Of a stretch of 64,000 bases of DNA, positions 1-64,000 are shown piece by piece (position 1 is the stretch's first letter; the number at the start of each line of letters is the position of its first letter). The stretch is taken from contig CAWGBN010000002.1 of assembly GCA_963820825.1 (NCBI GenBank), positions 160,001 through 224,000 on the forward strand. The letters are read 5' to 3'. This DNA comes from Vulcanimicrobiota bacterium. GTDB lineage: Bacteria; Vulcanimicrobiota; Vulcanimicrobiia; Vulcanimicrobiales; Vulcanimicrobiaceae. The notes under the pieces are model-generated. The model was not told where the DNA came from. It did not search any database and saw only the letters and a list, made by a program, of their open reading frames with translations. Position numbers and translations under genes: made by a program.

Positions 1-441
1 CCAGAGCCTCACTCCCGCAAGCGTATACTCACCCTTTGGATCGAGTTTTGGATCGGTCCGGCCGATCTTGATGCCGGGCGTTTCCAGCGCGCTTTCAAGC
101 GAGGTCTTCCCCGCGGCAACGCCGTCGAAGAGTTGCGCGTAGCGAGAGCTTGGCGACCACGAGATGCCCAAGCTCGTTCCGGCAAAGGTCACCGATGAGG
201 CGACGCGATCGCCGAGCTGCGCGATCAGCTTCGGATTGACGCTGATGAAGACGTCGGGCGAACGGACGCCCGCAATGATGAGGTTCGCCAGCTCTTTGCT
301 GCCGCCGGGCTCCCCCTGGAAGTCGATTCCACGCTCGCGCAACGCCGTTTTGATCGGACCCTCCATCGGGGTAACGAGCGATCCGGCGTAGAGCACGCTT
401 ACCGTTTGGAGCGCGCCTCGCGCTGCGGACGTGCCGAGCAC
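1..441 (-). CDS. Molybdate/tungstate-type ABC transporter substrate-binding protein (ModA/WtpA-like), runs off window edge; start uncertain
   Basis: Not in ORF track; manual minus-strand translation gives VSVLYAGSLVTPM...PDVFISVN...IKIGRTDPKLDPKGEYT, typical of WtpA/ModA-like binding proteins. GTG at 441 used; frame is open further into msrB. Confidence 0.7.
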   Translation of the reverse strand, partial: MLGTSAARGALQTVSVLYAGSLVTPMEGPIKTALRERGIDFQGEPGGSKELANLIIAGVRSPDVFISVNPKLIAQLGDRVASSVTFAGTSLGISWSPSSRYAQLFDGVAAGKTSLESALETPGIKIGRTDPKLDPKGEYTLAGVRLW

Positions 442-452
442 GGCGGAGAGCG

Positions 453-872
453 TTACTCCGGCGGCGACGGCTGAAAGTCGAGCGAAGCCGAGTTGATGCA
501 GTAGCGTGTCCCTCGCGGTCCGGGACCGTCTTCGAAGACGTGGCCAAGGTGTGAATCGCATCGCTTGCAGCGCACTTCAACGCGGTGCATGCCGTGGCTG
601 TAATCGTCGAGAAGCCGGACGTTCTCCTGTTCCTCGGGATGGGTGAAGCTCGGCCAGCCGCAGTGCGATTCGAACTTCGAACCGGCGGTAAAGAGCGGCT
701 GACCGCAGGCACCGCAGAGGTACGTGCCGTCGTCGTTGACCTGCAAGAGCGAGCCGGAGAAGGGCGCTTCCGTTCCGGCCTCGCGCAGAACGTTATAGCG
801 TTGCGGACCGAGGATTGCTTTCCACTCCTCCTCGCTCTTTTGGACTTCGGGGGCTGCGTCGTGCTTCATCAT
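453..872 (-). CDS. msrB: Peptide-methionine (R)-S-oxide reductase
   Basis: [42 protein letters not shown] motifs. Confidence 0.96.
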
Positions 873-933
873 TCCTCCTCACCGTGCATAACGAGCGAAG
901 GCACCAAAGCGATGCGGGGAACAATAGAGCCCT

Positions 934-1122
934 ATGAAGCTGTTCCTCGAGATTCTGCTCTCAATCGTCCTGCACCCGATCGCAATGATCCTCATGTGGA
1001 TCAATCTCTTGGCGCGCGGCGACCTCACGACGTTTCAAAAAGTCGTGTGGTTCGTGGTGAGTATCATTTGGGGGCTCGGACCGATTCTCTACCTCTTGGT
1101 AGCAGAAGGCTCGCTGTGGTAA
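934..1122 (+). CDS. Small two-TM membrane protein (PLDc N-terminal-like)
   Basis: 62 aa hydrophobic; KVVWFVVSIIWGLGPILYLL resembles PLDc_N. Confidence 0.65.
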   Translation: MKLFLEILLSIVLHPIAMILMWINLLARGDLTTFQKVVWFVVSIIWGLGPILYLLVAEGSLW

Positions 1123-1150
1123 GCGAGCCTTCCGACTTTTTGCCGACGGG

Positions 1151-2065
1151 CTAACGCCGCGGAGGACGTCCGCCCCCGCCGCTGACCGGGGCGTGTGCGC
1201 CGCCCGATACCGGGGCGCGCATTCCGCCGGAGACCGGGGCGCGCATTCCGCCGGAGACCGGGGCGCGCATGTTTCCGCCTCCAGGCGGGGCGTTGATCCG
1301 TCCGCCGCGCCAGCCGGGCGGCGGCGGCCGGTATCCGCCGCGATACCCGCCGTAGTATCCCGGGTAGCCGCCGTAGTAGCCGGGGTAACCCCAATAACCG
1401 GGATATCCCCAGTAGCCGGGCCATCCCCAACCCCAGCCCCAGCCCCAGTTGATGCCGAGGCTCAGCCCGTACGGATAGCCGTAACCGCCGTATCCGCCGT
1501 AGCCATAACCGCCGTATCCGCCGTAGCCATAACCGCTGTCGGGATAGTAGCCGCCGCCATAGCCGCCGCCGTAATCGTAGGCCGGGTTACCGTTCGACCC
1601 ATAGTACGGCGAATAGGGCGAGTAAGCTACGTCGACGCGGTTTGCTTGAAACGTCGGGCCGTCGGGGTTGCCGTAGATCGTAACCCGCATCCCTTCGAGC
1701 AGTTTGATGCCCGTCGGGTTGATGACCGTCCCTTGATGCAGCGTGATGTGGTCGGTGTAGCCTTTGTCGTCGTGCATGTAGACGATCCACTGGCCGTCAA
1801 ACCCGCTGACCGTGCCTTTGATCGCATTCTGCCGCCCGTACGCGGGCGCCGGCGGCGGCTGCGCGTAGGTCGGCGTCTGCTGCGGGTAATTCTGCTGCGG
1901 CTCTTGCGGCTGCTGCTGCGGATAGGGCTGCTGCTGCTGCGGATAGGGCTGCTGCTGCGGGTATGGCGCCTGTTGTGCCGAGGCCACCATTGGCCACGTA
2001 AGGCAGGCCGCTGCGCCGAGCGCGGCAACGATTTTCGAGGCGGTCTCGAAGCTTCGCAAACGCAT
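1151..2065 (-). CDS. Secreted Gln/Pro- and Gly/Tyr-rich low-complexity protein with a central beta domain (DUF5666-like)
   Basis: Signal peptide (ASA-Q), QQQPYP repeats, globular segment AIKGTV...FQANRVDV, GYG/GWG/GYP and GGMRAPVS repeats. Confidence 0.8.
   Translation of the reverse strand: MRLRSFETASKIVAALGAAACLTWPMVASAQQAPYPQQQPYPQQQQPYPQQQPQEPQQNYPQQTPTYAQPPPAPAYGRQNAIKGTVSGFDGQWIVYMHDDKGYTDHITLHQGTVINPTGIKLLEGMRVTIYGNPDGPTFQANRVDVAYSPYSPYYGSNGNPAYDYGGGYGGGYYPDSGYGYGGYGGYGYGGYGGYGYPYGLSLGINWGWGWGWGWPGYWGYPGYWGYPGYYGGYPGYYGGYRGGYRPPPPGWRGGRINAPPGGGNMRAPVSGGMRAPVSGGMRAPVSGGAHAPVSGGGGRPPRR
1185..1274. repeat. 24-bp coding tandem repeat (~4 units; GGMRAPVS)
   Basis: accggggcgcgcattccgccggag exact at 1209 and 1233, degenerate at 1185 and 1257. 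Confidence 0.9.
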
Positions 2066-2171
2066 ATGATCCTATTATAGCGCCACGCTCGCTTCAGCGT
2101 GGTTAGAATCCGTGCAAAAAGATGCTCTCCCGCTCTACCGGCCAAGCAAACGTGAAGATCCTCGAGAATAC

Positions 2172-2202
2172 TTGACTCCGACGTTACGTCAGGGGCTAGG
2201 CT
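2172..2202 (+). promoter_or_regulatory. MerR-type promoter with 19-bp spacer and internal dyad
   Basis: TTGACT(2172-2177)-19 bp-TAGGCT(2197-2202); dyad GACGT-T-ACGTC in spacer; directly upstream of a MerR gene. Confidence 0.8.
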
Positions 2203-2220
2203 TGCCGTTGGAGAGGAGCG

Positions 2221-2985
2221 ATGAAGACCGCCATTGCCAATCTACGCCGCGTCAAGGAGTTCGCAAGCGAAGCGGGCGTTACCGTTCGTACGCTGCACCT
2301 CTACGATCGGCTTGGTTTGCTCAAACCCGCGGCCCTGAGCGAATCGGGCTACCGGATGTACGGAGAGGCCGAGCTCGAGCGCCTCGAGCATATTTTGGCG
2401 CTGCGTTTCGTCGGATTCAACCTCGACCAAATCAAGGAGCTGCTCGGAGGATCGCACCGGCCGCTGCTCGTCGCCCTGCGCATGCAGCGAGCGGTCGTCG
2501 CCCGGCAGAAGCGCCGGCTCGAGTCGGCTTTGGCTGCAATCGATGAGGCCGAGCGCGCCCTGTCGCGCGAAGAGCCGGTCGATCTTTGGACGACGCTCCG
2601 TTTCGTGATGGAGTCTTTCAAAATGCAAAACGATTGGGAGTGGACGCAGAAGTATTACTCGAAGGAGGCGCTGCAGCAACTCGAAGAGGTCCGCCAACAG
2701 GTCTCGCCCGATGCAATTGCGCAAGCGCAGCGCGATTGGAGCGTTCTGCTCGCCGAGGTCGAGGAGGCCGTGGCACGCGGCATCGCTCCATCGAGCGACG
2801 AGGCGCAAGCTCTGGCAACGCGATGGCGCGCGCTGCTGCGCCAGTTCACGCAAAGCAACGCCGAAATTCAGAACGGCCTGAATCGCCTTTGGTCGGATCC
2901 CTCCAACTGGCCGGCCGATTTCAAAAGGCCTTGGAGCGACGCCGCCGATGCATTTATCAAAGCAACAATGAGCTGCGCGTCGTAA
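2221..2985 (+). CDS. MerR-family regulator with TipAS antibiotic-recognition domain (TipA/Mta-like)
   Basis: GVTVRTLHLYDRLGLLKP...SGYRMY HTH; C-terminal PSSDEAQALATRW...FT. Confidence 0.92.
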   Translation: MKTAIANLRRVKEFASEAGVTVRTLHLYDRLGLLKPAALSESGYRMYGEAELERLEHILALRFVGFNLDQIKELLGGSHRPLLVALRMQRAVVARQKRRLESALAAIDEAERALSREEPVDLWTTLRFVMESFKMQNDWEWTQKYYSKEALQQLEEVRQQVSPDAIAQAQRDWSVLLAEVEEAVARGIAPSSDEAQALATRWRALLRQFTQSNAEIQNGLNRLWSDPSNWPADFKRPWSDAADAFIKATMSCAS

Positions 2986-3009
2986 CGCAGCGAATATGTG
3001 AAAAGGGAG

Positions 3010-3084
3010 TGGAGCCGTCGATGGGGATTGAACCCATGGCCTCGTCCTTACCAAGGACGTGCTCTACCACTGAGCTACGACGGC
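3010..3084 (-). tRNA. tRNA-Thr(GGU)
   Basis: Reverse complement GCCGTCGTAGCTCAGTGGTAGAGCACGTCCTTGGTAAGGACG...GTTCAATCCCCATCGACGGCTCCA; CCA encoded. Confidence 0.97.
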
Positions 3085-3190
3085 GCTTTTGGTCCGAGAG
3101 CGTTACTCCGCCGGCGGCTTCGGTCCCTACTGCAAGCTAGGGTGCCCCGGCTTACGGGGCGAAAACGCTTGCGATAGGAGGTTTTCTTTA

Positions 3191-3535
3191 ATGCTTCTTT
3201 CTTCCACGATGTTACGCCGGATGGGGATCGCCGTTGCCGCATTCGCGGTACTCGGCGCGACCGCGCTTCCGGGAGCGGCGCAGATGCGTCAGCAAATGGC
3301 CGACAAAGTCGCGACTCAGGCTGCCAACTCGTTCGTGAGCAAGATTAACGGCGAAAGCTGTTCCGATTTTGCAAATACGATGGCGCAGATGAAGCATAAG
3401 TCGGGCGCGACGCCGAGCCCGATGTCCGCGAAACTCAAGGGCAACTCGCAGGCGCGGACGGACTTCGTCAATATCGTCGCCGGGCCGTTGCTCAACAAGA
3501 TGATCGACTGCAACATGATGCCGGGAGGAATGTAG
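3191..3535 (+). CDS. Small secreted hypothetical protein (two Cys)
   Basis: AGGAGG RBS at 3176-3181 before ATG 3191; signal peptide; abuts next gene. Confidence 0.75.
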   Translation: MLLSSTMLRRMGIAVAAFAVLGATALPGAAQMRQQMADKVATQAANSFVSKINGESCSDFANTMAQMKHKSGATPSPMSAKLKGNSQARTDFVNIVAGPLLNKMIDCNMMPGGM

Positions 3536-3868
3536 ATGCGACGCGTTCTTCTCGCCGCGTTGCTTGCGTGCGTTCCGGCGATCGCCGTCGCGGCGGCGCT
3601 CGCGCCTTCGACGATTCTCGCGAATCCGTCGAGCTACGATGGAAAGAGCGTCACCGTCACCGGTAAGGTCGCGCACTTCCAATCCTCGAGCACGCCGATG
3701 GGTCCGGTTGCCGGATTTCAGCTCTGCGATTCCAAGTGCGTCGTGGTGATCGACAAAACGAATCAGTCGCGCAGCGACGGCGCGACCGCAACGGTCAGCG
3801 GCACCTTCCACGTCAGCTTCAAGGGTCCGCGAAAGACCTTCAGCAACGCCATCGTCGTCGGGCGATAG
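3536..3868 (+). CDS. Small secreted protein, probable OB-fold
   Basis: Signal peptide; ILANPSSYDGKSVTVTGKV...ATVSGTF pattern. Confidence 0.75.
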   Translation: MRRVLLAALLACVPAIAVAAALAPSTILANPSSYDGKSVTVTGKVAHFQSSSTPMGPVAGFQLCDSKCVVVIDKTNQSRSDGATATVSGTFHVSFKGPRKTFSNAIVVGR

Positions 3869-3871
3869 CGC

Positions 3872-4828
3872 TTAGCGGCTGGGGAGCGCGCTCACGGTAA
3901 CCCCGTAGAGCTCCTCCCCGTCGAAACGCGAGAGCTGGCCGACGGGATAGCCGCCGGATGGATAGTTCCAGAACCCGATCTTGTTAACGTTCTTCCCGGT
4001 GCCGAACGGCATGATCAGCCTCCCGCCGTTGAGCCAAAACTCGGCGCCCTCAGGCGGCTGCCGGACCGGGCCTTCGAGCGTCACGGTCTCCGCCAGCGTC
4101 GCAATCCTCTTCCGCGGCTCGATCTTGAGCCGATAGACGACGCCCGGAGAGGTGTAGTCGCCCACGGCGAGATCGGTGCCGTCCCATTGTATGTTTCCGG
4201 GCAACCCGATTGCCGCTTTGACGGCGAGCCGCACAAAGTGAACGCCGGCGTAGATGAGCTCGGAGAGCCGGAAGTGATCGCCGTCGTGCAGATGATAACC
4301 GTCGACGAAGAGATCGCCCTTCGCATCGTAGGCACATGCGAACGGATAGTCAACCGCAGCGGCATAGGTCTGCGGTTCGCCGCCGGCGGCCGGATAGATC
4401 ACCACCGTGGGCGGCTCGGTATTCACGACGGCAAGACTTCCGGTTAGAGGATCGACCGAACAGCCGCGCGGCTCGGCGTTGGGATCGTCGAGCACGTCGA
4501 TCGGCGTCGTACCACCGTGCGCGTACTCGACCACCTGATCGTGCCCGGCATTGAAGTTCATCACCCAGACGTTCCCGCTCGCGTCGCTGCAGAGCCCGAG
4601 CGGATATTTATCGTCGGCGAGCGTCTGAACGAGATCGCCCGCGGGATAGGTGAAGACGAAGATCTTGCCGGCCTTCCAATCGCTGGCGTAGAGCAGATCG
4701 CTGCTCGAGCTCGTTGCGGGAGCGGAGCGGCTCTGACTCGCTGCGATCTGCACCTGCGCTCCGGCGCATCCCGCGAGCACGAATGCGGCAGTGCTGACGT
4801 AGAGCGCATATCGCCTCACGCTGCGCAT
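3872..4828 (-). CDS. Lipoprotein with NHL/beta-propeller-like repeats
   Basis: Lipobox LAGC; repeated GLCSDASGNVWV / GCSVDPLTGSLAV / ACAYDAKGDLFV blades; start moved to ATG 4828 because the ORF-track start overlaps tRNA-Gly. Confidence 0.8.
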   Translation of the reverse strand: MRSVRRYALYVSTAAFVLAGCAGAQVQIAASQSRSAPATSSSSDLLYASDWKAGKIFVFTYPAGDLVQTLADDKYPLGLCSDASGNVWVMNFNAGHDQVVEYAHGGTTPIDVLDDPNAEPRGCSVDPLTGSLAVVNTEPPTVVIYPAAGGEPQTYAAAVDYPFACAYDAKGDLFVDGYHLHDGDHFRLSELIYAGVHFVRLAVKAAIGLPGNIQWDGTDLAVGDYTSPGVVYRLKIEPRKRIATLAETVTLEGPVRQPPEGAEFWLNGGRLIMPFGTGKNVNKIGFWNYPSGGYPVGQLSRFDGEELYGVTVSALPSR

Positions 4829-4858
4829 TTCGACACGGCTTACGGGTTTAACTAGCGA

Positions 4859-4932
4859 TGGAGCGGGCGGCGGGAATCGAACCCGCGACTCTTGCTTGGA
4901 AGGCAAGGGCATTACCACTATGCAACGCCCGC
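4859..4932 (-). tRNA. tRNA-Gly(UCC)
   Basis: GCGGGCGTTGCATAGTGGTAATGCCCTTGCCTTCCAAGCAAG...GGTTCGATTCCCGCCGCCCGCTCCA. Confidence 0.96.
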
Positions 4933-5007
4933 AACGCTCGGCGACCTCTTTACCGCAGCCGGTCGCGCAACACCTACGGCGCGGGGTAAAGCCGACGCGG
5001 GAATGTC

Positions 5008-6027
5008 CTAGGGGACGTAGTTGTTCGTGTCTACGGCACTGGACGGCAGCGTCAGGCCGTTGGCGGCGCCGAGCGTCGCGATGAGCGTGCCGCTCGGATA
5101 CTCGAGCACTTGGACGTCGCCGGCGCCGAGATCGGTCACGTAGGCTCGATTATTTCTCCGGTTGATCGTCACGTGGAAGGGATCGTAATAGCCCGACCCC
5201 AGCGTGTGCGTAATCGTCTGATAGGGCGGCGCAATGACGTCTACGGTCGCCGAGAGCTGATCGCAGACGATGAGATCCTTCTGCTTATCGAGCGCCATCC
5301 CGCCGATGAACCCGAGCGGCAGCGGAAGTAAGATTCCGTTGCAGCCCCTCAAACCGTGCTGATACTCGGTAATGTATCCAAGCGAACCGGAGTTATAGCC
5401 GAGGAAGACGTCGCCGCGCTGATCGACGGCAACGCCCTCGGCCGCACCGCCCGGCGAGCAGTGTGCGATCACCGTGTTACTCTTTTGCGCGTACTCGTTG
5501 ACGAAACCGTGACCGTGCGGATAGGCATAGTCGGCTTCATAGACGTTGCCGTTGAAATCGGTCGTCACAGCGACCGGATCCATCATGCGAGCGTTATACG
5601 TAAAGGTCAGCTGCGAGGGCGGTTGGTACTGCGTGATGTCGTTACTCGCGTAGTTTGCCACGTACAGGCCGAAGGTGTCGAGCCAATTGCCGTCGGGAGC
5701 ACTGATCCCGTCGGTGATCTCTCCCTTGTTCGCCCAGGAGTTATTCTTGAGGATCTCAACGGCGTTGCTGGTAAAATCGTCGACGAAGAGCGACGCGCCG
5801 GCGTTCGGCATCACACCGGCTCGCGAAGCCGTTCCCAGCCGTACGAGCGCGAGAAACTTCGGAGCGACGCCGGAACGAGCGGCATCGGCGAGCGCACCCG
5901 GCGCACCAACACGCGCACTCTGCGCCGCGGAGCCGGTCCATTGCGTAGCGGCGCCCGAGCAGCCCGCAAGGACGGCGAAGGCGGTTATTGAAGCCGCGGC
6001 TACGACGGAAAATGAATACTTCTGCAC
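5008..6027 (-). CDS. Lipoprotein with NHL/beta-propeller-like repeats
   Basis: GTG 6027 with AGGAG RBS; lipobox LAGC; blades PVAVTTDFNGNVYEAD, GVAVDQRGDVF, GMALDKQKDLIVCD. Confidence 0.8.
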   Translation of the reverse strand: MQKYSFSVVAAASITAFAVLAGCSGAATQWTGSAAQSARVGAPGALADAARSGVAPKFLALVRLGTASRAGVMPNAGASLFVDDFTSNAVEILKNNSWANKGEITDGISAPDGNWLDTFGLYVANYASNDITQYQPPSQLTFTYNARMMDPVAVTTDFNGNVYEADYAYPHGHGFVNEYAQKSNTVIAHCSPGGAAEGVAVDQRGDVFLGYNSGSLGYITEYQHGLRGCNGILLPLPLGFIGGMALDKQKDLIVCDQLSATVDVIAPPYQTITHTLGSGYYDPFHVTINRRNNRAYVTDLGAGDVQVLEYPSGTLIATLGAANGLTLPSSAVDTNNYVP

Positions 6028-6114
6028 GAGATAACTCCTGCAAGCTTCAGACCGCCCGGAAACTACCCGGCGGGCTGCGATGCGTTCGTCTTTGCGCGAA
6101 GAGCTCCTCGGTCG

Positions 6115-6660
6115 ATGCCCGCGTTTGAGGTGCGCCCCGCGTCGCGCGACGACGTGGAGACCATCCGCCAAATCTATAACGAAGGCGTCGAGGATCGCGT
6201 CGCGACGCTCGATCGCGAGCCGAAATCGCCCGATGAGATGGCGCAATGGTGGGCGGATCATGACGAGCGCCATGCGGTGCTCGTTGCGCTCGATGCAGGC
6301 GAGGTCGTCGGTTGGGCCTCGCTCAATCGGTTCTCTGCGCGCTGCGCGCACGCGAACATTGCCGACCTCTCCGTCTACGTCAAGCGCAGCGAACGCGGCC
6401 GGGGCGTCGGTCGCGAGTTGCTGAAGCGGCTCGTGGAACGCGCGACGCGCGAGGGTTTTCATAAAATCGTTCTTCACGCATTGGACTGCAACGAATCCGG
6501 AAAGCGGCTCTACCGCGGCAGCGGATTCATCGAGGTCGGCGTCTTCAGAGAACATGGGATGATCGACGGAGCATACGTGGACGTCGTCGCGATGGAGCGG
6601 CTCCTGCGATCGTCTTCGCCGGAGGCGGATCTGGGCAGGGCTGGATTCGAACCAGCGTAG
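6115..6660 (+). CDS. GNAT N-acetyltransferase (phosphinothricin/arsinothricin ArsN1-like)
   Basis: IYNEGVEDRVATL, VVGWASL, DLSVYV..RGRGVG, EVGVFREHG..DVVAME. Confidence 0.88.
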   Translation: MPAFEVRPASRDDVETIRQIYNEGVEDRVATLDREPKSPDEMAQWWADHDERHAVLVALDAGEVVGWASLNRFSARCAHANIADLSVYVKRSERGRGVGRELLKRLVERATREGFHKIVLHALDCNESGKRLYRGSGFIEVGVFREHGMIDGAYVDVVAMERLLRSSSPEADLGRAGFEPA

Positions 6661-6716
6661 CGCCTTCGCGCGCCAGATTTACAGTCTGGTGCCATTAACC
6701 ACTCGGCCACCTACCC
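6632..6716 (-). tRNA. tRNA-Tyr(GUA), CCA not encoded
   Basis: GGGTAGGTGGCCGAGTGGTTAATGGCACCAGACTGTAAATCTGG-long V arm-GCTGGTTCGAATCCAGCCCTGCCCA. Confidence 0.96.
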
Positions 6717-6738
6717 ATAGGCCTTTCGCCTTTTCCCG

Positions 6739-6767
6739 TTGTTCTTGGGGGCTCAGCAGGGTACGAT
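6739..6767 (+). promoter_or_regulatory. Candidate sigma70 promoter
   Basis: TTGTTC-17 bp-TACGAT upstream of a foldable leader and the 6910 lipoprotein. Confidence 0.4.
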
Positions 6768-6909
6768 AGGGAGGCTACGGGCTCCTCGGGTTGGTGATGA
6801 CGGTCACCCGCAAAACCTCTCCTCATCGACTTCTCATGTGACCCGCCGTTCGAGTAGCCTACCATGGGAACTGTAGCAAACTCGTCTACGACCCTCGGGA
6901 GTACCTAGG

Positions 6910-7812
6910 ATGGCTCGCTTAGCAGCCCTTGCGGTTGCCGCCCTGACCGGTCTCCTCCTCGCCGGATGCAGCGGGGGTAGTTTTGCTCAGGCCGGGCTCT
7001 CACTGCCCGCCGCCTCAGGCGATGGACTTCAGACCGTGAGCGACGCAGCCGATGCCCTCGACGGGCACCGCAGCTCCGCGACGGCCGACGCCAAGGCCGC
7101 GATCGCCGTGACCGATGCGCTCGGCTCGTTCGTCCGCGACATTGCTGCGGCCCAGCGTTCGTTCGGCCAGGCGGGCACGCAACAGGCGAGGCTTCGCTCG
7201 AATCTCCACTCGATTCGGCAGTACACCGTCGAGGTCAACGGCCGGCGGATCGCCGCCGGATCGGAGCTCATCATGCGGTCGGGGTTGGGCGAGTACTGCC
7301 AGAACTCCGCGGGCTACAGCGTCAGCGGCATTCCTTCGCTCGACGCGACCTTCGGGTGGCAGAGCGGCGCGCTGATCGGCGGCTCCCGGAAGACCGATTC
7401 GCGCGGGGGATCGACCTGGTCGGCAAATGCCAGCGGCGCCGTGGTCCAGGGTGCGATCGGTACCCTATCGATCGCTCGCGGGGGCGCGAGCGCGTCGTGC
7501 CCGATGAGCGCACCGGCCTTCGTTCTGAAGGGCGGGACGGCAGAGAACGCATTTTCCCTTCCGCTCTCGATGGCATTCCGTCGCGGCGACCTGAGCAATC
7601 TCAGCGTCGTCAACGGCCGTTTCGCAAACGGCGAGAACCTCGAGGTCACGACGCGGCCGAACCATCAGCCAGCCGAGGTCGACGGCGTCGTCGCGAAGGG
7701 GCGCACGCAAGTTGCGACCTTCCGCGCCAACGCGTCGGGTTACGGAACGCTGACGATCACCAGTACCGGCGCGCAATACGTCATCGCCGACTGGATCGTC
7801 GTCGGAACTTAA
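6910..7812 (+). CDS. Hypothetical lipoprotein
   Basis: Lipobox LAGC, GGGAG RBS, 300 aa Gly/Ser/Ala-rich. Confidence 0.8.
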   Translation: MARLAALAVAALTGLLLAGCSGGSFAQAGLSLPAASGDGLQTVSDAADALDGHRSSATADAKAAIAVTDALGSFVRDIAAAQRSFGQAGTQQARLRSNLHSIRQYTVEVNGRRIAAGSELIMRSGLGEYCQNSAGYSVSGIPSLDATFGWQSGALIGGSRKTDSRGGSTWSANASGAVVQGAIGTLSIARGGASASCPMSAPAFVLKGGTAENAFSLPLSMAFRRGDLSNLSVVNGRFANGENLEVTTRPNHQPAEVDGVVAKGRTQVATFRANASGYGTLTITSTGAQYVIADWIVVGT

Positions 7813-7830
7813 ACTCCTAACGGCACCGCC

Positions 7831-8187
7831 TTAGTCAGGCGCGACGCACGCGACGCGCTTGCCGGAGGCAAGCGTTACGTGTTTGGCCATGACGGTACTC
7901 TTCGAGGCGTTTACCGTCACGCTCGCACTCTTGCTGCCGCTGGCAAGCATAATCGTTTGGGCGTTGGGGTTTGCATCGTCGATGTCGGAATCGACGCCCG
8001 GGCCCTCGGCCACGCGCAGGTGTCCCAGCGTCAGTGAGATCGCCGCGAGCGTCCCGGCCGGACACGACGAAAGCGCCTGCTTAAAGCCGATGCTCGACGG
8101 CTGCACCGTCACGCTCGACGAGGCGGCGGTGGCACCCAGCCCGACGACGAGCGATAGAACGGCAAACGGTCTTATATCCATCTTCAT
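7831..8187 (-). CDS. Small secreted hypothetical protein
   Basis: MKMDIRPFAVLSLVVGLGATAAS signal peptide; two Cys. Confidence 0.65.
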   Translation of the reverse strand: MKMDIRPFAVLSLVVGLGATAASSSVTVQPSSIGFKQALSSCPAGTLAAISLTLGHLRVAEGPGVDSDIDDANPNAQTIMLASGSKSASVTVNASKSTVMAKHVTLASGKRVACVAPD

Positions 8188-8244
8188 AACGATGCAGTGC
8201 TTTTGCGCGTCACTCCGAGGGCCCTCTCGCCGGGCTTCGAAGTC

Positions 8245-9036
8245 ATGCGGGTGTTTCTTACGCAAGAACTGCATGCACTCATTACGCGCGCCGAGATCGC
8301 CGGGATCCGAAGCAACGTTGCATCGATCCAACGACTCTACCCGCAGACGCATGCCGAGAGCATCGACGTCGCCGACGGAGTCGCCGCCTTTGCCGGCATC
8401 GATTCGCCTCTTTCGAAAGCCTTCGGCATCGGCGCGTTCGAGCCCGTAACCGGCGAGCAGATCGCGAGCGTTTCGGAGTTCTTCGAATCGCGTAACGTCG
8501 TGCCGCGCGTTTTCGTGACGCCGCTGAGCGCCCCGACGCTGGCCCGGGCATTGGCCGCCGCCGGCTATGCGCCCGTCGAGTACGACAGCGTAATGGTCGC
8601 CGTCGCGCCGGAACGTCACGGTCATCGCGACGCTCGAATCGCCGTTGCTGCTGATTTAAAGGCTTGGGCTCGCGCTTCCGTTGAGGGCTTCATCGCGCGA
8701 GACCGCATACATGACGACGCGCTCGCCCGGATCATCGGATCGTCGCAGGACGTCGTTCCACTCGAAGCACGCCAGAACGGTGAAATCGTCGCTACGGCGG
8801 CGTACAGCATGCGCGGCGAGTGTTCCGGGCTCTTCGCCGGATCGACGCTGCGCGAGTTTCGCAACCGCGGTTGGCAGCTCGCCATGATACGCGATCGCAT
8901 CGCTCGCGCACGCGACGCGGGCGCACGCGTTATATTTGCCGCCACAGCCCCCGCCAGCGTTTCCGAGCGCAACTTTCATCGCGCCGGTTTCGTCACGCTG
9001 TACACGCGTGCACGATGGGATCGCATACACGCGTAA
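8245..9036 (+). CDS. GNAT-family acetyltransferase
   Basis: FAGIDSPLSKAFGIG N-domain; GSTLREFRNRGWQ and SVSERNFHRAGF acetyl-CoA motifs. Confidence 0.85.
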   Translation: MRVFLTQELHALITRAEIAGIRSNVASIQRLYPQTHAESIDVADGVAAFAGIDSPLSKAFGIGAFEPVTGEQIASVSEFFESRNVVPRVFVTPLSAPTLARALAAAGYAPVEYDSVMVAVAPERHGHRDARIAVAADLKAWARASVEGFIARDRIHDDALARIIGSSQDVVPLEARQNGEIVATAAYSMRGECSGLFAGSTLREFRNRGWQLAMIRDRIARARDAGARVIFAATAPASVSERNFHRAGFVTLYTRARWDRIHA

Positions 9037-9042
9037 ACCACA

Positions 9043-9071
9043 CTGCCATACATATGGCATAGCGGTATCAT
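9043..9071 (+). promoter_or_regulatory. Candidate promoter with overlapping palindrome upstream of the HNH gene
   Basis: CTGCCA-17 bp-TATCAT; perfect inverted repeat TGCCATA-CA-TATGGCA at 9044-9059. Confidence 0.45.
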
Positions 9072-9082
9072 AGTATTGGCGC

Positions 9083-9592
9083 ATGAATGCAAGGAAGTTT
9101 CGCGGCTGGTGCCTGACTGATTGCGGTAACGCGATTAAACACGGGGCAACAAAATATTGCTCATTTAGATGCCTACAAGTGGCACGCAGTCAGGAACGCG
9201 TGCAGACCCTGGAGTCCGGGTTTTACGTTGCCCTTCAGGCAACGCGGTTTCTTCGCAGATACTTGATCGAACGTCTCGGCGAGAAGCGCACACGGTGCGG
9301 CTGGGCCGAGCGACATCCCACAACCAGAAACGTTCCTATCGAAGTCGAACACATCGACGGAAACTGGCAAAACTATAGGCTCGAAAATCTGACCTTGCTC
9401 TGCCCGAATTGTCATGCTCTAACCCCGACGTTCCGCAGCCTCAACCGGGGTCGAGGCAGGGCTCATCGACTCGGTGGCAGAGCGAACCCGATTAACGCTA
9501 GCGGCCAACCTGAAAGGCGGCGCGAGCGGGCGTCTAGGCAAAAGGTGTTCGAGGGACCCCTGATGCAACTGAATCTACTACCGCCGACGTAG
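9083..9592 (+). CDS. HNH endonuclease (Zn-finger type), possibly degenerate
   Basis: KYCSFRC; EVEHIDGNWQNYRLENLTLLCPNCHALTPT HNH motif; visibly AT-richer than flanks. Confidence 0.88.
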   Translation: MNARKFRGWCLTDCGNAIKHGATKYCSFRCLQVARSQERVQTLESGFYVALQATRFLRRYLIERLGEKRTRCGWAERHPTTRNVPIEVEHIDGNWQNYRLENLTLLCPNCHALTPTFRSLNRGRGRAHRLGGRANPINASGQPERRRERASRQKVFEGPLMQLNLLPPT

Positions 9593-9667
9593 CCAAGTGG
9601 TTGAAGGCAATTGATTTGTAATCAATTCCCAGAAATGGGCACGTGGGTTCGAATCCCACCGTCGGCT
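9583..9667 (+). tRNA. tRNA-Thr(UGU) with atypical long variable arm; CCA not encoded
   Basis: GCCGACG/CGTCGGC acceptor, GCC-AAGTGGTTGAA-GGC D arm, ATTGA-TTTGTAA-TCAAT anticodon arm, CCCA-GAAA-TGGG V arm, GTGGG-TTCGAAT-CCCAC T arm. Confidence 0.9.
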
Positions 9668-9689
9668 CCGTTCGTTTTTTTGAAAGTAC

Positions 9690-10079
9690 ATGCAAAACGT
9701 AAATCCAAAGTGGTTGAAGTCGGGGCTCGTGCTCGTATGCGAGCGCTGCTTCAAAGAGCGTATCCCCGAAGAAGATCCCGACGCCGCCGAACGGATCGGC
9801 GACTTCCATCTTCGCAACTGGTTAAAAGATCGGCTCAAAGAAGACGGGCGATGGGGACCGATTCGTGCGATCAGTACGAGCTGCATGGACGTCTGTGCAC
9901 GCGGGCGGGTAACGCTCTGCATCGAGCCGCAAGACGGCGAAACGACGGTTATGGTCGTCGACCCCGTCGCCGATCGCGAAGCGATCTATCGCGAGATCGT
10001 CGCGCGGCTAAACGGTGGCGACAACGGCGCGTACCAGGGCGGCGCGGGCGAGGAGCCGAGTCGAGTCGAGCGTCGGTAA
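9690..10079 (+). CDS. Thioredoxin-like (2Fe-2S) ferredoxin-domain protein
   Basis: VLVCERC ... TSCMDVC cysteine pattern. Confidence 0.7.
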   Translation: MQNVNPKWLKSGLVLVCERCFKERIPEEDPDAAERIGDFHLRNWLKDRLKEDGRWGPIRAISTSCMDVCARGRVTLCIEPQDGETTVMVVDPVADREAIYREIVARLNGGDNGAYQGGAGEEPSRVERR

Positions 10080-10709
10080 CGATGAGTTCTCGTCGTTGAC
10101 GATGAGCGGGATCTCGGTGCAGCCGAGAACGACCGCGTCGCAGCCGGCGTCCTTCATCCGCTCGATCACGCGTTGGAAATACGCGGCCGCTTCCGGCTTG
10201 AAGGCGCCGTAAACCAAGTCGTCCATGATGATTCGGTTGATTTCAGCGCGCTCGTCCGAAGTCGGAAGCACGTACTCCCTTCCACGCGCCGACAACTTCT
10301 CCGGATAGACGTCGCTTTCGACGAGCCAGCGAGTCCCGGTCAGCCCAACGCGCCGAAAGCCGCGGCGCACCGCTTCGTCGGCGACGACATCGGCGATATG
10401 CAGCCACGGCAGCGGGGACCGCGATTCGATTGGCGGCAGCGCTTGGTGGATCGTATTGTCGGGACAGATGAGAAAGTCGGCGCCGATCGCCGCCAGCTTG
10501 CGGGCGGAATCCAGCATGATCTGGCCGACGCCCGGCCAGTCATCGCGATCCATGCACGCTTCGTACTCCGCGAACGACGGCGAGTGCATTGAAATCTCCG
10601 GGTGCGCGTGCGCGCCCAACAACTGGACACCTTCCGAACAAATCGTTTGGTAGCAGAGCGCGGCGCCCGGGGCCGAACACGCCACGATGCCGATATGGAG
10701 CGGTTTAAT
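10008..10709 (-). CDS. Aspartate/glutamate racemase family protein (start probably ATT 10709; first canonical start GTG 10685)
   Basis: HIGIVACSAPGAALCY, ICPDNTIH, VLGCTEIPL, LDSTRLLA. Confidence 0.9.
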   Translation of the reverse strand: MKPLHIGIVACSAPGAALCYQTICSEGVQLLGAHAHPEISMHSPSFAEYEACMDRDDWPGVGQIMLDSARKLAAIGADFLICPDNTIHQALPPIESRSPLPWLHIADVVADEAVRRGFRRVGLTGTRWLVESDVYPEKLSARGREYVLPTSDERAEINRIIMDDLVYGAFKPEAAAYFQRVIERMKDAGCDAVVLGCTEIPLIVNDENSSLPTLDSTRLLARAALVRAVVATV

Positions 10710-10732
10710 CGGACGTTCCGGGAAGCGGAACT

Positions 10733-10758
10733 GCCGCGCTAACTAAGGTTAGCGCGGC
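10733..10758. terminator. Perfect 11-bp hairpin downstream of sigH (terminator-like, no clear U tract)
   Basis: GCCGCGCTAAC-TAAG-GTTAGCGCGGC. Confidence 0.45.
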
Positions 10759-10790
10759 TGCCGCGAGGCAAAGGATTGCGTCATGCTCGT

Positions 10791-10829
10791 CCTTCGAGAC
10801 GCGCGCCGCGCGCGCTCCTCAGGATGACA
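10791..10829. repeat. REP-like palindromic element (intergenic)
   Basis: CCTTCGAGACGCGCGCCGCGCGCGCTCCTCAGGATGACA; related copies elsewhere in window. Confidence 0.75.
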
Positions 10830-10841
10830 CATGGCGGCGAG

Positions 10842-11490
10842 CTACTGGAACTCGAACTCGGCGAGATTCTTTTCGATCTTCCGCTTGACGCGCTGGAGCG
10901 CGTTGTCGATGGACTTCACGTGACGCCCGAGATCGCGCGCCATCTCCTGATAGCTCTTGCCCTCGAGATACGATTCGAGCACCTGCGACTCGAGCTCCGA
11001 GAGATTCTCGTCGAATTCGCTGGCGGATGTCGTCGGAGACCTCCTGCGTTACGACGAGCTCTTCGGGGTCGGAGGTCTTCTGCGAAGCCATCACGTCGAG
11101 GAGCGTGCGTTCGCTGTCCTCGTCGTAGATCGGCTTGTTCAGCGAGATGTACTGATTGAGCGGAATATGCTTCTGCCGGGTCGCGGTTTTGATCGCGGTG
11201 ATGATCTGCCGCGTAATGCAGAGCTCGGCGAACGCGCGGAAGCTGGAAAGCTTGTCGGCCTTGAAGTCGCGCACCGCCTTGTAGAGACCGATCATCCCCT
11301 CTTGGATGATATCCTCGCGGTCGGCCCCGATCAGGAAGTAGCTCTTGGCCTTGATCCGGACAAAATTCTTGTACTTGTTGAGCAGGTACTCCATCGCAAG
11401 GTTATCACCGGTCTTGGCGATAGCGACCAAGTCCTCGTCGACTCTCTGCTGATATTCCACGCCATCCGAGACTGGATGGGTCATTGCCAT
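10842..11490 (-). CDS. sigH: RNA polymerase sigma factor SigH (Spo0H-type); +1 frameshift near 11011, probably a sequence error
   Basis: KSYFLIGADREDIIQEGMIGLYKAVRDF...TRQKHIPLN; after shift ENLSELE..YLEGKSYQEMA..HVKSIDNALQRVKRK*. Confidence 0.92.
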
Positions 11491-11567
11491 AATTTTCTGT
11501 CTGCCTCGTGGGTAAGACGAGCCGCATGCGCAGGCCGCAGCCCGTCGGGCGCGGCACGTCGAGGCTA

Positions 11568-11598
11568 AGTATATAGGAGGGTCCCCCTCCCCCGTCAA
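11568..11598 (-). promoter_or_regulatory. Candidate sigma70 promoter for sigH
   Basis: TTGACG (11598-11593) and TATACT (11573-11568); spacer 19 bp with two homopolymer runs. Confidence 0.45.
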
Positions 11599-12353
11599 GG
11601 ACGAAGCGAGCACTCTCCTTGTCTTAAGGCCTCGTAAATGAGAATAGCGGCGGCCACCGAGGCGTTGAGCGAGGCAACCCGCCCCCGCATCGGCAGTCTG
11701 ACCAGGTAGTCGCACTCGCGCCGGACGAGCTGGGAGAGCCCCGTATCCTCCGCCCCGATCACCAGGGCGAGTGGGCGCCCCAGGTCGGCCTTAGCGAGCT
11801 CTACCGCCTCGGGACCCGGGTCGGCGCCGACCACCCAGAGCCCGGCCTTCTTCAACGTCCGGATGGCATCGGCGATATTGGCGACGCGCGCGATCGGCAG
11901 ATGCGCGGCCGCCCCCGCGGCGGCTTTGCGCACCGTCGCGTTGACCCCGGCCGACCGGCGGTCGGGCAACACGAGTCCGGCCGCGCCGGCCGCCTCGGCG
12001 GTGCGAATGATCGCGCCGACATTATGCGGATCGGTTAAATGGTCGAGCACCACGACCAGACGCGGCACGCCGCCGCCGTCATTGCGGCGGGCGAGGATCT
12101 CGGGCAACGAAACGTATTCGAAGGGCGGACCGACGGCGACCACGCCTTGATGCGCTTTGAAGGGCAGTCGTTCGAAGAACGTGCGCCGTTCGAAACGCAC
12201 CGGAACCGCGCGCTCCTTCGCTTGCGCGAGCAGCGCTCGCAACACGTTGTCCTTGCTGCGATCCATGGCAACGTGCACGACGCGCAGCGGTTCGCTCGCC
12301 GCAAGCGCCTCACCGACCGTATGGACTCCGTAGATGAGATCGTCGAAATCCAT
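11595..12353 (-). CDS. rlmB: 23S rRNA (G2251-2'-O)-methyltransferase
   Basis: IYGVH, HQGVVA, LDHLTDPHNVGAIIRTA, IGAEDTG, VASLNASVA; between cysS and sigH. Confidence 0.93.
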   Translation of the reverse strand: MDFDDLIYGVHTVGEALAASEPLRVVHVAMDRSKDNVLRALLAQAKERAVPVRFERRTFFERLPFKAHQGVVAVGPPFEYVSLPEILARRNDGGGVPRLVVVLDHLTDPHNVGAIIRTAEAAGAAGLVLPDRRSAGVNATVRKAAAGAAAHLPIARVANIADAIRTLKKAGLWVVGADPGPEAVELAKADLGRPLALVIGAEDTGLSQLVRRECDYLVRLPMRGRVASLNASVAAAILIYEALRQGECSLRP

Positions 12354-12360
12354 CCGTCGC

Positions 12361-12398
12361 CCTTGCGCAGCACCGCTTCGCGGCGCGCTCGGGGTGAC
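12361..12398. repeat. Degenerate REP-like element between cysS and rlmB
   Basis: CCTTGCGCAGCACCGCTTCGCGGCGCGCTCGGGGTGAC resembles CCTTCG...CGCTCAGGATGAC. Confidence 0.5.
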
Positions 12399-12445
12399 CG
12401 CGTGGCGGCCGCGCTTCTTTACGAAACCGCCGGGGCCGCGCTTCT

Positions 12446-13897
12446 TTACAGGGCGGCGACGTTCCACGTCGTGCCTTCCTTGGAATCCTTGACTTCGACG
12501 CCGCAGCGCGCGAGCGCGTCGCGAAACCGATCGGAGGCCGCCCAATCTTTTGCGCGACGCGCTTCGTCGCGCAGCGCGATCACGCGTGCGATCGCCTCTT
12601 CCGCCGATGCAGCGCCGATGGAGTGCCCAGCCGCTTCGATGCCGGCATCGCGCAGCGCCGCTTGCAGCCGCACGACGAAATCGAGAGCGAGTTCAGCGCG
12701 CGGCTCCTCGAGCCACGAATCGTTTGGCGCGACGCCGAGAATGCCGAGCCAATAGGCGAGATCCTCTCGGCTCGGCGTCGAGCGATCGACGGCGTCGTAG
12801 AGCACCGCGAGCGCGGCCGCCGTATTCATGTCGTCGTCAAGCGCCGCTTCCATCCGTTCGTCGAGCTCGGGCGACGCAACCGATTCGCCGTCGGTTGCCG
12901 GCGCGAGGCTTCGATATGCAGCCCTGATGCGCCCGAGGCCGAGCGCCGCCGCGGCGATCGAATCTTCGGTGAAGTTCATCACCTTTCGATAGCCCGTTTG
13001 CAGAAAGAGCCAGCGAAGGGCCTGCGGATCGTGCCGCTGCAATAGATCCGAGAGCGGTTCGAAATTGCCGAGCGACTTCGACATCTTGCGGCTGTCGAAG
13101 AGCAAGAGCCCGCCGTGAACCCAGACGTTCGCCATCGGCGGGCGCGCCATCAGCGGCTCGCTCTGAGCGATCTCGTTCTCGTGATGCGGAAAGATCAAAT
13201 CCGCACCGCCGCCGTGAATGTCGAAGCCGATCCCGCCCGGATCGAGCAACGCGCGCGCCATCGCCGAGCACTCGATGTGCCAGCCCGGCCGCCCGTCGCC
13301 GTACGGCTCGAACCCCCAGCGCGGTTCGCCAGGTTTGGCAAACTTCCAGAGTGCAAAATCGAGGGGATCTTCCTTATGCTCGTCGACTTCGATGCGCGCA
13401 CCCGCCTCGAGCTCATCGACGTTGCGGTTGGCGAGGCGGCCGTAGCGCGCAAAGGTTGAGACGCGATAGTAGATGCCGTCCTGTGCGGGATAGGCGTGAC
13501 CGCCGGCGATCAGCTCCGCAATCATCGTTTGAATCGGCTCGATATACCGGGTCGCGTAGGGTTCGTGATCGTAGGCGAGCACGCCGAGCTTGCGCATCGA
13601 ATCGGTGAACTCCGCATAGTACCGCTCGACGATATCGTGATAGTCTTCGCCCGTCTCTTTTGCCTCGTTGATGCTGCGGTCGTCGATGTCAGTGACGTTC
13701 TGCACGTACGTCACCTTGTAGCCGCGATGCATCAAGTAGCGGCGGAGTACGTCGAAGAAGAGAAACGAGCGGGCGTGGCCGAGGTGCGCCTGCGCCGAGG
13801 GCGTCAGCCCGCAGACGTAGATGCGGACGTCGCGGTCGCGCAACGGCTCGAACGCCTCGACGCTGCGCGTGCGAGTGTTATAAAGCTTGATCGGCAC
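12446..13897 (-). CDS. cysS: Cysteine--tRNA ligase
   Basis: YVCGLT, HLGH, GRPGWHIECSAM, DIHGGGADLIFPHHENE, KMSKS. Confidence 0.97.
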   Translation of the reverse strand: MPIKLYNTRTRSVEAFEPLRDRDVRIYVCGLTPSAQAHLGHARSFLFFDVLRRYLMHRGYKVTYVQNVTDIDDRSINEAKETGEDYHDIVERYYAEFTDSMRKLGVLAYDHEPYATRYIEPIQTMIAELIAGGHAYPAQDGIYYRVSTFARYGRLANRNVDELEAGARIEVDEHKEDPLDFALWKFAKPGEPRWGFEPYGDGRPGWHIECSAMARALLDPGGIGFDIHGGGADLIFPHHENEIAQSEPLMARPPMANVWVHGGLLLFDSRKMSKSLGNFEPLSDLLQRHDPQALRWLFLQTGYRKVMNFTEDSIAAAALGLGRIRAAYRSLAPATDGESVASPELDERMEAALDDDMNTAAALAVLYDAVDRSTPSREDLAYWLGILGVAPNDSWLEEPRAELALDFVVRLQAALRDAGIEAAGHSIGAASAEEAIARVIALRDEARRAKDWAASDRFRDALARCGVEVKDSKEGTTWNVAAL

Positions 13898-13900
13898 CGC

Positions 13901-14638
13901 TCAGATAACCCAGCTCCAGGCTTCGTCTTCGGTCGCCTCGCCGTGTTCGAGCTCGCTCAAGCGCCGTTCGAGCTGCGCCAACTGCTGCTGCAGGCGCACG
14001 ATCGCGTCGGTCGTTGGGTCGGGCATGTCGACCTGCGGGCGTTCCGGGACGACGCGAATCGGCTTGCCGTCCTGCATCACGATGCGCGCCGGAACTCCGA
14101 CCACGGTTGCATTCGCCGGAACGTCTTTCACCACGACCGATCCGCCGCCGACTCTCGCGTTGTCGCCGAGAACGATCGCACCGAGCACGCTCGAGTTCAC
14201 GCCGACCACTACGTTACGCCCGAGCGTGGGATGACGCTTGCCGTGCGAGAGGCTCGTGCCTCCCAGCGTAACGCCTTGATAGATCGTGCATCCGTCGCCG
14301 ACCTCGGCCGTCTCGCCGATCACCACGCCGGAACCGTGGTCTATGAAGATGCCCTTCCCGATCGTCGCGCCGGGATGGATCTCGATCTGGGTGAAAAAGC
14401 GCGCGACGTTGGCGAAGAGACGCGGCAGAATCGGTATCTGCGCGCGGTGCAGCGCATGGTTGATCCGATGCGCGACGAGCGCGTGGAAACCGGGGTACGA
14501 GAGCACGACGTCCAGCCAGCCGCGCGCCGCCGGATCGCGTTCGAGGGGCGCGCGCAGGTCGGCCAGAACGTCGTCGAGCCAACTCCCGCCTTGAGCCGGT
14601 TGAGGGGTCATCGCCAACAGTTTAACCCGGGCGGTCAA
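13901..14638 (-). CDS. cysE: Serine O-acetyltransferase
   Basis: RDPAA, IEIHPGATIG, FIDHGSGVVIGET, KRHPTLG, VVGVPAR. Confidence 0.96.
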   Translation of the reverse strand: MTARVKLLAMTPQPAQGGSWLDDVLADLRAPLERDPAARGWLDVVLSYPGFHALVAHRINHALHRAQIPILPRLFANVARFFTQIEIHPGATIGKGIFIDHGSGVVIGETAEVGDGCTIYQGVTLGGTSLSHGKRHPTLGRNVVVGVNSSVLGAIVLGDNARVGGGSVVVKDVPANATVVGVPARIVMQDGKPIRVVPERPQVDMPDPTTDAIVRLQQQLAQLERRLSELEHGEATEDEAWSWVI

Positions 14639-14658
14639 TCAAGGGCTGCATCCCACCC

Positions 14659-15135
14659 TTACTGCGACGCGAGCAGCGCGACGGCGTAGACCGCAAGACC
14701 GGTTCCGTCGCCGGTATAGCCCATGCCCTCGCTGCTCTTGGCCTTTACGCTTACCGCGCCGGCGGGCAGCCCAAGACGTTGCGCGACGTTTGCGCGGATG
14801 CGTTCGATGAACGGCGCGAGTTTCGGCCGTTCGACGACGATCGTTGCGTCGACGTTGCCGATCGAGTAGCCGGCGTCGCGAACGGCCGCTGCGCACTGCG
14901 CGAGCAGCTCCATCGAATCGGCATCTTTCCAGCGCGCGTCGGTGTCGGGAAATCGCGCGCCGAGATCGCCGAGCGCGGCCGCGCCGAGCAATGCATCGGC
15001 GAGCGCGTGCGCGAGAACGTCGCCGTCGGAGTGCCCGAGCGGTCCGCGCTCGAAGGGAATGCGCACGCCACCCAAGACCAGCGGCCGCCCCTCGGCGAGA
15101 CGGTGCGCGTCGAATCCGTGCCCCACGCGCATCAT
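14659..15135 (-). CDS. ispF: 2-C-methyl-D-erythritol 2,4-cyclodiphosphate synthase
   Basis: MRVGHGFDAH, GHSDGDVLAHA, LGDLG..FPD, SVKAKSSEGMG; ATGA overlap with ispD stop. Confidence 0.95.
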   Translation of the reverse strand: MMRVGHGFDAHRLAEGRPLVLGGVRIPFERGPLGHSDGDVLAHALADALLGAAALGDLGARFPDTDARWKDADSMELLAQCAAAVRDAGYSIGNVDATIVVERPKLAPFIERIRANVAQRLGLPAGAVSVKAKSSEGMGYTGDGTGLAVYAVALLASQ

Positions 15136-15810
15136 GCTTGCAGGATCGCGGCGGCGCGTTCGACGTCGCCCGGCAGCGTTACTTTGAAGTTCTCGCTCGT
15201 CGCGGCAACGACGACGACCTCGATGCCGGCGCGCTCGAGCAACGCCGCGTCGTCGGTCGCTTCGACTCCCTCGCGCGAAGCGCGTTCGTGCGCTTCGCGC
15301 AGATTCTGGGAGCATCGCGAACTGCGGCGTCTGCGCGGCCCACAACCTTGCGCGATCGAGCGTCGCCTCGACGCGCCGCGATGCCGTTTCGACCCGCTTG
15401 ATCGTGTCGACGACCGGCGCTGCGAGCAGCGACGCGCGCCCCGGGCGCACCTCACTCATTCCGGCACGCACGTCCTCGGCCGTCACCAGCGGCCGCGCGC
15501 CGTCGTGCACGAGCACGGCGTCGCAGGCGTCCGAGACGGCCCGCACGCCTTCGTAGACGCTCTGCTGCCGGGTCGCGCCGCCCCGCACGACGCGGTTCGT
15601 GTGCTTCGCGGCGAGCTCGGCGAGGAGCGCGCGCATCGGCTCGAGCGACTCGGGCTCGGTCGCGACCACGATCTCCTCAACCTCCGCCATCGCCGCAAGA
15701 GTTCGCATCGACCAGCCGACCATCGGCATTCCGGCGAGTTCGATGAACTGCTTCGGCCGGCCGAATCGTGTGCCGTGGCCGGCCGCCACGATCACGGCCG
15801 CCCATTTCAA
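15132..15810 (-). CDS. ispD: MEP cytidylyltransferase; +1 frameshift near 15308, probably a sequence error
   Basis: AAGHGTRFGRPKQF, GGATRQQSV, VLVHDGARP, AQTPQ; second frame ATDDAALLE..NFKVTLPGD. Confidence 0.92.
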
Positions 15811-16856
15811 GAGGCGACGCCTTCGCGCTTCGGCCGCGCGAAGATCATTCGTCCGGCAACGGTCTGCAGCACGCTGGTGACGATCACGTCGGTCTCTTCG
15901 CCGATCAGTCGCCGCCCGTGCTCGACGACGATCATCGTGCCGTCCTCGAGATAACCGACGCCTTGATGGAACTCTTTGCCCTCGCGAATCACCGCCACAT
16001 GCAGCTCTTCGCCGGGGAGGACGACGGGCTTTACCGCATTGGCGAGCTCGTTGACGTTGAGCACCGCGACGCCTTCGACGTGAGCGATCCGATTCAAGTT
16101 ATAATCGTTGGTCACCAGCTTCGCGCCGAGTTCCTGCGCGAGACGAACGAGCCGCGCGTCGACGTTTCCCGGCGCCATATCGGAGAAATCGCGCTCGCTG
16201 ATCTCGACGGTGGCGAGCTCTTGCAAGCGGCTGAGTACGTCGAATCCCCGCCGGCCGCGCATGCGTTTGAGCGGATCGACGGAGTCGGAGATTGCCTGGA
16301 GCTCGCGCAGAACGAAGCGCGGCACGATCAGCGCACCTTCGAGAAATCCGCTCTCGACGATCTCGACGATGCGTCCGTCGACGATCGTGGACGTGTCGAC
16401 GAGTTTGGCGATCCCGCCGCTCGCGCCTCCGGCCGCAGTTCGCGGAACCGGAACGATACGAATCTTCGCGCCGATCCGCGCGCCTAAGTACGCGGCAAAG
16501 ATTGCGACGATGAGATAGAGGACGATTGCGACGTAAGTCCCGGCACGCCCGAGATCGGAGATGAGCTCGAAGACGATGCCCTTGATGAGAAATGCGATCA
16601 GCAGACCGACGACGAGGCCGACCGCGCCGCCGGCAATCTCCGCGGGCGTGAGCCGTTCCATCGCGCCCTCCGCCTGGCGCAACTGATTCTCGAAGAGCGC
16701 CTGCGCGAGCGGCGCGAGCAGCGCGCCGACGATCGCTCCGACGACGGGTGAGAGAATCAGACACGCAACTTGCAACGCTTCGTTCGCAAAATGCGGTGAG
16801 AGAAGGCTGAAATAGGCTTCCCGGCCGAGCAGAAAGCCGGCAACCCCGAAGACCAC
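15807..16856 (-). CDS. PIN/TRAM-domain membrane protein (YacL-like); true start probably slightly upstream
   Basis: TM helices, DTSTIVDGRI, RGRRGFDVL, TNDYNL, QGVGYLEDGTMIVVE, VLQTVAGRMIFA. Confidence 0.92.
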   Translation of the reverse strand: MVFGVAGFLLGREAYFSLLSPHFANEALQVACLILSPVVGAIVGALLAPLAQALFENQLRQAEGAMERLTPAEIAGGAVGLVVGLLIAFLIKGIVFELISDLGRAGTYVAIVLYLIVAIFAAYLGARIGAKIRIVPVPRTAAGGASGGIAKLVDTSTIVDGRIVEIVESGFLEGALIVPRFVLRELQAISDSVDPLKRMRGRRGFDVLSRLQELATVEISERDFSDMAPGNVDARLVRLAQELGAKLVTNDYNLNRIAHVEGVAVLNVNELANAVKPVVLPGEELHVAVIREGKEFHQGVGYLEDGTMIVVEHGRRLIGEETDVIVTSVLQTVAGRMIFARPKREGVAS

Positions 16857-16900
16857 GACGAAGGCGACGCGCAGGACCGTTTCCGAGAGCGCGTTAGGTG

Positions 16901-18020
16901 TTACTCGAATGTTACGAAGGCTCCGCAGACATCGTTGGCAAGAAATCGACCGCGCTGGGTCAACCGCACGGTGTCTCCGACTCGCTCCAGCAAGCCCGTC
17001 CGTGCGAATCGAGTGACGACAGGCGCGTAATCGGCCATCACGTCGATACCATAACGTTCTTTGAACTCGCTCAGCCCAACCCCCTGCGCGGTCCGCAGCG
17101 CGAGCATTACCGCCTCACCGACGCGCTTTCGACCTTCCAGCCGCTCGGCGTCCGAGGGAATCGGCCGCCCTTCGAGCGCTGCGTCGACGTACTCGTCGAG
17201 CGAGCGCGTATGCACGCTTCTCACCCCGTCGCGGTACGATGCCGCGCCGACGCCGAGTCCGGCGTACTCGCCGTTCGCCCAATAGTTCGAAATTATGCGC
17301 GCAGCGATGCCCGGACCGCGCGAAGTTGCTGATCTCGTATTGCTCGAAGCCGGCACCCTGCAGCATCTCGATTGCGAGCGCATATAGGTCGGCTTCGCAA
17401 ACGTCGTCGGCGAAGGCCGTTGGTTCGCGCGCCTGCCACGCGGCATACGGCGTCCCTTCCTCCACCGTGAGGCCGTATGCCGAGATATGATCGACGTCCA
17501 GTGCGATTGCCGCCTCGAGCGTCTGCCGCCAGCTTGCAATGCTCTGCCCCGGTACGGCGAACATCAAATCCAGCGACACGGATGCAACTCCCGCTTCGCG
17601 CGCCGCGGCGACGACGCCGGCCACCTCTTCGGGACGATGCTTGCGCCCGAGCGTTTGAATTTCGCTGGGCTCAAAGGATTGTACGCCGATCGAGATTCGC
17701 GTGATGCCGGCCTCGCGATAGCGCGGCAAGTCGCCGTCGCGTACGAGCTCCGGATTGAGCTCGATCGAGACTTCGCTCGCGCCCGGAAACCGGCGATTGA
17801 GCCCTCCGAGCAGATCCGCGATGGCCGGCGCGTCGTAGGCGTTCGGCGTTCCACCCCCCAGATAGATCGTCGCGGCGGGCGATACCGGTTCGCGTTGGAG
17901 CTCGGCAGAGAGCGCGTCGAGATACCGGCCGGCGGCGGTCGCGCGCATCGGCCACTTCGCGAAATCGCAGTACGGACAGAGATACGGACAGAACGGAAGG
18001 TGAACGTAGACGCCGAGCAT
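16901..18020 (-). CDS. hemW: Radical SAM heme chaperone HemW; +1 frameshift near 17291
   Basis: YVHLPFCPYLCPYCDF, YLGGGTP, YEISNFA..HN then YWANGEYAGLGVGAAS in second frame. Confidence 0.9.
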
Positions 18021-18037
18021 GGCGACCCGCGGCCGGC

Positions 18038-19045
18038 TTACGTCGGCGCCAGATGCGGTACGATGAGCTCGCTGATCTTCCCGACGACGTCTTTCTCAAC
18101 TTCTTGAGCGGCCGCTTTGATCGCGTGTCTGATGGCGTTGCGGCTCGCGCGTCCGTGCGTCACGATGCAGTTTCCACGAAGACCGAGCAACGGCGCGCCC
18201 CCGTACTCTTCGTAATCGAATCGCCTTCGCAGCCGTTTGAGCGCCGGAGCGAGCATCGCCGTACCGATTTTGGTCAGTAGATTTCCGCCGAGCAGCGCGT
18301 CGCGCATGACCCGCGCGAGGTCGGCGATCATGCCTTCTCCCGTCTTGAGCACGACGTTTCCGACGAATCCATCGGCTACGATGACGTCGGCGACGTTATG
18401 GAAGAGGTCGCTCCCTTCGACGTTGCCGATGAAGCGCACGGGCGCGACTTCGAGCAGCCGGGCCGCTTCGAGCACGAGCTGATTACCCTTGCTGCGCTCC
18501 TCGCCGACCGAGAGGATCCCGACGCGCGGCTCGGCGACGTTGAGCACGGCCCTAGAATAGGCGGAGCCCATGATCGCAAACTGCTCGAGCCACTCCGGCC
18601 GGCAATCGACGTTCGCTCCCGAGTCGAGCAGAACGGTCGGCCCGTTGAGCGCCGGCCAAACCGTGGCGATCGCCGGACGGGAGATACCTTCGATCGTTCG
18701 GAGCTTGATTAGTGCGATCGCCAGAAAGGCGCCGCTATTGCCGGCCGAAACGACCGCGTCGGCCTCGCCCTGCTTCACCAGACCGACCGCGACGCCCAGC
18801 GAGGTCCGCTCGCACGAACGGACCGCCACCGACGGGGAGAGATCCATCGCGACCGCCTCGGGAGCGTGGATCACGCGGATGCGATCGGCTCCGTCGCCGC
18901 GAAGAAGCGAGCGAACGCGCGCCTCGTCGCCGACGAGCAGAATATCGGCATCGCACTCGCCGGCGGCAAGCATTGCACCGGCGACAATCTCGCCGGGAGC
19001 GTGGTCGCCGCCCATTGCGTCGACCGCGATGCGCGCTCGGCTCAT
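18038..19045 (-). CDS. plsX: Phosphate acyltransferase
   Basis: IAVDAMGGDHAP, VSAGNSGA, LDSGAN, ADGFVGNVVLK, YGGAPLLG. Confidence 0.96.
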   Translation of the reverse strand: MSRARIAVDAMGGDHAPGEIVAGAMLAAGECDADILLVGDEARVRSLLRGDGADRIRVIHAPEAVAMDLSPSVAVRSCERTSLGVAVGLVKQGEADAVVSAGNSGAFLAIALIKLRTIEGISRPAIATVWPALNGPTVLLDSGANVDCRPEWLEQFAIMGSAYSRAVLNVAEPRVGILSVGEERSKGNQLVLEAARLLEVAPVRFIGNVEGSDLFHNVADVIVADGFVGNVVLKTGEGMIADLARVMRDALLGGNLLTKIGTAMLAPALKRLRRRFDYEEYGGAPLLGLRGNCIVTHGRASRNAIRHAIKAAAQEVEKDVVGKISELIVPHLAPT

Positions 19046-19141
19046 GGCCCGCGTCTTTTGGAGCCACCCCTGGAATCCTTGCCTAGCGTCAACTTTTGGC
19101 CCTTGCCTGCCGGTCGGGCGCCGTGATACTATCGGCCGGCT

Positions 19142-19333
19142 ATGGCAAAGCGGTGCGAGATCTGTGGAAAGGGCCCTAAGGCGGGCAATAACGTCAGCCA
19201 CGCGATGAACAAGACGAAGCGGCGCTGGCTACCGAATTTACAGTCGGTCCGGATCGACGACCGCGGCGTTCACCGAACCGCCCGGGTCTGTACCGGCTGC
19301 CTGCGCTCGAATCGCGTCACGCGCCGCGCTTAG
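19142..19333 (+). CDS. rpmB: 50S ribosomal protein L28
   Basis: [34 protein letters not shown]. Confidence 0.97.
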
Positions 19334-19336
19334 CCG

Positions 19337-20281
19337 CTAGCGCCCGAAGTGATCCCAGCCGGAGCGCGCCAAAGGCGCTCCGTCGAAGATAACGCCCGAA
19401 CCCCTTCGTAAGAGACCGACGCGATAAAGCTCGCGCTTGAAGTGCGCGGCGTACCGCGTTGCCAAATGACGAAAGGCGCGCGGCCGCACCGCGACGAGCA
19501 GCTCGAAGTCCTCGCCGCCGGCAAGGGCAAATCGTCTCGGATCCTCTCCACGGCTTGCGGCAAGCGCGCGCGCCGACTCTGCGACGGGAACGCTCTCGAG
19601 CTCGGCGCCGCAACCGCTCGCTGCGGCCAAGCGATGGAGATCGGTCGAGAGACCGTCCGAGAGATCCATCATCGCGGTGACGTTGCGGCTCGCCGCGAGA
19701 AAGCGCCCTTCCGCGATTCGCGGCTGCGGTCGCCGGAATGCATCGAGCGCTTCTTGAATCGCCGCCGCGCCGATCGTGCTTGCATCCCGAGCGATCTCGA
19801 GGCCCGCCCGCGCCGCGCCGAGCGGCCCCGTCACCGCAAGCACGTCCCCCGGGCGTCCGCCGCTGCGCAGCTTCGCATCGGAGGCGCGCACCTCGCCGAC
19901 GACGGCGATCGATATCGTCAGGTTGCCGGCTCGCGAAAGGTCGCCGCCCACGATCTCGAGTTTCGATGCGGCGGCGCATTGCGCCAAACCGCGATAGAGG
20001 GTGAGGATATCGTCGGGAACGATCGCTTCGGAGAAACCCAAGGCGACGGTCGCCAGAATGGGACGCGCGCCCATCGCGCAGAGATCGCTGACGTTTGCCG
20101 CCATCGCACGCCAGCCCGCATCTTCGAGCGACATCGAGTCGCGCGTGAAGTCCACGCCCTCGACGAGCATATCGGTTGAAATGACGCTGCGGTGCGAACG
20201 CGACGGCTGCCAGAGCGCCGCATCATCCCCGATGCCGCGCGTGAATGGCTTAATGGCTTCGACGATCTCGTCTTCGGTCAC
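19337..20281 (-). CDS. thiL: Thiamine-monophosphate kinase
   Basis: GIGDDAA, NVSDLCAMGA, IVGGDL, MMDLSDGL, GGEDFELL, GWDHF; GTGA overlap with rpe. Confidence 0.95.
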   Translation of the reverse strand: MTEDEIVEAIKPFTRGIGDDAALWQPSRSHRSVISTDMLVEGVDFTRDSMSLEDAGWRAMAANVSDLCAMGARPILATVALGFSEAIVPDDILTLYRGLAQCAAASKLEIVGGDLSRAGNLTISIAVVGEVRASDAKLRSGGRPGDVLAVTGPLGAARAGLEIARDASTIGAAAIQEALDAFRRPQPRIAEGRFLAASRNVTAMMDLSDGLSTDLHRLAAASGCGAELESVPVAESARALAASRGEDPRRFALAGGEDFELLVAVRPRAFRHLATRYAAHFKRELYRVGLLRRGSGVIFDGAPLARSGWDHFGR

Positions 20282-20931
20282 GCGAGCAAGGCGCGGATGC
20301 GGCGTACCTCCGCCGCCGGATCCGGCGCGTCGAAGATGGCCGACCCCATCACCAGGACGTCGGCCCCTGCCTCGACGAGATCGCGAGCGTTCTCGGCACT
20401 GACGCCGCCGTCGACCTCGATCAGACACTTCGGATTGCGCCGTTCGATCAGCGCCCGTGCCTCGCGAACCTTTTCGATCGCGCGCGTAATGAACTTCTGA
20501 CCCGAAAAGCCGGGATTCACGCTCATCACGAGCACGGTGTCGCAATTCTCGATCACGTCGACCAGCATGCCGATCGGGGTCTGCGGATCGATCGCCAGGC
20601 CGGCCTTCGCGCCGATCTCACGCAGGTGCGTCAGCAATCGTTGCGCGTGCGGCGTCGCTTCGAGATGAAAGCTAATCCGATCGCATCCTGCGGCTCGAAA
20701 ATCGTCGACGTAGCGTTCGGGCTCGACGATCATCAAATGCGCGTCGAAGACCAGCGGCGAGAGCTTGCGCAGGTCGCCGATAATCTTCGGCCCCCAGGTG
20801 ATGTTCGGCACGAACCGGCCGTCCATGACGTCGAGGTGGAGGTACTCGGCTCCGGCATCCTGCACGCAGCGAATCTGTTCGGCAATTCGCGCGAAGTCGG
20901 CCGACAGGAGCGAGGGCGCGAGAACGGTCAT
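20278..20931 (-). CDS. rpe: Ribulose-phosphate 3-epimerase
   Basis: APSLLSADF, HLDVMDGRFVPN, MSVNPGF, IEVDGG. Confidence 0.96.
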   Translation of the reverse strand: MTVLAPSLLSADFARIAEQIRCVQDAGAEYLHLDVMDGRFVPNITWGPKIIGDLRKLSPLVFDAHLMIVEPERYVDDFRAAGCDRISFHLEATPHAQRLLTHLREIGAKAGLAIDPQTPIGMLVDVIENCDTVLVMSVNPGFSGQKFITRAIEKVREARALIERRNPKCLIEVDGGVSAENARDLVEAGADVLVMGSAIFDAPDPAAEVRRIRALLA

Positions 20932-20991
20932 GCGCCCGCCGTTCGCGCGCGCCGCGAAGCGCGCCTGCGCGCGGCTACGGTTACGCGCCCG

Positions 20992-22038
20992 TTAGAACGG
21001 CGACGGCGTCGGCGACGGACCCGGCGTGCCGTAGGCGTTCGGCGGCTCGGTGCCGAGCCGTTCTTCGCCGACGAGCGTATCGTTCACGTACATGTCGAGC
21101 AACGACGTTCCGACGGTCGTAATGTTGAAGTCGAGTTTCTGACCCGGCTCGGCGAAAGCGCGATAGAGATCGTATTGCCCGGTCGCGTCGGTAACCGATA
21201 GGCGAACGTCGAGCGGTTGATCGTTCTGCGTGTTATCGGAGACGGGAACCGAGACGAGCACGTGGACCTGGCGCACGACGTACCCCGATTCGTTCGGGCC
21301 AGCGCTCACCTGTAACGCGACGGGATCGTACGATGCGATTCTTGCCTTCGGCGCCGGAAGCTGGCGCGCGACCATACCGTGCGGCGGCGCCGACTTGCCC
21401 AGCGGCGTCCAGACGACCTGACCGATCTTGATTCCGGCATCGGCGGCAAGCGTTCGCGCCTGATCGACCGTGAGACCGACGAAGCTTGGAACGATGAGGT
21501 TGACTCTGCCGCCGCGGCTGATCGAGAGTGCCACCGTATCGCCCTCGTGAACGCTGGTCAGTGGAGACGGGCTCTGCGAGACGACGTGACCCTCCGGAAT
21601 GATGTCGCTGCGAGCGTACGAGACCTTTCCGAGCTGCAGATGCGCGCGCGAGAGGTCGAGCTGCACTTCGCGCATCGATTGGTAGCGCAGATCGGGCATC
21701 AACCGCGTAACGATGCCGTCGCTGATCACGAACGAGATCTGGCGTCCTTGGCGGACGGAATCGCCGGCCTGCGGTCGCTGCATGATGACCACGTCCTTCG
21801 GATAGCGGTCGCTCGTCGTGTGGTCGACGACCGCCGAGTTCAGCTTGAGCCGCGCGATTTCGGCGTTGGCATCGGTGAGCGTCTGACCGACGAACGACGG
21901 CACCGTGACGGTCGCCGACGACGGCAAGAGAAAGTCGTAGATCTGCCGGCCGAACCAAACCACGATCGCGACGAAGATCGCGAGCACGATTGGAAAGACC
22001 CAATCGCGCGGCAGGTACGCCTTGAGGGATGGCCTCAG
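20992..22038 (-). CDS. Membrane-anchored triple PASTA-domain protein (start uncertain, possibly CTG)
   Basis: N-terminal TM then three repeats VPSFVG/MPDLR...V..Q.P...V...S.G. Confidence 0.85.
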   Translation of the reverse strand: MRPSLKAYLPRDWVFPIVLAIFVAIVVWFGRQIYDFLLPSSATVTVPSFVGQTLTDANAEIARLKLNSAVVDHTTSDRYPKDVVIMQRPQAGDSVRQGRQISFVISDGIVTRLMPDLRYQSMREVQLDLSRAHLQLGKVSYARSDIIPEGHVVSQSPSPLTSVHEGDTVALSISRGGRVNLIVPSFVGLTVDQARTLAADAGIKIGQVVWTPLGKSAPPHGMVARQLPAPKARIASYDPVALQVSAGPNESGYVVRQVHVLVSVPVSDNTQNDQPLDVRLSVTDATGQYDLYRAFAEPGQKLDFNITTVGTSLLDMYVNDTLVGEERLGTEPPNAYGTPGPSPTPSPF

Positions 22039-22781
22039 GCGAGCGCCTCCGCCGAAACGTGGCTGAAATCGAGATTGCTGAAGAGGCGTTGTACGTCTTC
22101 GTGCTCTTCGAGCGCATCGAGAAATGCGAGCGCCGCCTGCAGCTGCGCGTCCTGCAGCTCGACCTTCGTCTTCGTCCTCATGCCGAGATAGACGTCGGAG
22201 ATCTTCACGCCGCGGGCGCGCAACTCGTCGCGCACGCCGGCGAGCCGTGCCGGTTCGGTGTAGATCGTCGCAAAATCGGGATCGTACTCGATGTCCTCGA
22301 CGCCGTCGATCAGCGCTTCCTCCATGAGCGCCTCTTCCGTTCGGCCGGCCGGATCGATTTCGACCATCCCAACCGGATCGAACATCCACGCGACGCTCCC
22401 GCTCTCGCCGAGGTTCCCTTCGTGGCGGCTGAAGAGAAAGCGCAGCTCACCGGCGGTCCGATTGCGATTATCGGTCGCCGCATCGACGACGACCGCCAAA
22501 CCGTGCGGACCGTAGCCTTCGTAACGAATCTCTTCGATCTCGCGCTCGCTGTCCTGACCCGAGGCGCGCGAAATCGCGCGTTTAATATTCTCCTGGGGCA
22601 TGTTGAACTCGCGCGCCTTTTCAACGGCCATCTTCAAGCGGTAGTTGGCCTCCGGATCGGGCGAGCCGCCCTTCGCCGCAAGAATGATCTCTTTGCTCAG
22701 CTTGGTAAAGAGCGCGCCGCGCTGGGCGTCGACCTTGCCCTTCTTCAGCTTGATGTTATGCCATTTGGAGTGTCCCGACAT
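22035..22781 (-). CDS. yebC: YebC/PmpR family protein
   Basis: MSGHSKWHNIK, YEGYGPHG, TDNRNRT, GSVAWMF, DVQRLFSN. Confidence 0.95.
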   Translation of the reverse strand: MSGHSKWHNIKLKKGKVDAQRGALFTKLSKEIILAAKGGSPDPEANYRLKMAVEKAREFNMPQENIKRAISRASGQDSEREIEEIRYEGYGPHGLAVVVDAATDNRNRTAGELRFLFSRHEGNLGESGSVAWMFDPVGMVEIDPAGRTEEALMEEALIDGVEDIEYDPDFATIYTEPARLAGVRDELRARGVKISDVYLGMRTKTKVELQDAQLQAALAFLDALEEHEDVQRLFSNLDFSHVSAEALA

Positions 22782-22807
22782 CTCAAAAACCCTCGCCGCG
22801 TCCTTCG

Positions 22808-25800
22808 CTAGCCCGGACCGATAACCCAGGTCGGGAACCACATTCGCGCGTGCCAGGCGTCCCAGCTAATCGGATGGGCCGCCAGAATTGGATAAAAGAA
22901 GACGAAGCCTGCCGCCGCGGCCGCGACGTACGCCCCGACGCCGAGGCCTCCGAGCCAGCGCCGTTCCTCGCGCCGCTGCGCCCATTGCCAAAGACGCTGG
23001 AGTACGACCACGTTGCAGATGCAAATCAGCGGAATGTTGACGTAGAAGTGATAGGCGAACGTTAAACGCGGCGATCCGACCCAGGGCAGCCATTGCAGCA
23101 GATAGGTCAAGACGATCAACGCGTAGGCTTTATTTCGCTCCTTCCAAGCGAGAACGGCGACCCAGGGCACGGCGAGCAATCCAAACCACAAGATTACCGG
23201 GTTCGGCAGCGAGGTGATCTCGTAAACGCAGCAGCCCTTCGGATTTGTCGGATCCTTGCGATGATCCTGATAGAAATACGCAATCGGCAGGTAGTCGATC
23301 GGCCACTCGAACCACCGCGACGAGTAGGGATGCGTGGCGACGAGGTTATGATGATACTCGTACATCGAGTATTGGCGATAGACGATGTCGTTGAGGTTAT
23401 GGATCTCCCCCGGGTCCGGGGAGTGACGCGCCAGATCCGGAACCCAGACGAGTGCGTAGACCGTCGCGCTGACGAAGACGATCGTGGCGAGCGCCGCGTC
23501 GAGGCGGAAGCCGCGCGGATTTCCCCAAAGCGTTGGGCTCGCCTGCGCGAAATAGCGTTGCAGCCAGACGGCAACGATCACGACGAAGCTCACGCCGAAG
23601 CCCATAACCCCGTACCACTTCGAGCTCACGAGCAGACCCAAGGCGACGGTAAAGAGGATGAGCCACAATCTCGAAGAGCGGCCTTTCTCGAGTGCGCCCG
23701 CAGTTCGAATCTCGTCTTCTGCGTAGACTGCCTCGCCGGCGGGGGTCGAGTAGGTCACGCTCGGATCGCGCCGGTACTCGATTCGTAACGGATCGTCACG
23801 ATAGACGAGCGCATCGCCTTTCGCCTGAGAGGCCGCGCCGCGCTCGATCCGCCCGCGCGAATCGATCGTACCCCCGTCGGAGGCATGCACGAAGGTCCCC
23901 TCCTTGCCGCGTAATGCATACGAGCCCTCCGCGAAGGTGAGCTCGAGCCGGCCGTCACCGAAGAGCCGCGGAAAGAGCGTATAGCGAACGAGCAGATAGC
24001 ACGCGCAGGCGATATAGAGCGTCACGACCACGGTCGACGCGGCGTCGACCCCAAAGCCCGTACGCAGAACCTGCGCCACCGCGGCGCCGATCAGTACGCA
24101 GGTGCCGATGCCGGCCAAGATCGCCCAGGACGGCGTCGCAACGTGGGCGCGTTCGCCGACCTGCGAGCTAATCCAAAACCGGTAGAACGCGTAGACGGCG
24201 AGCGTCGCAAAGAAGACGACGAAGCCTTCGGGAGTCGCGATCCGCGACTGGACGAAATGCATCCCGTCGAAGCTGAGCAAGAGCGCGGCGATCGTCGCGA
24301 AGAGGGTCGAACCGGTAACGCGCTTTGCGAAGGCGTAGAGCAGCATGACGACCAGCGCGCCGAAGACCACGTCGAGGAAACGCCAGCCGTACGAGTTGTC
24401 GCCGTTGCTTAAATGCCCGACGATCGCGTTGAGTCCCGTCCATCCGCCGAGTCCGTGCCCTTTCGGCATGCCGCCGAAGAGCACGATAGAGATCGTGATC
24501 AGCAGCTTGCTGAGCGGCGGATGGGTATTCTCGTAGATACGAAAGTTCTGCAAGTACTCTTCGCCGGCGCGCGCAAAGTAGATCTCGTCGAAGACTTTGT
24601 CGGCCGGCCACCAGTATCCGACGAACGAAAGAATGAAGTTCCCGATACCCAGCGCCGCGGCGATCGCGTAGTCGAGCGGCCAGCGCATCGCGGCCAGACC
24701 CTCGCGCGGATCGTACCAGTGACGCGCGCCGATCTCATCTTCTTCCGCCGCCTCGACCCGTTCCGGGCGTCCCGGCTCGATCGCGGTCCGCGCGGTCGCC
24801 GGCTCGGCCGCGCCGAGATACTGGTAGCCGAGCCAGAAGAACGTCCCGACGGCGACGAGCGAAAAGGCGACCGTCCAGATGCCCCAAAGGTTCTGCGCGT
24901 TCGCGCCCGGGACGCTCCCGGTGACGACCGCGAGATACTGCAGGCTGTAGATGAGGTTGGCCAAGAGCACGACCGAAAGCGCGATCGCTCCCCAGAGATA
25001 GCGGCGCGCAAAGGGGATGCAAGCGATCGTGAAGAGCAATCCGTTGAACGAGTAGCGCTCGTGCATGCGCGTCGCCAACACGAAAAACGCCAGCGTCGCA
25101 ATTGCGCAGCCTTCCAGCAGCGCCTGCGAAGTGCGATCTTGCACGTAACGCCACACGATCAGTGCGAGCGCCGCGATCACGAGCACGAGACCCCAGATCC
25201 ACTGCGGCAGCCCCAAGATCGGCTGTGTATCGGATACCCAGAGCGTCCCGCGAATCGCCCACAGGTTGAAGGCGTTGACGCTGTTATAGGCATAGACGAT
25301 CGCACCGTTGTGATAGCGGTCGTAGAGCCATGCGAAAGCGGCAATCGGATTGCTCGGGTGGAACGGCTCGGTCAGCGCGAGGGCGAGCAGCAGCGCAGCG
25401 CCGGCTCCGATCGCGCTCGCAACGATGCGCTCCCGCCGCAACTGCGGGTTCACAAACGCAAACGCCACCAACAACGGGAGCAGCACGGCCGCCTGCGGCT
25501 TAATGAGTATGGAGTAGGAAAAAGCGAGCCACGCAAAGACGATCCAGCCCGTGCCTGCGAATCCCTTGGAGCCTGCGCCGGAGGGCCTCTGGTCTTCGCT
25601 GCGCAGCAGCGCGTAGATCGCTAGCAAGGCGAAGCCGCCCGCAATGGAATCGACCTGGCCCCACAGGGCCGAGATGTAAATCGTCGCCGGATTGAACAAA
25701 TAGAATGCCGCGGCAACGAGCGCGACGCGTGCGCTTGCGAACCGGGCGACGATGGCGTAAACGAGCGCGCCGACGCCGAGGTCGGCGAGGATCGCCGGCA

Positions 25801-26113
25801 CTTTGACGAGATCGCGAAGAACCGCATAGCCGGGATCGTGCGCGCTAAAAAGGTGCCAAACGTATCCGATCGCGGCGAGGATGTAGAAATAGCCGGGCGG
25901 GTAGTCGACGAAACCGATCGTCGAATAGAACTTCGCAAAGCCGTGCTGGCTCAAACCGATCGCCCAAGCCGCGTAGGTGCTGACGTCGGTCTTGAAGCCC
26001 TCGTTCCCGATGAAGAAGAGCCTCACCACCAGCGCTGCGAGCAGAAGAACCGGGAGCGCCCAGACGAGCGATCCCTGCCGTGCCGGTGCGCGCACCGTAC
26101 TGTTGACGTTCAC
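22808..26113 (-). CDS. Large polytopic GT-C protein: N-terminal glycosyltransferase-like domain fused to GT39 protein O-mannosyltransferase-like domain
   Basis: DYPPGY, SALWGQVDS, IKPQ, TRMHERY (domain 1); FDEIYF, ENTHPPLSK, HFVQSRIAT, SSKW, HPYSSRW, GSPRLTFAYHF (PMT). Confidence 0.88.
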   Translation of the reverse strand: MNVNSTVRAPARQGSLVWALPVLLLAALVVRLFFIGNEGFKTDVSTYAAWAIGLSQHGFAKFYSTIGFVDYPPGYFYILAAIGYVWHLFSAHDPGYAVLRDLVKVPAILADLGVGALVYAIVARFASARVALVAAAFYLFNPATIYISALWGQVDSIAGGFALLAIYALLRSEDQRPSGAGSKGFAGTGWIVFAWLAFSYSILIKPQAAVLLPLLVAFAFVNPQLRRERIVASAIGAGAALLLALALTEPFHPSNPIAAFAWLYDRYHNGAIVYAYNSVNAFNLWAIRGTLWVSDTQPILGLPQWIWGLVLVIAALALIVWRYVQDRTSQALLEGCAIATLAFFVLATRMHERYSFNGLLFTIACIPFARRYLWGAIALSVVLLANLIYSLQYLAVVTGSVPGANAQNLWGIWTVAFSLVAVGTFFWLGYQYLGAAEPATARTAIEPGRPERVEAAEEDEIGARHWYDPREGLAAMRWPLDYAIAAALGIGNFILSFVGYWWPADKVFDEIYFARAGEEYLQNFRIYENTHPPLSKLLITISIVLFGGMPKGHGLGGWTGLNAIVGHLSNGDNSYGWRFLDVVFGALVVMLLYAFAKRVTGSTLFATIAALLLSFDGMHFVQSRIATPEGFVVFFATLAVYAFYRFWISSQVGERAHVATPSWAILAGIGTCVLIGAAVAQVLRTGFGVDAASTVVVTLYIACACYLLVRYTLFPRLFGDGRLELTFAEGSYALRGKEGTFVHASDGGTIDSRGRIERGAASQAKGDALVYRDDPLRIEYRRDPSVTYSTPAGEAVYAEDEIRTAGALEKGRSSRLWLILFTVALGLLVSSKWYGVMGFGVSFVVIVAVWLQRYFAQASPTLWGNPRGFRLDAALATIVFVSATVYALVWVPDLARHSPDPGEIHNLNDIVYRQYSMYEYHHNLVATHPYSSRWFEWPIDYLPIAYFYQDHRKDPTNPKGCCVYEITSLPNPVILWFGLLAVPWVAVLAWKERNKAYALIVLTYLLQWLPWVGSPRLTFAYHFYVNIPLICICNVVVLQRLWQWAQRREERRWLGGLGVGAYVAAAAAGFVFFYPILAAHPISWDAWHARMWFPTWVIGPG

Positions 26114-26129
26114 GATCCTTCCTTTGCCG

Positions 26130-27119
26130 TCAGCGAGCCGCGGTCAGGCCCAGCGTGCTCGAAAGATAATCGCGAAGCTCCGGCTTCGGGTGATTCTCGA
26201 GGACCGCGAGGTGCTCGGCGGCCGCCTCGGCTGCAGCCCGGCGCGCGCCGACCGTATCGAGCGCATCGACGATGCGGCCGACCGCCGTTGCGTCGAGCGC
26301 GTCGCCTCGCGCGTAGGCCTCCGCGATCACGCTTCGAGCCGGCGACGGCAGCTGCGCGATCGCCCAAACCACCGGAAAGGTCCACTTTCGGCGCGCGATG
26401 TCGCCGGCGACGGTCTTCCCCGTCTCGTCGACCGAGGACCAGATGCCGGCAACGTCGTCACGGATCTGAAAGGCTATGCCGTAGGCGCGGCCGAGCGCGC
26501 CGTAACCGGCGATCGCGCTCTCGCCACAAGCGGCAGCATGGGCTCCCAGGCGGCAGGATGCATCGAAGAGCTGCGCCGTCTTACACTCGATCATCCGGTA
26601 ATAGTCGGCTAGGTTGACGGACGGCTGCGACTCGAACGAGAGATCGAGCGACTGCCCCTCGCACATCACCGCATGGGCTTCGTGCAAGAGCGCGAGCATT
26701 CGCAGCACCCGGCGTGCGTCGAGATGCGCGCGAGCCCGCTCGAGGCTGAGAAAGCTCAGCGCGCACATCGCGTCGCCGGCATCGATCGCCCGGGAAATGC
26801 CGTACGCGCTCCAGAGGGTCGGGCGACCGTGGCGCAACTCGTCGCGATCCTCGATGTCGTCGTGGACGAGCGAGTAGTTGTGAAAGATCTCGACGGCGAC
26901 CGCGGCATCGAGCGCGTGCTCGAGCGGCGCGCCCTCGACGACCGCAACGCGCATCACCATCTGCGGGCGCAGCCGTTTGCCGCGCCGCGCCGGCCCATAC
27001 GGAGCGTAGCCGAAATGCCGCAAAAGACTATCGGAGATCTCAGTAGATCCCCGATATCCCGTAATCCGTTCTTCGAGGGCGCTCTCGAAGCGCTCGGCGA
27101 ACGTCGCTTCCTTAAGCAG
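26130..27119 (-). CDS. Polyprenyl diphosphate synthase (IspA/GGPPS family); first canonical start TTG 27023, frame open to CTG 27119
   Basis: GKRLRP, SLVHDDIEDRDELRHGRPT, GQSLDL, KTAQL, FQIRDD. Confidence 0.9.
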   Translation of the reverse strand: MLKEATFAERFESALEERITGYRGSTEISDSLLRHFGYAPYGPARRGKRLRPQMVMRVAVVEGAPLEHALDAAVAVEIFHNYSLVHDDIEDRDELRHGRPTLWSAYGISRAIDAGDAMCALSFLSLERARAHLDARRVLRMLALLHEAHAVMCEGQSLDLSFESQPSVNLADYYRMIECKTAQLFDASCRLGAHAAACGESAIAGYGALGRAYGIAFQIRDDVAGIWSSVDETGKTVAGDIARRKWTFPVVWAIAQLPSPARSVIAEAYARGDALDATAVGRIVDALDTVGARRAAAEAAAEHLAVLENHPKPELRDYLSSTLGLTAAR

Positions 27120-27951
27120 AGGCGGCCAGCTCCTCCATCCGCGCTTCGACCTTGTCGACGAGCCAGCCGGGAGTCGAGGCGCCCGACATCAGACCCGCCA
27201 CCTCCACGCCGCTAAACCACTGCCGCTCCAGCTCTTCGGGGCCTTCGATGTGATAGGCGCGCGCGCCGTGCGATTCGGAGAGATCGGCGAGGTGCTTGGT
27301 GTTCGCCGAGGTCTTACCGCCGACGACGATCATCACTTCGACGTCCTTCGCCAGCCGCAGTGCTTCGTTCTGGCGATTGTGCGTATCGGTGCAGATGGTG
27401 TTTACGGCGCGAACTTCGTAGTACTTAGCGGAGAGCGCGCGGACGATCTCGGTAAAGCCTTCGCCGGACCACGTCGATTGCACGACGACGCCGACGCGGC
27501 TCGAGCGCGGCAGCCGCTCGACGTCGGCGGGCGTTTGAATGCACCACGCACCGGGGACGTGGCTGAGCGTGCCTTTGACCTCGGGATGGTTCGGATCGCC
27601 GATGACGACGATCTTATAGCCGTCGGCCTTGAGCTTCTCGGCCTGCACGTGAATCTTCGTGACCATCGGACAGGTGGCGTCGATGATCTCGAGCTTCTTC
27701 TCTTTCGCTTTTTCGAAGACGTCGACCGGCAGGCCGTGCGCGCGAACGAAGAGTGCTCCGGCGTCGACGTCGTCGACGCTCTGGGCATTCTTCAGGCCGC
27801 GCGAAGCGAGCGATTCGACCATCTGCGGGTTGTGAACGACGTGACCGAGCGTGGTGACGTCACCGCGCGAAGCGATGGCCTCCTCCGCCTTCTTTACGGT
27901 AATCGCAACCCCGAAGCAGAATCCCTGAACCGACGCCTTACGTATTTCCAC
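27112..27951 (-). CDS. ispH: 4-hydroxy-3-methylbut-2-enyl diphosphate reductase
   Basis: GFCFGV, VHN, RAHG, DATCP, HPEV, NTIC, SANT, GASTP. Confidence 0.96.
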   Translation of the reverse strand: MEIRKASVQGFCFGVAITVKKAEEAIASRGDVTTLGHVVHNPQMVESLASRGLKNAQSVDDVDAGALFVRAHGLPVDVFEKAKEKKLEIIDATCPMVTKIHVQAEKLKADGYKIVVIGDPNHPEVKGTLSHVPGAWCIQTPADVERLPRSSRVGVVVQSTWSGEGFTEIVRALSAKYYEVRAVNTICTDTHNRQNEALRLAKDVEVMIVVGGKTSANTKHLADLSESHGARAYHIEGPEELERQWFSGVEVAGLMSGASTPGWLVDKVEARMEELAASA

Positions 27952-28540
27952 CGATGCTCCCCGCCAATACCTCGATCGCTTTCATAATCTCCGCAGCGAA
28001 CTTCGCCAAATCATCGCGCGTTGCTTTCCGGGCCGACGGAAGCGCCAGCGGCGCTCCGAAGGCGACGTCTACGCGTCCGAGCCGAAGCGCCCGGTCGGTA
28101 CCATGAACGCAGGCCGGCACGACCGGAGCGCCGGCCAGCGAGGCCAGCAAGGCGACTCCCGTCTGAGGCGCCGAGGGGGTACCCTGGCTGCGCCGCCCCT
28201 CCGGAAAGATCCCGACCGCTCCCTCCGATTCCAGCACGCGCAGCGAGCGCTTAATCGCGCCGGTAGCGCTGCCGTGGCGATCGACGCTATAGGCGCCGAG
28301 AGCGCGAATCACCGGCCCGAGGAGAGGCATTTCGAAGAGCTCCTTCTTCGCCATGTAGCGGATGCGGCGCGGACAGAGCGCGCCGAGCACCGGCGGATCA
28401 AAGTACGAGATGTGATTGCACGCGACGATCAGCCGCCCGGATGCGGGAACGTTCTCCGCGCCGAAGACGCGCGCGCGCCAGAGCACGCGCGTCATCGCGC
28501 GCACGAAGAACTTCGAGAAATCGTAGAACGCCGGATTCAT
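27938..28540 (-). CDS. plsC: 1-acyl-sn-glycerol-3-phosphate acyltransferase
   Basis: NHISYFD, MAKKELF, IFPEGRRS. Confidence 0.9.
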   Translation of the reverse strand: MNPAFYDFSKFFVRAMTRVLWRARVFGAENVPASGRLIVACNHISYFDPPVLGALCPRRIRYMAKKELFEMPLLGPVIRALGAYSVDRHGSATGAIKRSLRVLESEGAVGIFPEGRRSQGTPSAPQTGVALLASLAGAPVVPACVHGTDRALRLGRVDVAFGAPLALPSARKATRDDLAKFAAEIMKAIEVLAGSIGGNT

Positions 28541-29226
28541 CGCGTGCCGTCGCCGACGAACGCGCAGATCTCGTCGACGACCCGTTGCGCGTCGATCGCG
28601 CTCGAGTCGATGACGTGCGCGTCGGGAGCCGGCGCGAGGGGCGAGACGGCCCGCGTCCGGTCGAGCCGGTCGCGCTCCTCGATCTCTTCGGCGAGGCGGT
28701 GCGCGTCGACGTCGACTCCTGCCTCTTCGAGTTGCATGCGCCGCCGCGCGGTGCGCGCCGCAATCGAGGCGGTGAGATAGATCTTGACCGGCGCGTTGGG
28801 AAGAACCACGGTGCCGATATCGCGTCCCGCCATCACGACCGGGCCCTGCTCGCCGATCCGGCGCTGCGCGCGTACCATTTCGGAACGGACTTCGGGGTGC
28901 GCGGCAACCGCAGAGACGATTGCCGTTACCTCGTTGCTCAGCAGCGCCGGCTCGTCGAGCTCCCGCCCGCCCGCGACGATCCGGAAGCCGAGCTGCGCGT
29001 TCGCGTCGAGCTTCACTTCGATCGGTGCGATCGTCATCAGCCGCGCGAGCGCGGCGCCGTTATCGACGTCGGTTCCGGTCCGCAACGCCAGCGAGGCGAG
29101 CGCGCGATACATCGCTCCGGTATCGAGATAGAGAATGCCGAGGCGCTGCGCGGTCGCACGCGCGACGGTGGTTTTTCCCGCCGCCGCCGGCCCGTCGATT
29201 GCAATTTGCAGGTGGGTTGGATTCAC
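28537..29226 (-). CDS. cmk: Cytidylate kinase
   Basis: IAIDGPAAAGKTT, LDTGAMYR, GRDIGTVV, ERDRLD. Confidence 0.96.
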   Translation of the reverse strand: MNPTHLQIAIDGPAAAGKTTVARATAQRLGILYLDTGAMYRALASLALRTGTDVDNGAALARLMTIAPIEVKLDANAQLGFRIVAGGRELDEPALLSNEVTAIVSAVAAHPEVRSEMVRAQRRIGEQGPVVMAGRDIGTVVLPNAPVKIYLTASIAARTARRRMQLEEAGVDVDAHRLAEEIEERDRLDRTRAVSPLAPAPDAHVIDSSAIDAQRVVDEICAFVGDGTR

Positions 29227-29279
29227 TACGCGCGCCCGATTCGCCCAGGCAAAGCAGCGGCCCCGCAGAACGCTGGTGA

Positions 29280-30608
29280 ATGGCTAAAGCGCGCGCGATT
29301 TTCTTTTGCTCGGCCTGTGGTTTCGAATCGCCGCGTTGGCTCGGACGGTGTCCGCAATGCAACGCGTGGAATTCGTTCGACGAGCGTCCGTTTACCGCCG
29401 GACAAAAGTCGGCTCGCGCCACGCGCGCGGCGGCGGCACCGAGCGCCGAACCGACGCCGCTGCGCGACGTTGGGTCGGCGGCCGTCGCTCGGCTGCGCGT
29501 CGGAATGCCCGAGTTCGACGCCGTCGTCGGCGGCGGTATCGTGCCGGGGAGCCTCACGCTCGTCGGCGGCCCTCCCGGCGCCGGTAAATCGACGCTCCTC
29601 CTGCAGATCGCAGCCGAGCTGGCGCGGCAGGGCGAGGTGATCTACGTCTGCGGCGAAGAGTCGGCCTCGCAGGTACGGCTGCGCGCGGACCGCACCCTGG
29701 GCAACACGAACGACGCCGCGCTCTTCGTCTATCCGGAGACGAATCTGCGCGCAGTGCTCGACCAACTCGAGCGGCGAGCACCGCTCGCCGTCGTCGTCGA
29801 TTCGATCCAGACGGTCTGGCTGCCGGAGTCGGAGGCCTATGCGGGAAGCGTAACGCAGATTCGCGATTGTACTGCGGCGCTCGTGGAGTATGCCAAACGT
29901 TCGGGTGCGGCGTGCTTCATCGTCGGGCACGTCACCAAAGACGGCGCGATTGCCGGACCGCGCTTACTCGAGCATCTCGTCGACACGGTACTCTACTTCG
30001 AGGGCGAGACCGGCGGCGAGTACCGGATCTTACGGGCGTATAAGAACCGGTTCGGTTCGATCGACGAGATTTGCGTCTTGACGATGCACGATGCCGGTCT
30101 GCGCGAGGTCGCCAACCCATCGGAGCTCTTTCTCGGCGCACGAATGCAGCGTCCGAGCGGCTCCTGCATCGTCGCTTCGATCGTCGGATCGCGGCCCGTG
30201 CTCATCGAAGTACAGGCGCTCGTCGGCGAGGCCGCCTATGGTACGCCGCGGCGGCTGGCAAATAATCTCGACCAGCAGCGACTCGCGATGATCATCGCCG
30301 TCTTGGAGCGTCGCGCGGGCTTTTCGTTGGGCACGCACGACGTCTACGCTTCGGTCGCCGGCGGCTTGCGCATCGTCGAACCCGCGGCAGATCTCGGCAT
30401 CGCGCTGGCGATCGCATCCTCGTTTCGCAACGTCGCAATCCCCGCCTCGGTCGCGGTATTCGGCGAGCTCGGTCTGTCGGGCGAGGTTCGCGCCGTCGCG
30501 TTACCCGAACGGCGCGAGGCCGAAGCGCGCAAGCTCGGCTATTCGCAGATCATCTCGCCGGCGAACACCGCCGACGTGCTCTCCGCGATCGAAACGGCGC
30601 TGCGCTGA
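29280..30608 (+). CDS. radA: DNA repair protein RadA/Sms
   Basis: CSACG..WLGRCPQC, GPPGAGKSTL, VDSIQT, GHVTKDG, KNRFG. Confidence 0.97.
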   Translation: MAKARAIFFCSACGFESPRWLGRCPQCNAWNSFDERPFTAGQKSARATRAAAAPSAEPTPLRDVGSAAVARLRVGMPEFDAVVGGGIVPGSLTLVGGPPGAGKSTLLLQIAAELARQGEVIYVCGEESASQVRLRADRTLGNTNDAALFVYPETNLRAVLDQLERRAPLAVVVDSIQTVWLPESEAYAGSVTQIRDCTAALVEYAKRSGAACFIVGHVTKDGAIAGPRLLEHLVDTVLYFEGETGGEYRILRAYKNRFGSIDEICVLTMHDAGLREVANPSELFLGARMQRPSGSCIVASIVGSRPVLIEVQALVGEAAYGTPRRLANNLDQQRLAMIIAVLERRAGFSLGTHDVYASVAGGLRIVEPAADLGIALAIASSFRNVAIPASVAVFGELGLSGEVRAVALPERREAEARKLGYSQIISPANTADVLSAIETALR

Positions 30609-31424
30609 ATGCTCTTCGAGATCGTCCCGAATCTTTCGGAGGGACGCGACCTTTCCACGATAGCGCACGCCTGCGACGCGGTGCGGTCGACCGGAGCGCG
30701 GCTGCTCGACTGGAGCAGCGACGCCCTCCATCATCGCAGCGTCTTGACGATCGTGGGGGACGCCCGCGAAGTGCTCGACGCCGCCGTTGCGCTCGCCGGA
30801 GTCGCGCTCGAGCGAATCGACTTGCGCGGCCATCGCGGTCTCCATCCGCGGATCGGCGCGCTCGACGTCTTGCCGTTCGTTCCGTTGCGCGATGCAACGC
30901 TGGAGGACGCAGCCGAGTTGGCGCATCGCGCCGGCGCCGAGATCTGGAGCCGGTACGCCATTCCCGCGTACTATTACGGCGCGGCCGCGCGCCGTCCCGA
31001 ACGCCTGCTCTTGCCGGAGATACGGCGAAACGTCGATTGGTTACCCGACGAAGGGGATCTTGCGCGCCACGTCAGCGCGGGCGCGGTCGCGATCGGCGCG
31101 CGCAACGTTTTGATTGCATTCAACGTCGAACTGGCGAGCACCGATCTCGCGGCAGCGCGCGCGATTGCCGTCGCCATCCGAGAACGAAACGGCGGCTTGC
31201 GCTCGCTTCGCGCGCTGGCACTTCCTCGCGGCGACGATCGGGTGCAGGTTTCGCTCAACGTCACGGATTATGTTGCAACGCCGCTCTATCGCGTGGTCGA
31301 GCTCGTTGCGCGGTTAGCGTGGGAACGCGGCATCGAAATTGCCGGCTGCGAGCTCGTCGGTTGCCTTCCTTGGGGAGCCGTTGAAGGGGCCGCTGCATAT
31401 TACTTAGGAGTCACACAACTGTGA
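30609..31424 (+). CDS. Glutamate formimidoyltransferase (FTCD transferase domain only)
   Basis: EIVPNLSEGR, HHRSVLT, HRGLHPRIGALDVLPFVP, GARNVLIAFNV, VQVSLN. Confidence 0.9.
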   Translation: MLFEIVPNLSEGRDLSTIAHACDAVRSTGARLLDWSSDALHHRSVLTIVGDAREVLDAAVALAGVALERIDLRGHRGLHPRIGALDVLPFVPLRDATLEDAAELAHRAGAEIWSRYAIPAYYYGAAARRPERLLLPEIRRNVDWLPDEGDLARHVSAGAVAIGARNVLIAFNVELASTDLAAARAIAVAIRERNGGLRSLRALALPRGDDRVQVSLNVTDYVATPLYRVVELVARLAWERGIEIAGCELVGCLPWGAVEGAAAYYLGVTQL

Positions 31425-34180
31425 TCACCCCAATCGACAATTCCTTCGCGCCTGCGCGAAGCGCAGCCCTGAGCGAAGGCGCGAGGCGCCTGAGTCGAAG
31501 GGTCAGGGTGACAACGCTCTGCCTATTGGTATTAGCGGGCCCGACCTTGCCTGCGAGCGCGCAGAGCGGGCCGGGCGACGGCGGGATATTCACGACGACG
31601 CTGCACAACGGGCTGCGCGTCGTCGTCGTCGAGGGCCGCGCCGCGCCCGTCGTCCAGACCTCGGTCTGGTACGGGTTCGGCTCGCTGCAGGAGACGCCGG
31701 GGAAGACCGGGCTCGCGCACGCGCTCGAGCACATGCTCTTTCGCGGAACGCCGGAGATCTCGTCGGGCGGCCTCGACGACATCACCGCGCGCCTGGGCGC
31801 GCAGATGAATGCCGAGACGAGCTACGACTACACCCAGTTTTACTTCGAGATGCCGGCCGACAAGCTCGACGTCGCGCTCTTCATCGAGGCGGACCGAATG
31901 GAGCACGCCGCACTGCGCGCCGCCGATTGGGCGATCGAGCGTAATGCGGTGCTCAACGAGATCGACGGCGACGACAGCTCGCCCTTCTACAATTTACTAT
32001 CGCGAGTTCGAGCGGCGGCGTTCCCGCGTCAGCCGGCCGGGCGGACGCCGCTGGGGAGCCGCGCCGACGTCGCCCGAGCGACCGTCGCCGACATCGCGCG
32101 CTACTACCGCGAGTGGTACGCGCCGAACAACGCGACGCTGGTCGTCTCCGGCGCCGTCGACCACGCGGCGGTCTTCGCCAAGGCGGCGCGCTACTTCGCA
32201 TCGGAGCCGGCCAAGAGACTCCCGCCGAAGGAGAGTTCGAATCCGGTTCCCGCGCCCGGTGCAACCGTCGAAGCGGAGTTTCCCTTTCCGTTCGAGATCC
32301 TCGATCTGGCCTATTCGGTTCCCGGCGACACGCAGCACGGCGAAGCGGCGATCAGCACGCTGGCGACGCTCTTGGAGAACCAGCGCTCGCCGTTCTACAA
32401 GGCGTTGGTCGAGAGCAATATCGCGCTGGCGATCGAAGCGAATGCCGATACGCAGCTCAAAGGCGGCCTGCTCAACGTCTTCATCGTCCTCAATCCCGGA
32501 CGAAGCAGCCGCGAGGCCCAATCGGTCTTTCAGGCGACGCTCGACTCGGCGCTGAGCAGCGGTCTCGATCCCGATCTCGTTCTCGCTGCAAAACGATTGA
32601 CGATGGCCGAGCGAATGTACTCGGCCGACTCGATCGACGGCATCGGTGACCTCGCCGGCTATACCTACGGCATCGTCAACGAGCGTATCGCCGACGAGGA
32701 CTCGCGGCTCGCAGCGCTGACCGGTGAAGATCTGCTCGCCGCCGCGCGAACCTATTTGAGCCGGCCAACGGTCGTGGGACATCTGACGCCTAACGAACGC
32801 CCGCCGCACGGGAACTCGCAGAAGAGCAGCGCCGAGGCAACCGACGACTTCTCCAAACGCATACCGCACGGCCCGATCGTCGAGCCGGCGTGGATCGCCA
32901 AAGCGATCCGCACGCCGACGAGCGAGCGCAGCGCGCTTGCGCCGGTCGAGTTCACGCTCTCCAACGGTTCGCGCGTCATCGTGCAGACCAAGACCGACCG
33001 TCCAACCTTCGTGCTGCAGGGACAGATCGCGTCGTCGCCCGCCTTCGAGCCCCCCGGCAAAGAGGGCATCGCGCGTTTGGCCGGCGGCGTCGCCGACTAC
33101 GGCAGCGCGAGCTATCCGTTCGAGCAACGGCGCAAAGCGACCGACGAGATGGGCGCCTTCGTCAATACCGGGTCGAACTTTTCGGCAACCGGCATGAGCG
33201 CCGATTTCGAACGCATCGTGGCGATTCTCGCCGACGGCGAACAGCATCCAACCTTCGCCGATCCGTGGTTCGGAGTCGAGCGTTCGCAGCTCGCCAACAG
33301 CCTGCAATCGGAGTCGAATATCTCCGGCGTCATGATCAATCGGGCGTACTACCGGCTCTTGCTCGCCGGCGACGATCCGACGCTGCGCCAGGCAACCTCG
33401 CAGAGCATCGGCGATATTTCCCAAGCCGACTTGCTCGCGTATACCCAACGCTACTGGCGCCCCGATCTCACGACGATCGCGGTCGCCGGAAATCTCTCAC
33501 CGCAGCGCGTGCGCAGTGCACTCGAGTCTGCCTTCGGTTCGTGGCAAGTGAGCGGCGCGAAGCCCGATCCGCATCTGATGCCGATGCCGCCCGCAGCCAG
33601 CGGTCACGATTACATCGGCACGACCGCCAATCAAGTCTACATTCGACTCGGTCAGCCCGCGCTCTCGCGCTCGAATCCCGATTACAATACCTTCTTGCTG
33701 CTCAACCAAATCTTGGGCGGCAGCGGCGACTTCGAATCGCGCCTCTGGCAGGAGCTTCGGCAGAAGCGGGGACTCGTCTATAGTGTGAGCAGCACGCTCG
33801 ACTCCGACAACGACCGCGGCGATTTTCGCATCGAGTTGAACGCCTCGCCGGAACGCGTCGTCGAAGCCGTCGAGTTCGTTCGCCAGGAACTCCAACGGCT
33901 CCAGGACGCGCCGGTTTCGCAGACCGAGCTCGACGAAGCGAAGGTGCGCCTGGTCAGCAACGCGCTGCTCGACGAAGCCTCTTCCTCCGGACAGGCAAAG
34001 CAGCTCATGGACATCGCGTCGAACGCTCTTCCGCTCAACTATTATGCCACGATGAACGAACGCTTCGCACGGATTACCCCGGCCGACGTCCAGCGCGTCG
34101 CGCGTGAGTATCTGCACCCCAGCCGCCTGGTGGAAGTCTACGCCGGCCCATCGGGCCCGTGGTCGCAGCACGCGATATGA
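31421..34180 (+). CDS. Secreted M16 (pitrilysin/PqqL-like) zinc peptidase; alternative start GTG 31508
   Basis: GLAHALEHMLFRGT (HxxEH), WYAPNNA, second half TLSNG, SRLWQELRQKRGLVYSV. Confidence 0.93.
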   Translation: MITPIDNSFAPARSAALSEGARRLSRRVRVTTLCLLVLAGPTLPASAQSGPGDGGIFTTTLHNGLRVVVVEGRAAPVVQTSVWYGFGSLQETPGKTGLAHALEHMLFRGTPEISSGGLDDITARLGAQMNAETSYDYTQFYFEMPADKLDVALFIEADRMEHAALRAADWAIERNAVLNEIDGDDSSPFYNLLSRVRAAAFPRQPAGRTPLGSRADVARATVADIARYYREWYAPNNATLVVSGAVDHAAVFAKAARYFASEPAKRLPPKESSNPVPAPGATVEAEFPFPFEILDLAYSVPGDTQHGEAAISTLATLLENQRSPFYKALVESNIALAIEANADTQLKGGLLNVFIVLNPGRSSREAQSVFQATLDSALSSGLDPDLVLAAKRLTMAERMYSADSIDGIGDLAGYTYGIVNERIADEDSRLAALTGEDLLAAARTYLSRPTVVGHLTPNERPPHGNSQKSSAEATDDFSKRIPHGPIVEPAWIAKAIRTPTSERSALAPVEFTLSNGSRVIVQTKTDRPTFVLQGQIASSPAFEPPGKEGIARLAGGVADYGSASYPFEQRRKATDEMGAFVNTGSNFSATGMSADFERIVAILADGEQHPTFADPWFGVERSQLANSLQSESNISGVMINRAYYRLLLAGDDPTLRQATSQSIGDISQADLLAYTQRYWRPDLTTIAVAGNLSPQRVRSALESAFGSWQVSGAKPDPHLMPMPPAASGHDYIGTTANQVYIRLGQPALSRSNPDYNTFLLLNQILGGSGDFESRLWQELRQKRGLVYSVSSTLDSDNDRGDFRIELNASPERVVEAVEFVRQELQRLQDAPVSQTELDEAKVRLVSNALLDEASSSGQAKQLMDIASNALPLNYYATMNERFARITPADVQRVAREYLHPSRLVEVYAGPSGPWSQHAI
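31463..31502. repeat. REP-like element (reverse orientation) at the 5' end of the M16 peptidase gene
   Basis: Reverse complement CCCTTCGACTCAGGCGCCTCGCGCCTTCGCTCAGGGCTGC. Confidence 0.7.
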
Positions 34181-35538
34181 TCGAGACGATCGATCCGACG
34201 ACGGGGCGCATTCTCGAGCGCTTTCCCCTCATGGACGCCGCGCAGATCGCGGCAAAACTCGACGCGGCAGTAGCGGCGCAGACCCACTGGGCTCAGACGT
34301 CGTTCGCCGATCGAGCCGCGGTGCTGCGCGCAATTGCTGTGAAAATACGCGACCAACGCGAGTCGCTCGCGGCGACGGCGGTGCGCGAGATGGGCAAGCC
34401 GATCGTGCAGGCTCGCGCGGAGATCGAGAAGTGCGCCTGGGCACTCGAATACTTTGCGGAAAACGGCGAAGCGATGCTCGCCGCGCAAGCCGCGCCAAGC
34501 TCGGCGGCGCGCAGCTACGTCGCGTTCCGTCCGCTCGGCGTGCTGCTCGCGATCATGCCGTGGAACTTTCCCTATTGGCAAGTGATCCGCGCGGCCGCGC
34601 CGGCGCTGATGGCCGGCAATACCATGGTGCTCAAGCATGCCGCGAACACGACCCGCTGCGCGCTCGAGCTGGAACGAATCGTCAGCGAAGCGGGCGGGCC
34701 GGCCGGGCTCTTCGGTGCACTGATCGCGCGCGGCGACGGCATCGACTCGGTCGTCGGTGATCCGCGGATCGCCGCGGTGACGCTCACCGGCAGCGAGCGG
34801 GCCGGGGCCTCGGTCGCACGCGCGGCCGGCGAGAGCCTCAAGAAGTGCGTGCTCGAACTCGGCGGATCGGATCCGTTCGTCGTTTTTGCCGATGCGGATC
34901 TCGAGTCGGCGGCGAAGACGGCGGTCACCGCGCGATTTCAGAATAACGGCGAGAGCTGCATCGCCGCGAAGCGCTTCATCGTTGAGGAGCCGGTTTACGA
35001 CGAGTTCGCGAGCCGCTTCGCCGAGTTCGCCGCGGCGCAGATCATCGGCAATCCGATGGAGGAACGCGTACAGATCGGTCCCTGCGCGCGCGAAGACCTT
35101 CGGGCAAGCGTCCACACGCAGGTCTCGCGGAGCCTCGAGCGCGGGGCGGGTCTCGCGCTCGGCGGCAAACCGATTGAGGGCGCGGGCTACTTCTACGAAC
35201 CCACGATCGTCACTGAAGTCGTTCCCGGCATGGCGATGTTCGACGAGGAAGTCTTCGGACCGGCCGCCGCGGTCGTGCGGGCGACGGATCGCGAGCATGC
35301 GATCGCGCTGGCAAATGCGTCGTCGTTCGGCTTGGGCTCGAGCATTTGGACGAGCGATGTGAACGCTGCCGAGACGTTTGCCGGGCGAATCGAAGCCGGT
35401 GCCGTCTTTATCAACGGCATGGTCGCGAGCGACCCGCGCTTACCGTTCGGCGGCGTCAAGAAGAGCGGCTACGGACGCGAGCTCTCCGCCTTCGGAATCC
35501 ACGAGTTCGTCAACATCCAAACCGTCTGGATCGGCTGA
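34177..35538 (+). CDS. NAD(P)-dependent succinate-semialdehyde dehydrogenase (Sad/GabD-like)
   Basis: IMPWNFP, LTGSERAG, LELGGSDP, NNGESCIAAKR, EEVFGP, PFGGVKKSGYGREL. Confidence 0.93.
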   Translation: MIETIDPTTGRILERFPLMDAAQIAAKLDAAVAAQTHWAQTSFADRAAVLRAIAVKIRDQRESLAATAVREMGKPIVQARAEIEKCAWALEYFAENGEAMLAAQAAPSSAARSYVAFRPLGVLLAIMPWNFPYWQVIRAAAPALMAGNTMVLKHAANTTRCALELERIVSEAGGPAGLFGALIARGDGIDSVVGDPRIAAVTLTGSERAGASVARAAGESLKKCVLELGGSDPFVVFADADLESAAKTAVTARFQNNGESCIAAKRFIVEEPVYDEFASRFAEFAAAQIIGNPMEERVQIGPCAREDLRASVHTQVSRSLERGAGLALGGKPIEGAGYFYEPTIVTEVVPGMAMFDEEVFGPAAAVVRATDREHAIALANASSFGLGSSIWTSDVNAAETFAGRIEAGAVFINGMVASDPRLPFGGVKKSGYGRELSAFGIHEFVNIQTVWIG

Positions 35539-35549
35539 CTCGCGACCGA

Positions 35550-35583
35550 CCCTCAATTCGCGGCGCGCCTCGCTCAGGATGAC
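35550..35583. repeat. Degenerate REP-like element; supplies the aminotransferase stop codon
   Basis: ...GGCGCGCCTCGCTCAGGATGAC. Confidence 0.6.
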
Positions 35584-36716
35584 GCAACGCTAAGTGAGGC
35601 GGCGTATTCGGCGATGCGGGATAAGCCCAGCGCGACGTGGTTGGGCGCCGAGACCCAGCTCAGCCGCAGCCAACCCTCCATCGAGGGACCGAAGGCAACG
35701 CCCGGAACGGCTACGACGTCGTATCGCTCGATGAGATCGTGCGACGCCTGCAGCGAGCTCGTTCCCTCCGGCAGGCGCATGCAGAGATAGAACGTTCCTT
35801 CCGGTGCGATGAATCGCAGACCGCTCGGCCGTAACAACCCGAGCAGCTCGTCGCGCCGTTCGCGATACCAAGCGGCGTGCTCGCGCAGCGCGCCCGGCGT
35901 CTCGAAAACGTGCAGCGCGACGCGCTGGGCGAAGGTGTCGGCACACGACGCGATCCAGGCGTGCACTTTGATCGCTTCCTCGACGAAGTCGCGCGGCCCC
36001 AGCAGCCAGCCTAAACGCAGACCGGTCAGCGCGTTGCTCTTGCTCAGCGAGTTCGTCACGATCGTGCGGGGATAGAGCCGCGCGAGTTCGGCGAAATCCT
36101 CGACGTAGACCTGTTCGCGATAGATCTCGTCGTGAATCAACCAGATCGGCTCGCCGGAGCGCTGCTCGAGCGCACGCACCAAACGCTCGGCCTCGCGTTG
36201 AGAGAGAATCCGCGCGGTCGGATTAGACGGCGAGCAGAGCACGATGGCGCGAGTCCGTTCGCCGATCGCGGCGACGATCGCATCGGCGTCGAAGGCAAAA
36301 TCCGCGGCCTTGCGCATGACGACGCTCCTGGCGGCGATTCCCTCGAGGGCGGCCATCTTCTGATACGACGGAAAGCAGGGCTCGACGATCAGCAGTTCGT
36401 CGCGCGCGGGATCGAGGAGCGTCTTGAGGGCCACGTACATGGCCTCTTGCGAGCCGACCGTCACGCAGACGTTTTCGCCGCGATTCATCTCGGGATAGTC
36501 GTAGTGCCGTGCGATCGCGTGGCGAAGGGCGGGGTCGCCGGCATTCGGCGTGTATTTTATGCCCCGCTCGGCGACGTACCGCATCGCGTCTTCGAAATGC
36601 GCCGGATTGGGAAGCAGCGACGGCTCGCCCAAGCCGAGGTCGATCGAGGTGGGCTTCTTCTTGCCGGCGACCTCGCGGATCAACGAGGGCGAGATATCTC
36701 GTATGCGCGGATTCAT
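35574..36716 (-). CDS. Class I/II PLP-dependent aminotransferase (possibly DapC-like given linkage to dapD)
   Basis: LGLGEP, GSQEAM, SPSNPT, HDEIY, SLSKSNALTGLRLG; ATGA overlap with dapD. Confidence 0.9.
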   Translation of the reverse strand: MNPRIRDISPSLIREVAGKKKPTSIDLGLGEPSLLPNPAHFEDAMRYVAERGIKYTPNAGDPALRHAIARHYDYPEMNRGENVCVTVGSQEAMYVALKTLLDPARDELLIVEPCFPSYQKMAALEGIAARSVVMRKAADFAFDADAIVAAIGERTRAIVLCSPSNPTARILSQREAERLVRALEQRSGEPIWLIHDEIYREQVYVEDFAELARLYPRTIVTNSLSKSNALTGLRLGWLLGPRDFVEEAIKVHAWIASCADTFAQRVALHVFETPGALREHAAWYRERRDELLGLLRPSGLRFIAPEGTFYLCMRLPEGTSSLQASHDLIERYDVVAVPGVAFGPSMEGWLRLSWVSAPNHVALGLSRIAEYAASLSVASS

Positions 36717-37495
36717 ATGGCGAGGTCGTGCTCGCGCAGCACCTCGTTGAGCGAGGTCTTCAGATCGGTCGACTCGCTGCGCGTGCCGACGATCAGCGCG
36801 CAGGGCGCCCCGAACTCGCCGGCGGGGAAGCGCTTCGGCTGCGTACCCGGAATGACGATCGCGCGCGCGGGAATGCATCCGCGCAGCGTAACCGGCTCGC
36901 TGCCGCGCACGTCGAGGATCGGCGTGCTCGCGGTAACGACGACGCCGGCGCCGAGGACCGCTTCGCGCTCGACGCGCACCCCTTCGACGAGAATGCAGCG
37001 CGAGCCGATGAAGGCTCCCTCTTCGACGATCACCGGGGCGGCTTGCGGTGGTTCGAGCACGCCGCCGATCCCGACGCCGCCGGAGAGATGGACCTGCTTG
37101 CCGATCTGCGCGCACGAGCCGACCGTTGCCCACGTATCGATCATCGTGCCTTCGCCGACGTAGGCGCCGATATTGACGAACGCCGGCATCAAGACGACGC
37201 CGGGCGCAAGAAAGCTTCCGTATCGAGCCGCTCCCGGACGGACGCAGCGGACGCCGACCTTTCGATAGTTGCGTTTGAGCGGAATCCGGCGATGGTAACG
37301 CGCGAAGTAGAGGTGGATCGCTTCCTTGACCCATGCGTTGGTCACCCACTGCTCGCCGCGCGGCTCCGCCGCGCGCACTTCGCCGGTGTCGAGCAACGCG
37401 ATCGCGCGATCGATCGTGCGACCGGCGCGTCCGTGCACGTCGCCTTCGCCCCGCGCCAATGCCTCGATCTTTGCTTGCAGTTCTTCCAACGTCAC
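36713..37495 (-). CDS. dapD: Tetrahydrodipicolinate N-succinyltransferase
   Basis: VNIGAYVGEGTMIDTWATVGSCAQIG, HLSGGVGIGGVLEP, KTSLNEVLR. Confidence 0.94.
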   Translation of the reverse strand: MTLEELQAKIEALARGEGDVHGRAGRTIDRAIALLDTGEVRAAEPRGEQWVTNAWVKEAIHLYFARYHRRIPLKRNYRKVGVRCVRPGAARYGSFLAPGVVLMPAFVNIGAYVGEGTMIDTWATVGSCAQIGKQVHLSGGVGIGGVLEPPQAAPVIVEEGAFIGSRCILVEGVRVEREAVLGAGVVVTASTPILDVRGSEPVTLRGCIPARAIVIPGTQPKRFPAGEFGAPCALIVGTRSESTDLKTSLNEVLREHDLAI

Positions 37496-37550
37496 ACGCT
37501 GAAGCTACGGCACCAGGTAAGCCTGCCCCCGCGTCGTGAAAGGATATTCC

Positions 37551-39556
37551 GTGCCGAACTCGCCCGCCGACGAGCAACGAATCAATGCGATCCGCTTCTT
37601 AGCGGTCGACGCCGTACAGAAGGCCAACTCCGGGCATCCCGGCATGCCGATGGGCGCGGCGGCAATGGCGTACACGCTATGGACGCGTCATCTGCGCTTC
37701 AATCCGGCGGATCCGCACTGGCTCAATCGCGACCGATTCGTGCTGTCGGCCGGCCACGGCTCGATGCTCCTCTACGGGCTGCTCTATCTGACCGGTTACA
37801 ACGTCACGCTCGACGATCTCAAGAGTTTCCGTCAATTCGGAAGCATTACGCCGGGGCATCCCGAGGTCGAGCGTACGCCGGGCGTCGAGGCGACGACCGG
37901 GCCCGCTCGGCCAAGGGATCGGCAACTCCGTGGGCATGGCGATCGCCGAAGCTCACATGAGTGCAATCTACAATCGCGACGACGCCGCGATCGTCGATCA
38001 CTTTACCTACTGCATCTGCGGCGACGGCGATTTGATGGAGGGCATCAGTCAAGAGGCGCTCTCGCTCGCCGGTCACCTCAAACTCGGCAAACTGGTCGTA
38101 CTCTACGACGACAACCTCGTCTCGCTCGCAGGCCCGACCGACCTCGCCTTCTCCGACGATGCGGTCGCGCGCTTCGACGCCAGCGGCTGGCATACGCAGC
38201 TGATCAACGTAGATCGCGGCAACGACGTCGCGACGATCGACCAGGCGATTGCGGTGGCGAAGAACGTCGTCGACCGACCGTCGTTTATCGCGGTGCGGAC
38301 GCACATCGGTTTCGGATCGCCGCGTCAAGACAGTTACCTCGCGCACGGCGAGCCGCTCGGACCCGACAACGTCAAGAAATCCAAAGAGGAACTCGACTGG
38401 CCGCTCGAGCCGGATTTCTACGTGCCCGACGACGTGCTCGCATTCTACCGCGAGCTCGGCAAGAAGGGCGCGGATCTCGAGGCGCAGTGGAGCGCGACGC
38501 TCGATGCGTGGAAACGAGCAAACCCGGAACTCGGCGCGCAGCTCGAGCGAACGTTGCGCGGCGAGTTGCCGGCGAGTCTGCCGTGGCCGGCATTCACCAC
38601 CGAGAACGGGAACGTCGCGACGCGCGATGCCGGCGGAACCGTCATGAACGCGATCGCCCTCTCGCTTCCCGAGCTCGTCGGCGGATCGGCCGATCTCGAC
38701 CCATCGACGAAAACCTACCTCAAGAACTGCGGCGACTTCCAACCGAACGATTACGCCGGACGCAACATCCATTACGGCGTCCGCGAGCATGCAATGGCGG
38801 CCTGCACGAACGGGATCGCGCTTCACGGCGGGCTGCTTCCATTCTGCGCGACCTTCTTCAACTTTGTCGACTATCTCAAGCCGGCGCTGCGCCTGGGCTG
38901 TCTGAGCGGCGTTCACTCGATCTACGTCTTCACCCACGATTCGGTCTTTCTCGGTGAAGACGGTCCGACGCATCAGCCGATCGAGCAGCTGGCGACGCTG
39001 CGCGCGACGCCGAACTGCTACGTCATCCGGCCGGCCGATTCGCTCGAGACGCTCGAGGCCTGGAAGCTTGCGGTCGCCGCCAAGAACGCGCCCTACGTTC
39101 TCGTCCTCACGCGGCAGAAGGTGCCGTTCCTCGGCGCGCGCGACGCGGCAGTCGGCAAAGGGGCCTACGTGCTCGCCGACGCGCAAGGCGGCAGCCCGGA
39201 GCTCATCCTGATCGCCACAGGCTCCGAAGTCGCACTTGCGGTCGATGCAAAGAAGATTCTCGACGCGCAAGGGCCTGCGCACGCGGGTCGTGTCGATGCC
39301 CTGCTGGGAGCTTTTCGACGCGCAACCGCAGGCGTATCGCGACGACGTCCTTCCCCCGGGAGTCGCCGCGCGCATGTCGATCGAAGCGGGCGCGACGCTG
39401 GGGTGGTCTAAGTACGTCGGCGACGCCGGATTCGCTTTCGGTATCGACAAGTTCGGGACGTCGGCTCCGTTAGCGGCCGTGGCCAAGGCATACGGCTTCA
39501 CCCCGGAAAACGTTGCCGACGTAGCCCTCCGGAATTTCCAACTCGCCGCCCGTTAG
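37551..39556 (+). CDS. tkt: Transketolase; two +1 frameshifts (~37900, ~39270), probably sequence errors
   Basis: [62 protein letters not shown] across three frames. Confidence 0.94.
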
Positions 39557-39566
39557 GAGACGATAG

Positions 39567-42407
39567 ATGAAGAATCCCGTGGAGCAGCTGCTCGACGCCG
39601 GGCAGAGCGTCTGGCTCGACAACGTTCGCCGCAGCATGTTCGCCTCGGGCGAGCTCGCGCGCTTGATCGAAACCGGTTTGCGCGGGATGACGAGCAATCC
39701 GACGATCTTCGAGAAGGCGATCGGCGCGGGCAGCGATTACGACGAACAGCTCTCGAGGCTCGTCGGCACCGAGAAGAATGCCGACGCGCTCTTCTGGGAT
39801 CTCGCGATCCAGGACATCCAAAGCGCCTGCGACGCCTTTGCCGCGCTCTACGCTTCGTCGGGCGGCAACGACGGTTTCGTCAGCCTCGAGGTCTCGCCGC
39901 TCCTGGCTAACGACACCGCGGGCACGATCGCCATGGTCGAAGAGCTCTGGAAGCGCGTCGATCGCCCCAACGTCATGATCAAGATTCCCGGCACCAAAGA
40001 GGGCTTGCCCGCGATCGAAGAATCGATCTACCACGGCTACAATATCAACGTGACGCTGATCTTCTCGACGGAGATGTACGAGAAGGCCGCACTCGCCTAC
40101 GTCAAGGGACTGAGCCGGCGCGCCGCCGAGGGCAAGCCGATCGATCGAATTCGTTCGGTGAATTCGGTCTTCGTCAGCCGCATCGATACCGCGATCGACA
40201 AGCTGCTTCAAGACCGGATCAACAAAGGCGAAAAACTCGAGCATCTGCTCGGCAAGGCGGGAATCGCCGGCCTCAAGCTCACCTATGAAAAGTTCAAAGA
40301 GATCTTCGGCGGTGACGAGTTCGCCCCGCTCAAGGCGAAAGGCGGAGCCGTGCAGCGACCCCTCTGGGCCTCGACCTCGACGAAGAATCCACACTATCCC
40401 GACCTAATGTACGTCGAGAGCGTCGTCGGCCGCGATACGGTCAATACGATGCCGCCGGTGACGCTCGATGCGCTGCTCGACCACGGTAAGATCGAAGCCG
40501 ATACCGTAGAGCAAGACCTGCGCGGCGCGGCCGACGTGATGCGCGCGCTGCAGGAGGCAAAGATCTCCTACTTCGACGTGACGCACGATCTGCAAAGAGA
40601 GGGCGTCCAGCTCTTCTCCGATTCTTTTGCGGCGCTGCTCGGCGCGATCGTCTACAAGCAGAAGCTGCTCGCGTCGGGAGGCGCGCAGCGCGTCAACCTC
40701 GCGCTCGGCGCTGCCAACGCTCACTACGAAGCGGCACTCGACAAGCTGGCCTCGGCCGATTTCCTCAAGCGTCTCTGGGCACACGACGCAACGCTTTGGT
40801 CGAGCGATTCCGATGCCGTCGCAATCATCAAGAAGGCTCTCGGGTGGCTCGACATTCAGCAGCACATGCTCGAAGAGGTCGCCGGCCTCAAAGCCTTCGC
40901 CGGCGAGGTGAAGGAGACGTTCGACTCGGCCGTCGTCTGCGGGATGGGCGGAAGCTCGCTCGCGCCCGACATTCTCGCCGACACCTTCGGTCCGATCTCG
41001 GGTTACCCGCGTCTCTTCGTCCTCGACTCCACCTCGCCGCAGCAGATCAAGGAGCTGGAGAGCAAGATCGAGATTCCCACCTCGCTCTTCATCATCTCGA
41101 GCAAGAGCGGAACGACGACCGAACCAAACGCCTTCTACGCCTACTTCTACGAGAAGGTTTCGAAGCAGGTCGGTGCTGCGGCCGCGGCCCGAAACTTCGT
41201 TGCGATCACCGATCCGGGAACCAAGCTCGACAAAGAGGCGAAGGAAGAATCGTTCCGCGCCGACTTCGAGAACGACCCGAACATCGGCGGCCGCTACTCC
41301 GCGCTCTCGTTCGTCGGCGTCGCACCCTCCGCGATCGCGGGATACGACATCAACCTGCTCCTCGACCGCGCGCTCGGCTCGATGCACGCCAACGATCGAA
41401 CCGTCGATCCGCGAAACGCTCCCGGCGTGCGCTTCGGTGCGGCGATCGGCGGCCTCGCGGTGAACGGCCGCGATAAGCTCACCATCGTCACGCATCCCGC
41501 CGTCAAGGCCTTCGGCGCCTGGGCCGAACAGCTCATCGCCGAATCGACCGGAAAACTCGGCAAAGGCATCGTGCCGATCGAAGGCGAGCCCCTCGGCACG
41601 CCCGGCGACTACTCCGACGACCGCACCTTCGTCTACGTCGGCGCAAACCTGCCGAATCCCGAGGCCGGCGTTGACGAGAAGCTGCGCGCGCTCGAGAGTG
41701 CCGGACATCCGGTTATTCGTCTCGACATGAACGACGCGTACGACGTCGGCGAGCAGTTCTACCTTTGGGAGATCGCCGTCGCGGCGGCCGGCGTCGTCCT
41801 CGGCATCAACGCCTTCGACCAGCCCAACGTTCAGGAGTCGAAGGATAATACCGTCGCGCTGCTCGCACAGTACGCACGCAACGGGAGCTTCGACGAACCG
41901 AAGACCGACGTCGAAGGGAGCGACTTCGACGTCACCTATCTCTCGGGCAGCCGCACGATCGCGGCCCAGAACCCCGTACAAGCACTCGCCGGGCTCTTCG
42001 CGCAGCTCGAGCCGCACGATTACAACGCGATCACCGCCTACATCGCGCGCAACGAAACGCACGCAAAGCTCCTGCAAGAGCTTCGTCTAAAGGTGCGCAA
42101 CGCGCACCGCGTCGCGACGACGGTTGGCTTCGGACCGCGCTTCTTGCACTCCACGGGGCAGCTCCATAAAGGCGGCCCCGGGACGTGCGTCGTTCTGCAA
42201 ATCACCGCCGACGATCCCGACGACCCGATGATCCCGGGAATGAACGTCGGCTTCCGCACGCTGCTCGCGGCGCAGGCGCTCGGCGATTGGATGTCGCTGG
42301 ACAAACGTAATCGGCGCGGCGTGCGCGTGCACCTCAGGGGTGGAGTCGAGCCGGCGCTGCGCGCGCTCGTCGCCGCCGTCGACGAGGCGTTATCGGTACG
42401 AACGTGA
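39567..42407 (+). CDS. Bifunctional transaldolase / glucose-6-phosphate isomerase
   Basis: GQSVWLD, TSNPTIF, VMIKIP, RPLWAST (Tal); GMGGSSL, SKSGTT, GGRYS, EQLIAESTGK, FDQPNV (Pgi). Confidence 0.95.
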   Translation: MKNPVEQLLDAGQSVWLDNVRRSMFASGELARLIETGLRGMTSNPTIFEKAIGAGSDYDEQLSRLVGTEKNADALFWDLAIQDIQSACDAFAALYASSGGNDGFVSLEVSPLLANDTAGTIAMVEELWKRVDRPNVMIKIPGTKEGLPAIEESIYHGYNINVTLIFSTEMYEKAALAYVKGLSRRAAEGKPIDRIRSVNSVFVSRIDTAIDKLLQDRINKGEKLEHLLGKAGIAGLKLTYEKFKEIFGGDEFAPLKAKGGAVQRPLWASTSTKNPHYPDLMYVESVVGRDTVNTMPPVTLDALLDHGKIEADTVEQDLRGAADVMRALQEAKISYFDVTHDLQREGVQLFSDSFAALLGAIVYKQKLLASGGAQRVNLALGAANAHYEAALDKLASADFLKRLWAHDATLWSSDSDAVAIIKKALGWLDIQQHMLEEVAGLKAFAGEVKETFDSAVVCGMGGSSLAPDILADTFGPISGYPRLFVLDSTSPQQIKELESKIEIPTSLFIISSKSGTTTEPNAFYAYFYEKVSKQVGAAAAARNFVAITDPGTKLDKEAKEESFRADFENDPNIGGRYSALSFVGVAPSAIAGYDINLLLDRALGSMHANDRTVDPRNAPGVRFGAAIGGLAVNGRDKLTIVTHPAVKAFGAWAEQLIAESTGKLGKGIVPIEGEPLGTPGDYSDDRTFVYVGANLPNPEAGVDEKLRALESAGHPVIRLDMNDAYDVGEQFYLWEIAVAAAGVVLGINAFDQPNVQESKDNTVALLAQYARNGSFDEPKTDVEGSDFDVTYLSGSRTIAAQNPVQALAGLFAQLEPHDYNAITAYIARNETHAKLLQELRLKVRNAHRVATTVGFGPRFLHSTGQLHKGGPGTCVVLQITADDPDDPMIPGMNVGFRTLLAAQALGDWMSLDKRNRRGVRVHLRGGVEPALRALVAAVDEALSVRT

Positions 42408-42425
42408 ACCGGCTCCGGCGGGCGC

Positions 42426-43981
<1,556 letters not shown>

Positions 43982-43985
<4 letters not shown>

Positions 43986-44947
43986 GCCTCGACATCGCAT
44001 CGGTACAGGATCAGCTCGCCGAATCGTACCGCGATCGCGGCTGCGACGCGAACGTGGCGACGATGACGATCGTCGTCTTCTTCGAGAATCCGGCGATCGG
44101 CGAACTCGCCCGCGAGCGCATTCACCGGCTCGCCGCGAAGCATCCCTCGCGCGTGATGGTTCTCGACGCGACCGCACCGAACAGCGTGCACCGCGTCGAC
44201 GGCTGCGACTGGATCGAGCTCGGCGCACGCGAGAGCGGGCCGGAGATGCTGCGCGCGGCGGTGGGCGCGCTGCGCGTTCCGGAGGCGCCGGTCGTCCTCT
44301 TATGGATCGCTCCCGGCATGGAGAGCGACCCGCGTTTCGAGAGTCTATGTGACGACGCGCAGACGATCGTCTACAACACCTCGCTGCTCGATACCGGACG
44401 CGGCGCGCTGAGCGAGTTGGTTCGCTACGTCGAGGATCATCCGCAACTCCCCATCGCCGACCTCGCCTATCTGCGGCTCGCGCCGTGGCAAGAGTCCGTC
44501 GCCATCTTCTTCGACGGCGCGGCAGCCGGCGATCTGCGCGATCTGCGGCGCGTCGAGATCGCGTGCGGCTCGGAGCCGGAGGCGCTCTATCTGCTCGGGT
44601 GGCTTGCAAGCCGCCTCGAATGGAGACCGAGCGCACCCGATGCGCTGGTCGACTCGCGCGGTAATCGCATCGACTTTTCAATCGCGCGCCAGGGCGAACC
44701 GCGGCGCATCGCGCGGATTGCGTTGAGTTCGTCGCATTCGACCTTCGTCGCCGAGGTCGACCGGAATCAAGAGACGATTCTACTGAGCGTGAGCGGTTCG
44801 CGCGAGCACGGTCCACGCTATCGAGCGATCGAGAACCCGGGAGTCGCCGCGCTGGTAGAACGCGCGATTCTCTGGGGTGGGAACGATCGGCTCTTTGAGG
44901 CGGCGCTCGCGGCCGCCGGGAAGATTATCGCGCAGGGAGAGGGATAA
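43982..44947 (+). CDS. opcA: G6PDH assembly protein OpcA
   Basis: HPSRV, PVVLLW, ADLAYLRLAPWQ, LLGWLASRL; immediately after zwf. Confidence 0.82.
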
Positions 44948-44949
44948 TC

Positions 44950-45693
44950 GTGCAAGGCCGAGGTGAGCTGCAAATCTGCCGGGACTCGCAGGCGCTCGCG
45001 CGCGCGCTGGCCGATCTCTTCGTCTCGACGGGGCGAATGGCGGCGGCCGAGCGCGGCTCGTTCCACGTCGCACTCTCCGGGGGCGAAACGCCGCGAGCCG
45101 CCTACGACCTCTTGGCCACCGAACCGTTGCGCGAGGAGCTCTCGTGGAGCGACGTCTTCGTCTATTTCGGCGACGAGCGCTGCGTGCCGCCGGATGACGA
45201 GCAATCGAACTACCGAATGGCGCGACGAGCCTTTCTCGACGCGGTCGGTATTCCGCCGGCCAACGTCCACCGCATTCGCGGCGAGACCGATCCGGGACTG
45301 GCGGCAAACGAGTACGCCTCGATCCTGCGCGCCGATCTCGGCGACACGCCGAAGTTCGACCTCGTGATGCTCGGCCTCGGGCCGGACGGCCATACGGCCT
45401 CGCTCTTTCCCGGAACGCCGCCCGATACCGATGAGGACGCACTCGTGCGCGCGGTCTACGCGCAATCGCAGATGATGTGGCGCGTTACGGTGACGCCCAA
45501 AGTGATCAACGCGGCGCGGACGGTCGTCTTCGCGGTAGAAGGCACCGAAAAGGCGTCGATCTTTGCGACGGTCTACGAAGGAGCCTACGATCCCGTCCGC
45601 TATCCGGCGCAGATCGTCGAGCCGCGCTCCGGCCGTCTCGTCTGGCTCGTCGACCGGCTCGCGGCCGGCATGCTGAGTGACAAAACGCGCTGA
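44950..45693 (+). CDS. pgl: 6-phosphogluconolactonase
   Basis: ALSGGETP, FGDERCVPPD, SNY, LGLGPDGHTASLFP. Confidence 0.96.
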   Translation: MQGRGELQICRDSQALARALADLFVSTGRMAAAERGSFHVALSGGETPRAAYDLLATEPLREELSWSDVFVYFGDERCVPPDDEQSNYRMARRAFLDAVGIPPANVHRIRGETDPGLAANEYASILRADLGDTPKFDLVMLGLGPDGHTASLFPGTPPDTDEDALVRAVYAQSQMMWRVTVTPKVINAARTVVFAVEGTEKASIFATVYEGAYDPVRYPAQIVEPRSGRLVWLVDRLAAGMLSDKTR

Positions 45694-46437
45694 AGCGAAT
45701 CATCATTACCGCCGACGACTTCGGAGCCGCGCCCGAAGTCAACGAAGCCGTCGAGCGGGCCTACCGGGACGGCATCTTGCGCGCGACGCCTTATGGTTGC
45801 AGCCCCAGCCGCCGCCGACGCGATCGAGCGAGCGCGGCGCATGCCCGGCCTTGCCGTCGGACTGCACGTCGTACTCGTTCACGGACGTCCGGTGCTGCCC
45901 CCGGAACGCGTCCCCGATTTGGTCGACGACCGAGGTAAGTTCCTCACCGACTTGGCCGGCGCGGGCGTGCGGTTCTTCTTCCGCCCCGGCGCACGCGCCC
46001 AGCTCGCCGCGGAGATTCGCGCGCAGTTCGAGCGCTTTGCGCGAAGCGGCTTGACCCTCGATCACGCCGACGCACAAGCGCACATGCACGTCCATCCGAC
46101 GGTCTTTTCGCTGCTCGTCCGAATCGGGCGCGAATACGGTCTGCGCGCCGTGCGAATTCCGCTCGAGCCCTTCGGCGGGACGCGCACGATCGCTCCATGG
46201 CTTGCGCTGATGCGCGCTCGGGCGCGGCGTGCAGGGCTCGTCTCCAACGATTACGCCTTCGGCGTAAACGAAGCGGGAGCGTTCACCGAAGCGTTCGCCG
46301 GCGCCGATCTTGGAACCGAAAACTTCGCTTGGACGCAAGAGCTCGCCGCGCTGACGAGTTCACGTGTGCGCGAAGCGATCGAGCGCAGCGGCGCATTCAG
46401 CGTCACCTACGGCGAGCTTGCCGCTGCTGCGCGATGA
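45690..46437 (+). pseudogene. hpnK: Hopanoid-associated HpnK (ChbG/YdjC deacetylase family); frameshift ~45790 and apparent internal deletion
   Basis: (CTG)KRIIITADDFG...RDGILRAT then MV...VGLHVVL...DHADAQAHMHVHP; conserved ExxxHP segment absent. Confidence 0.75.
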
Positions 46438-47489
46438 GCGCCGCCCTGAGTCTCGCACTCTTTGCCGTCGCCTGCGCGGGTGCGGCCTACCTGGCGCTGG
46501 CGAATCTGCGCCTCGCGCTCTTCGCTCGGCGCCCGGCGGAACGGGCGACCGAGTTTCTGCCGAGCATTACCATTCTCAAACCGATCGCCGGACTTGAGCC
46601 CGGCCTCTATGAGAATCTGCGCTCGTGCTGCGATCAGGATTACGACGCGCCCTACGAGATCGTCTTCGCGCTGCACGCCGGCGACGATCCGGCGCTCGCC
46701 GTCGTCGAGCGCCTCGCCGCCGAGTTTTCCGATCGCACGCGCATCGCCATCGGCGAGAATTTCGCGATGCACAATCCGAAGGTCGCGAACCTGGCCAAGC
46801 CGGGCGTTGCGCCGTACGGCGAGATCGTCGTCATCGCCGACAGCGACGTCCGTTGCGACCGCCGGTACTTACGAGCAATTGTGTCCGCATTTGCCTCCGA
46901 AGACGTCGGAGCAACGACCTGTCTCTATGCCGGGATTCCGAATGCGAGCACGATCTCGCGACTCGGCGCTATGCAGATCGAAGAGCTCTTCATTCCCTGG
47001 GTCTTGGTTGGGCTCGCATTTGGACCGTTGCGCTTCTGTCTCGGCGCCACGATGGCCGTTCGCCGCAGCCTGCTCGAGGCGATCGGCGGACTCGAAGAAT
47101 CCGTCGAGCTCTCGCGTTACGTCGTGCGCACGCTCGTTCCGGAGAAGAGGCTGGAACTCTGGCCGCACGAACTGCGCTGGGCGCGCACCAACCTCGCGCT
47201 CGCGCCGGTGCAGTACACGTTCTCGTTTCTCATGTATGCCGTGCCGCTCGCGATTCTCTATCTCGCGGTCTCACGCAATCTCGTCTGGGGATTGCCGCTC
47301 CTGGCGATCGTAGCCGGGCTTCGTCTCGGGTTGCATTACCTCGCGCGCGGGGCGCTACGCACCGATCGCCGCGGCAATGCCCTATTGATCCTGCCGCGCG
47401 ATCTGCTCAGTATCGCGGTCTGGTCTGCGAGCCTCTTCGGGCGCCGCGTTCGCTGGCGCGATCGAACCTATACCGCGGCATCAGGATGA
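46434..47489 (+). CDS. hpnI: Hopanoid glycosyltransferase HpnI (ceramide glucosyltransferase-like GT2), apparently lacking the LADD segment
   Basis: ILKPIAGLE, NPKVANL, IADSDV, LGATMA, HELRWART. Confidence 0.8.
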   Translation: MSAALSLALFAVACAGAAYLALANLRLALFARRPAERATEFLPSITILKPIAGLEPGLYENLRSCCDQDYDAPYEIVFALHAGDDPALAVVERLAAEFSDRTRIAIGENFAMHNPKVANLAKPGVAPYGEIVVIADSDVRCDRRYLRAIVSAFASEDVGATTCLYAGIPNASTISRLGAMQIEELFIPWVLVGLAFGPLRFCLGATMAVRRSLLEAIGGLEESVELSRYVVRTLVPEKRLELWPHELRWARTNLALAPVQYTFSFLMYAVPLAILYLAVSRNLVWGLPLLAIVAGLRLGLHYLARGALRTDRRGNALLILPRDLLSIAVWSASLFGRRVRWRDRTYTAASG

Positions 47490-49343
47490 ACGCCGCGGCG
47501 CGGGTGACGGCGTGACGAGCGCCTTCGAGCCGATCGCCTGAGGATTCACGCCGTTGTCGGTGAGGATCGTACCCTCTACGCGCTGCAGCTCGACGACGGC
47601 CTTGTTGAGATCGGTCTGGGCCTGAAGCTCGCGTCCGCGCGCCGCCGCCAGCTCGACTTGACGCTGCAAGACTAAGAAGGTCGTCGACGCACCGTTGTGA
47701 AAGCGCCGGACTTCGCTTGCGTAGACCGACTCGGCAGCCGCGCGCGCCTGACTCGCCGCCGAAAGGCGCGAGAGTGCCGATTGATAGGTCTGCAGCGCGT
47801 TGCGCGCCTCGGTCTCGATGCGCTGGTCGAGTGATTGGCGCTCGATCGCCGCCTGATCTTCTTCTTGATCGGCGATCTCCTTGAGCCCGCGCGCGGTATT
47901 GTTCTCGAGCGGAAAGTTTACGACTAGCGCGATGTTGAACTCGGGATAGGCCGCCGTCCACATATTGTGAAAGGCCTTCGTCGCGTTGCCTTGGGACTGT
48001 GGCGGCGGCGTCGGACAACTCAGGGTGGGCAGGTTACAACCCTCGGCCTCGAAGTTCGGAACGGGTTGCAACAGCCCCGCGAAACCGTTGCTCATATACT
48101 GCACGACCAGATCGGCCTGCGGCAGCCCCTGATTCTTCGCATAGACTCTGTCGACGTCGGCGGCGCGCCGTTGATCGACGACTTGCCGCACCTCCGGACG
48201 CTCGAGCTCGGCTTGCGCAACGATCGCGTCGAGCTCGCCGGGGTTGGGGAGCTCCTGAACGGGCGATGAGGGCACGAGATTCGCGCTCCAAATCGGATCG
48301 CCGGCATCGGAGACGATCAAGCTCTTGAGTTGCGTCTGCAGCTGCGAAACGGTCTGCAGCGCGGAGAAGAGCTGATTTTGAAAGTTCGCGACCTGCGTCT
48401 GCGTCTCGACGACGGTAACGGGAGGCACAACGCCGCCCTTTGCGAGCCGCTCGACGCTCTGCTCCTGCTCGACCGCCTGTTTGAGCGCGTCTTCTTGGAT
48501 TGCGACGTTGCGCCAAGCCGCGACGAGATTCCAATACGAATCCTCGACCTGGGCGATCGTGCTCGAAGCATCGACGAGCGTCTGGGCTTGGTTCGAGTCG
48601 GCATCGATGATCGCAAGCTTGAGTTGATGCTTGACCGCGTTCATGCCGGAATTCTTGAGCAGCGGCTGCGTCACCGATAGGTTCAGCGAGGCCAAATAGT
48701 AGGGGTTGAAGTCATTGATGATCAGGTTGTTGTAGGTTCGGGTCTGGGTGATGCTCGCCGCGTACTGCAGGCCGTTGACGCTCTGTCCGGTGATGCCGGA
48801 TTGAAACGAGTACTGGTGCTGGATGATGTAGCCGGGCCCGGTCGTCGAACACGGAGCGGGAGTTCCAAAGAACGGCTGGCAGGTATATCCATATCCGCCG
48901 ACCCCGGGGCCGGCAAAGAAGAGATTCTGCGGCGGCAGCACCGAGAAATTCGACGACGGCTCGACCTGGAGCTGCACGTCGAAGTTCGATTTGGCTTCGA
49001 CCACGCGGTAGTGCGCGATCCGTACGTTCGAGGCCGAGACGGCCAAGTTCGGATTGCGCAGCAGCGCCATACCCACCGCATCTTGCAGCGAGATGCCGAC
49101 GAAGGGACTCTGCGTGACGCCGACGATCCCCGGGCTACTCGGCTCGACCTCGGGCGCGCGGTAGCCGGGAGCGACGCTCGGCGGAATCGCGAGACGCGGC
49201 GACGGTATCTCCGTCGGCAGCAGAGCGCGCTGCGGCAGTTCGTCGCCGGACTGCGCCGACGTCCGCTCGAACGGAACGACGGCTAGGATGAGAGCCGCTC
49301 CGGCGACGACCACCGAGAACGCGCGCGTTCTGAGCTTCCGCAT
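47481..49343 (-). CDS. TolC-family outer membrane factor, paralogue 3
   Basis: Signal peptide; ISLQDAVGMAL..NPNL, VTQPLLKN, RPEVRQ, GASTTFLVLQRQ. Confidence 0.92.
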   Translation of the reverse strand: MRKLRTRAFSVVVAGAALILAVVPFERTSAQSGDELPQRALLPTEIPSPRLAIPPSVAPGYRAPEVEPSSPGIVGVTQSPFVGISLQDAVGMALLRNPNLAVSASNVRIAHYRVVEAKSNFDVQLQVEPSSNFSVLPPQNLFFAGPGVGGYGYTCQPFFGTPAPCSTTGPGYIIQHQYSFQSGITGQSVNGLQYAASITQTRTYNNLIINDFNPYYLASLNLSVTQPLLKNSGMNAVKHQLKLAIIDADSNQAQTLVDASSTIAQVEDSYWNLVAAWRNVAIQEDALKQAVEQEQSVERLAKGGVVPPVTVVETQTQVANFQNQLFSALQTVSQLQTQLKSLIVSDAGDPIWSANLVPSSPVQELPNPGELDAIVAQAELERPEVRQVVDQRRAADVDRVYAKNQGLPQADLVVQYMSNGFAGLLQPVPNFEAEGCNLPTLSCPTPPPQSQGNATKAFHNMWTAAYPEFNIALVVNFPLENNTARGLKEIADQEEDQAAIERQSLDQRIETEARNALQTYQSALSRLSAASQARAAAESVYASEVRRFHNGASTTFLVLQRQVELAAARGRELQAQTDLNKAVVELQRVEGTILTDNGVNPQAIGSKALVTPSPAPRRSS

Positions 49344-49346
49344 CGG

Positions 49347-51182
49347 CTAGTGCGCCAGCGCCTGGGCCCCGAGCGTTTGAACGTTCACGCCGTTCGCGGT
49401 CAGGATCGTACCTTGAACGCGCTGCAGCTCGACGATCGACTGATCTAGCTGCGTCTGCGCCTGCAGTTCGAGTCCGCGCGCCTGCTCGAGCTGCACTTGA
49501 CGCTTCAGCACGAGATACGTGGTCGATTCGCCGCGATGAAACTGACGGACTTCGCTTGCGTAGACCGCTTCGGCGGCGGCGCGCGAGCGGCGCGCCGCGG
49601 TGAGCTTCGAGAGTGCGGTCCTATACGACTGAAGCGCGTTGCGAGCCTCGGCGGCAATTCGCTCCTGCACGCCCTGCATCAAAACCGCGGCTTGCGTCGA
49701 CTCCTCGCTCGCGACGCCGCGCATCCCACGCGCAAGGCTTCCTTGAATCGGGTAGCCGACGACCAGCGCGAAGTTGAACGCCGGAAAGTATCCGGCCCAC
49801 ATGTTGTGATACGCGTAGGGCATCGAGCCTTGCGTGTTCGGCGGCGGGGTCGGACACGAGTAGAGCTTGTTGACGGCATAGCACTCGTTGAGCAGAAACG
49901 TCGGCACCGGCGCGAGGATCCCGGCGAAACCGTTGCTCAGGTATTGAACCTGGACGTCGGCTTGCGGCAGCGATTGATTTGCGGCAAAGGCTCGATCGAT
50001 ATCGGCCGCAAGCCGCTTATCCTCGGCTTGACGGACCTCGGGGCGATCCCGTTGCCCCTCGGCGACAATCTGCGCCAAATCGCCGACGCTCGGAAGCTGC
50101 TGCACCGACGTCGACGGCACGAGATTCGCGGTCCAGATCGGATCGCCGGGATCGGCGACCACGAGCGTCTTGAGCTGCACCTGAAGCTGCGCGACGGTCT
50201 GCAGCGCCGAATAGACGTTGTCTTGAAAGTTCGAGACCTGCGTCTGCGACTCGACCGCATCGATCGGAGCGGACGCGCCGCGCCGGGCGAGACGAACGTT
50301 GCTCCGCTGCTGCGCGATCGCTTCTTGTAGCGCCTCCTCTTGGATCGCGACGTTGCGCCAAGCGGCGACGAGGTTCCAATAGGCGTCTTCGACCTGCGAG
50401 AGCGTGTTCGAGGCATCGATGAGCGCCTGTGCCGCACGAGCGTCTTCGTTAACGAAGGCGAGCTTGAGCTGGCGTTTGCCGGCGTTCATCCCGGCATTCT
50501 TGAGCAGCGGCTGCGTCACCGCGAGATTCAGCGTGGCGACGTAGTACGGGTTGAACGCGTTGAAGACCGTGTTGTTGTAGGTGCGCATCTGCTGGATGCC
50601 CGCCTGATACGTCATGCCGTTCTCGGTCTGTCCGCCGACGCCGTACTGAAACGTGGATTGATGCTGGATGATGTTACCGGGTCCGCTGGTGTAGATCGGC
50701 CCAGGAGTCGCCGGACCCGTCGTATACCTGCCGATCGGACCTGGGCCGGCCTCAAACGCATTCTGCGGCGGCTGCACCGAGAAACTCGAGGAGGGTTTGA
50801 GCTGAAGCTGCAGATCGTACTGCCCCTTGGTCGCGACGATCGTATAGTGTGCGATCCGGACGTTCGAGGCGGATACCGCCAGATTCGGATTCTTGAGCAG
50901 CGCCATCGCGATGGCATCTTGAAGCGCGATACCGACAAACGGCTGCGCGGTGACGCCGACAATCTGCGCCGCGCTCGGTGCGACTTCCGGTGCGCGGTAG
51001 CCGGGCGCGACGCTCGGCACGACCGGAAAGTTCGGCGAGGGAATCGCCGTCGGCAACGTCGCGCGCGACGGAAGCGGCTCGAGCTGAGCCGAGGTCGGCG
51101 CTACCGGCAATGCGGCGAGCACGACGGCGGCGATCGCAATGCCCGCAGGAATCAGCCGGGCCTTGACCTGCATGAATCTCAA
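49347..51182 (-). CDS. TolC-family outer membrane factor, paralogue 2
   Basis: Same motifs; TTGA overlap with paralogue 1 (alternative ATG 51173). Confidence 0.92.
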   Translation of the reverse strand: MRFMQVKARLIPAGIAIAAVVLAALPVAPTSAQLEPLPSRATLPTAIPSPNFPVVPSVAPGYRAPEVAPSAAQIVGVTAQPFVGIALQDAIAMALLKNPNLAVSASNVRIAHYTIVATKGQYDLQLQLKPSSSFSVQPPQNAFEAGPGPIGRYTTGPATPGPIYTSGPGNIIQHQSTFQYGVGGQTENGMTYQAGIQQMRTYNNTVFNAFNPYYVATLNLAVTQPLLKNAGMNAGKRQLKLAFVNEDARAAQALIDASNTLSQVEDAYWNLVAAWRNVAIQEEALQEAIAQQRSNVRLARRGASAPIDAVESQTQVSNFQDNVYSALQTVAQLQVQLKTLVVADPGDPIWTANLVPSTSVQQLPSVGDLAQIVAEGQRDRPEVRQAEDKRLAADIDRAFAANQSLPQADVQVQYLSNGFAGILAPVPTFLLNECYAVNKLYSCPTPPPNTQGSMPYAYHNMWAGYFPAFNFALVVGYPIQGSLARGMRGVASEESTQAAVLMQGVQERIAAEARNALQSYRTALSKLTAARRSRAAAEAVYASEVRQFHRGESTTYLVLKRQVQLEQARGLELQAQTQLDQSIVELQRVQGTILTANGVNVQTLGAQALAH

Positions 51183-52999
51183 CGCGCGAGCGCCTGACTT
51201 CCCAGCGTCTGCACGTTGACGCCGTTTGCGGTGAGGATCGTTCCATCGACCCGCTCGATCTCGACGATCGATTGATTCAGTTGCGTTTGCGCCTGCAGCT
51301 CGCGCAGCCGCGCTTCGTCGAGCTGCACTTGGCGCTGAAGCACCAGGAACGTCGTCGAGGCGCCCTTATGGAACTTGCGGACTTCGCTTGCATAGACCGA
51401 GTCGGCCGACTCGCGCGAGGTGCGCGCGGCATCGAGCTTGGAGAGCGCGGATTGATAGCTCTGCAACGCGTTGCGCGCTTCGGCGCCGATGCGCTCGTAG
51501 ACGCCCTGCATCAGCAGCTCGGCCTGCGTCGTCTCCTCGCCGGCGAGGCCGCGAAGACCCTTGGCGACGTGGCCTTGAATCGGATAGCCGACGATCAGCG
51601 CGATATTGAACGTGGGGAAGTAGCCGGCCCACATATTGTGATAGGCCCAGGCCATCGCGCCCTGTGTGTTCGGCGGCGGCGTCGGGCATGCGAGCAGGTT
51701 CTCCGAGCTGCAGAAGCTGTTAATGAACCGCGGAACCGGCGCGGGGATGCCGGCGAAGCCGCCGCTCTCGTACTGCATCTGCAGATCGGCCTGCGGCAAC
51801 GACTGGTTCTTTGCATAGGCTGCGTCGATCGCCGCAGCGAGGCGTTTATCTGCGGCTTGCCGGACCTCGGGCCGGTTCGCTCGGCCTCGTGCGACGACGC
51901 TCGCGAGGTCGTTCGCGCTCGGCAGCTCTTGGGTCGAGGTCGACGGCACTAAGTTCGCGTTCCAGATCGGATCCTGCGCGTTCGACGCGACGAAGCTCTT
52001 GAGCTGATTCTGCAGCTCCGAAACCCGCTGCAGCGCCATGAAGACGTTGTCTTGAAAGTTCGAGACCTGCGTCTGCGACTCGACCGCGTCGATCGGCGCC
52101 GCCGCGCCGCGCCGGGCGAGCCGAACGTTGCTCTGCTGCTGCGCGATCGCTTCCTTGAGCGCTTCTTCTTGGATCGCGACGTTGCGCCAGGCCGAGACGA
52201 GATCCCAATATGTCGTCTCGACCTGCGAGAGGGTGCTCGACGCGTCGACCAGCGTCTGAGCGACGCCGGAATCGGCATTGACGATTGCGAGCTTCAGTTG
52301 GCGTCTGGTCGAATTCAGACCGAGGTTCTTGAGCAGCGGCTGGGTGACCGCGAGATTGAGCGTCGCCGAATAGTATGGGTTGAACGCATCGAAGAGGGTG
52401 TTGTTGTAGGTGCGGCTCTGTTGGATCTGAGCCTGATAGGCGCCGCCGCTCTCTGCCTGCCCGCTCACGCCGTACTGAAAGCCGGATTGATGTTGAATGA
52501 CGTTGCCCGGCGCGACGGCACTCGTCGGGTTCGATACCGGCCCGTAGGTCGCCGATTCGCCCGGACCCGCGGCCAAGAAGTTCTGCGGCGGATTCACCGA
52601 GTAGTTCGACGTCGGTTCTAAGTGAAGCGCGACGTCGTAGGCGCCCTTCGTCTGGACCACGTTATAATGCGCGACCCGGAAGTTCGAAGCCGAGATCGCG
52701 AGGTTATTATTCTTGATCAGCGCCATCGCAATCGCGTCCTGCAATGAGATGCCGACGAAGGGTTGCGCTGTAACGCCGACGATGCGCGCACCGCTCGGCT
52801 GCGCCTGCGGGGCGCGATAACCCGGCGCGACGCTCGGCACCGGGGGCATCATCAGCGTCGGAATCGTCGTTGGAATGACGACGTGGTTCGGGAGCGTATC
52901 GCCGGGCTGGGCCGAGGTACGCTGCAGCGGCAGCGTCGCCATGGCGAGCGCCGCGACGGCAAAGAATGCGAAGAAGGCGCGGCTGCGTCGCACGATCAC
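51179..52999 (-). CDS. TolC-family outer membrane factor, paralogue 1
   Basis: Same motifs; GTGA overlap with the MFS gene. Confidence 0.92.
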   Translation of the reverse strand: MIVRRSRAFFAFFAVAALAMATLPLQRTSAQPGDTLPNHVVIPTTIPTLMMPPVPSVAPGYRAPQAQPSGARIVGVTAQPFVGISLQDAIAMALIKNNNLAISASNFRVAHYNVVQTKGAYDVALHLEPTSNYSVNPPQNFLAAGPGESATYGPVSNPTSAVAPGNVIQHQSGFQYGVSGQAESGGAYQAQIQQSRTYNNTLFDAFNPYYSATLNLAVTQPLLKNLGLNSTRRQLKLAIVNADSGVAQTLVDASSTLSQVETTYWDLVSAWRNVAIQEEALKEAIAQQQSNVRLARRGAAAPIDAVESQTQVSNFQDNVFMALQRVSELQNQLKSFVASNAQDPIWNANLVPSTSTQELPSANDLASVVARGRANRPEVRQAADKRLAAAIDAAYAKNQSLPQADLQMQYESGGFAGIPAPVPRFINSFCSSENLLACPTPPPNTQGAMAWAYHNMWAGYFPTFNIALIVGYPIQGHVAKGLRGLAGEETTQAELLMQGVYERIGAEARNALQSYQSALSKLDAARTSRESADSVYASEVRKFHKGASTTFLVLQRQVQLDEARLRELQAQTQLNQSIVEIERVDGTILTANGVNVQTLGSQALAR

Positions 53000-54534
53000 T
53001 CCGCGATCGCGACGCCGATGCGCGGTCGCCGCAGCAAGAGCACGAGCGGTGCGAGTCCCAGCGTGATCACCGCAACCCAGCGCGAGGTATCGGCATAGGA
53101 TTCGACCGCCGACTGCGACTCGACGAGAATCGTTAGGCGCTGCATCGCGCGGCGGTTCTGCGTGCCGCCTTGCCTGAGCACGTACTGCTCGGTCGGCGCG
53201 TGCGCGAGGTTCTGCGTGCCGGCAAGCTCGGTCTGATGAATCGTAAAGCCGCGCACCAAGAGCGTGATCAAGATCGCCGCCGCGACGCTTCCCCCAATTT
53301 GACGCGAAAGGTTGAAGAACGCCGCGGTCGAGGGAACTTCCTTATCGGGGACGCTGCCGATGACCGCGACCGAGAGCGGGACGAAGATCTGTGCGAGCCC
53401 GATGCCGCTGAGAATCAACGGAAAGACCAGGCTATGGAAGTCGGAGAGCGGCGTCGTGATGCTTCCCAGCATCCAGTTCGAGATCGAGAGCAGCACGAAG
53501 CCGATCGCCGCCTGAAGGCGCGGATCGACGAGGCCGCGCTGCGTCAGGATCGCGGTGAACGGCGTAAAGCAGAGCACCGCTCCGGCACGGATCATGACCG
53601 TCGCCCCGGAGAGCGTCGCCGTAAATCCAAGCGAGTTGATGAGATACTGCGGCAGAATGATGATCGAACCGTAGAGGCTGACGCCCAAGACTGCGCCGAG
53701 CACGCTCCCCGCCGCGACCTGGCGAAGGCGCAAGACGCGCAGGTCGACGACCGGGATTTTTGAGCGAAGCGTCCACCAGACGAACGACGCAAGGCCGGCG
53801 ATCGAGAGAAAGGTGAACCAGCGGATTCGCGCATCGTCGAACCAGTCGTACTGCTGGCCGTTCTCGAGCACGAACTGCATCGAACCCAGCCCGATGCACA
53901 TCAGAATCAAGCCGATCCAATCGAGCCGCCGATATTGCGGCTCGGCGGGATTGCGCAGGAAGTTCCAGATCAGCGTGGCGGCGATGATACCGATCGGAAT
54001 GTTGATGAAAAAGATCCAGTGCCAGTTCCAGTTGTCGGTGATCCATCCGCCGATGACCGGGCCCAGCGCCGGGCCGACGATTACGCCGAGGGCGAAGACG
54101 CCCTGGGCCTTCCCTTGCTCTTTGATGCCGTAAGTGTCGCGCAGAATCGCTTGCGAGGTGGCGATCAGTCCGCCGCCGCCCAAACCTTGAATCAGCCGCC
54201 AGAAGACGAGCTGGCCAAAGGTATTCGAAAGACCGCACATCAGCGACGCGATCGTGAAGATGACGATCGAACTGAAGAAGTATTGCCGGCGGCCGAAGCG
54301 GGCGGCGAACCAGGGGTTGAGCGGAATCACCACGACGTTGGCGATGAGGTAGGCCGTTACGACCCACGCGCCGAGATCGACGCCGACGCCGAAGTTTCCC
54401 TGAATGTTCGGCAGAGAAACGTTGACGATCGTGACGTCGATAATCTCCAGCAGCGTCGCGGTGATGACCGCAATGCTGATAACGGTCCTGCGCCAGCCGT
54501 GCTCGACGACTGGACTCTCGTACGCCGCGAACAA
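52996..54534 (-). CDS. DHA2-family MFS efflux permease (EmrB-like)
   Basis: LEIIDVTIVNVSLP, WVVTAYLIA, RFGRR, GPALGPVIGGWITDN..WHWIFFINIPIG. Confidence 0.95.
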   Translation of the reverse strand: MFAAYESPVVEHGWRRTVISIAVITATLLEIIDVTIVNVSLPNIQGNFGVGVDLGAWVVTAYLIANVVVIPLNPWFAARFGRRQYFFSSIVIFTIASLMCGLSNTFGQLVFWRLIQGLGGGGLIATSQAILRDTYGIKEQGKAQGVFALGVIVGPALGPVIGGWITDNWNWHWIFFINIPIGIIAATLIWNFLRNPAEPQYRRLDWIGLILMCIGLGSMQFVLENGQQYDWFDDARIRWFTFLSIAGLASFVWWTLRSKIPVVDLRVLRLRQVAAGSVLGAVLGVSLYGSIIILPQYLINSLGFTATLSGATVMIRAGAVLCFTPFTAILTQRGLVDPRLQAAIGFVLLSISNWMLGSITTPLSDFHSLVFPLILSGIGLAQIFVPLSVAVIGSVPDKEVPSTAAFFNLSRQIGGSVAAAILITLLVRGFTIHQTELAGTQNLAHAPTEQYVLRQGGTQNRRAMQRLTILVESQSAVESYADTSRWVAVITLGLAPLVLLLRRPRIGVAIAE

Positions 54535-54537
54535 GGT

Positions 54538-55815
54538 CTATTTTACCTTGACGTAGGTCTCGACGCTCATTCCGGGACGCAGCGGCATGTCGGAGCGCTG
54601 ATCGTCGACCTCGATGCGCACCGGAATGCGCTGGGTCACCTTGACGAAGTTTCCGCTGGCGTTCTGCGCCGGTACGAGCGCGTACGTATTCTCCGAGGCG
54701 GGATTGATCGACGCGACGTGTCCGTGGAACGTCACGCCCTTATAGGCATCGACGCGAATGTCGACGGGCTGGCCGACCCGCATCCGCCCCATCTGCGTCT
54801 CCTTATAGTTGGCGGTGATGTATACGCGGTGTGGGACGATCGTCAGCAGCGTAATTCCCGCGCCGATCGTCTGACCGACCTCGGCGCTCTTCTCGCCGAT
54901 ATAACCGTCGGTCGACGCGTGAATCCGCGTGTAATTGAGGCTCTGTTTGGCGAGATAGAGCTGCGCGCCGGCAGCCTCGACTTGGCTTGGGTCGGAGGCT
55001 TGCGCGAGCTTTCCTTGCGCGGTCGTCAGTGCGCCCGAGGCTTCGGCCACGCCGGCGCTCGCCGCGGAGACGCGTCCTTGCGCGGCCGCGACGGTCGCTT
55101 CGGCCAGATTGACTTGATCCTGTGCCCCACGGAGCTGCGCCGCCGCTCCCGCGGCTTGCGCGCGAACCGCATCGAGCTGCTGTGAGGCGACGTCGCCGGT
55201 GCTCACCAGCGAGCTGACGCGCCGGTAGTCGGCTTGCGCCTTGTTGTAGGCTTCCTGCGCCGCGGGAACTTGCGCTTGCGCCGCGTGGAGCTGCGCGTTC
55301 GCCTGCGCAACGGCGTCTTGGGCGACCGGCACCTGCGCCTGAACGTTCGCGACCGCGCCGCTGGCCTGCGAAACGCCGCCTTGACCCTGCTGCGTGGTCG
55401 CTCGTTGGTTGGCGACCGCGAGATCATACTGCGCCTGCGCCGCGCGCAGCTTGGCGAGCTCGTCCTTGTTGTCGAGAACGATCAAGAGCTGCCCGCGCGT
55501 AACGAGCTGGTTGGTATCGACGAGAATCTTGTCGATCCGCTCGGGGATCTTACTGGTGACCGCCACCTCGTCGGCAGCGACGTGGGCATCGTCGGTGCCC
55601 TCGTGCGAGAGCATAAAGTTCAGCCACGGCACGCCCCAGACCAGCGCGATCGCGAGCACGATCACGGCGCCCGCGATAAGAAAGACGCGCTTGCGCGGCC
55701 GTCCGGCCGGCTCGTCGGCATCGGGCCGGCGCCGTTCGCCGGCGGGAGCGACTCCCGCCCCGTTTCCCTTCGGATCCGTGGCGGTTTTCTGTTGATCGAC
55801 CTCTCGCGTATCCAT
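54538..55815 (-). CDS. HlyD/EmrA-family periplasmic adaptor
   Basis: TDDAHV, long coiled coil, ANYKETQ, PAQNASGNFVKVTQRIPVRI, LRPGMSV. Confidence 0.95.
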   Translation of the reverse strand: MDTREVDQQKTATDPKGNGAGVAPAGERRRPDADEPAGRPRKRVFLIAGAVIVLAIALVWGVPWLNFMLSHEGTDDAHVAADEVAVTSKIPERIDKILVDTNQLVTRGQLLIVLDNKDELAKLRAAQAQYDLAVANQRATTQQGQGGVSQASGAVANVQAQVPVAQDAVAQANAQLHAAQAQVPAAQEAYNKAQADYRRVSSLVSTGDVASQQLDAVRAQAAGAAAQLRGAQDQVNLAEATVAAAQGRVSAASAGVAEASGALTTAQGKLAQASDPSQVEAAGAQLYLAKQSLNYTRIHASTDGYIGEKSAEVGQTIGAGITLLTIVPHRVYITANYKETQMGRMRVGQPVDIRVDAYKGVTFHGHVASINPASENTYALVPAQNASGNFVKVTQRIPVRIEVDDQRSDMPLRPGMSVETYVKVK

Positions 55816-56439
55816 TTACGAGTTCCTTACCCCATTGAGAAAAACGTCGATGTAGAATCGAAGCGCCTCGTCGGGCTCGCCCCGGTGAAGCACGGAATCG
55901 GGAAATTTCTTGCGGCCCAGCGCGTGCATGAAGACGAAACCCAAGAAGATCATGGCCAGCTTCTGCGGCTCCCCCCGCAGCTCGCCCGTTTCGATCCGGC
56001 GGCGCATGAACTCGGTGAGAACGGCGAGGATCGCGAGTTGCGGACGCCATGCCGTCTCGGCGAAAATATCGCTCTCGTACTCTTGCTCGACGAGCGACCA
56101 GCGTATGATGTCGCCGAGCGCGATAAACCGGGCAAACATCAGCCGCGCGATTGCGAGCAGATCCTCGGAGAGCTCACCGGTCAGCCCGGCGGCTACGCCG
56201 GCAAGCTCGAGATACCCGCAAAAATGCTGGGCGCAGGCGACCAAGAGCGACTCTTTCGTGCCGAAGTGGCGAAAGAGCGTCGCTTCGTTGACGCCGGCGA
56301 CTTCGGCGATCTCCCGCGTCGTCGCGCCTCGTTTACCCTTGCGGCCGATGACCTCGCGCGCCGCGACTAAAATCCGCTCGCGCGTCTCCTCGGGCGATGC
56401 CGAACGCCCGCCCTCGACGAGTCTCTTCGTCTCGATCAT
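55816..56439 (-). CDS. TetR/AcrR-family regulator
   Basis: TRERILVAA..GATTREIAEVAGVNEATLFRHFGTKESL. Confidence 0.95.
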   Translation of the reverse strand: MIETKRLVEGGRSASPEETRERILVAAREVIGRKGKRGATTREIAEVAGVNEATLFRHFGTKESLLVACAQHFCGYLELAGVAAGLTGELSEDLLAIARLMFARFIALGDIIRWSLVEQEYESDIFAETAWRPQLAILAVLTEFMRRRIETGELRGEPQKLAMIFLGFVFMHALGRKKFPDSVLHRGEPDEALRFYIDVFLNGVRNS

Positions 56440-57116
56440 GGCAAGGCGTTCCCGTTGGAGATCGAAACGTTCGTCTGGTAAGTGCCGTACGTGGCATCGG
56501 CCGCCGCGCGTACGTGCGGGATGCTAATCGTCGCGTGCTGTTGCGAAACGACGCGATAGGATCCCTCTTCGCGATACTGCTGGGTCATCGTGATCTTGCC
56601 GCCGCTGGTGTAATACCATTCCATTTGGAGCAGTGTGTAGTCGTAGGGATCGACGTAGACCAGCGTATGATCCAGGATGTCGCTGTGGATCTTCTTGGTC
56701 ATGCGCAAGACGAGGGCCGGACGATCTCCGAGCCACGCCGTTCCGTCGATGGTGATGTTCTGATCCTTCTGCCAGGCGCGAGGGTTGCCGATGTCGTTGA
56801 AGAGCCGCTGAAATCCTCGCGCGTAACTCGGCATCCGGTCGAAGACGACGACGTAAAAGTCGGGCCGTTGATAGTACGAGGTTCCGTCGAGCTTCGGGGC
56901 GAGAAAGGGAAAACTATACATGTGGACGTCGACGTGAACGCGCGCCTTGTACGATCGCAGCGTCGGGTTGTGCGCAGCCATGCGCTCCACCACCGTCCGC
57001 GCGTCGAGCGGTACCGGGACCCCATCGGCTGCCGTACCAATTCCGAGCGTCGCCGCGAGGACGGCGCTCGAGCTGAGGCAGAGGAGCAGCGAGCGAAAAG
57101 TGCCTGGAAGGTTCAT
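56436..57116 (-). CDS. Secreted protein with probable LolA/MucB-like fold
   Basis: Signal peptide; YYQRPD, LVYVDPYDYTLLQMEWYY, TYGTYQTNV pattern; ATGA overlap with tetR. Confidence 0.65.
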   Translation of the reverse strand: MNLPGTFRSLLLCLSSSAVLAATLGIGTAADGVPVPLDARTVVERMAAHNPTLRSYKARVHVDVHMYSFPFLAPKLDGTSYYQRPDFYVVVFDRMPSYARGFQRLFNDIGNPRAWQKDQNITIDGTAWLGDRPALVLRMTKKIHSDILDHTLVYVDPYDYTLLQMEWYYTSGGKITMTQQYREEGSYRVVSQQHATISIPHVRAAADATYGTYQTNVSISNGNALP

Positions 57117-57123
57117 GCGCTGG

Positions 57124-57143
57124 GTGCAAGTGGGTACTTGCAC
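57124..57143. promoter_or_regulatory. Probable TetR operator
   Basis: Perfect inverted repeat GTGCAAGT-GGGT-ACTTGCAC; related TGCAAG-TG-CTTGCA at 57172-57185. Confidence 0.75.
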
Positions 57144-57147
57144 GCGC

Positions 57148-57176
57148 AGTCTAGCATGGCTCTCCTCTGAATGCAA
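57148..57176 (-). promoter_or_regulatory. Sigma70 promoter of the efflux operon
   Basis: TTGCAT-17 bp-TAGACT with extended TGn -10, flanked by both palindromes. Confidence 0.75.
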
Positions 57177-57201
57177 GTGCTTGCACGCACCTGCCTGATT
57201 C

Positions 57202-57564
57202 CTACATTGAAGGGTCGGAGCTCTTTCGGTGCCGGTGCTGCTCCGCGCCGCCGCCCGCCGGACGGAAGCCTTGCTGCTTGGCCTGCGCGGGGCAGAGGTA
57301 CTCGCCGTGCTTGGTCTTGCCGTAGAGCGGGTCGCTCGGCTCGTGATAGACCTTGGTATTGAGGTTCACCCAGACCGCCTGAACCGCCCCGCAGTTCGGG
57401 ACCGGCCCTGCGCCGTTTTCGGCGCCCGGCGTCGCCGGCTCTGTCGAAGCGGCCGCAGTCGTCTCCGTGGCGGTTGCGCTCTTCGACTTAGCGCCGCCGC
57501 AGGCCGAGACGCCGAGGACCGCAATTGCGACCAGCCAGATCGAAGCGAGAGTGCGTTTCTTCAT
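57202..57564 (-). CDS. Small lipoprotein with C..VWVN..VYH..YGKTKHG.YLC domain
   Basis: Lipobox VSAC; paralogous to neighbour. Confidence 0.8.
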   Translation of the reverse strand: MKKRTLASIWLVAIAVLGVSACGGAKSKSATATETTAAASTEPATPGAENGAGPVPNCGAVQAVWVNLNTKVYHEPSDPLYGKTKHGEYLCPAQAKQQGFRPAGGGAEQHRHRKSSDPSM

Positions 57565-57595
57565 GGGCGGAGGTTCGCGACGGCGATGCCGCCGC

Positions 57596-57901
57596 CTACG
57601 GCCGGTTCTTAAAGGGACGCCCCGCCGGACGGTAGCCTTCGGCGTGCGCCTCCGACTGACAGAGATATCGCCCGTGCTTCGTCTTGCCGTAGAGCCGGTC
57701 GCCGGGAGCCAAATACACCTTCGGATTCTGCAAGGCCCAGACCGGAGATGCACCCCCGCAATTCATCGCGGCCGCTTCGGTCGCGGCTGCGGATGCCGCC
57801 GCCGAGGGCTGCGGCGAACCGGCCCCACTCGATTTTCCGCTCGCGCACGCAGTGAGTGCGGCGAGTGCGATTGCGGCCAGCGCGGCCGTCGACTTACTCA
57901 T
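57596..57901 (-). CDS. Small lipoprotein, paralogue of 57202-57564
   Basis: Lipobox LTAC; NCGG..VW...KVY..GDRLYGKTKHGRYLC..A..EGYRPA. Confidence 0.8.
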   Translation of the reverse strand: MSKSTAALAAIALAALTACASGKSSGAGSPQPSAAASAAATEAAAMNCGGASPVWALQNPKVYLAPGDRLYGKTKHGRYLCQSEAHAEGYRPAGRPFKNRP

Positions 57902-57992
57902 GCTCGCCCGATTTCACGCAACGGCAGACGGAAACCCGCTGCACCGTGGCCGCCGACGGTATTGGCCGCACTCCCCGAGAAGAGCACGCACG

Positions 57993-58622
57993 ATGAAGCA
58001 GTTGCGTCTCTCGGCGGTTTTCGCACCGGCTCTGGCGATCCTTACCCTCGCTGCGTGCGGTCATCACGCGGCGAACGTGACGACGCGCAGCGCGGGCACG
58101 GGCGCGGCGACGCAGGGAGGGAGTACGATCGTTGCCGCCGGCACGGTCTACTACGGAAAGCTCGCGGCGCCGATCGGCACGAAGACGAGCAAAGACGGAG
58201 ACGCCTTCGCGATCGACGAAACGCGCGCGAGCGACCCGTCGCTGCGCGGTGCGGCGATAGACGGGCACGTCGAGGGCGTAGCGCCGGCAGGGCCGATGCG
58301 CAATCCGAAGATGACGGTCGTCTTCGACGATATTCGAATGGCCGATGGTTCGAAGGCGCCGGTCGACGTGGAGCTGATCGATTTTCGCGCATTCTCACCG
58401 CGCGCGCACCATCTGCGAACGATCGGTCTGATGATCGCGGGCGCAATCGCCGGCCACGAGGTCGCTAAGCGAACCGGTAAACGCCACGGCGCGCTGCTCG
58501 GCGCGGCGAGCGGCTACGCGCTCTCACAAGGCCTGAAGACCGATATCGTGGTTCCCGCCGGTACCCTGCTCGAGCTGCGATTCAAATCGCCGGTGACGAC
58601 GAGCGCAGCCGCTTCGCAATAG
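57993..58622 (+). CDS. Lipoprotein with C-terminal glycine-zipper-like segment
   Basis: Lipobox LAAC; IAGAIAG..GALLGAASG; DIVVPAGT. Confidence 0.75.
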   Translation: MKQLRLSAVFAPALAILTLAACGHHAANVTTRSAGTGAATQGGSTIVAAGTVYYGKLAAPIGTKTSKDGDAFAIDETRASDPSLRGAAIDGHVEGVAPAGPMRNPKMTVVFDDIRMADGSKAPVDVELIDFRAFSPRAHHLRTIGLMIAGAIAGHEVAKRTGKRHGALLGAASGYALSQGLKTDIVVPAGTLLELRFKSPVTTSAAASQ

Positions 58623-59889
58623 CGGCGGCCGTCTCGCGCGCGCGCCGCATCAGCTCCGACGGCTCGCCCACGTAGACGCGCTTTCCCGCAACGAAGGTTG
58701 CCTGCACCCACGCGTCCTCTCCCCGATAGATCAGTGCGTTGAGCGGCGGCGACCACGGGTCGATGCTCGACGCGTCGATCACCACATAGTCGGCCGGGGC
58801 TCCGGCGACGAGATCGCCGCCGGCGACGCGCAACGCGCGCGCGCCTTGCGCCGTCCCGAGCGCATAGGCTTGCGACGCCGGAAGCGCCGCGCCGTCAAGG
58901 TACTTGATCTTCTGCAGCAGGGCGGTCGCGCGCATCTCGGCAATCAGCGAGGGACGCACGTCCGCATCGGTTCCTAGGCCCATCGTAACGCCCGCTGACT
59001 GCAGACGCGAGACGTCGCAAATTCCATCACCCAGATACTGATTCGTCATCGGATTGTGGATGACGCGCGCGCCGCTGCCGGCGAGACGAGCGTAGTCGCC
59101 GTCGCCGAGATAGATCGCGTGAATCGCAACGCAGCGCCCGTTCAATGCGCCCAGCTCCTCGAGCATCGCGATGGGCGTCCGGCCGTAATCGCGCAGCGTC
59201 TGCTCGCCCTCGTACGCCGCCTCGGCGACGTGCACGTGGAGCATGCAATCGTACTCGCGCGCAAACTCCGCCGCGGCCCGGATCATCGCGTGCGAGGCGG
59301 CGTGGAGCGAGTGCGGCGCGACGCAGACGTTCGCCTCGGGGTAGCGCTGCATCAACTCCCGCGTTCGCTCGGCGGCGGTCTCCGCGTCTTCGCGAAACTC
59401 GACCGGCGCGTAATCGGCGTCCATCCACGTGCGGGCGAGAACGAGTCGAATGCCGGCGTCGCGGGCCGCGCGGATCGCCGCCTCGGCGGGCCCGTTGCCG
59501 GTGCCGTTGAGATAGAAGAACTCGGCAACGGTGGTGATCCCGGCCGCGAGCATCTCGGAGAATGCCAAGACGAAACTCCAGTAGACGTCGTCGGGACTCA
59601 GGCGGGGGACGATGCGATAGAGTGCGTCGCTGCGCCACTTGGTAAAGGGCCAATCGTCGGCCCAGCCGCGAAGCAGCACTTGATAGGCGTGGCTGTGGCC
59701 GTTGATAAAGCCCGGAACGACGAGCCGGTCGGCCGGAAAGGTCCGCGACGCGAGATTCTTCGCGCTCGCGCGGACGTCGGCAAAATCCCCCGCGGCCACG
59801 ATCGCACCGTCGCGCACGACGAAGGCGTAATCTTCGCGCAGTTCCCCCGAAACCAGCGCACGCGCCGCGCGAACGAGCTCGCCGCTCAA
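58582..59889 (-). CDS. Amidohydrolase, probable formimidoylglutamate deiminase (HutF-like)
   Basis: PGFINGHSHAYQ, EMLAAGITTVAEFFYL, APHSL, HVHVAE, LGTD; third gene of hut operon. Confidence 0.75.
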   Translation of the reverse strand: MSGELVRAARALVSGELREDYAFVVRDGAIVAAGDFADVRASAKNLASRTFPADRLVVPGFINGHSHAYQVLLRGWADDWPFTKWRSDALYRIVPRLSPDDVYWSFVLAFSEMLAAGITTVAEFFYLNGTGNGPAEAAIRAARDAGIRLVLARTWMDADYAPVEFREDAETAAERTRELMQRYPEANVCVAPHSLHAASHAMIRAAAEFAREYDCMLHVHVAEAAYEGEQTLRDYGRTPIAMLEELGALNGRCVAIHAIYLGDGDYARLAGSGARVIHNPMTNQYLGDGICDVSRLQSAGVTMGLGTDADVRPSLIAEMRATALLQKIKYLDGAALPASQAYALGTAQGARALRVAGGDLVAGAPADYVVIDASSIDPWSPPLNALIYRGEDAWVQATFVAGKRVYVGEPSELMRRARETAAAIAKRLRSSSPAI

Positions 59890-61124
59890 AGCGAGACCAC
59901 CGCTCCGTCTTTGCAGACCGCGGCAGCGAGATTCCCGCCGAACTGCCAGCCGAACTCATCGGGCGATGCGAATCGCAGCGCGACGAAGTCGGCCCTGGCC
60001 CCGGCGCGAATGCGTCCGGCATCGGCTCGCAACGAGTGCGCCGCCGCGCGCGTCACCGCGTAGAGCGCTTCGGGTGCGGTGAGCCCAAAGAGCTTACGTC
60101 CGAAGAATGCGACCGTTTGCAGGTTGAAACAGGGTGACGTTCCGGGATTATAATCGCTCGCGAGTGCGACCATCGCGCCGGCCTCGAGCAACGCGCGGAC
60201 CGGCGCGCGCTGGGGCAGGTCGAGATACGCGATCGTCGCCGGGCACGCCACCGTCACGATGCCGCGCTCCGCGATCGCACCGACGTCGTACTTGCGGATG
60301 AAGTTGCAGTGATCGACGGCATCGACCTCGAGGTGTGCGGCCATCTCGGCCGCGCCGCCGTAGGCCATCTCGTCGCAATGCACCCGCAGCCGCATCCCGT
60401 GCAAGCGCGCCGCGTCGAGGTAGCGTCGCGTCTGGTCGGGCGAGAAGAATCCCGGCTCGCAGAAGGCATCGGCGTAGACCGCTCCATGCGATGCCGCCGC
60501 CGGAACGACCTGATCGATCAGGTAATCAACGAAGGCCTCTTCCTGTGTAAACTCGGGCGGAAGCGCGTGCGCGCCAAGAAAGGTCGCGATCAGATTCGGA
60601 ACGTCGGGATCGTTGCGGTGCTGTGCGATCAAATCGAGCAGCGCGGATTCGCCAGGTTTATGAAGCGCGTAACCGGTCTTGGTCTCGAGCGTCGTCGTCC
60701 CGTGGGCGAGGATCGTGCGCAGACGCGGCCGCACGATCTCGTCGTAGAACTTCTCCGGATCGAGCAGCGCGTCGCGAGTTCGCGCGATCGTATACTGCAT
60801 GCCGAGCGGCGGAGTCTCGCCGCGCAGACGCGCGGCGAAATCGGGTTCGCGATCGCCTGCGAAGAGCGGATGAGCGTGCGCGTCGACGAGACCGGGTACG
60901 ATCACGCAATCGCCCAAGTCGAGCTGATCTACTGCCCTTCGACTGCGCGCCTGCGGCGCACCGCTCAAGATGACATTCGAAGAACCGACGGCTGAGAATT
61001 TTCCGTCCTCGATGACCAGCGCCCCATCGTCGATGCGGCCGAGCGCATCGAAGTCGATACCGCATTGCGGAACGTCGGTATCGCAGGTGACGATCGTCCG
61101 AGCGCGGACGATCAAAGACGCCAA
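59886..61124 (-). CDS. hutI: Imidazolonepropionase
   Basis: [52 protein letters not shown]. Confidence 0.93.
60936..60975. repeat. REP-like element in-frame within hutI
   Basis: CCTTCGACTGCGCGCCTGCGGCGCACCGCTCAAGATGACA, encoding [13 protein letters not shown] on minus strand. Confidence 0.7.
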
Positions 61125-62770
61125 TCAATGCCCTTTGCGTCGGCCGTTTCGATCGCTTCGTCGTATCCCGCGTCGGCGTGGCGCACGACGCCCATACCCG
61201 AGTCGGTGGCGAGCACGCAGGCGAGGCGCTCTTGCGCATCCTCGCTGCCGTCGGCGACGACGACCATTCCGGCGTGCAGGCTATAGCCGATTCCGACGCC
61301 GCCGCCATGATGGAAGCTGACCCAGTGCGCCCCGGCCGCGGTGTTGAGCAGCGCGTTGAGGATCGGCCAGTCGGCGATCGCATCGCTGCCGTCGCGCATC
61401 GCCTCGGTCTCGCGATAGGGCGAAGCGACGCTGCCGGTATCGAGGTGATCGCGGCCGATAACGATCGGCGCTTTGACGGCACCGCTGCGCACGAGCTCGT
61501 TGAAAGCAAGGCCCGCTTTCGCCCGGTCGCCGTAACCGAGCCAGCAGATCCGCGCGGGCAAGCCTTGAAACGCAATGCGCTCGCGAGCGAGTCGAATCCA
61601 TCGCTCGAGCGAGGCGTTCTCGGGAAAGAGCTCCAGAAGTCTCCGATCGCAGCACTCGATGTCGCTCGGATCGCCGGAGAGTGCCGCGAACCGAAAAGGC
61701 CCAGAGCCGCGGCAGAAGAGCGGTCGAATGAAGGCCGGGACGAAGCCCGGGAAAGCGAAAGCGCGCCCGAACCCGGCACGCTGCGCCTGCGCGCGGATGT
61801 TGTTGCCGTAGTCGAAGACGACCGCGCCCGAGTCGAGATAGCGCACCATCGCCTCGACGTGCCGGCCGCAGCTCTCCAACGCACGGCGCTCGTATTCGTT
61901 CGGATCGCGCTCGCGCAAGACGGCCGCCTGCTCGAGCGAAAGCTCGGCCGGAACGTAACCGTTGAGCAGATCGTGGGCCGAGGTTTGATCGGTCACCGCG
62001 TCGGGACGTAGCCCCAGCTCGTAGAGCATGGGAAACTCTTCGGCTGCATTTCCTTCGTAGCCGATCGATACGGCCTCGCCCGCACGGCGGGCCGACTCGA
62101 CCTGCGCGAGCGCCTCTTCCCGCGACTCGACGACGCGGTCGAGGTAGCGCAGCTCGCGCCGGCGATCGAGACGCGCCCGGTCGACGTCGACGATCAGACA
62201 GATGCCGCCGTTCATAACGATGGCCAGCGGCTGTGCGCCGCCCATTCCGCCGACGCCGGCCGTCAGGGTGACGCGCCCTTCGAGCGATCCGCCGAAGTGC
62301 CGGCGCGCCAGCTCGGCAAAGGTCTCGTAGGTGCCCTGAACGATGCCTTGGGTTCCGATGTAGATCCACGATCCGGCCGTCATCTGGCCGTACATCGTCA
62401 GCCCTTGCGCCTCAAGCTCGCGAAAGATGCTCCAGTCGGCCCATTTCGGAACCAGGTTGGCGTTGGCGATCAGGACGCGCGGAGCGCGAGCGTGCGTCTT
62501 CCAGACGGCAACCGGCTTCCCGCTTTGAACGATCAGCGTCTCGTCGTTCTTCAGCCGGCGCAGGGTACGAACGATCGCGTCGAAGGCGCTCCACGACCGC
62601 GCCGCGCGGCCGTTGCCGCCGTAGACGACGAGATCGTCGGGCCGCTCGGCAACCTCGGGATCGAGGTTGTTCATCAGCATCCGTAACGCGGCTTCTTGCG
62701 GCCAACCCGCGCAGGATATTTGCGTGCCGCGCGGCGCCCGAACGGCGCGCGGGCCTGCCGTAACGCTCAT
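61112..62770 (-). CDS. hutU: Urocanate hydratase
   Basis: [57 protein letters not shown]. Confidence 0.98.
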
Positions 62771-62784
62771 GCGTCGCCTTTCTT

Positions 62785-62814
62785 CCTTCGAGACAGTTTA
62801 TCCTGAGGATGACA
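62785..62814. repeat. Shortened REP-like element between hutU and the TonB-dependent receptor
   Basis: CCTTCGAGACAGTTTATCCTGAGGATGACA shares both ends with the 10791 copy. Confidence 0.6.
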
Positions 62815-62842
62815 AAACCGTTAACCACGAGAACGTCGGCTG

Positions 62843-64000
62843 ATGCTGCTGCACGCGCTCGGACGTACGACATCGCTTCTCGTGCTCGTAGGCATCTTCG
62901 CCGCGAGCGTTTTACCCGCGCAGGCCGGAACGACCGGCGCGATCACCGGACAGGTGGTGAGCACGACGAAGGCGCCGATTGCGGGCGCGCGCGTCGTCGC
63001 CGTCAGCCCCTCGCAGACGGCGACGGTTATCACCGACGCGTCGGGCCGCTTCTCGCTCCTTTCGCTGGCACCGGAGACCTATACGATCACCGTCTCCAAG
63101 GACGGGTTCGATACGACCTCGCTGACCGGCATCTCGGTCTTTGCCGATCAACTGCAGACGCTGCGCGTGACCTTGGCGCCTTCACTGCGAACGATTGCGC
63201 ACGTCACCGCGCGTTCGTCGATGGATCTCGTGAAATCGGGCACGACGAGCGACGTCTACTCGGTCAATTCGACCGTTACTGCGGCCGCGGCGGGAATCGG
63301 CGGCGGCGGAAATTTGAACAACGCCTATTCGGCGATCGCCGCCGTCCCTGGGACCTTCGTGCCGCCGAATCAGCAAGGCTGGGACCAAGTGGTCTATATT
63401 CGCGGCGGCAACTACGACCAAGTGGGTTACGAGTTCGACGGCGTTCCGGTGAATCGGTCGTTCGATAACTACCCCGGCAGCACGGCCGGCACGCTCGGTC
63501 AGCAAGAGCTACAAGTCTATGCCGGCGGTGGAACGGCCGGCGAGAGCGCCTCGGGATTGGCCGGCTTCATCAATCAAGTCATCAAGACCGGAACCTTTCC
63601 GGGATACGCGACGGTCAGCGGCGGAATCGGCACGCCGACCTACTATCACAACCTGCAAGTCGAAGTCGGGGGAGCGACGCCCGATCGGCTCTTCTCCTAC
63701 TACGTCGGCGTCGGCGGCTACAACCAGGGCTATCGCTATCTCAATCAGTTCGACGGCTCCGACCTCGGCAACGTCTGGGGCTATCCGGCGATCGCCTTTA
63801 ACACCGCTAACCAATACTTTGGCGGCGTCTTTCCATCGTGCGGCTACAATCCACCAAGAGGTTCGGGCTACTACAACGGCCCCAATCCTTCGCCGGTCTG
63901 GGATCCGTTTTCGCTTAGTCCAGGGCAACCGGGCTATGTGCCGCTTCCGGTCAACACGATGAACAAAACCGGACTCGGCAACGACCCCGGTTGTTACGCG
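62843..64000 (+). CDS. TonB-dependent receptor with N-terminal carboxypeptidase-regulatory-like domain (partial, runs off window)
   Basis: Not in ORF track; manual translation MLLHALGR..AQAGTTGAITGQVV..TDASGRFSLLSLAPETYTITVSKDGF..VYIRGGNYDQVGYEFDGVPVN. Confidence 0.88.
   Translation, partial: MLLHALGRTTSLLVLVGIFAASVLPAQAGTTGAITGQVVSTTKAPIAGARVVAVSPSQTATVITDASGRFSLLSLAPETYTITVSKDGFDTTSLTGISVFADQLQTLRVTLAPSLRTIAHVTARSSMDLVKSGTTSDVYSVNSTVTAAAAGIGGGGNLNNAYSAIAAVPGTFVPPNQQGWDQVVYIRGGNYDQVGYEFDGVPVNRSFDNYPGSTAGTLGQQELQVYAGGGTAGESASGLAGFINQVIKTGTFPGYATVSGGIGTPTYYHNLQVEVGGATPDRLFSYYVGVGGYNQGYRYLNQFDGSDLGNVWGYPAIAFNTANQYFGGVFPSCGYNPPRGSGYYNGPNPSPVWDPFSLSPGQPGYVPLPVNTMNKTGLGNDPGCYA

Follow-up and report, generated by a model that had tools for sequence, protein, structure and literature searches.

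How does a nuclease gene come to end inside a tRNA gene, and has the one shaped the other? The question is raised by a window of 64,000 nucleotides from a soil bacterium of the Vulcanimicrobiota (contig CAWGBN010000002.1, positions 160,001–224,000; genome labelled G000, an assembly of 2.98 Mb, 85% complete), in which the last 10 nucleotides of an HNH endonuclease open reading frame, its TAG stop included, are also positions 1–10 of a tRNA-Thr(UGU) with a long variable arm. An earlier note on this DNA had taken the pair for a selfish element whose nuclease replaced the resident tRNA with a cleavage-resistant form. The overlapping genes themselves are confirmed by the ORF call, ARAGORN and Rfam (Table 1).

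The nuclease gene and its tRNA

Table 1 Features of the HNH–tRNA-Thr(UGU) module, in window coordinates.
Feature	Position	Strand	Remark
Palindromic box TGCCA-N6-TGGCA	9044..9059	.	Candidate DNA-damage regulator site (WYL-activator-like)
−10-like hexamer TAGTAT	9071..9076	+	11 nt past the box, 6 nt before the ATG
HNH endonuclease gene	9083..9592	+	169 aa; PHROGs phrog_10822, E 2e-18
AGGT-N19-CAACT motif in HNH tail	9543..9570	+	Probable tRNA promoter (inferred)
ORF–tRNA overlap, 10 nt	9583..9592	+	Stop is U8-A9-G10 of the tRNA
tRNA-Thr(UGU)	9583..9667	+	ARAGORN; Rfam RF00005, 66.8 bits
Anticodon arm of tRNA gene	9610..9626	+	Candidate recognition or cut site of the nuclease
T7 run	9675..9681	+	Not conserved, probably incidental

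The HNH protein consists of an N-terminal cysteine-rich, zinc-ribbon-like part, a CxxC/HNH/CxxH core and a non-conserved tail. Both Pfam HNH and HNH_3 score under cut-off, and H90, N102 and H111 are invariant across the 16 aligned rows, the G000 copy included. Residue 69 of that copy (codon 9287–9289) is Arg, where the 15 other rows have the first Cys of the core zinc site; since the first core zinc ligand is replaced, the G000 copy is probably impaired and on its way out. Differences at codon positions 1, 2 and 3 of the core, 0.25, 0.17 and 0.59, indicate that it is under purifying selection. With an AlphaFold model of mean pLDDT 61.7, Foldseek gave no match at E ≤ 0.001 (best EcoKMcrA, E 0.12), and the best hit of a PDB profile search had an E of 0.15; beyond an HNH fold, these searches are uninformative.

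The nuclease is of a homing family and sits in an intron-less gene, and Rfam finds tRNA-Thr(UGU) uninterrupted. We rejected an RNA-guided HNH of the IscB/HEARO type: only residues 55–112 match IscB, at 23.5 bits against a cut-off of 175, and an Rfam scan of window positions 1–20000 returned tRNAs only, with no structured guide RNA. We also rejected an integrase-driven island at a tRNA gene, there being no integrase among the scanned neighbour genes, no bounding repeat in window 6000–11000 and no att-like duplicated tRNA end elsewhere in the genome, where 16-nt matches hit tRNA-Cys and tRNA-Ser only. Around the module, an ancestral sigH-Thr-Tyr-Gly-Thr tRNA cluster is spread across about 9 kb (window 2221–12545), its spacers holding variable small genes (GNATs, NHL-repeat proteins, a racemase) that differ among relatives.

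The tRNA is the sole Thr(UGU) found in the assembly. It has a class II shape, with a 3-bp D stem, the anticodon at 9617–9619 and a variable region at 9627–9642 whose 16 nt and 4-bp stem exceed the 10 nt with a stem that mark class II; no CCA is encoded. Its fold has a z-score of −3.4, and none of 200 shuffles is equally stable.

Among 17 genus ORFs that run through the HNH motif, the stop lies at +10 of the tRNA in 8, deeper in the tRNA in 5 and upstream of it in 4, and overlap occurs in 23 of the 65 cellular loci with a downstream tRNA (among the best 80 of 580 matches). The HNH tail has no codon-position bias. A loose AGGT-N19-CAAC pattern is matched at 31 of 36 loci (21 of the 23 that have the HNH, 10 of the 13 that lack it) and at 0.5% of random positions. 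The tRNA probably has its own promoter inside the HNH tail, with the ORF reading through to the first stop it meets. The suggestion that 5′ processing of the tRNA removes the stop codon and so limits the nuclease fails as a general control, the stop being so variably placed; for the overlapping copies, stop loss by processing is possible. The T-run that the earlier note had placed after the tRNA exists, but a run of at least 5 T within 30 nt of the tRNA end occurs in just 2 of 36 genus loci, and a terminator scan found none at this one.

A nuclease family tied to tRNA-Thr

A search of 61 genomes gave HNH homologues in 32 of the 36 other genomes of the genus. All 31 excised homologue loci have a same-strand tRNA just downstream, Thr(UGU) in 23 and Gln(CUG) in 8; the Gln(CUG)-linked proteins form a separate subfamily, also carried by G000. 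Of 37 genus genomes, 36 yielded a Thr(UGU); the unpublished genomes G048 and G059 enter only these raw tallies of Thr(UGU) and homologue searches. The closest named homologues among the matches listed are Eremiobacterota records, many labelled Ca. Cybelea.

The linkage with tRNA holds far outside the genus. Within the best 80 of 580 cellular matches, a set that overlaps the genus set, a Thr tRNA is adjacent in 71, and in 25 of the 31 most distant loci, which come from cyanobacteria, Chloroflexota, CPR and others. Of the viral matches (best 80 of 571), 42 have a Thr tRNA next to them, upstream or downstream, and 41 have Thr(UGU), which accounts for just 50 of the 501 tRNAs in those loci. Family members flank tRNA-Thr on one side or the other, across several phyla as well as in phages; one jumbo-phage homologue has no annotated tRNA within 1.5 kb. 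At one phage locus, the HNH gene is followed at once by a Thr(UGU)-like gene whose anticodon loop is interrupted by a 22-nt insertion (L140:2406-2503), and an intact Thr(UGU) lies upstream of the same HNH. A literature search that covered few subscription papers and no supplements returned nothing on this HNH family, the long-arm tRNA-Thr(UGU) or a GCCA-N6-TGGC motif, and the accessible parts of PMC7609411, PMC5389517 and PMC7344957 do not mention them.

Variability of tRNA-Thr(UGU)

The 36 genus genomes hold 33 distinct alleles of tRNA-Thr(UGU), with a mean pairwise difference of 0.222. For comparison tRNAs, taken from 10 to 31 genomes each, the values are 0.001–0.042 for eight non-Thr tRNAs (Asp 0.001, Arg 0.006, Gly 0.009, Tyr 0.028, Phe 0.042), 0.083 for Thr(CGU) with 4 alleles and 0.111 for Thr(GGU); the neighbouring tRNA-Gly is 25-fold less divergent than tRNA-Thr(UGU). 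The acceptor stem and anticodon loop are nearly fixed, the loop having only 2 variants among the 36 genomes, and the D arm, anticodon stem and variable arm vary, with 20 variants of the 5′ strand of the anticodon stem alone. In the 16 long-arm alleles, 98.7% of cells are paired, and covariation is seen in 5/5 anticodon-stem and 4/4 variable-stem pairs. Because the alleles keep acceptor stem, anticodon loop and pairing, the RNA should still work, and a variable body between fixed acceptor and anticodon fits the Thr identity elements, acceptor-stem pairs and anticodon, given in the available text of PMC9976931. The Thr(CGU) loci carry no HNH motif that we could find despite their difference of 0.083, and tolerance by ThrRS therefore contributes to the variation.

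The long arm is present in 19 of the 23 genus genomes that have the HNH and 11 of the 13 that lack it, in 9 of 39 distinct viral alleles and in none of 22 alleles from more distant cells. With its frequency so similar whether or not the nuclease is present, the long arm is a class of alleles rather than a badge of the HNH, and short and long (class II) bodies are alternative alleles. The claim that the long arm is the cleavage-resistant variant brought by the nuclease thus finds no support, and tRNA distance does not follow HNH-core distance (see below). Thirteen genomes from another family, in which this query found no Thr-linked HNH, have a Thr(UGU) whose 3′ half is short and hardly varies. 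If the long arm was copied from a paralogous host tRNA, no donor stands out: the longest shared stretch, 19 nt with Ser(UGA), is no more than is shared with several other tRNAs. Two further forms may be recorded. In G041, a genome of the same order, the long-arm tRNA-Thr(UGU) is of another kind: its D arm is Tyr-like, and it adjoins sigH and lacks the HNH (L047); in G036, the tRNA-Thr has an extra anticodon-arm base and the HNH is frameshifted (L021:1799-1875), which may be decay or an assembly error.

Presence, exchange and decay within the genus

An HNH gene stands at Thr(UGU) in 23 of 36 genus genomes and is absent from 13, at the same syntenic site wherever flanks are visible. No HNH-free relative carries the G000 tRNA unchanged; a close one, G019, differs at 8 of 85 positions. 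The tRNA-Thr(UGU) lies on the + strand and three nearby tRNAs (Thr GGU, Gly and Tyr) on the − strand, as the earlier note had observed. This inversion is real but not specific to the nuclease: tRNA-Thr(UGU) is opposed to Tyr-Gly in the genus with or without the HNH, and sigH and the tRNA, which point the same way in three same-order outgroups, are opposed in the genus, again with or without it. Because site and orientation are the same in both states, the inversion is a feature of the clade, and we rejected it as a mark of an element.

Mapped on an unrooted rpoB tree of 28 genus genomes, the HNH switches between present and absent 6 times, gains and losses being undistinguished. Tests on the HNH core (22 rows, G016 left out) reject 4 of 7 host groupings, among them the rpoB sisters G002+G013 (p-AU 0.0016) and G035+G036 (p-AU 4e-6); G028+G014, G000+G030+G005 and G033+G035+G036 are not rejected. 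Sisters at 94–95% rpoB identity are about 80–97% identical in shared flanks and 37–70% over most of the HNH. In G002/G013 the swapped tract runs from immediately past the upstream palindrome to a point short of the T arm, and in G035/G036 from within the 5′ part of the HNH to the T arm; such tracts are bounded by homologous DNA, with the flanking genes unswapped. G018 and G022 share the entire module vertically, at 89–98% identity.

Over 18 genomes, tRNA distance correlates neither with HNH-core distance (partial r −0.04, p 0.60) nor with rpoB distance (partial r 0.05, p 0.30), and does correlate with distance in the adjoining tail/promoter segment (partial r 0.34, p 0.0015). No simple pairing of one enzyme with one immune allele therefore holds, and a tRNA that tracks just the adjoining tail suggests many short tracts. 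Six of the 23 HNH copies are broken by frameshift or deletion, and G012 holds a clear internal-deletion relic. Genus counts overstate the evidence throughout, because kin are not independent.

Filled and empty sites in T5-like phages

In phage HdH2, an HNH homologue abuts tRNA-Thr and is 41% identical to the G000 protein over residues 19–122. A megablast search placed the HdH2-type gene in 10 records, 9 of which include the tRNA as well. All 9 share one anticodon stem, ACGGT/ACCGT, a rare form present in 14 records overall, against 302 for the common stem GTTGC/GCATC. These counts include duplicate records; the common-stem records are presumably all missing from the megablast HNH list, and a diverged HNH would escape megablast. 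T5-like phages have both filled and empty HNH sites at tRNA-Thr. A long-arm Thr(UGU) is a third T5-like allele, in 100 records, and occupies the same site in the one record opened: in phage HildyBeyeler, the 87-nt gene (L454:468-554) stands where relatives have one of 75 nt.

Two HNH-free phages combine the upstream DNA and acceptor of the empty site with the HNH-type anticodon arm, and in a third the tRNA gene is truncated after such an arm. Between HNH-plus and HNH-minus phages, the rest of the tRNA is nearly identical and the anticodon arm differs. That the arm alone differs, or is converted, points to it as the target of the nuclease. The association of phage HNH and stem may nevertheless come from one founding event.

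An upstream palindrome shared with recA and ssb

The segment 9037–9082 has a GC content of 0.48, against 0.56 for the HNH ORF and 0.64 for the window, and in this the earlier description of an AT-rich upstream segment stands. The promoter predicted there by a scan is probably in the wrong register, since the conserved −10-like element is the TAGTAT of Table 1. A complete palindrome precedes the HNH in 21 of 23 HNH-plus genus loci, the start codon lying 39 nt from its start in 20, and TANNNT is present at the same spacing in all 20; from the −10 position we infer an HNH mRNA that is leaderless or nearly so. At the corresponding position, the box is absent from 12 of 13 HNH-minus loci. It is found in 42 of the top 49 cellular loci and 1 of the next 31 (best 80 of 580) and in none of the 80 viral loci (best 80 of 571).

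A matrix trained on 40 HNH boxes only was scanned over G000. Its top 7 hits lie at the Thr HNH, lexA/yneA, recA, a nuclease-helicase gene, the Gln HNH, a transposase-like relic and ssb (recA, ssb and the transposase being identified from their sequence). Across genomes, the box precedes recA in 5 of 6 and lies between lexA and yneA in 4 of 9; it was not found in one genome of another family that was searched, and some matches precede genes without a clear repair role. The putative GCCA-N6-TGGC regulon of yneA/lexA, recA, ssb and the nuclease-helicase gene has its sites at G000:C8:228124, C7:81097, C8:174109 and C6:656196, and at L376; in relatives it includes DnaQ-like and TnpB-like ORFs.

A second box, GAAC-N4-GTTY, which we take to be the Gram-positive LexA box, precedes lexA in 9 of 9 genomes, neither HNH gene of G000, and recA in 0 of 6. 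Because this distinct box sits at lexA, and is missing at HNH and recA, the palindrome was rejected as a LexA box. The WYL activators DdaA, DriD and PafBC respond to DNA damage, and their sites, as described in the available text of the two reports, resemble the box here in shape and fixed spacing (PMC12392091; PMC8635444). The present motif is GCCA-N6-TGGC, 11 nt before TANNNT; as in a WYL regulon, it keeps a fixed distance to the −10 and is common to recA and ssb. Its binding protein is a candidate: G000 has two WYL proteins, and the one at C2 ~229.05-230.03 kb was chosen by matching distribution, with a close orthologue in 12/12 genus, 4/4 same-order and 0/11 other-family genomes. The box is probably bound by a WYL-type activator, which would make the HNH gene inducible by DNA damage, and the palindrome, which the earlier note had passed over, is a better candidate for HNH control than the stop-codon overlap.

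Other tRNA-linked nucleases behind the same palindrome

The box also precedes nucleases at other tRNAs. It is present in 5 of 8 loci of the Gln(CUG) HNH, and in G000 itself (C2:81153-81954; L002, L357) the order is box, a 198-aa HNH of the other subfamily, tRNA-Gln(CUG) and tRNA-Glu(CUC); tandem HNH pairs occupy the Gln(CUG) site in L025, L026 and L031. A PD-(D/E)XK gene of PF11645, a family whose prototype is I-Ssp6803I, lies before Thr(GGU) and behind the box in 4 of 5 genomes searched, and is not in G000. The gene or a relic of it stands just before Thr(GGU) in L257, L263 and L436-L439, and in L263 the ORF runs into the tRNA. An endonuclease VII gene (PF02945) follows Phe(GAA), behind the box, in 6 of 30 loci (L266, L273, L276, L283, L284, L290). 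Both Thr(GGU) and Phe belong to the more variable tRNAs, and Gln(CUG) looks variable. A TnpB-like ORF and a transposase-like relic, both named by eye, also lie behind the box, so mobile genes use it too. Apart from these, a tRNA-Leu(UAA) of G000 contains a 260-nt, group I intron-like insertion (G000:C9:8556-8901; ARAGORN intron mode).

Comparison with known systems

The closest parallel is T4 SegB, a free-standing GIY-YIG homing endonuclease in a tRNA cluster that cuts inside tRNA genes and converts the region (PMC2330249; PMC13096335). As far as the available text of these papers goes, both are intron-less nuclease genes beside tRNAs, optional among relatives; SegB is phage-borne and reads a T-arm motif of many tRNAs in a dispensable cluster (PMC2330249; PMC13096335), whereas the HNH is chromosomal as well as phage-borne, is tied to tRNA-Thr at a single-copy host gene, has evidence pointing to the anticodon arm and carries a damage-type host promoter. 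By this comparison, the HNH module would work like SegB but differ in fold, target, single-copy chromosomal setting and promoter.

In mycobacteria, tRNA array units reportedly have an adjoining HNH gene, proposed to spread tRNAs. The Anabaena HNH all8564 adjoins a long tRNA array and is co-induced with it under stress, and HNH genes of this type beside arrays were proposed to spread tRNAs, in the accessible part of the report (PMC8421152). Both cases share with ours an HNH next to bacterial tRNAs; on the same partial account, the arrays are accessory, multi-gene, horizontally transferred and linked to translational stress (PMC8421152), whereas here a single core tRNA is edited in place.

Group I intron-encoded PF11645 nucleases target the tRNA anticodon region, where the evidence on the HNH also points, and in this genus a free-standing PF11645 gene lies before Thr(GGU) behind the same box. 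As opposed to intron homing, tRNA-Thr(UGU) has no intron, and protection would need a change in the tRNA sequence rather than an interrupted site.

Proposed mechanism and alternatives

We consider it likely, from the comparisons above, that the HNH is a free-standing, damage-inducible homing endonuclease lodged at the host's single chromosomal tRNA-Thr(UGU) and cutting near its anticodon arm. Through the box common to recA and ssb, the gene would be switched on by a DNA-damage regulator, probably of WYL type, under conditions in which the cell contains recombination proteins together with single-stranded or incoming DNA. The protein would nick or cut a tRNA-Thr allele at the DNA level, in or close to the anticodon arm, and repair from the other allele would copy the HNH with the neighbouring tRNA arms, or just a short tract, crossing over within the conserved box or 5′ end at one border and within the T arm at the other. 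In the alleles compared, acceptor stem, anticodon loop and pairing are kept while the DNA sequence changes, and HNH copies decay, are lost and are replaced. Homing needs two alleles in one cell, and would thus require some route of DNA transfer.

Three comparative signs of homing are present, namely optional presence, a gene history discordant with the host's, and decay and loss. The tracts bounded by homologous DNA and the arm-only tracts in two phages would fit co-conversion. For immunity of a nuclease's own allele, the phage stem link speaks in favour, but the genus has no correlation between tRNA and HNH core. Of the earlier idea of a selfish HNH with a replaced tRNA, the tie to tRNA-Thr and the spread with allele replacement survive; the long arm as the resistant form does not.

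The host might instead keep the nuclease in its damage regulon so that tRNA alleles escape tRNA-targeting enzymes or integrating elements, the gene spreading through benefit and not through drive. A box common to recA, ssb and yneA/lexA, purifying selection on the core and four nuclease–tRNA pairs in one genus would suit such a diversifier, as would the role of tRNA variable loops as targets of defence nucleases in the available text of PMC13096335. We nevertheless find it improbable, for the HNH is absent from 13 and broken in 6 of 36 genomes, the anticodon loop has just two variants, and the box, by eye, also serves a TnpB-like ORF and a transposase-like relic.

Still less probable is a tRNase that cuts tRNA-Thr as RNA, in a competitor or in the host, with the allele next to it protected, as toxin and antidote or in superinfection exclusion. 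The tight link to one isoacceptor would fit it, and Septu, according to the accessible text of PMC13096335, needs an HNH motif and leads to cleavage of the tRNA-Tyr variable loop. The chromosomal allele, however, replaces rather than supplements the only Thr(UGU) gene, so that the cell has no target left; the swaps take the form of DNA tracts joined within homologous sequence, short converted tracts turn up in HNH-free phages, and the HNH is lost while the allele persists.

Equally remote is a passenger with a single arrival next to the tRNA and no effect on it, the variation arising because ThrRS reads only acceptor stem and anticodon (the identity elements in the available part of PMC9976931) in a region that recombines often: Thr(CGU) is variable too and the tRNA/HNH-core correlation is nil, yet family members flank tRNA-Thr on either side in several phyla and phages, the 3′ half of Thr(UGU) is nearly constant in the 13 other-family genomes in which this query found no Thr-linked HNH, flanking genes are unswapped, and neither integrase nor att-like repeat was found.

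Implications

Homing by the HNH would account for the 33 alleles in 36 genomes at one tRNA whose neighbours barely change, and for the coming and going of a class II arm on a threonine tRNA. Documented cases of homing at tRNA genes concern phage clusters (SegB) and introns; the gene involved here is apparently a single-copy chromosomal tRNA. T5-like phages, some of them grown on E. coli, hold three natural tRNA-Thr alleles with and without the nuclease. The shared box suggests how the gene may spare its host, being expressed only when the recombination proteins are, and marks out in an uncultured phylum what looks like a DNA-damage regulon not reported before.

More tentatively, and with the odds rather against it, a LexA-independent activator of Eremiobacterota that co-induces recA and at least four unrelated nucleases, each stationed at its own core tRNA gene, may drive tRNA diversification, the four in that reading being two HNH, one PD-(D/E)XK and one endonuclease VII. 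If so, their cutting would make these tRNA genes the fastest-changing in the genus, with tRNA-Thr flipping between class I and class II, and the regulon would amount to a damage-triggered tRNA gene drive or diversification of possible use to the host against tRNA-targeting enemies.

Follow-up and report, generated by a model that had tools for sequence, protein, structure and literature searches.

A tRNA-Thr(UGU) gene with class II architecture in a Vulcanimicrobiota bacterium

The DNA analysed here, a stretch of 64,000 nucleotides from the genome of a soil bacterium of the Vulcanimicrobiota, or Eremiobacterota (the window), carries at positions 9583..9667 of its forward strand a gene for tRNA-Thr(UGU) that has class II architecture. 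It is very probable that the product of this gene works as a threonine tRNA for the codon ACA, and through wobble for ACG, with a class II core and with its amino acid unchanged.

In textbooks a long variable arm counts as a mark of identity, most of all in recognition by SerRS. According to the sections at hand of PMC7609411, PMC4810241, PMC4033280, PMC9976931, PMC13433404 and PMC11415595, long arms are confined to the tRNAs for Leu, Ser, bacterial Tyr and Sec, the nematode nev-tRNAs apart. Long-arm Thr genes are present in public records, some of them annotated as tRNA-Thr, yet they appear to be undescribed. In the literature outside subscription journals we found neither a class II tRNA-Thr nor long-armed phage tRNAs of class I isotypes, and in the Codetta screen (PMC8629427) the word ACA is absent.

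Structure of the gene and its place in the genome

ARAGORN called five tRNA genes in the whole window, and one of them is a tRNA-Thr(tgt) at 9583-9669 (+). The Rfam tRNA model RF00005 matched 9583-9667 over the full model (1-71) with 66.8 bits, against a threshold of 29 bits, and the alignment placed 13 extra bases of the gene in the variable region. The strand folds with a minimum free energy of -33.1 kcal/mol (z = -3.45), and none of 200 shuffled sequences was as stable. The gene is 85 nt long and covers positions 1-73 of the tRNA; CCA is not encoded, and the discriminator is followed by CCG.

Reading of the sequence, always on the forward strand, gave a complete cloverleaf. The acceptor stem (9583-9589 with 9660-9666) has 7 of 7 pairs, and the anticodon stem (9610-9614 with 9622-9626) and the T stem (9643-9647 with 9655-9659) have 5 of 5 pairs each. 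The anticodon TGT, which was also recognized by ARAGORN and reads ACA and, by wobble, ACG, lies at 9617..9619 in the loop 9615-9621, and the discriminator U73 (T in the DNA) is at 9667. As in the cloverleaf that RF00005 describes, a 7-bp acceptor stem and 5-bp anticodon and T stems are accompanied by a T loop of the TTCRANY type and by G18-G19. The D arm (9592..9608) is of the class II type: its stem GCC/GGC (9592-9594 with 9606-9608) has 3 bp, an A13/A22 mismatch lies beside the stem, and the loop of 11 nt contains two extra bases after G18-G19. This type of D arm is common to the genome's own Ser and Tyr tRNAs. The variable region (9627..9642) has 16 nt and consists of 1 nt, CCCA, GAAA, TGGG and 3 nt, i.e., a hairpin of 4 bp (9628-9631 with 9636-9639, CCCA/TGGG) with a GAAA loop and three unpaired 3′ bases. 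A variable region of at least 10 nt with a stem-loop and a 3-bp D stem with a 13/22 mismatch, the two structural marks of class II, are thus both present; the isotype is what falls outside the class (Leu, Ser, bacterial Tyr and Sec), the anticodon being UGU and the identity set that of Thr.

The sequence-only reading had described an 85-nt cloverleaf with perfect acceptor, anticodon and T stems and the anticodon UGU, which sequence, ARAGORN, Rfam and fold confirm, and a 3-bp D stem with a CCCA-GAAA-TGGG hairpin in a 16-nt variable region, which our own reading of the sequence bears out. It had also likened the acceptor to that of the genome's Thr(GGU) and the arm to that of the nearby tRNA-Tyr. 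Both likenesses hold. The tRNA-Thr(GGU) gene (3013..3084, minus strand, called by ARAGORN) is class I and, like the long-arm gene, begins its acceptor stem with G1-C72 and C2-G71 and has U73, and the tRNA-Tyr(GUA) gene (6632..6716, minus strand, ARAGORN), an ordinary class II tRNA, has the same 1+4+4+4+3 layout of the variable arm. A tRNA-Gly(UCC) gene lies at 4862..4932 on the minus strand (ARAGORN).

The source assembly (2.98 Mb in 9 contigs, 85% complete, 64% G+C) was searched as a whole. ARAGORN gave 47 tRNA calls, among which the long-arm gene is the only Thr(tgt). The Thr(ggt) and Thr(cgt) genes are both ordinary class I, and the acceptor stem and U73 of the class I Thr(CGU) are identical to those of the long-arm Thr(UGU). 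A looser pattern, running from the anticodon loop to the T loop, was applied to this genome and to four near-complete class II congeners. It gave 18 matches, with 0-3 matches per genome for the reversed pattern used as a control: five are the class II genes themselves, one is a 3′ fragment of a tRNA-Asn, five were tested and are not tRNAs, and seven were judged by eye only. A search for another Thr(UGU), proposed in the sequence-only reading, hence came back empty, in that neither ARAGORN nor the looser pattern revealed a second such gene in the 85%-complete assembly. Elsewhere in the genome ARAGORN also returned long calls for Ala (95 nt), Arg (86 nt), Pro (91 nt) and Gly (90 nt), which we take for putative false positives.

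Amino acid identity and the use of ACA

The positions that mark a tRNA for threonine are reportedly G1-C72, C2-G71, G35 and U36, as named from work with E. coli and T. thermophilus. The tRNA-Thr(UGU) of the window has all of them, together with U73. The available part of PMC9976931 likewise assigns threonine identity to acceptor-stem pairs and anticodon bases and gives position 73 little weight. A different charging can be imagined: the long arm could make the tRNA a substrate of SerRS (or of TyrRS or LeuRS), and some or all ACA codons would then be translated as Ser, Tyr or Leu. Such mischarging would agree with the statement, in the same part of that source, that serine identity leans primarily on the long variable arm, and with an arm layout equal to that of the genome's tRNA-Tyr, but other features of the molecule speak against it. 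A tRNA-Ser has G73, G2-C71 and a Ser-type arm; here we found U73, C2-G71 and an arm of 4 bp with three unpaired bases, where the Ser tRNAs of this genome have 6 bp and one unpaired base on the 3′ side. In the portion of PMC9976931 at hand, C2-G71 counts among the antideterminants of E. coli SerRS, bacterial tRNA-Ser conserves G2-C71, LeuRS requires A73, and TyrRS requires A73 and U35. The tRNA-Thr(UGU) has neither base of the Leu and Tyr sets, carrying U73 and G35, and U73 is kept in 50 of the 51 distinct long-arm genomic Thr(UGU) sequences that were compared.

The meaning of ACA was analysed with ORFs of high third-position G+C from the whole genome, which were paired with relatives' ORFs as reciprocal best hits. 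Two samples of 400 kb each were used, one from a class I congener (258 ORF pairs, mean identity 74%) and one from a class-level relative (195 ORF pairs, 50% identity). ACA is rare in the filtered ORFs, where its 1490 codons make up 2.6% of the Thr codons. The congener has Thr opposite ACA at 52 of 87 positions (60%), in the form of 30 ACG, 13 ACA, 6 ACC and 3 ACT codons, and Ser at 6 of 87; its Thr share opposite the other codons was 71% for ACC, 68% for ACG and 53% for ACT. With the class-level relative, Thr was found opposite ACA at 17 of 46 positions and Ser at 5 of 46, and the Thr share was 47% for ACC and 50% for ACT. These samples are small (87 and 46 codons), and within them the Thr share at ACA (60% with the congener) is lower than at ACC and ACG (68-71%) but higher than at ACT (53%), and Ser is as frequent opposite ACA as in the range seen for other Thr codons. 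By these measures ACA is used like a rare codon for Thr, with no sign of Ser, Leu or Tyr.

In the assembly the genome's thrS gene is spread over at least three reading frames. These frame breaks are probably assembly indels, because 21 of 297 orthologues show changes of frame, and ThrRS was therefore compared from congeners instead. The congeners' enzymes have the SAD, the class II core and the anticodon-binding domains and are without a TGS domain. Two enzymes from class II congeners and two from class I congeners share 83-85% identity with no internal gaps, and no indel or obvious block specific to either class was present among the four.

We infer from the sequence that the tRNA would be charged by ThrRS, expressed, and retained with its arm in the mature RNA. 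The sequence-only reading had offered two options, a functional non-canonical threonine tRNA or one mischarged with Ser or Leu at ACA. The first stands, with a sole Thr(UGU) gene, a covarying arm (see below), an intact Thr identity set and ACA aligned with Thr as often as ACT, the other rare Thr codon. The alignment of ACA with Thr and the presence of the Thr determinants leave the second unsupported, and we therefore regard mischarging by SerRS, LeuRS or TyrRS as highly improbable.

As we envisage it for a working threonine tRNA, ThrRS would charge the molecule via its usual determinants, i.e., the first two acceptor pairs, G35 and U36. The 3-bp D stem with its 13/22 mismatch, the bigger D loop and the hairpin would form a class II core, in which the hairpin would be oriented like that of bacterial tRNA-Tyr. 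The arm would then belong to the structure of this rebuilt core; selection would maintain its pairing, and the amino acid attached would be unaffected.

Conservation, alleles and spread

A BLAST search with the 85-nt tRNA gave matches in 22 of 24 congeners and in none of 16 genomes of other families. ARAGORN, run on 24 congener loci, reported Thr(tgt) at 23 of them, 19 being long and 4 having 75-77 nt as reported; the remaining locus is a tRNA-Leu that was matched by its T arm only. For the analysis of covariation, 32 distinct class II sequences with arms of 14 or 16 nt were drawn from 47, with the arm columns in register. In this set 99.7% of the cells are paired, against 82.1% in shuffles, and the covariation score is 0.427, against 0.112 in shuffles, with none of 500 shuffles reaching it. 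All four pairs of the variable-arm helix have changed on both sides, and 100% of their cells are paired in the 32 sequences. The last base of the variable region, a C, and G15 are invariant in 47 of 47 class II sequences, so placed that the two could pair, as a 15-48 tertiary pair would require. A 3-bp D stem was found in 48 of the 51 distinct long-arm genomic Thr(UGU) sequences; the long variable arm and the 3-bp D arm go together. We conclude that the pairing of the arm is maintained by selection, to judge from compensatory change across dozens of species.

These data also bear on the idea that the gene is not used as such, i.e., that it is silent, that the hairpin is removed after transcription, or that the RNA has a non-ribosomal role. 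We consider this scarcely credible: all stems, including that of the arm, are kept by compensatory change, the gene is the only one found for a codon that occurs 1490 times in the filtered ORFs, and bacteria are not known to have enzymes that excise a hairpin from the variable arm.

The distribution of the long-arm form was then taken from pattern scans, which cover the given acceptor starts only and in which related genomes are non-independent samples. Among 348 genomes of the same family, a scan for Thr(UGU) with a variable region of at least 9 nt found an extended arm in 121, three of which are flagged as unpublished (G227, G373 and G420). The form is present in 75 of 186 high-quality genomes, in 23 of 78 genera, and in 56 of the 90 genomes of the window's genus. 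Near-identical tRNAs are found on public contigs of Candidatus Cybelea, Candidatus Baltobacteraceae and Eremiobacterota/Vulcanimicrobiota. The sequence-only reading had considered that long-arm Thr(UGU) might already be catalogued as common in this lineage; common it is, with 121 of 348 genomes, but no catalogue of it was found in the literature. At the level of the phylum, 275 of the 401 genomes sampled matched a pattern for Thr(UGU) genes of any architecture that begin with GCYG (279 matches), and among the 150 of these 279 matches that were listed, 44 are from other families and all 44 are class I.

Within the window's genus, the matches listed include at least 20 canonical class I Thr(UGU) genes and four hybrids, with a 3-bp D arm and a 5-nt variable loop, which we read as class II genes that probably lost the hairpin. 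A conserved ORF of 129 aa (9690..10079, +), identified by tblastx and tblastn and without a Pfam, PHROG or NCBIfam match, lies downstream of the tRNA-Thr(UGU) gene and served as a marker of synteny. Members of this ORF family adjoin class II, class I and hybrid Thr(UGU) genes on their downstream side (tblastx, tblastn). The same downstream gene being present at all three kinds of loci, they are therefore alleles of one locus. The acceptor stem is common to the class I, class II and hybrid alleles, and the anticodon and T arms are common to some of them. A tree of the downstream protein, which is unresolved (20 rows, 112 columns), needs four changes of class, and on it a single clade of the rows that are not class II is not rejected (AU p = 0.195). 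Because several genera hold both forms, these sequences suggest more than one class-switch event, or recombination.

The other side of the locus is occupied by an HNH endonuclease-like ORF of 169 aa (9083..9592, +), which ends inside the first bases of the tRNA. It matches the PHROG HNH endonuclease with an E value of 2.1e-18, and its Pfam HNH match is weak. The 469 homologues on record are named HNH endonuclease or McrA. This neighbour raises the possibility that the arm spread by intron-less homing, with co-conversion of the adjoining tRNA allele driving its patchy distribution, which would be a statement on cause and is compatible with charging by Thr. The conservation of the ORF is itself patchy: a homologue lies upstream of Thr(UGU) at 12 of 23 congener loci. 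Within the clade its presence does not follow the class of the tRNA; about half of the class II loci are without one, and it is found at 6 of 9 class I or hybrid loci in the two genera that also hold class II, i.e., at most of the class I loci examined there, but at none of 11 loci from lineages in which only class I was seen. An association at the level of clades, such as the contrast between 6 of 9 and 0 of 11, may stem from a single event. HNH genes adjoin tRNA genes in other places too: in this genome and in two congeners a paralogue directly precedes tRNA-Gln(CUG), and in Pseudomonas phage HPP-Temi the class II tRNA-Thr is overlapped by an HNH gene that is unrelated. Identity of the HNH protein to the window's copy was tried as a marker of class and was discarded, class I and class II loci not being separated by it, which also speaks against spread by homing. 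We consider homing a doubtful cause of the arm.

Beyond the lineage, a scan for long-arm Thr tRNAs over the genomes of 185,579 species returned at least 120 loci, of which at least 50 are bacterial long-arm Thr genes, the others being archaeal tRNAs with introns and overlaps that arose by chance. Outside the Eremiobacterota, the matches listed comprise seven Kiritimatiellae records, one Rhodospirillales MAG, one CPR genome, a betaproteobacterial tRNA array and a Gemmatimonadaceae MAG with a long-arm Thr(GGU). In the genomes outside the Eremiobacterota that were checked, the long-arm gene is the sole match for its own anticodon. Among 151 genomes of the Kiritimatiellae order, 53 match the pattern, nine have the same class II gene, and six have a form with a 3-bp D arm and a 7-nt loop.

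Viruses carry the gene as well. Long-arm Thr(UGU) genes turned up in 54 contigs of uncultured viruses, in most cases as members of a tRNA array, a count that gives no share of phage Thr(UGU) genes, as the scan pattern selects long arms. Two isolated phages in GenBank, Pseudomonas phage HPP-Temi and Sinorhizobium phage Phosso, have long-arm Thr genes that are annotated as tRNA-Thr. Together, the viral contigs and these two phages yielded 37 distinct sequences with arms of at least 12 nt, and 34 of the 37 have a 3-bp D stem. The viral tRNA arrays also contain long-arm Met, Cys, Ile(tat) and Thr(cgt) genes. Over positions 8 to 44 one viral gene equals the window's tRNA save for one base, and the Kiritimatiellae gene resembles two other viral genes.

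Possible causes of the arm and comparison with known tRNAs

The viral copies give weight to a second explanation of the arm that, like homing, concerns its cause and is compatible with charging by Thr, namely that a class II core shields the tRNA from a tRNA nuclease or toxin and that the form arose in phage arrays and was later fixed in hosts. Evasion of a nuclease had been mentioned as a possibility in the sequence-only reading. In the part of bioRxiv 10.1101/2025.02.04.636281 available to us, the PARIS nuclease AriB cuts E. coli tRNA-Thr(UGU) between positions 40 and 41, the second subunit of AriB is modelled in contact with the D loop, and phage T5 tRNA variants, including one of Thr(UGU), restore infection. 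The target of AriB is the very isoacceptor that was found with a long arm in the viral arrays and in the two isolated phages, and the viral gene that differs by one base over positions 8 to 44 is a further point in favour. By analogy, a rebuilt D arm and core could block an enzyme of the AriB type. This analogy has its difficulties: the stretch U36-A-A-U-C-A41, which contains the cut site as given in the same part of that preprint, is retained here, where a change of it would have been an easier way to escape; by shielding its own tRNA, a host would render its abortive-infection system ineffective; and the likeness of the D arms may just reflect the needs of any class II core. Escape from a nuclease therefore appears to us possible but rather unlikely as the cause.

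A tRNA that serves 2.6% of the Thr codons may tolerate replacement, and drift has also to be considered. Taken together, we assign nuclease escape a low probability as the cause of the arm and HNH-driven spread a clearly lower one, and we leave the remainder to drift or to causes that we have not seen. The neighbouring tRNA-Tyr was considered as a candidate donor of the arm: the layout of the arm is Tyr-like, and the D arm differs from that of the genome's Tyr at 4 of 20 positions and from that of Ser(CGA) at 3 of 20.

In its widest form, the shielding idea would make class II remodelling a counter to tRNA-cleaving immunity or toxins, which passed from phage arrays to the thrU locus of the Baltobacteraceae and of some Kiritimatiellae, possibly with the help of the HNH gene. 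We put this forward tentatively and hold it unlikely. If it were true, whole bacterial lineages would decode ACA with a phage-style, nuclease-resistant tRNA.

The threonine tRNA itself, with a full class II core, as the sole ACA reader found and recurring in 121 genomes of the family, has consequences whatever the cause of its arm. To judge from the sequences, ThrRS and the translation machinery would tolerate the arm, and SerRS would have to reject this tRNA by other features. The class I and class II alleles at one locus in one genus offer a natural experiment on the change of tRNA class, for which the ancient split of tRNA-Tyr is the only other known case. The frequency of the long-arm build in phage arrays, in an isoacceptor that is cut by a known defence nuclease, makes structural escape directly testable. 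Annotation from the length of the arm alone would mislabel long-arm Thr genes.

Among known systems, the nearest is the canonical bacterial tRNA-Thr(UGU), with which the gene shares the anticodon, the acceptor stem (as seen in the class I alleles of congeners), the discriminator and the locus. We take this class I counterpart to be thrU of the thrU-tyrU-glyT-thrT cluster, and the neighbouring tRNA genes, Tyr, Gly and Thr(GGU), are the same here as in the canonical thrU setting. The canonical tRNA has a 4-bp D stem and a 5-nt variable region, whereas the tRNA of the window has a 3-bp D stem, a larger D loop and 16 nt with a hairpin. Its core resembles that of a bacterial tRNA-Tyr, with the same type of D arm and the same layout of the variable arm (one base, 4 bp, a 4-nt loop and three unpaired bases), but the acceptor stem and the anticodon are of the Thr type and the discriminator is U, not A. 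Bacterial tRNA-Tyr also sets the precedent for a change of class, as the Tyr isotype belongs to class II in Bacteria and to class I in Archaea and Eukarya, as stated in the section of PMC9976931 at hand; that split is ancient, whereas the switch of Thr(UGU) is recent and polymorphic within one genus.

The nev-tRNAs of nematodes, class II tRNAs with Gly or Ile anticodons, resemble the present tRNA in joining a class II body to the anticodon of a class I family, as far as the available parts of PMC3333845 and PMC4033280 describe them. In those parts they have a Leu-type identity, are charged with Leu, are weakly expressed and occur beside normal tRNAs; in contrast, Thr(UGU) has a Thr identity and is the sole decoder found, and ACA is aligned with Thr. 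A mistranslating tRNA of the nev type, in which a Leu or Ser body with a foreign anticodon decides the charging, is contradicted by the Thr-type acceptor and discriminator and by the alignment of ACA with Thr. The allo-tRNAs, or (8/4) or (9/3) tRNAs, are likewise non-canonical tRNAs of bacteria and phages, mined from sequences and often long-armed (PMC5389517, as far as its text was available). An allo-tRNA has to have an 8/4 or 9/3 acceptor/T branch, and the 7/5 branch of the present tRNA rules out this assignment. Finally, the Thr(UGU) variant with which phage T5 meets PARIS is the same isoacceptor and a phage-borne variant of a host tRNA, according to the portion of bioRxiv 10.1101/2025.02.04.636281 at hand. 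In the T5 variant, bases close to the cut site are substituted, and the text of the preprint does not use the word 'variable'. By analogy, a phage-borne variant of this kind fits the many phage copies of long-arm Thr(UGU).

Arrangement of the tRNA genes in the window

The genes for tRNA-Thr(GGU), tRNA-Gly, tRNA-Tyr and the long-arm tRNA-Thr(UGU) are dispersed across 6.7 kb (window 3010-9669), separated by ORFs without a known family, and the Thr(UGU) gene lies on the strand opposite to the other three. In contrast, in relatives (L261 and L005) the same four genes stand side by side.

Other tRNA genes and the thrS gene of the genome

In the window, ARAGORN called a 77-nt tRNA-Val(cac) with its anticodon at position 38 (49349-49425, + strand). 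At the gathering score, Rfam reported no tRNA at this position, and the call is probably a false positive. Outside the window, the 3′ half of a tRNA-Asn gene was found on contig C2 (340403-340442, - strand), 11 kb away from the intact tRNA-Asn (C2:351715-351790); this pair bears the hallmark of an element that inserted itself at the tRNA-Asn gene. A tRNA-Sec(tca) gene is present on contig C6 (467130-467223, also outside the window), and therefore the organism probably makes selenoproteins. The sole thrS gene of the genome (contig C5:192655-194254, outside the window) alternates between at least three reading frames. Since frame changes were observed in 21 of the 297 orthologues examined in this assembly, the thrS breaks are probably assembly indels rather than the mark of a pseudogene.

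Other forms of tRNA-Thr

A Gemmatimonadaceae MAG encodes a long-arm tRNA-Thr (L039, 301-384) whose anticodon is GGU and whose discriminator is A73, together with a Thr(UGU) of class I. Thr(UGU) also occurs in a second form, which combines a D arm of the GCNCAGYGGCGACNGC type with a variable loop of 7-12 nt that is unpaired and rich in A and C; this form is common to two phyla and many viral contigs. Its carriers include the loci L044 and L075, five genomes of the window's family (G058, G079, G254, G370 and G386), and G606 plus five others in Kiritimatiellae.

Long-arm tRNAs in phage tRNA arrays, and HNH genes next to tRNA genes

Phage tRNA arrays contain long-arm tRNA-Met (85 nt), Cys (86 nt), Ile(tat) (91 nt) and Thr(cgt) (83 nt); the viral contigs with such arrays were L226, L195, L241, L244 and L214. 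In Pseudomonas phage HPP-Temi (L247, 694-780), an 87-nt gene annotated as tRNA-Phe adjoins a class II tRNA-Thr; its body is of the class II type, and its anticodon loop, as read from the sequence, spans only ~5 bases. Gene order in the tRNA array of L226 matches that of L046, a locus in a betaproteobacterial MAG. In the window's genome, an HNH endonuclease gene (window 9083-9592, + strand) lies directly upstream of tRNA-Thr(UGU), and another (C2:81200-81760, outside the window) directly upstream of tRNA-Gln(CUG). This HNH-then-tRNA arrangement was found again in two genomes of the same genus (G153 and G006), and it resembles that of the HNH genes in phage tRNA arrays.
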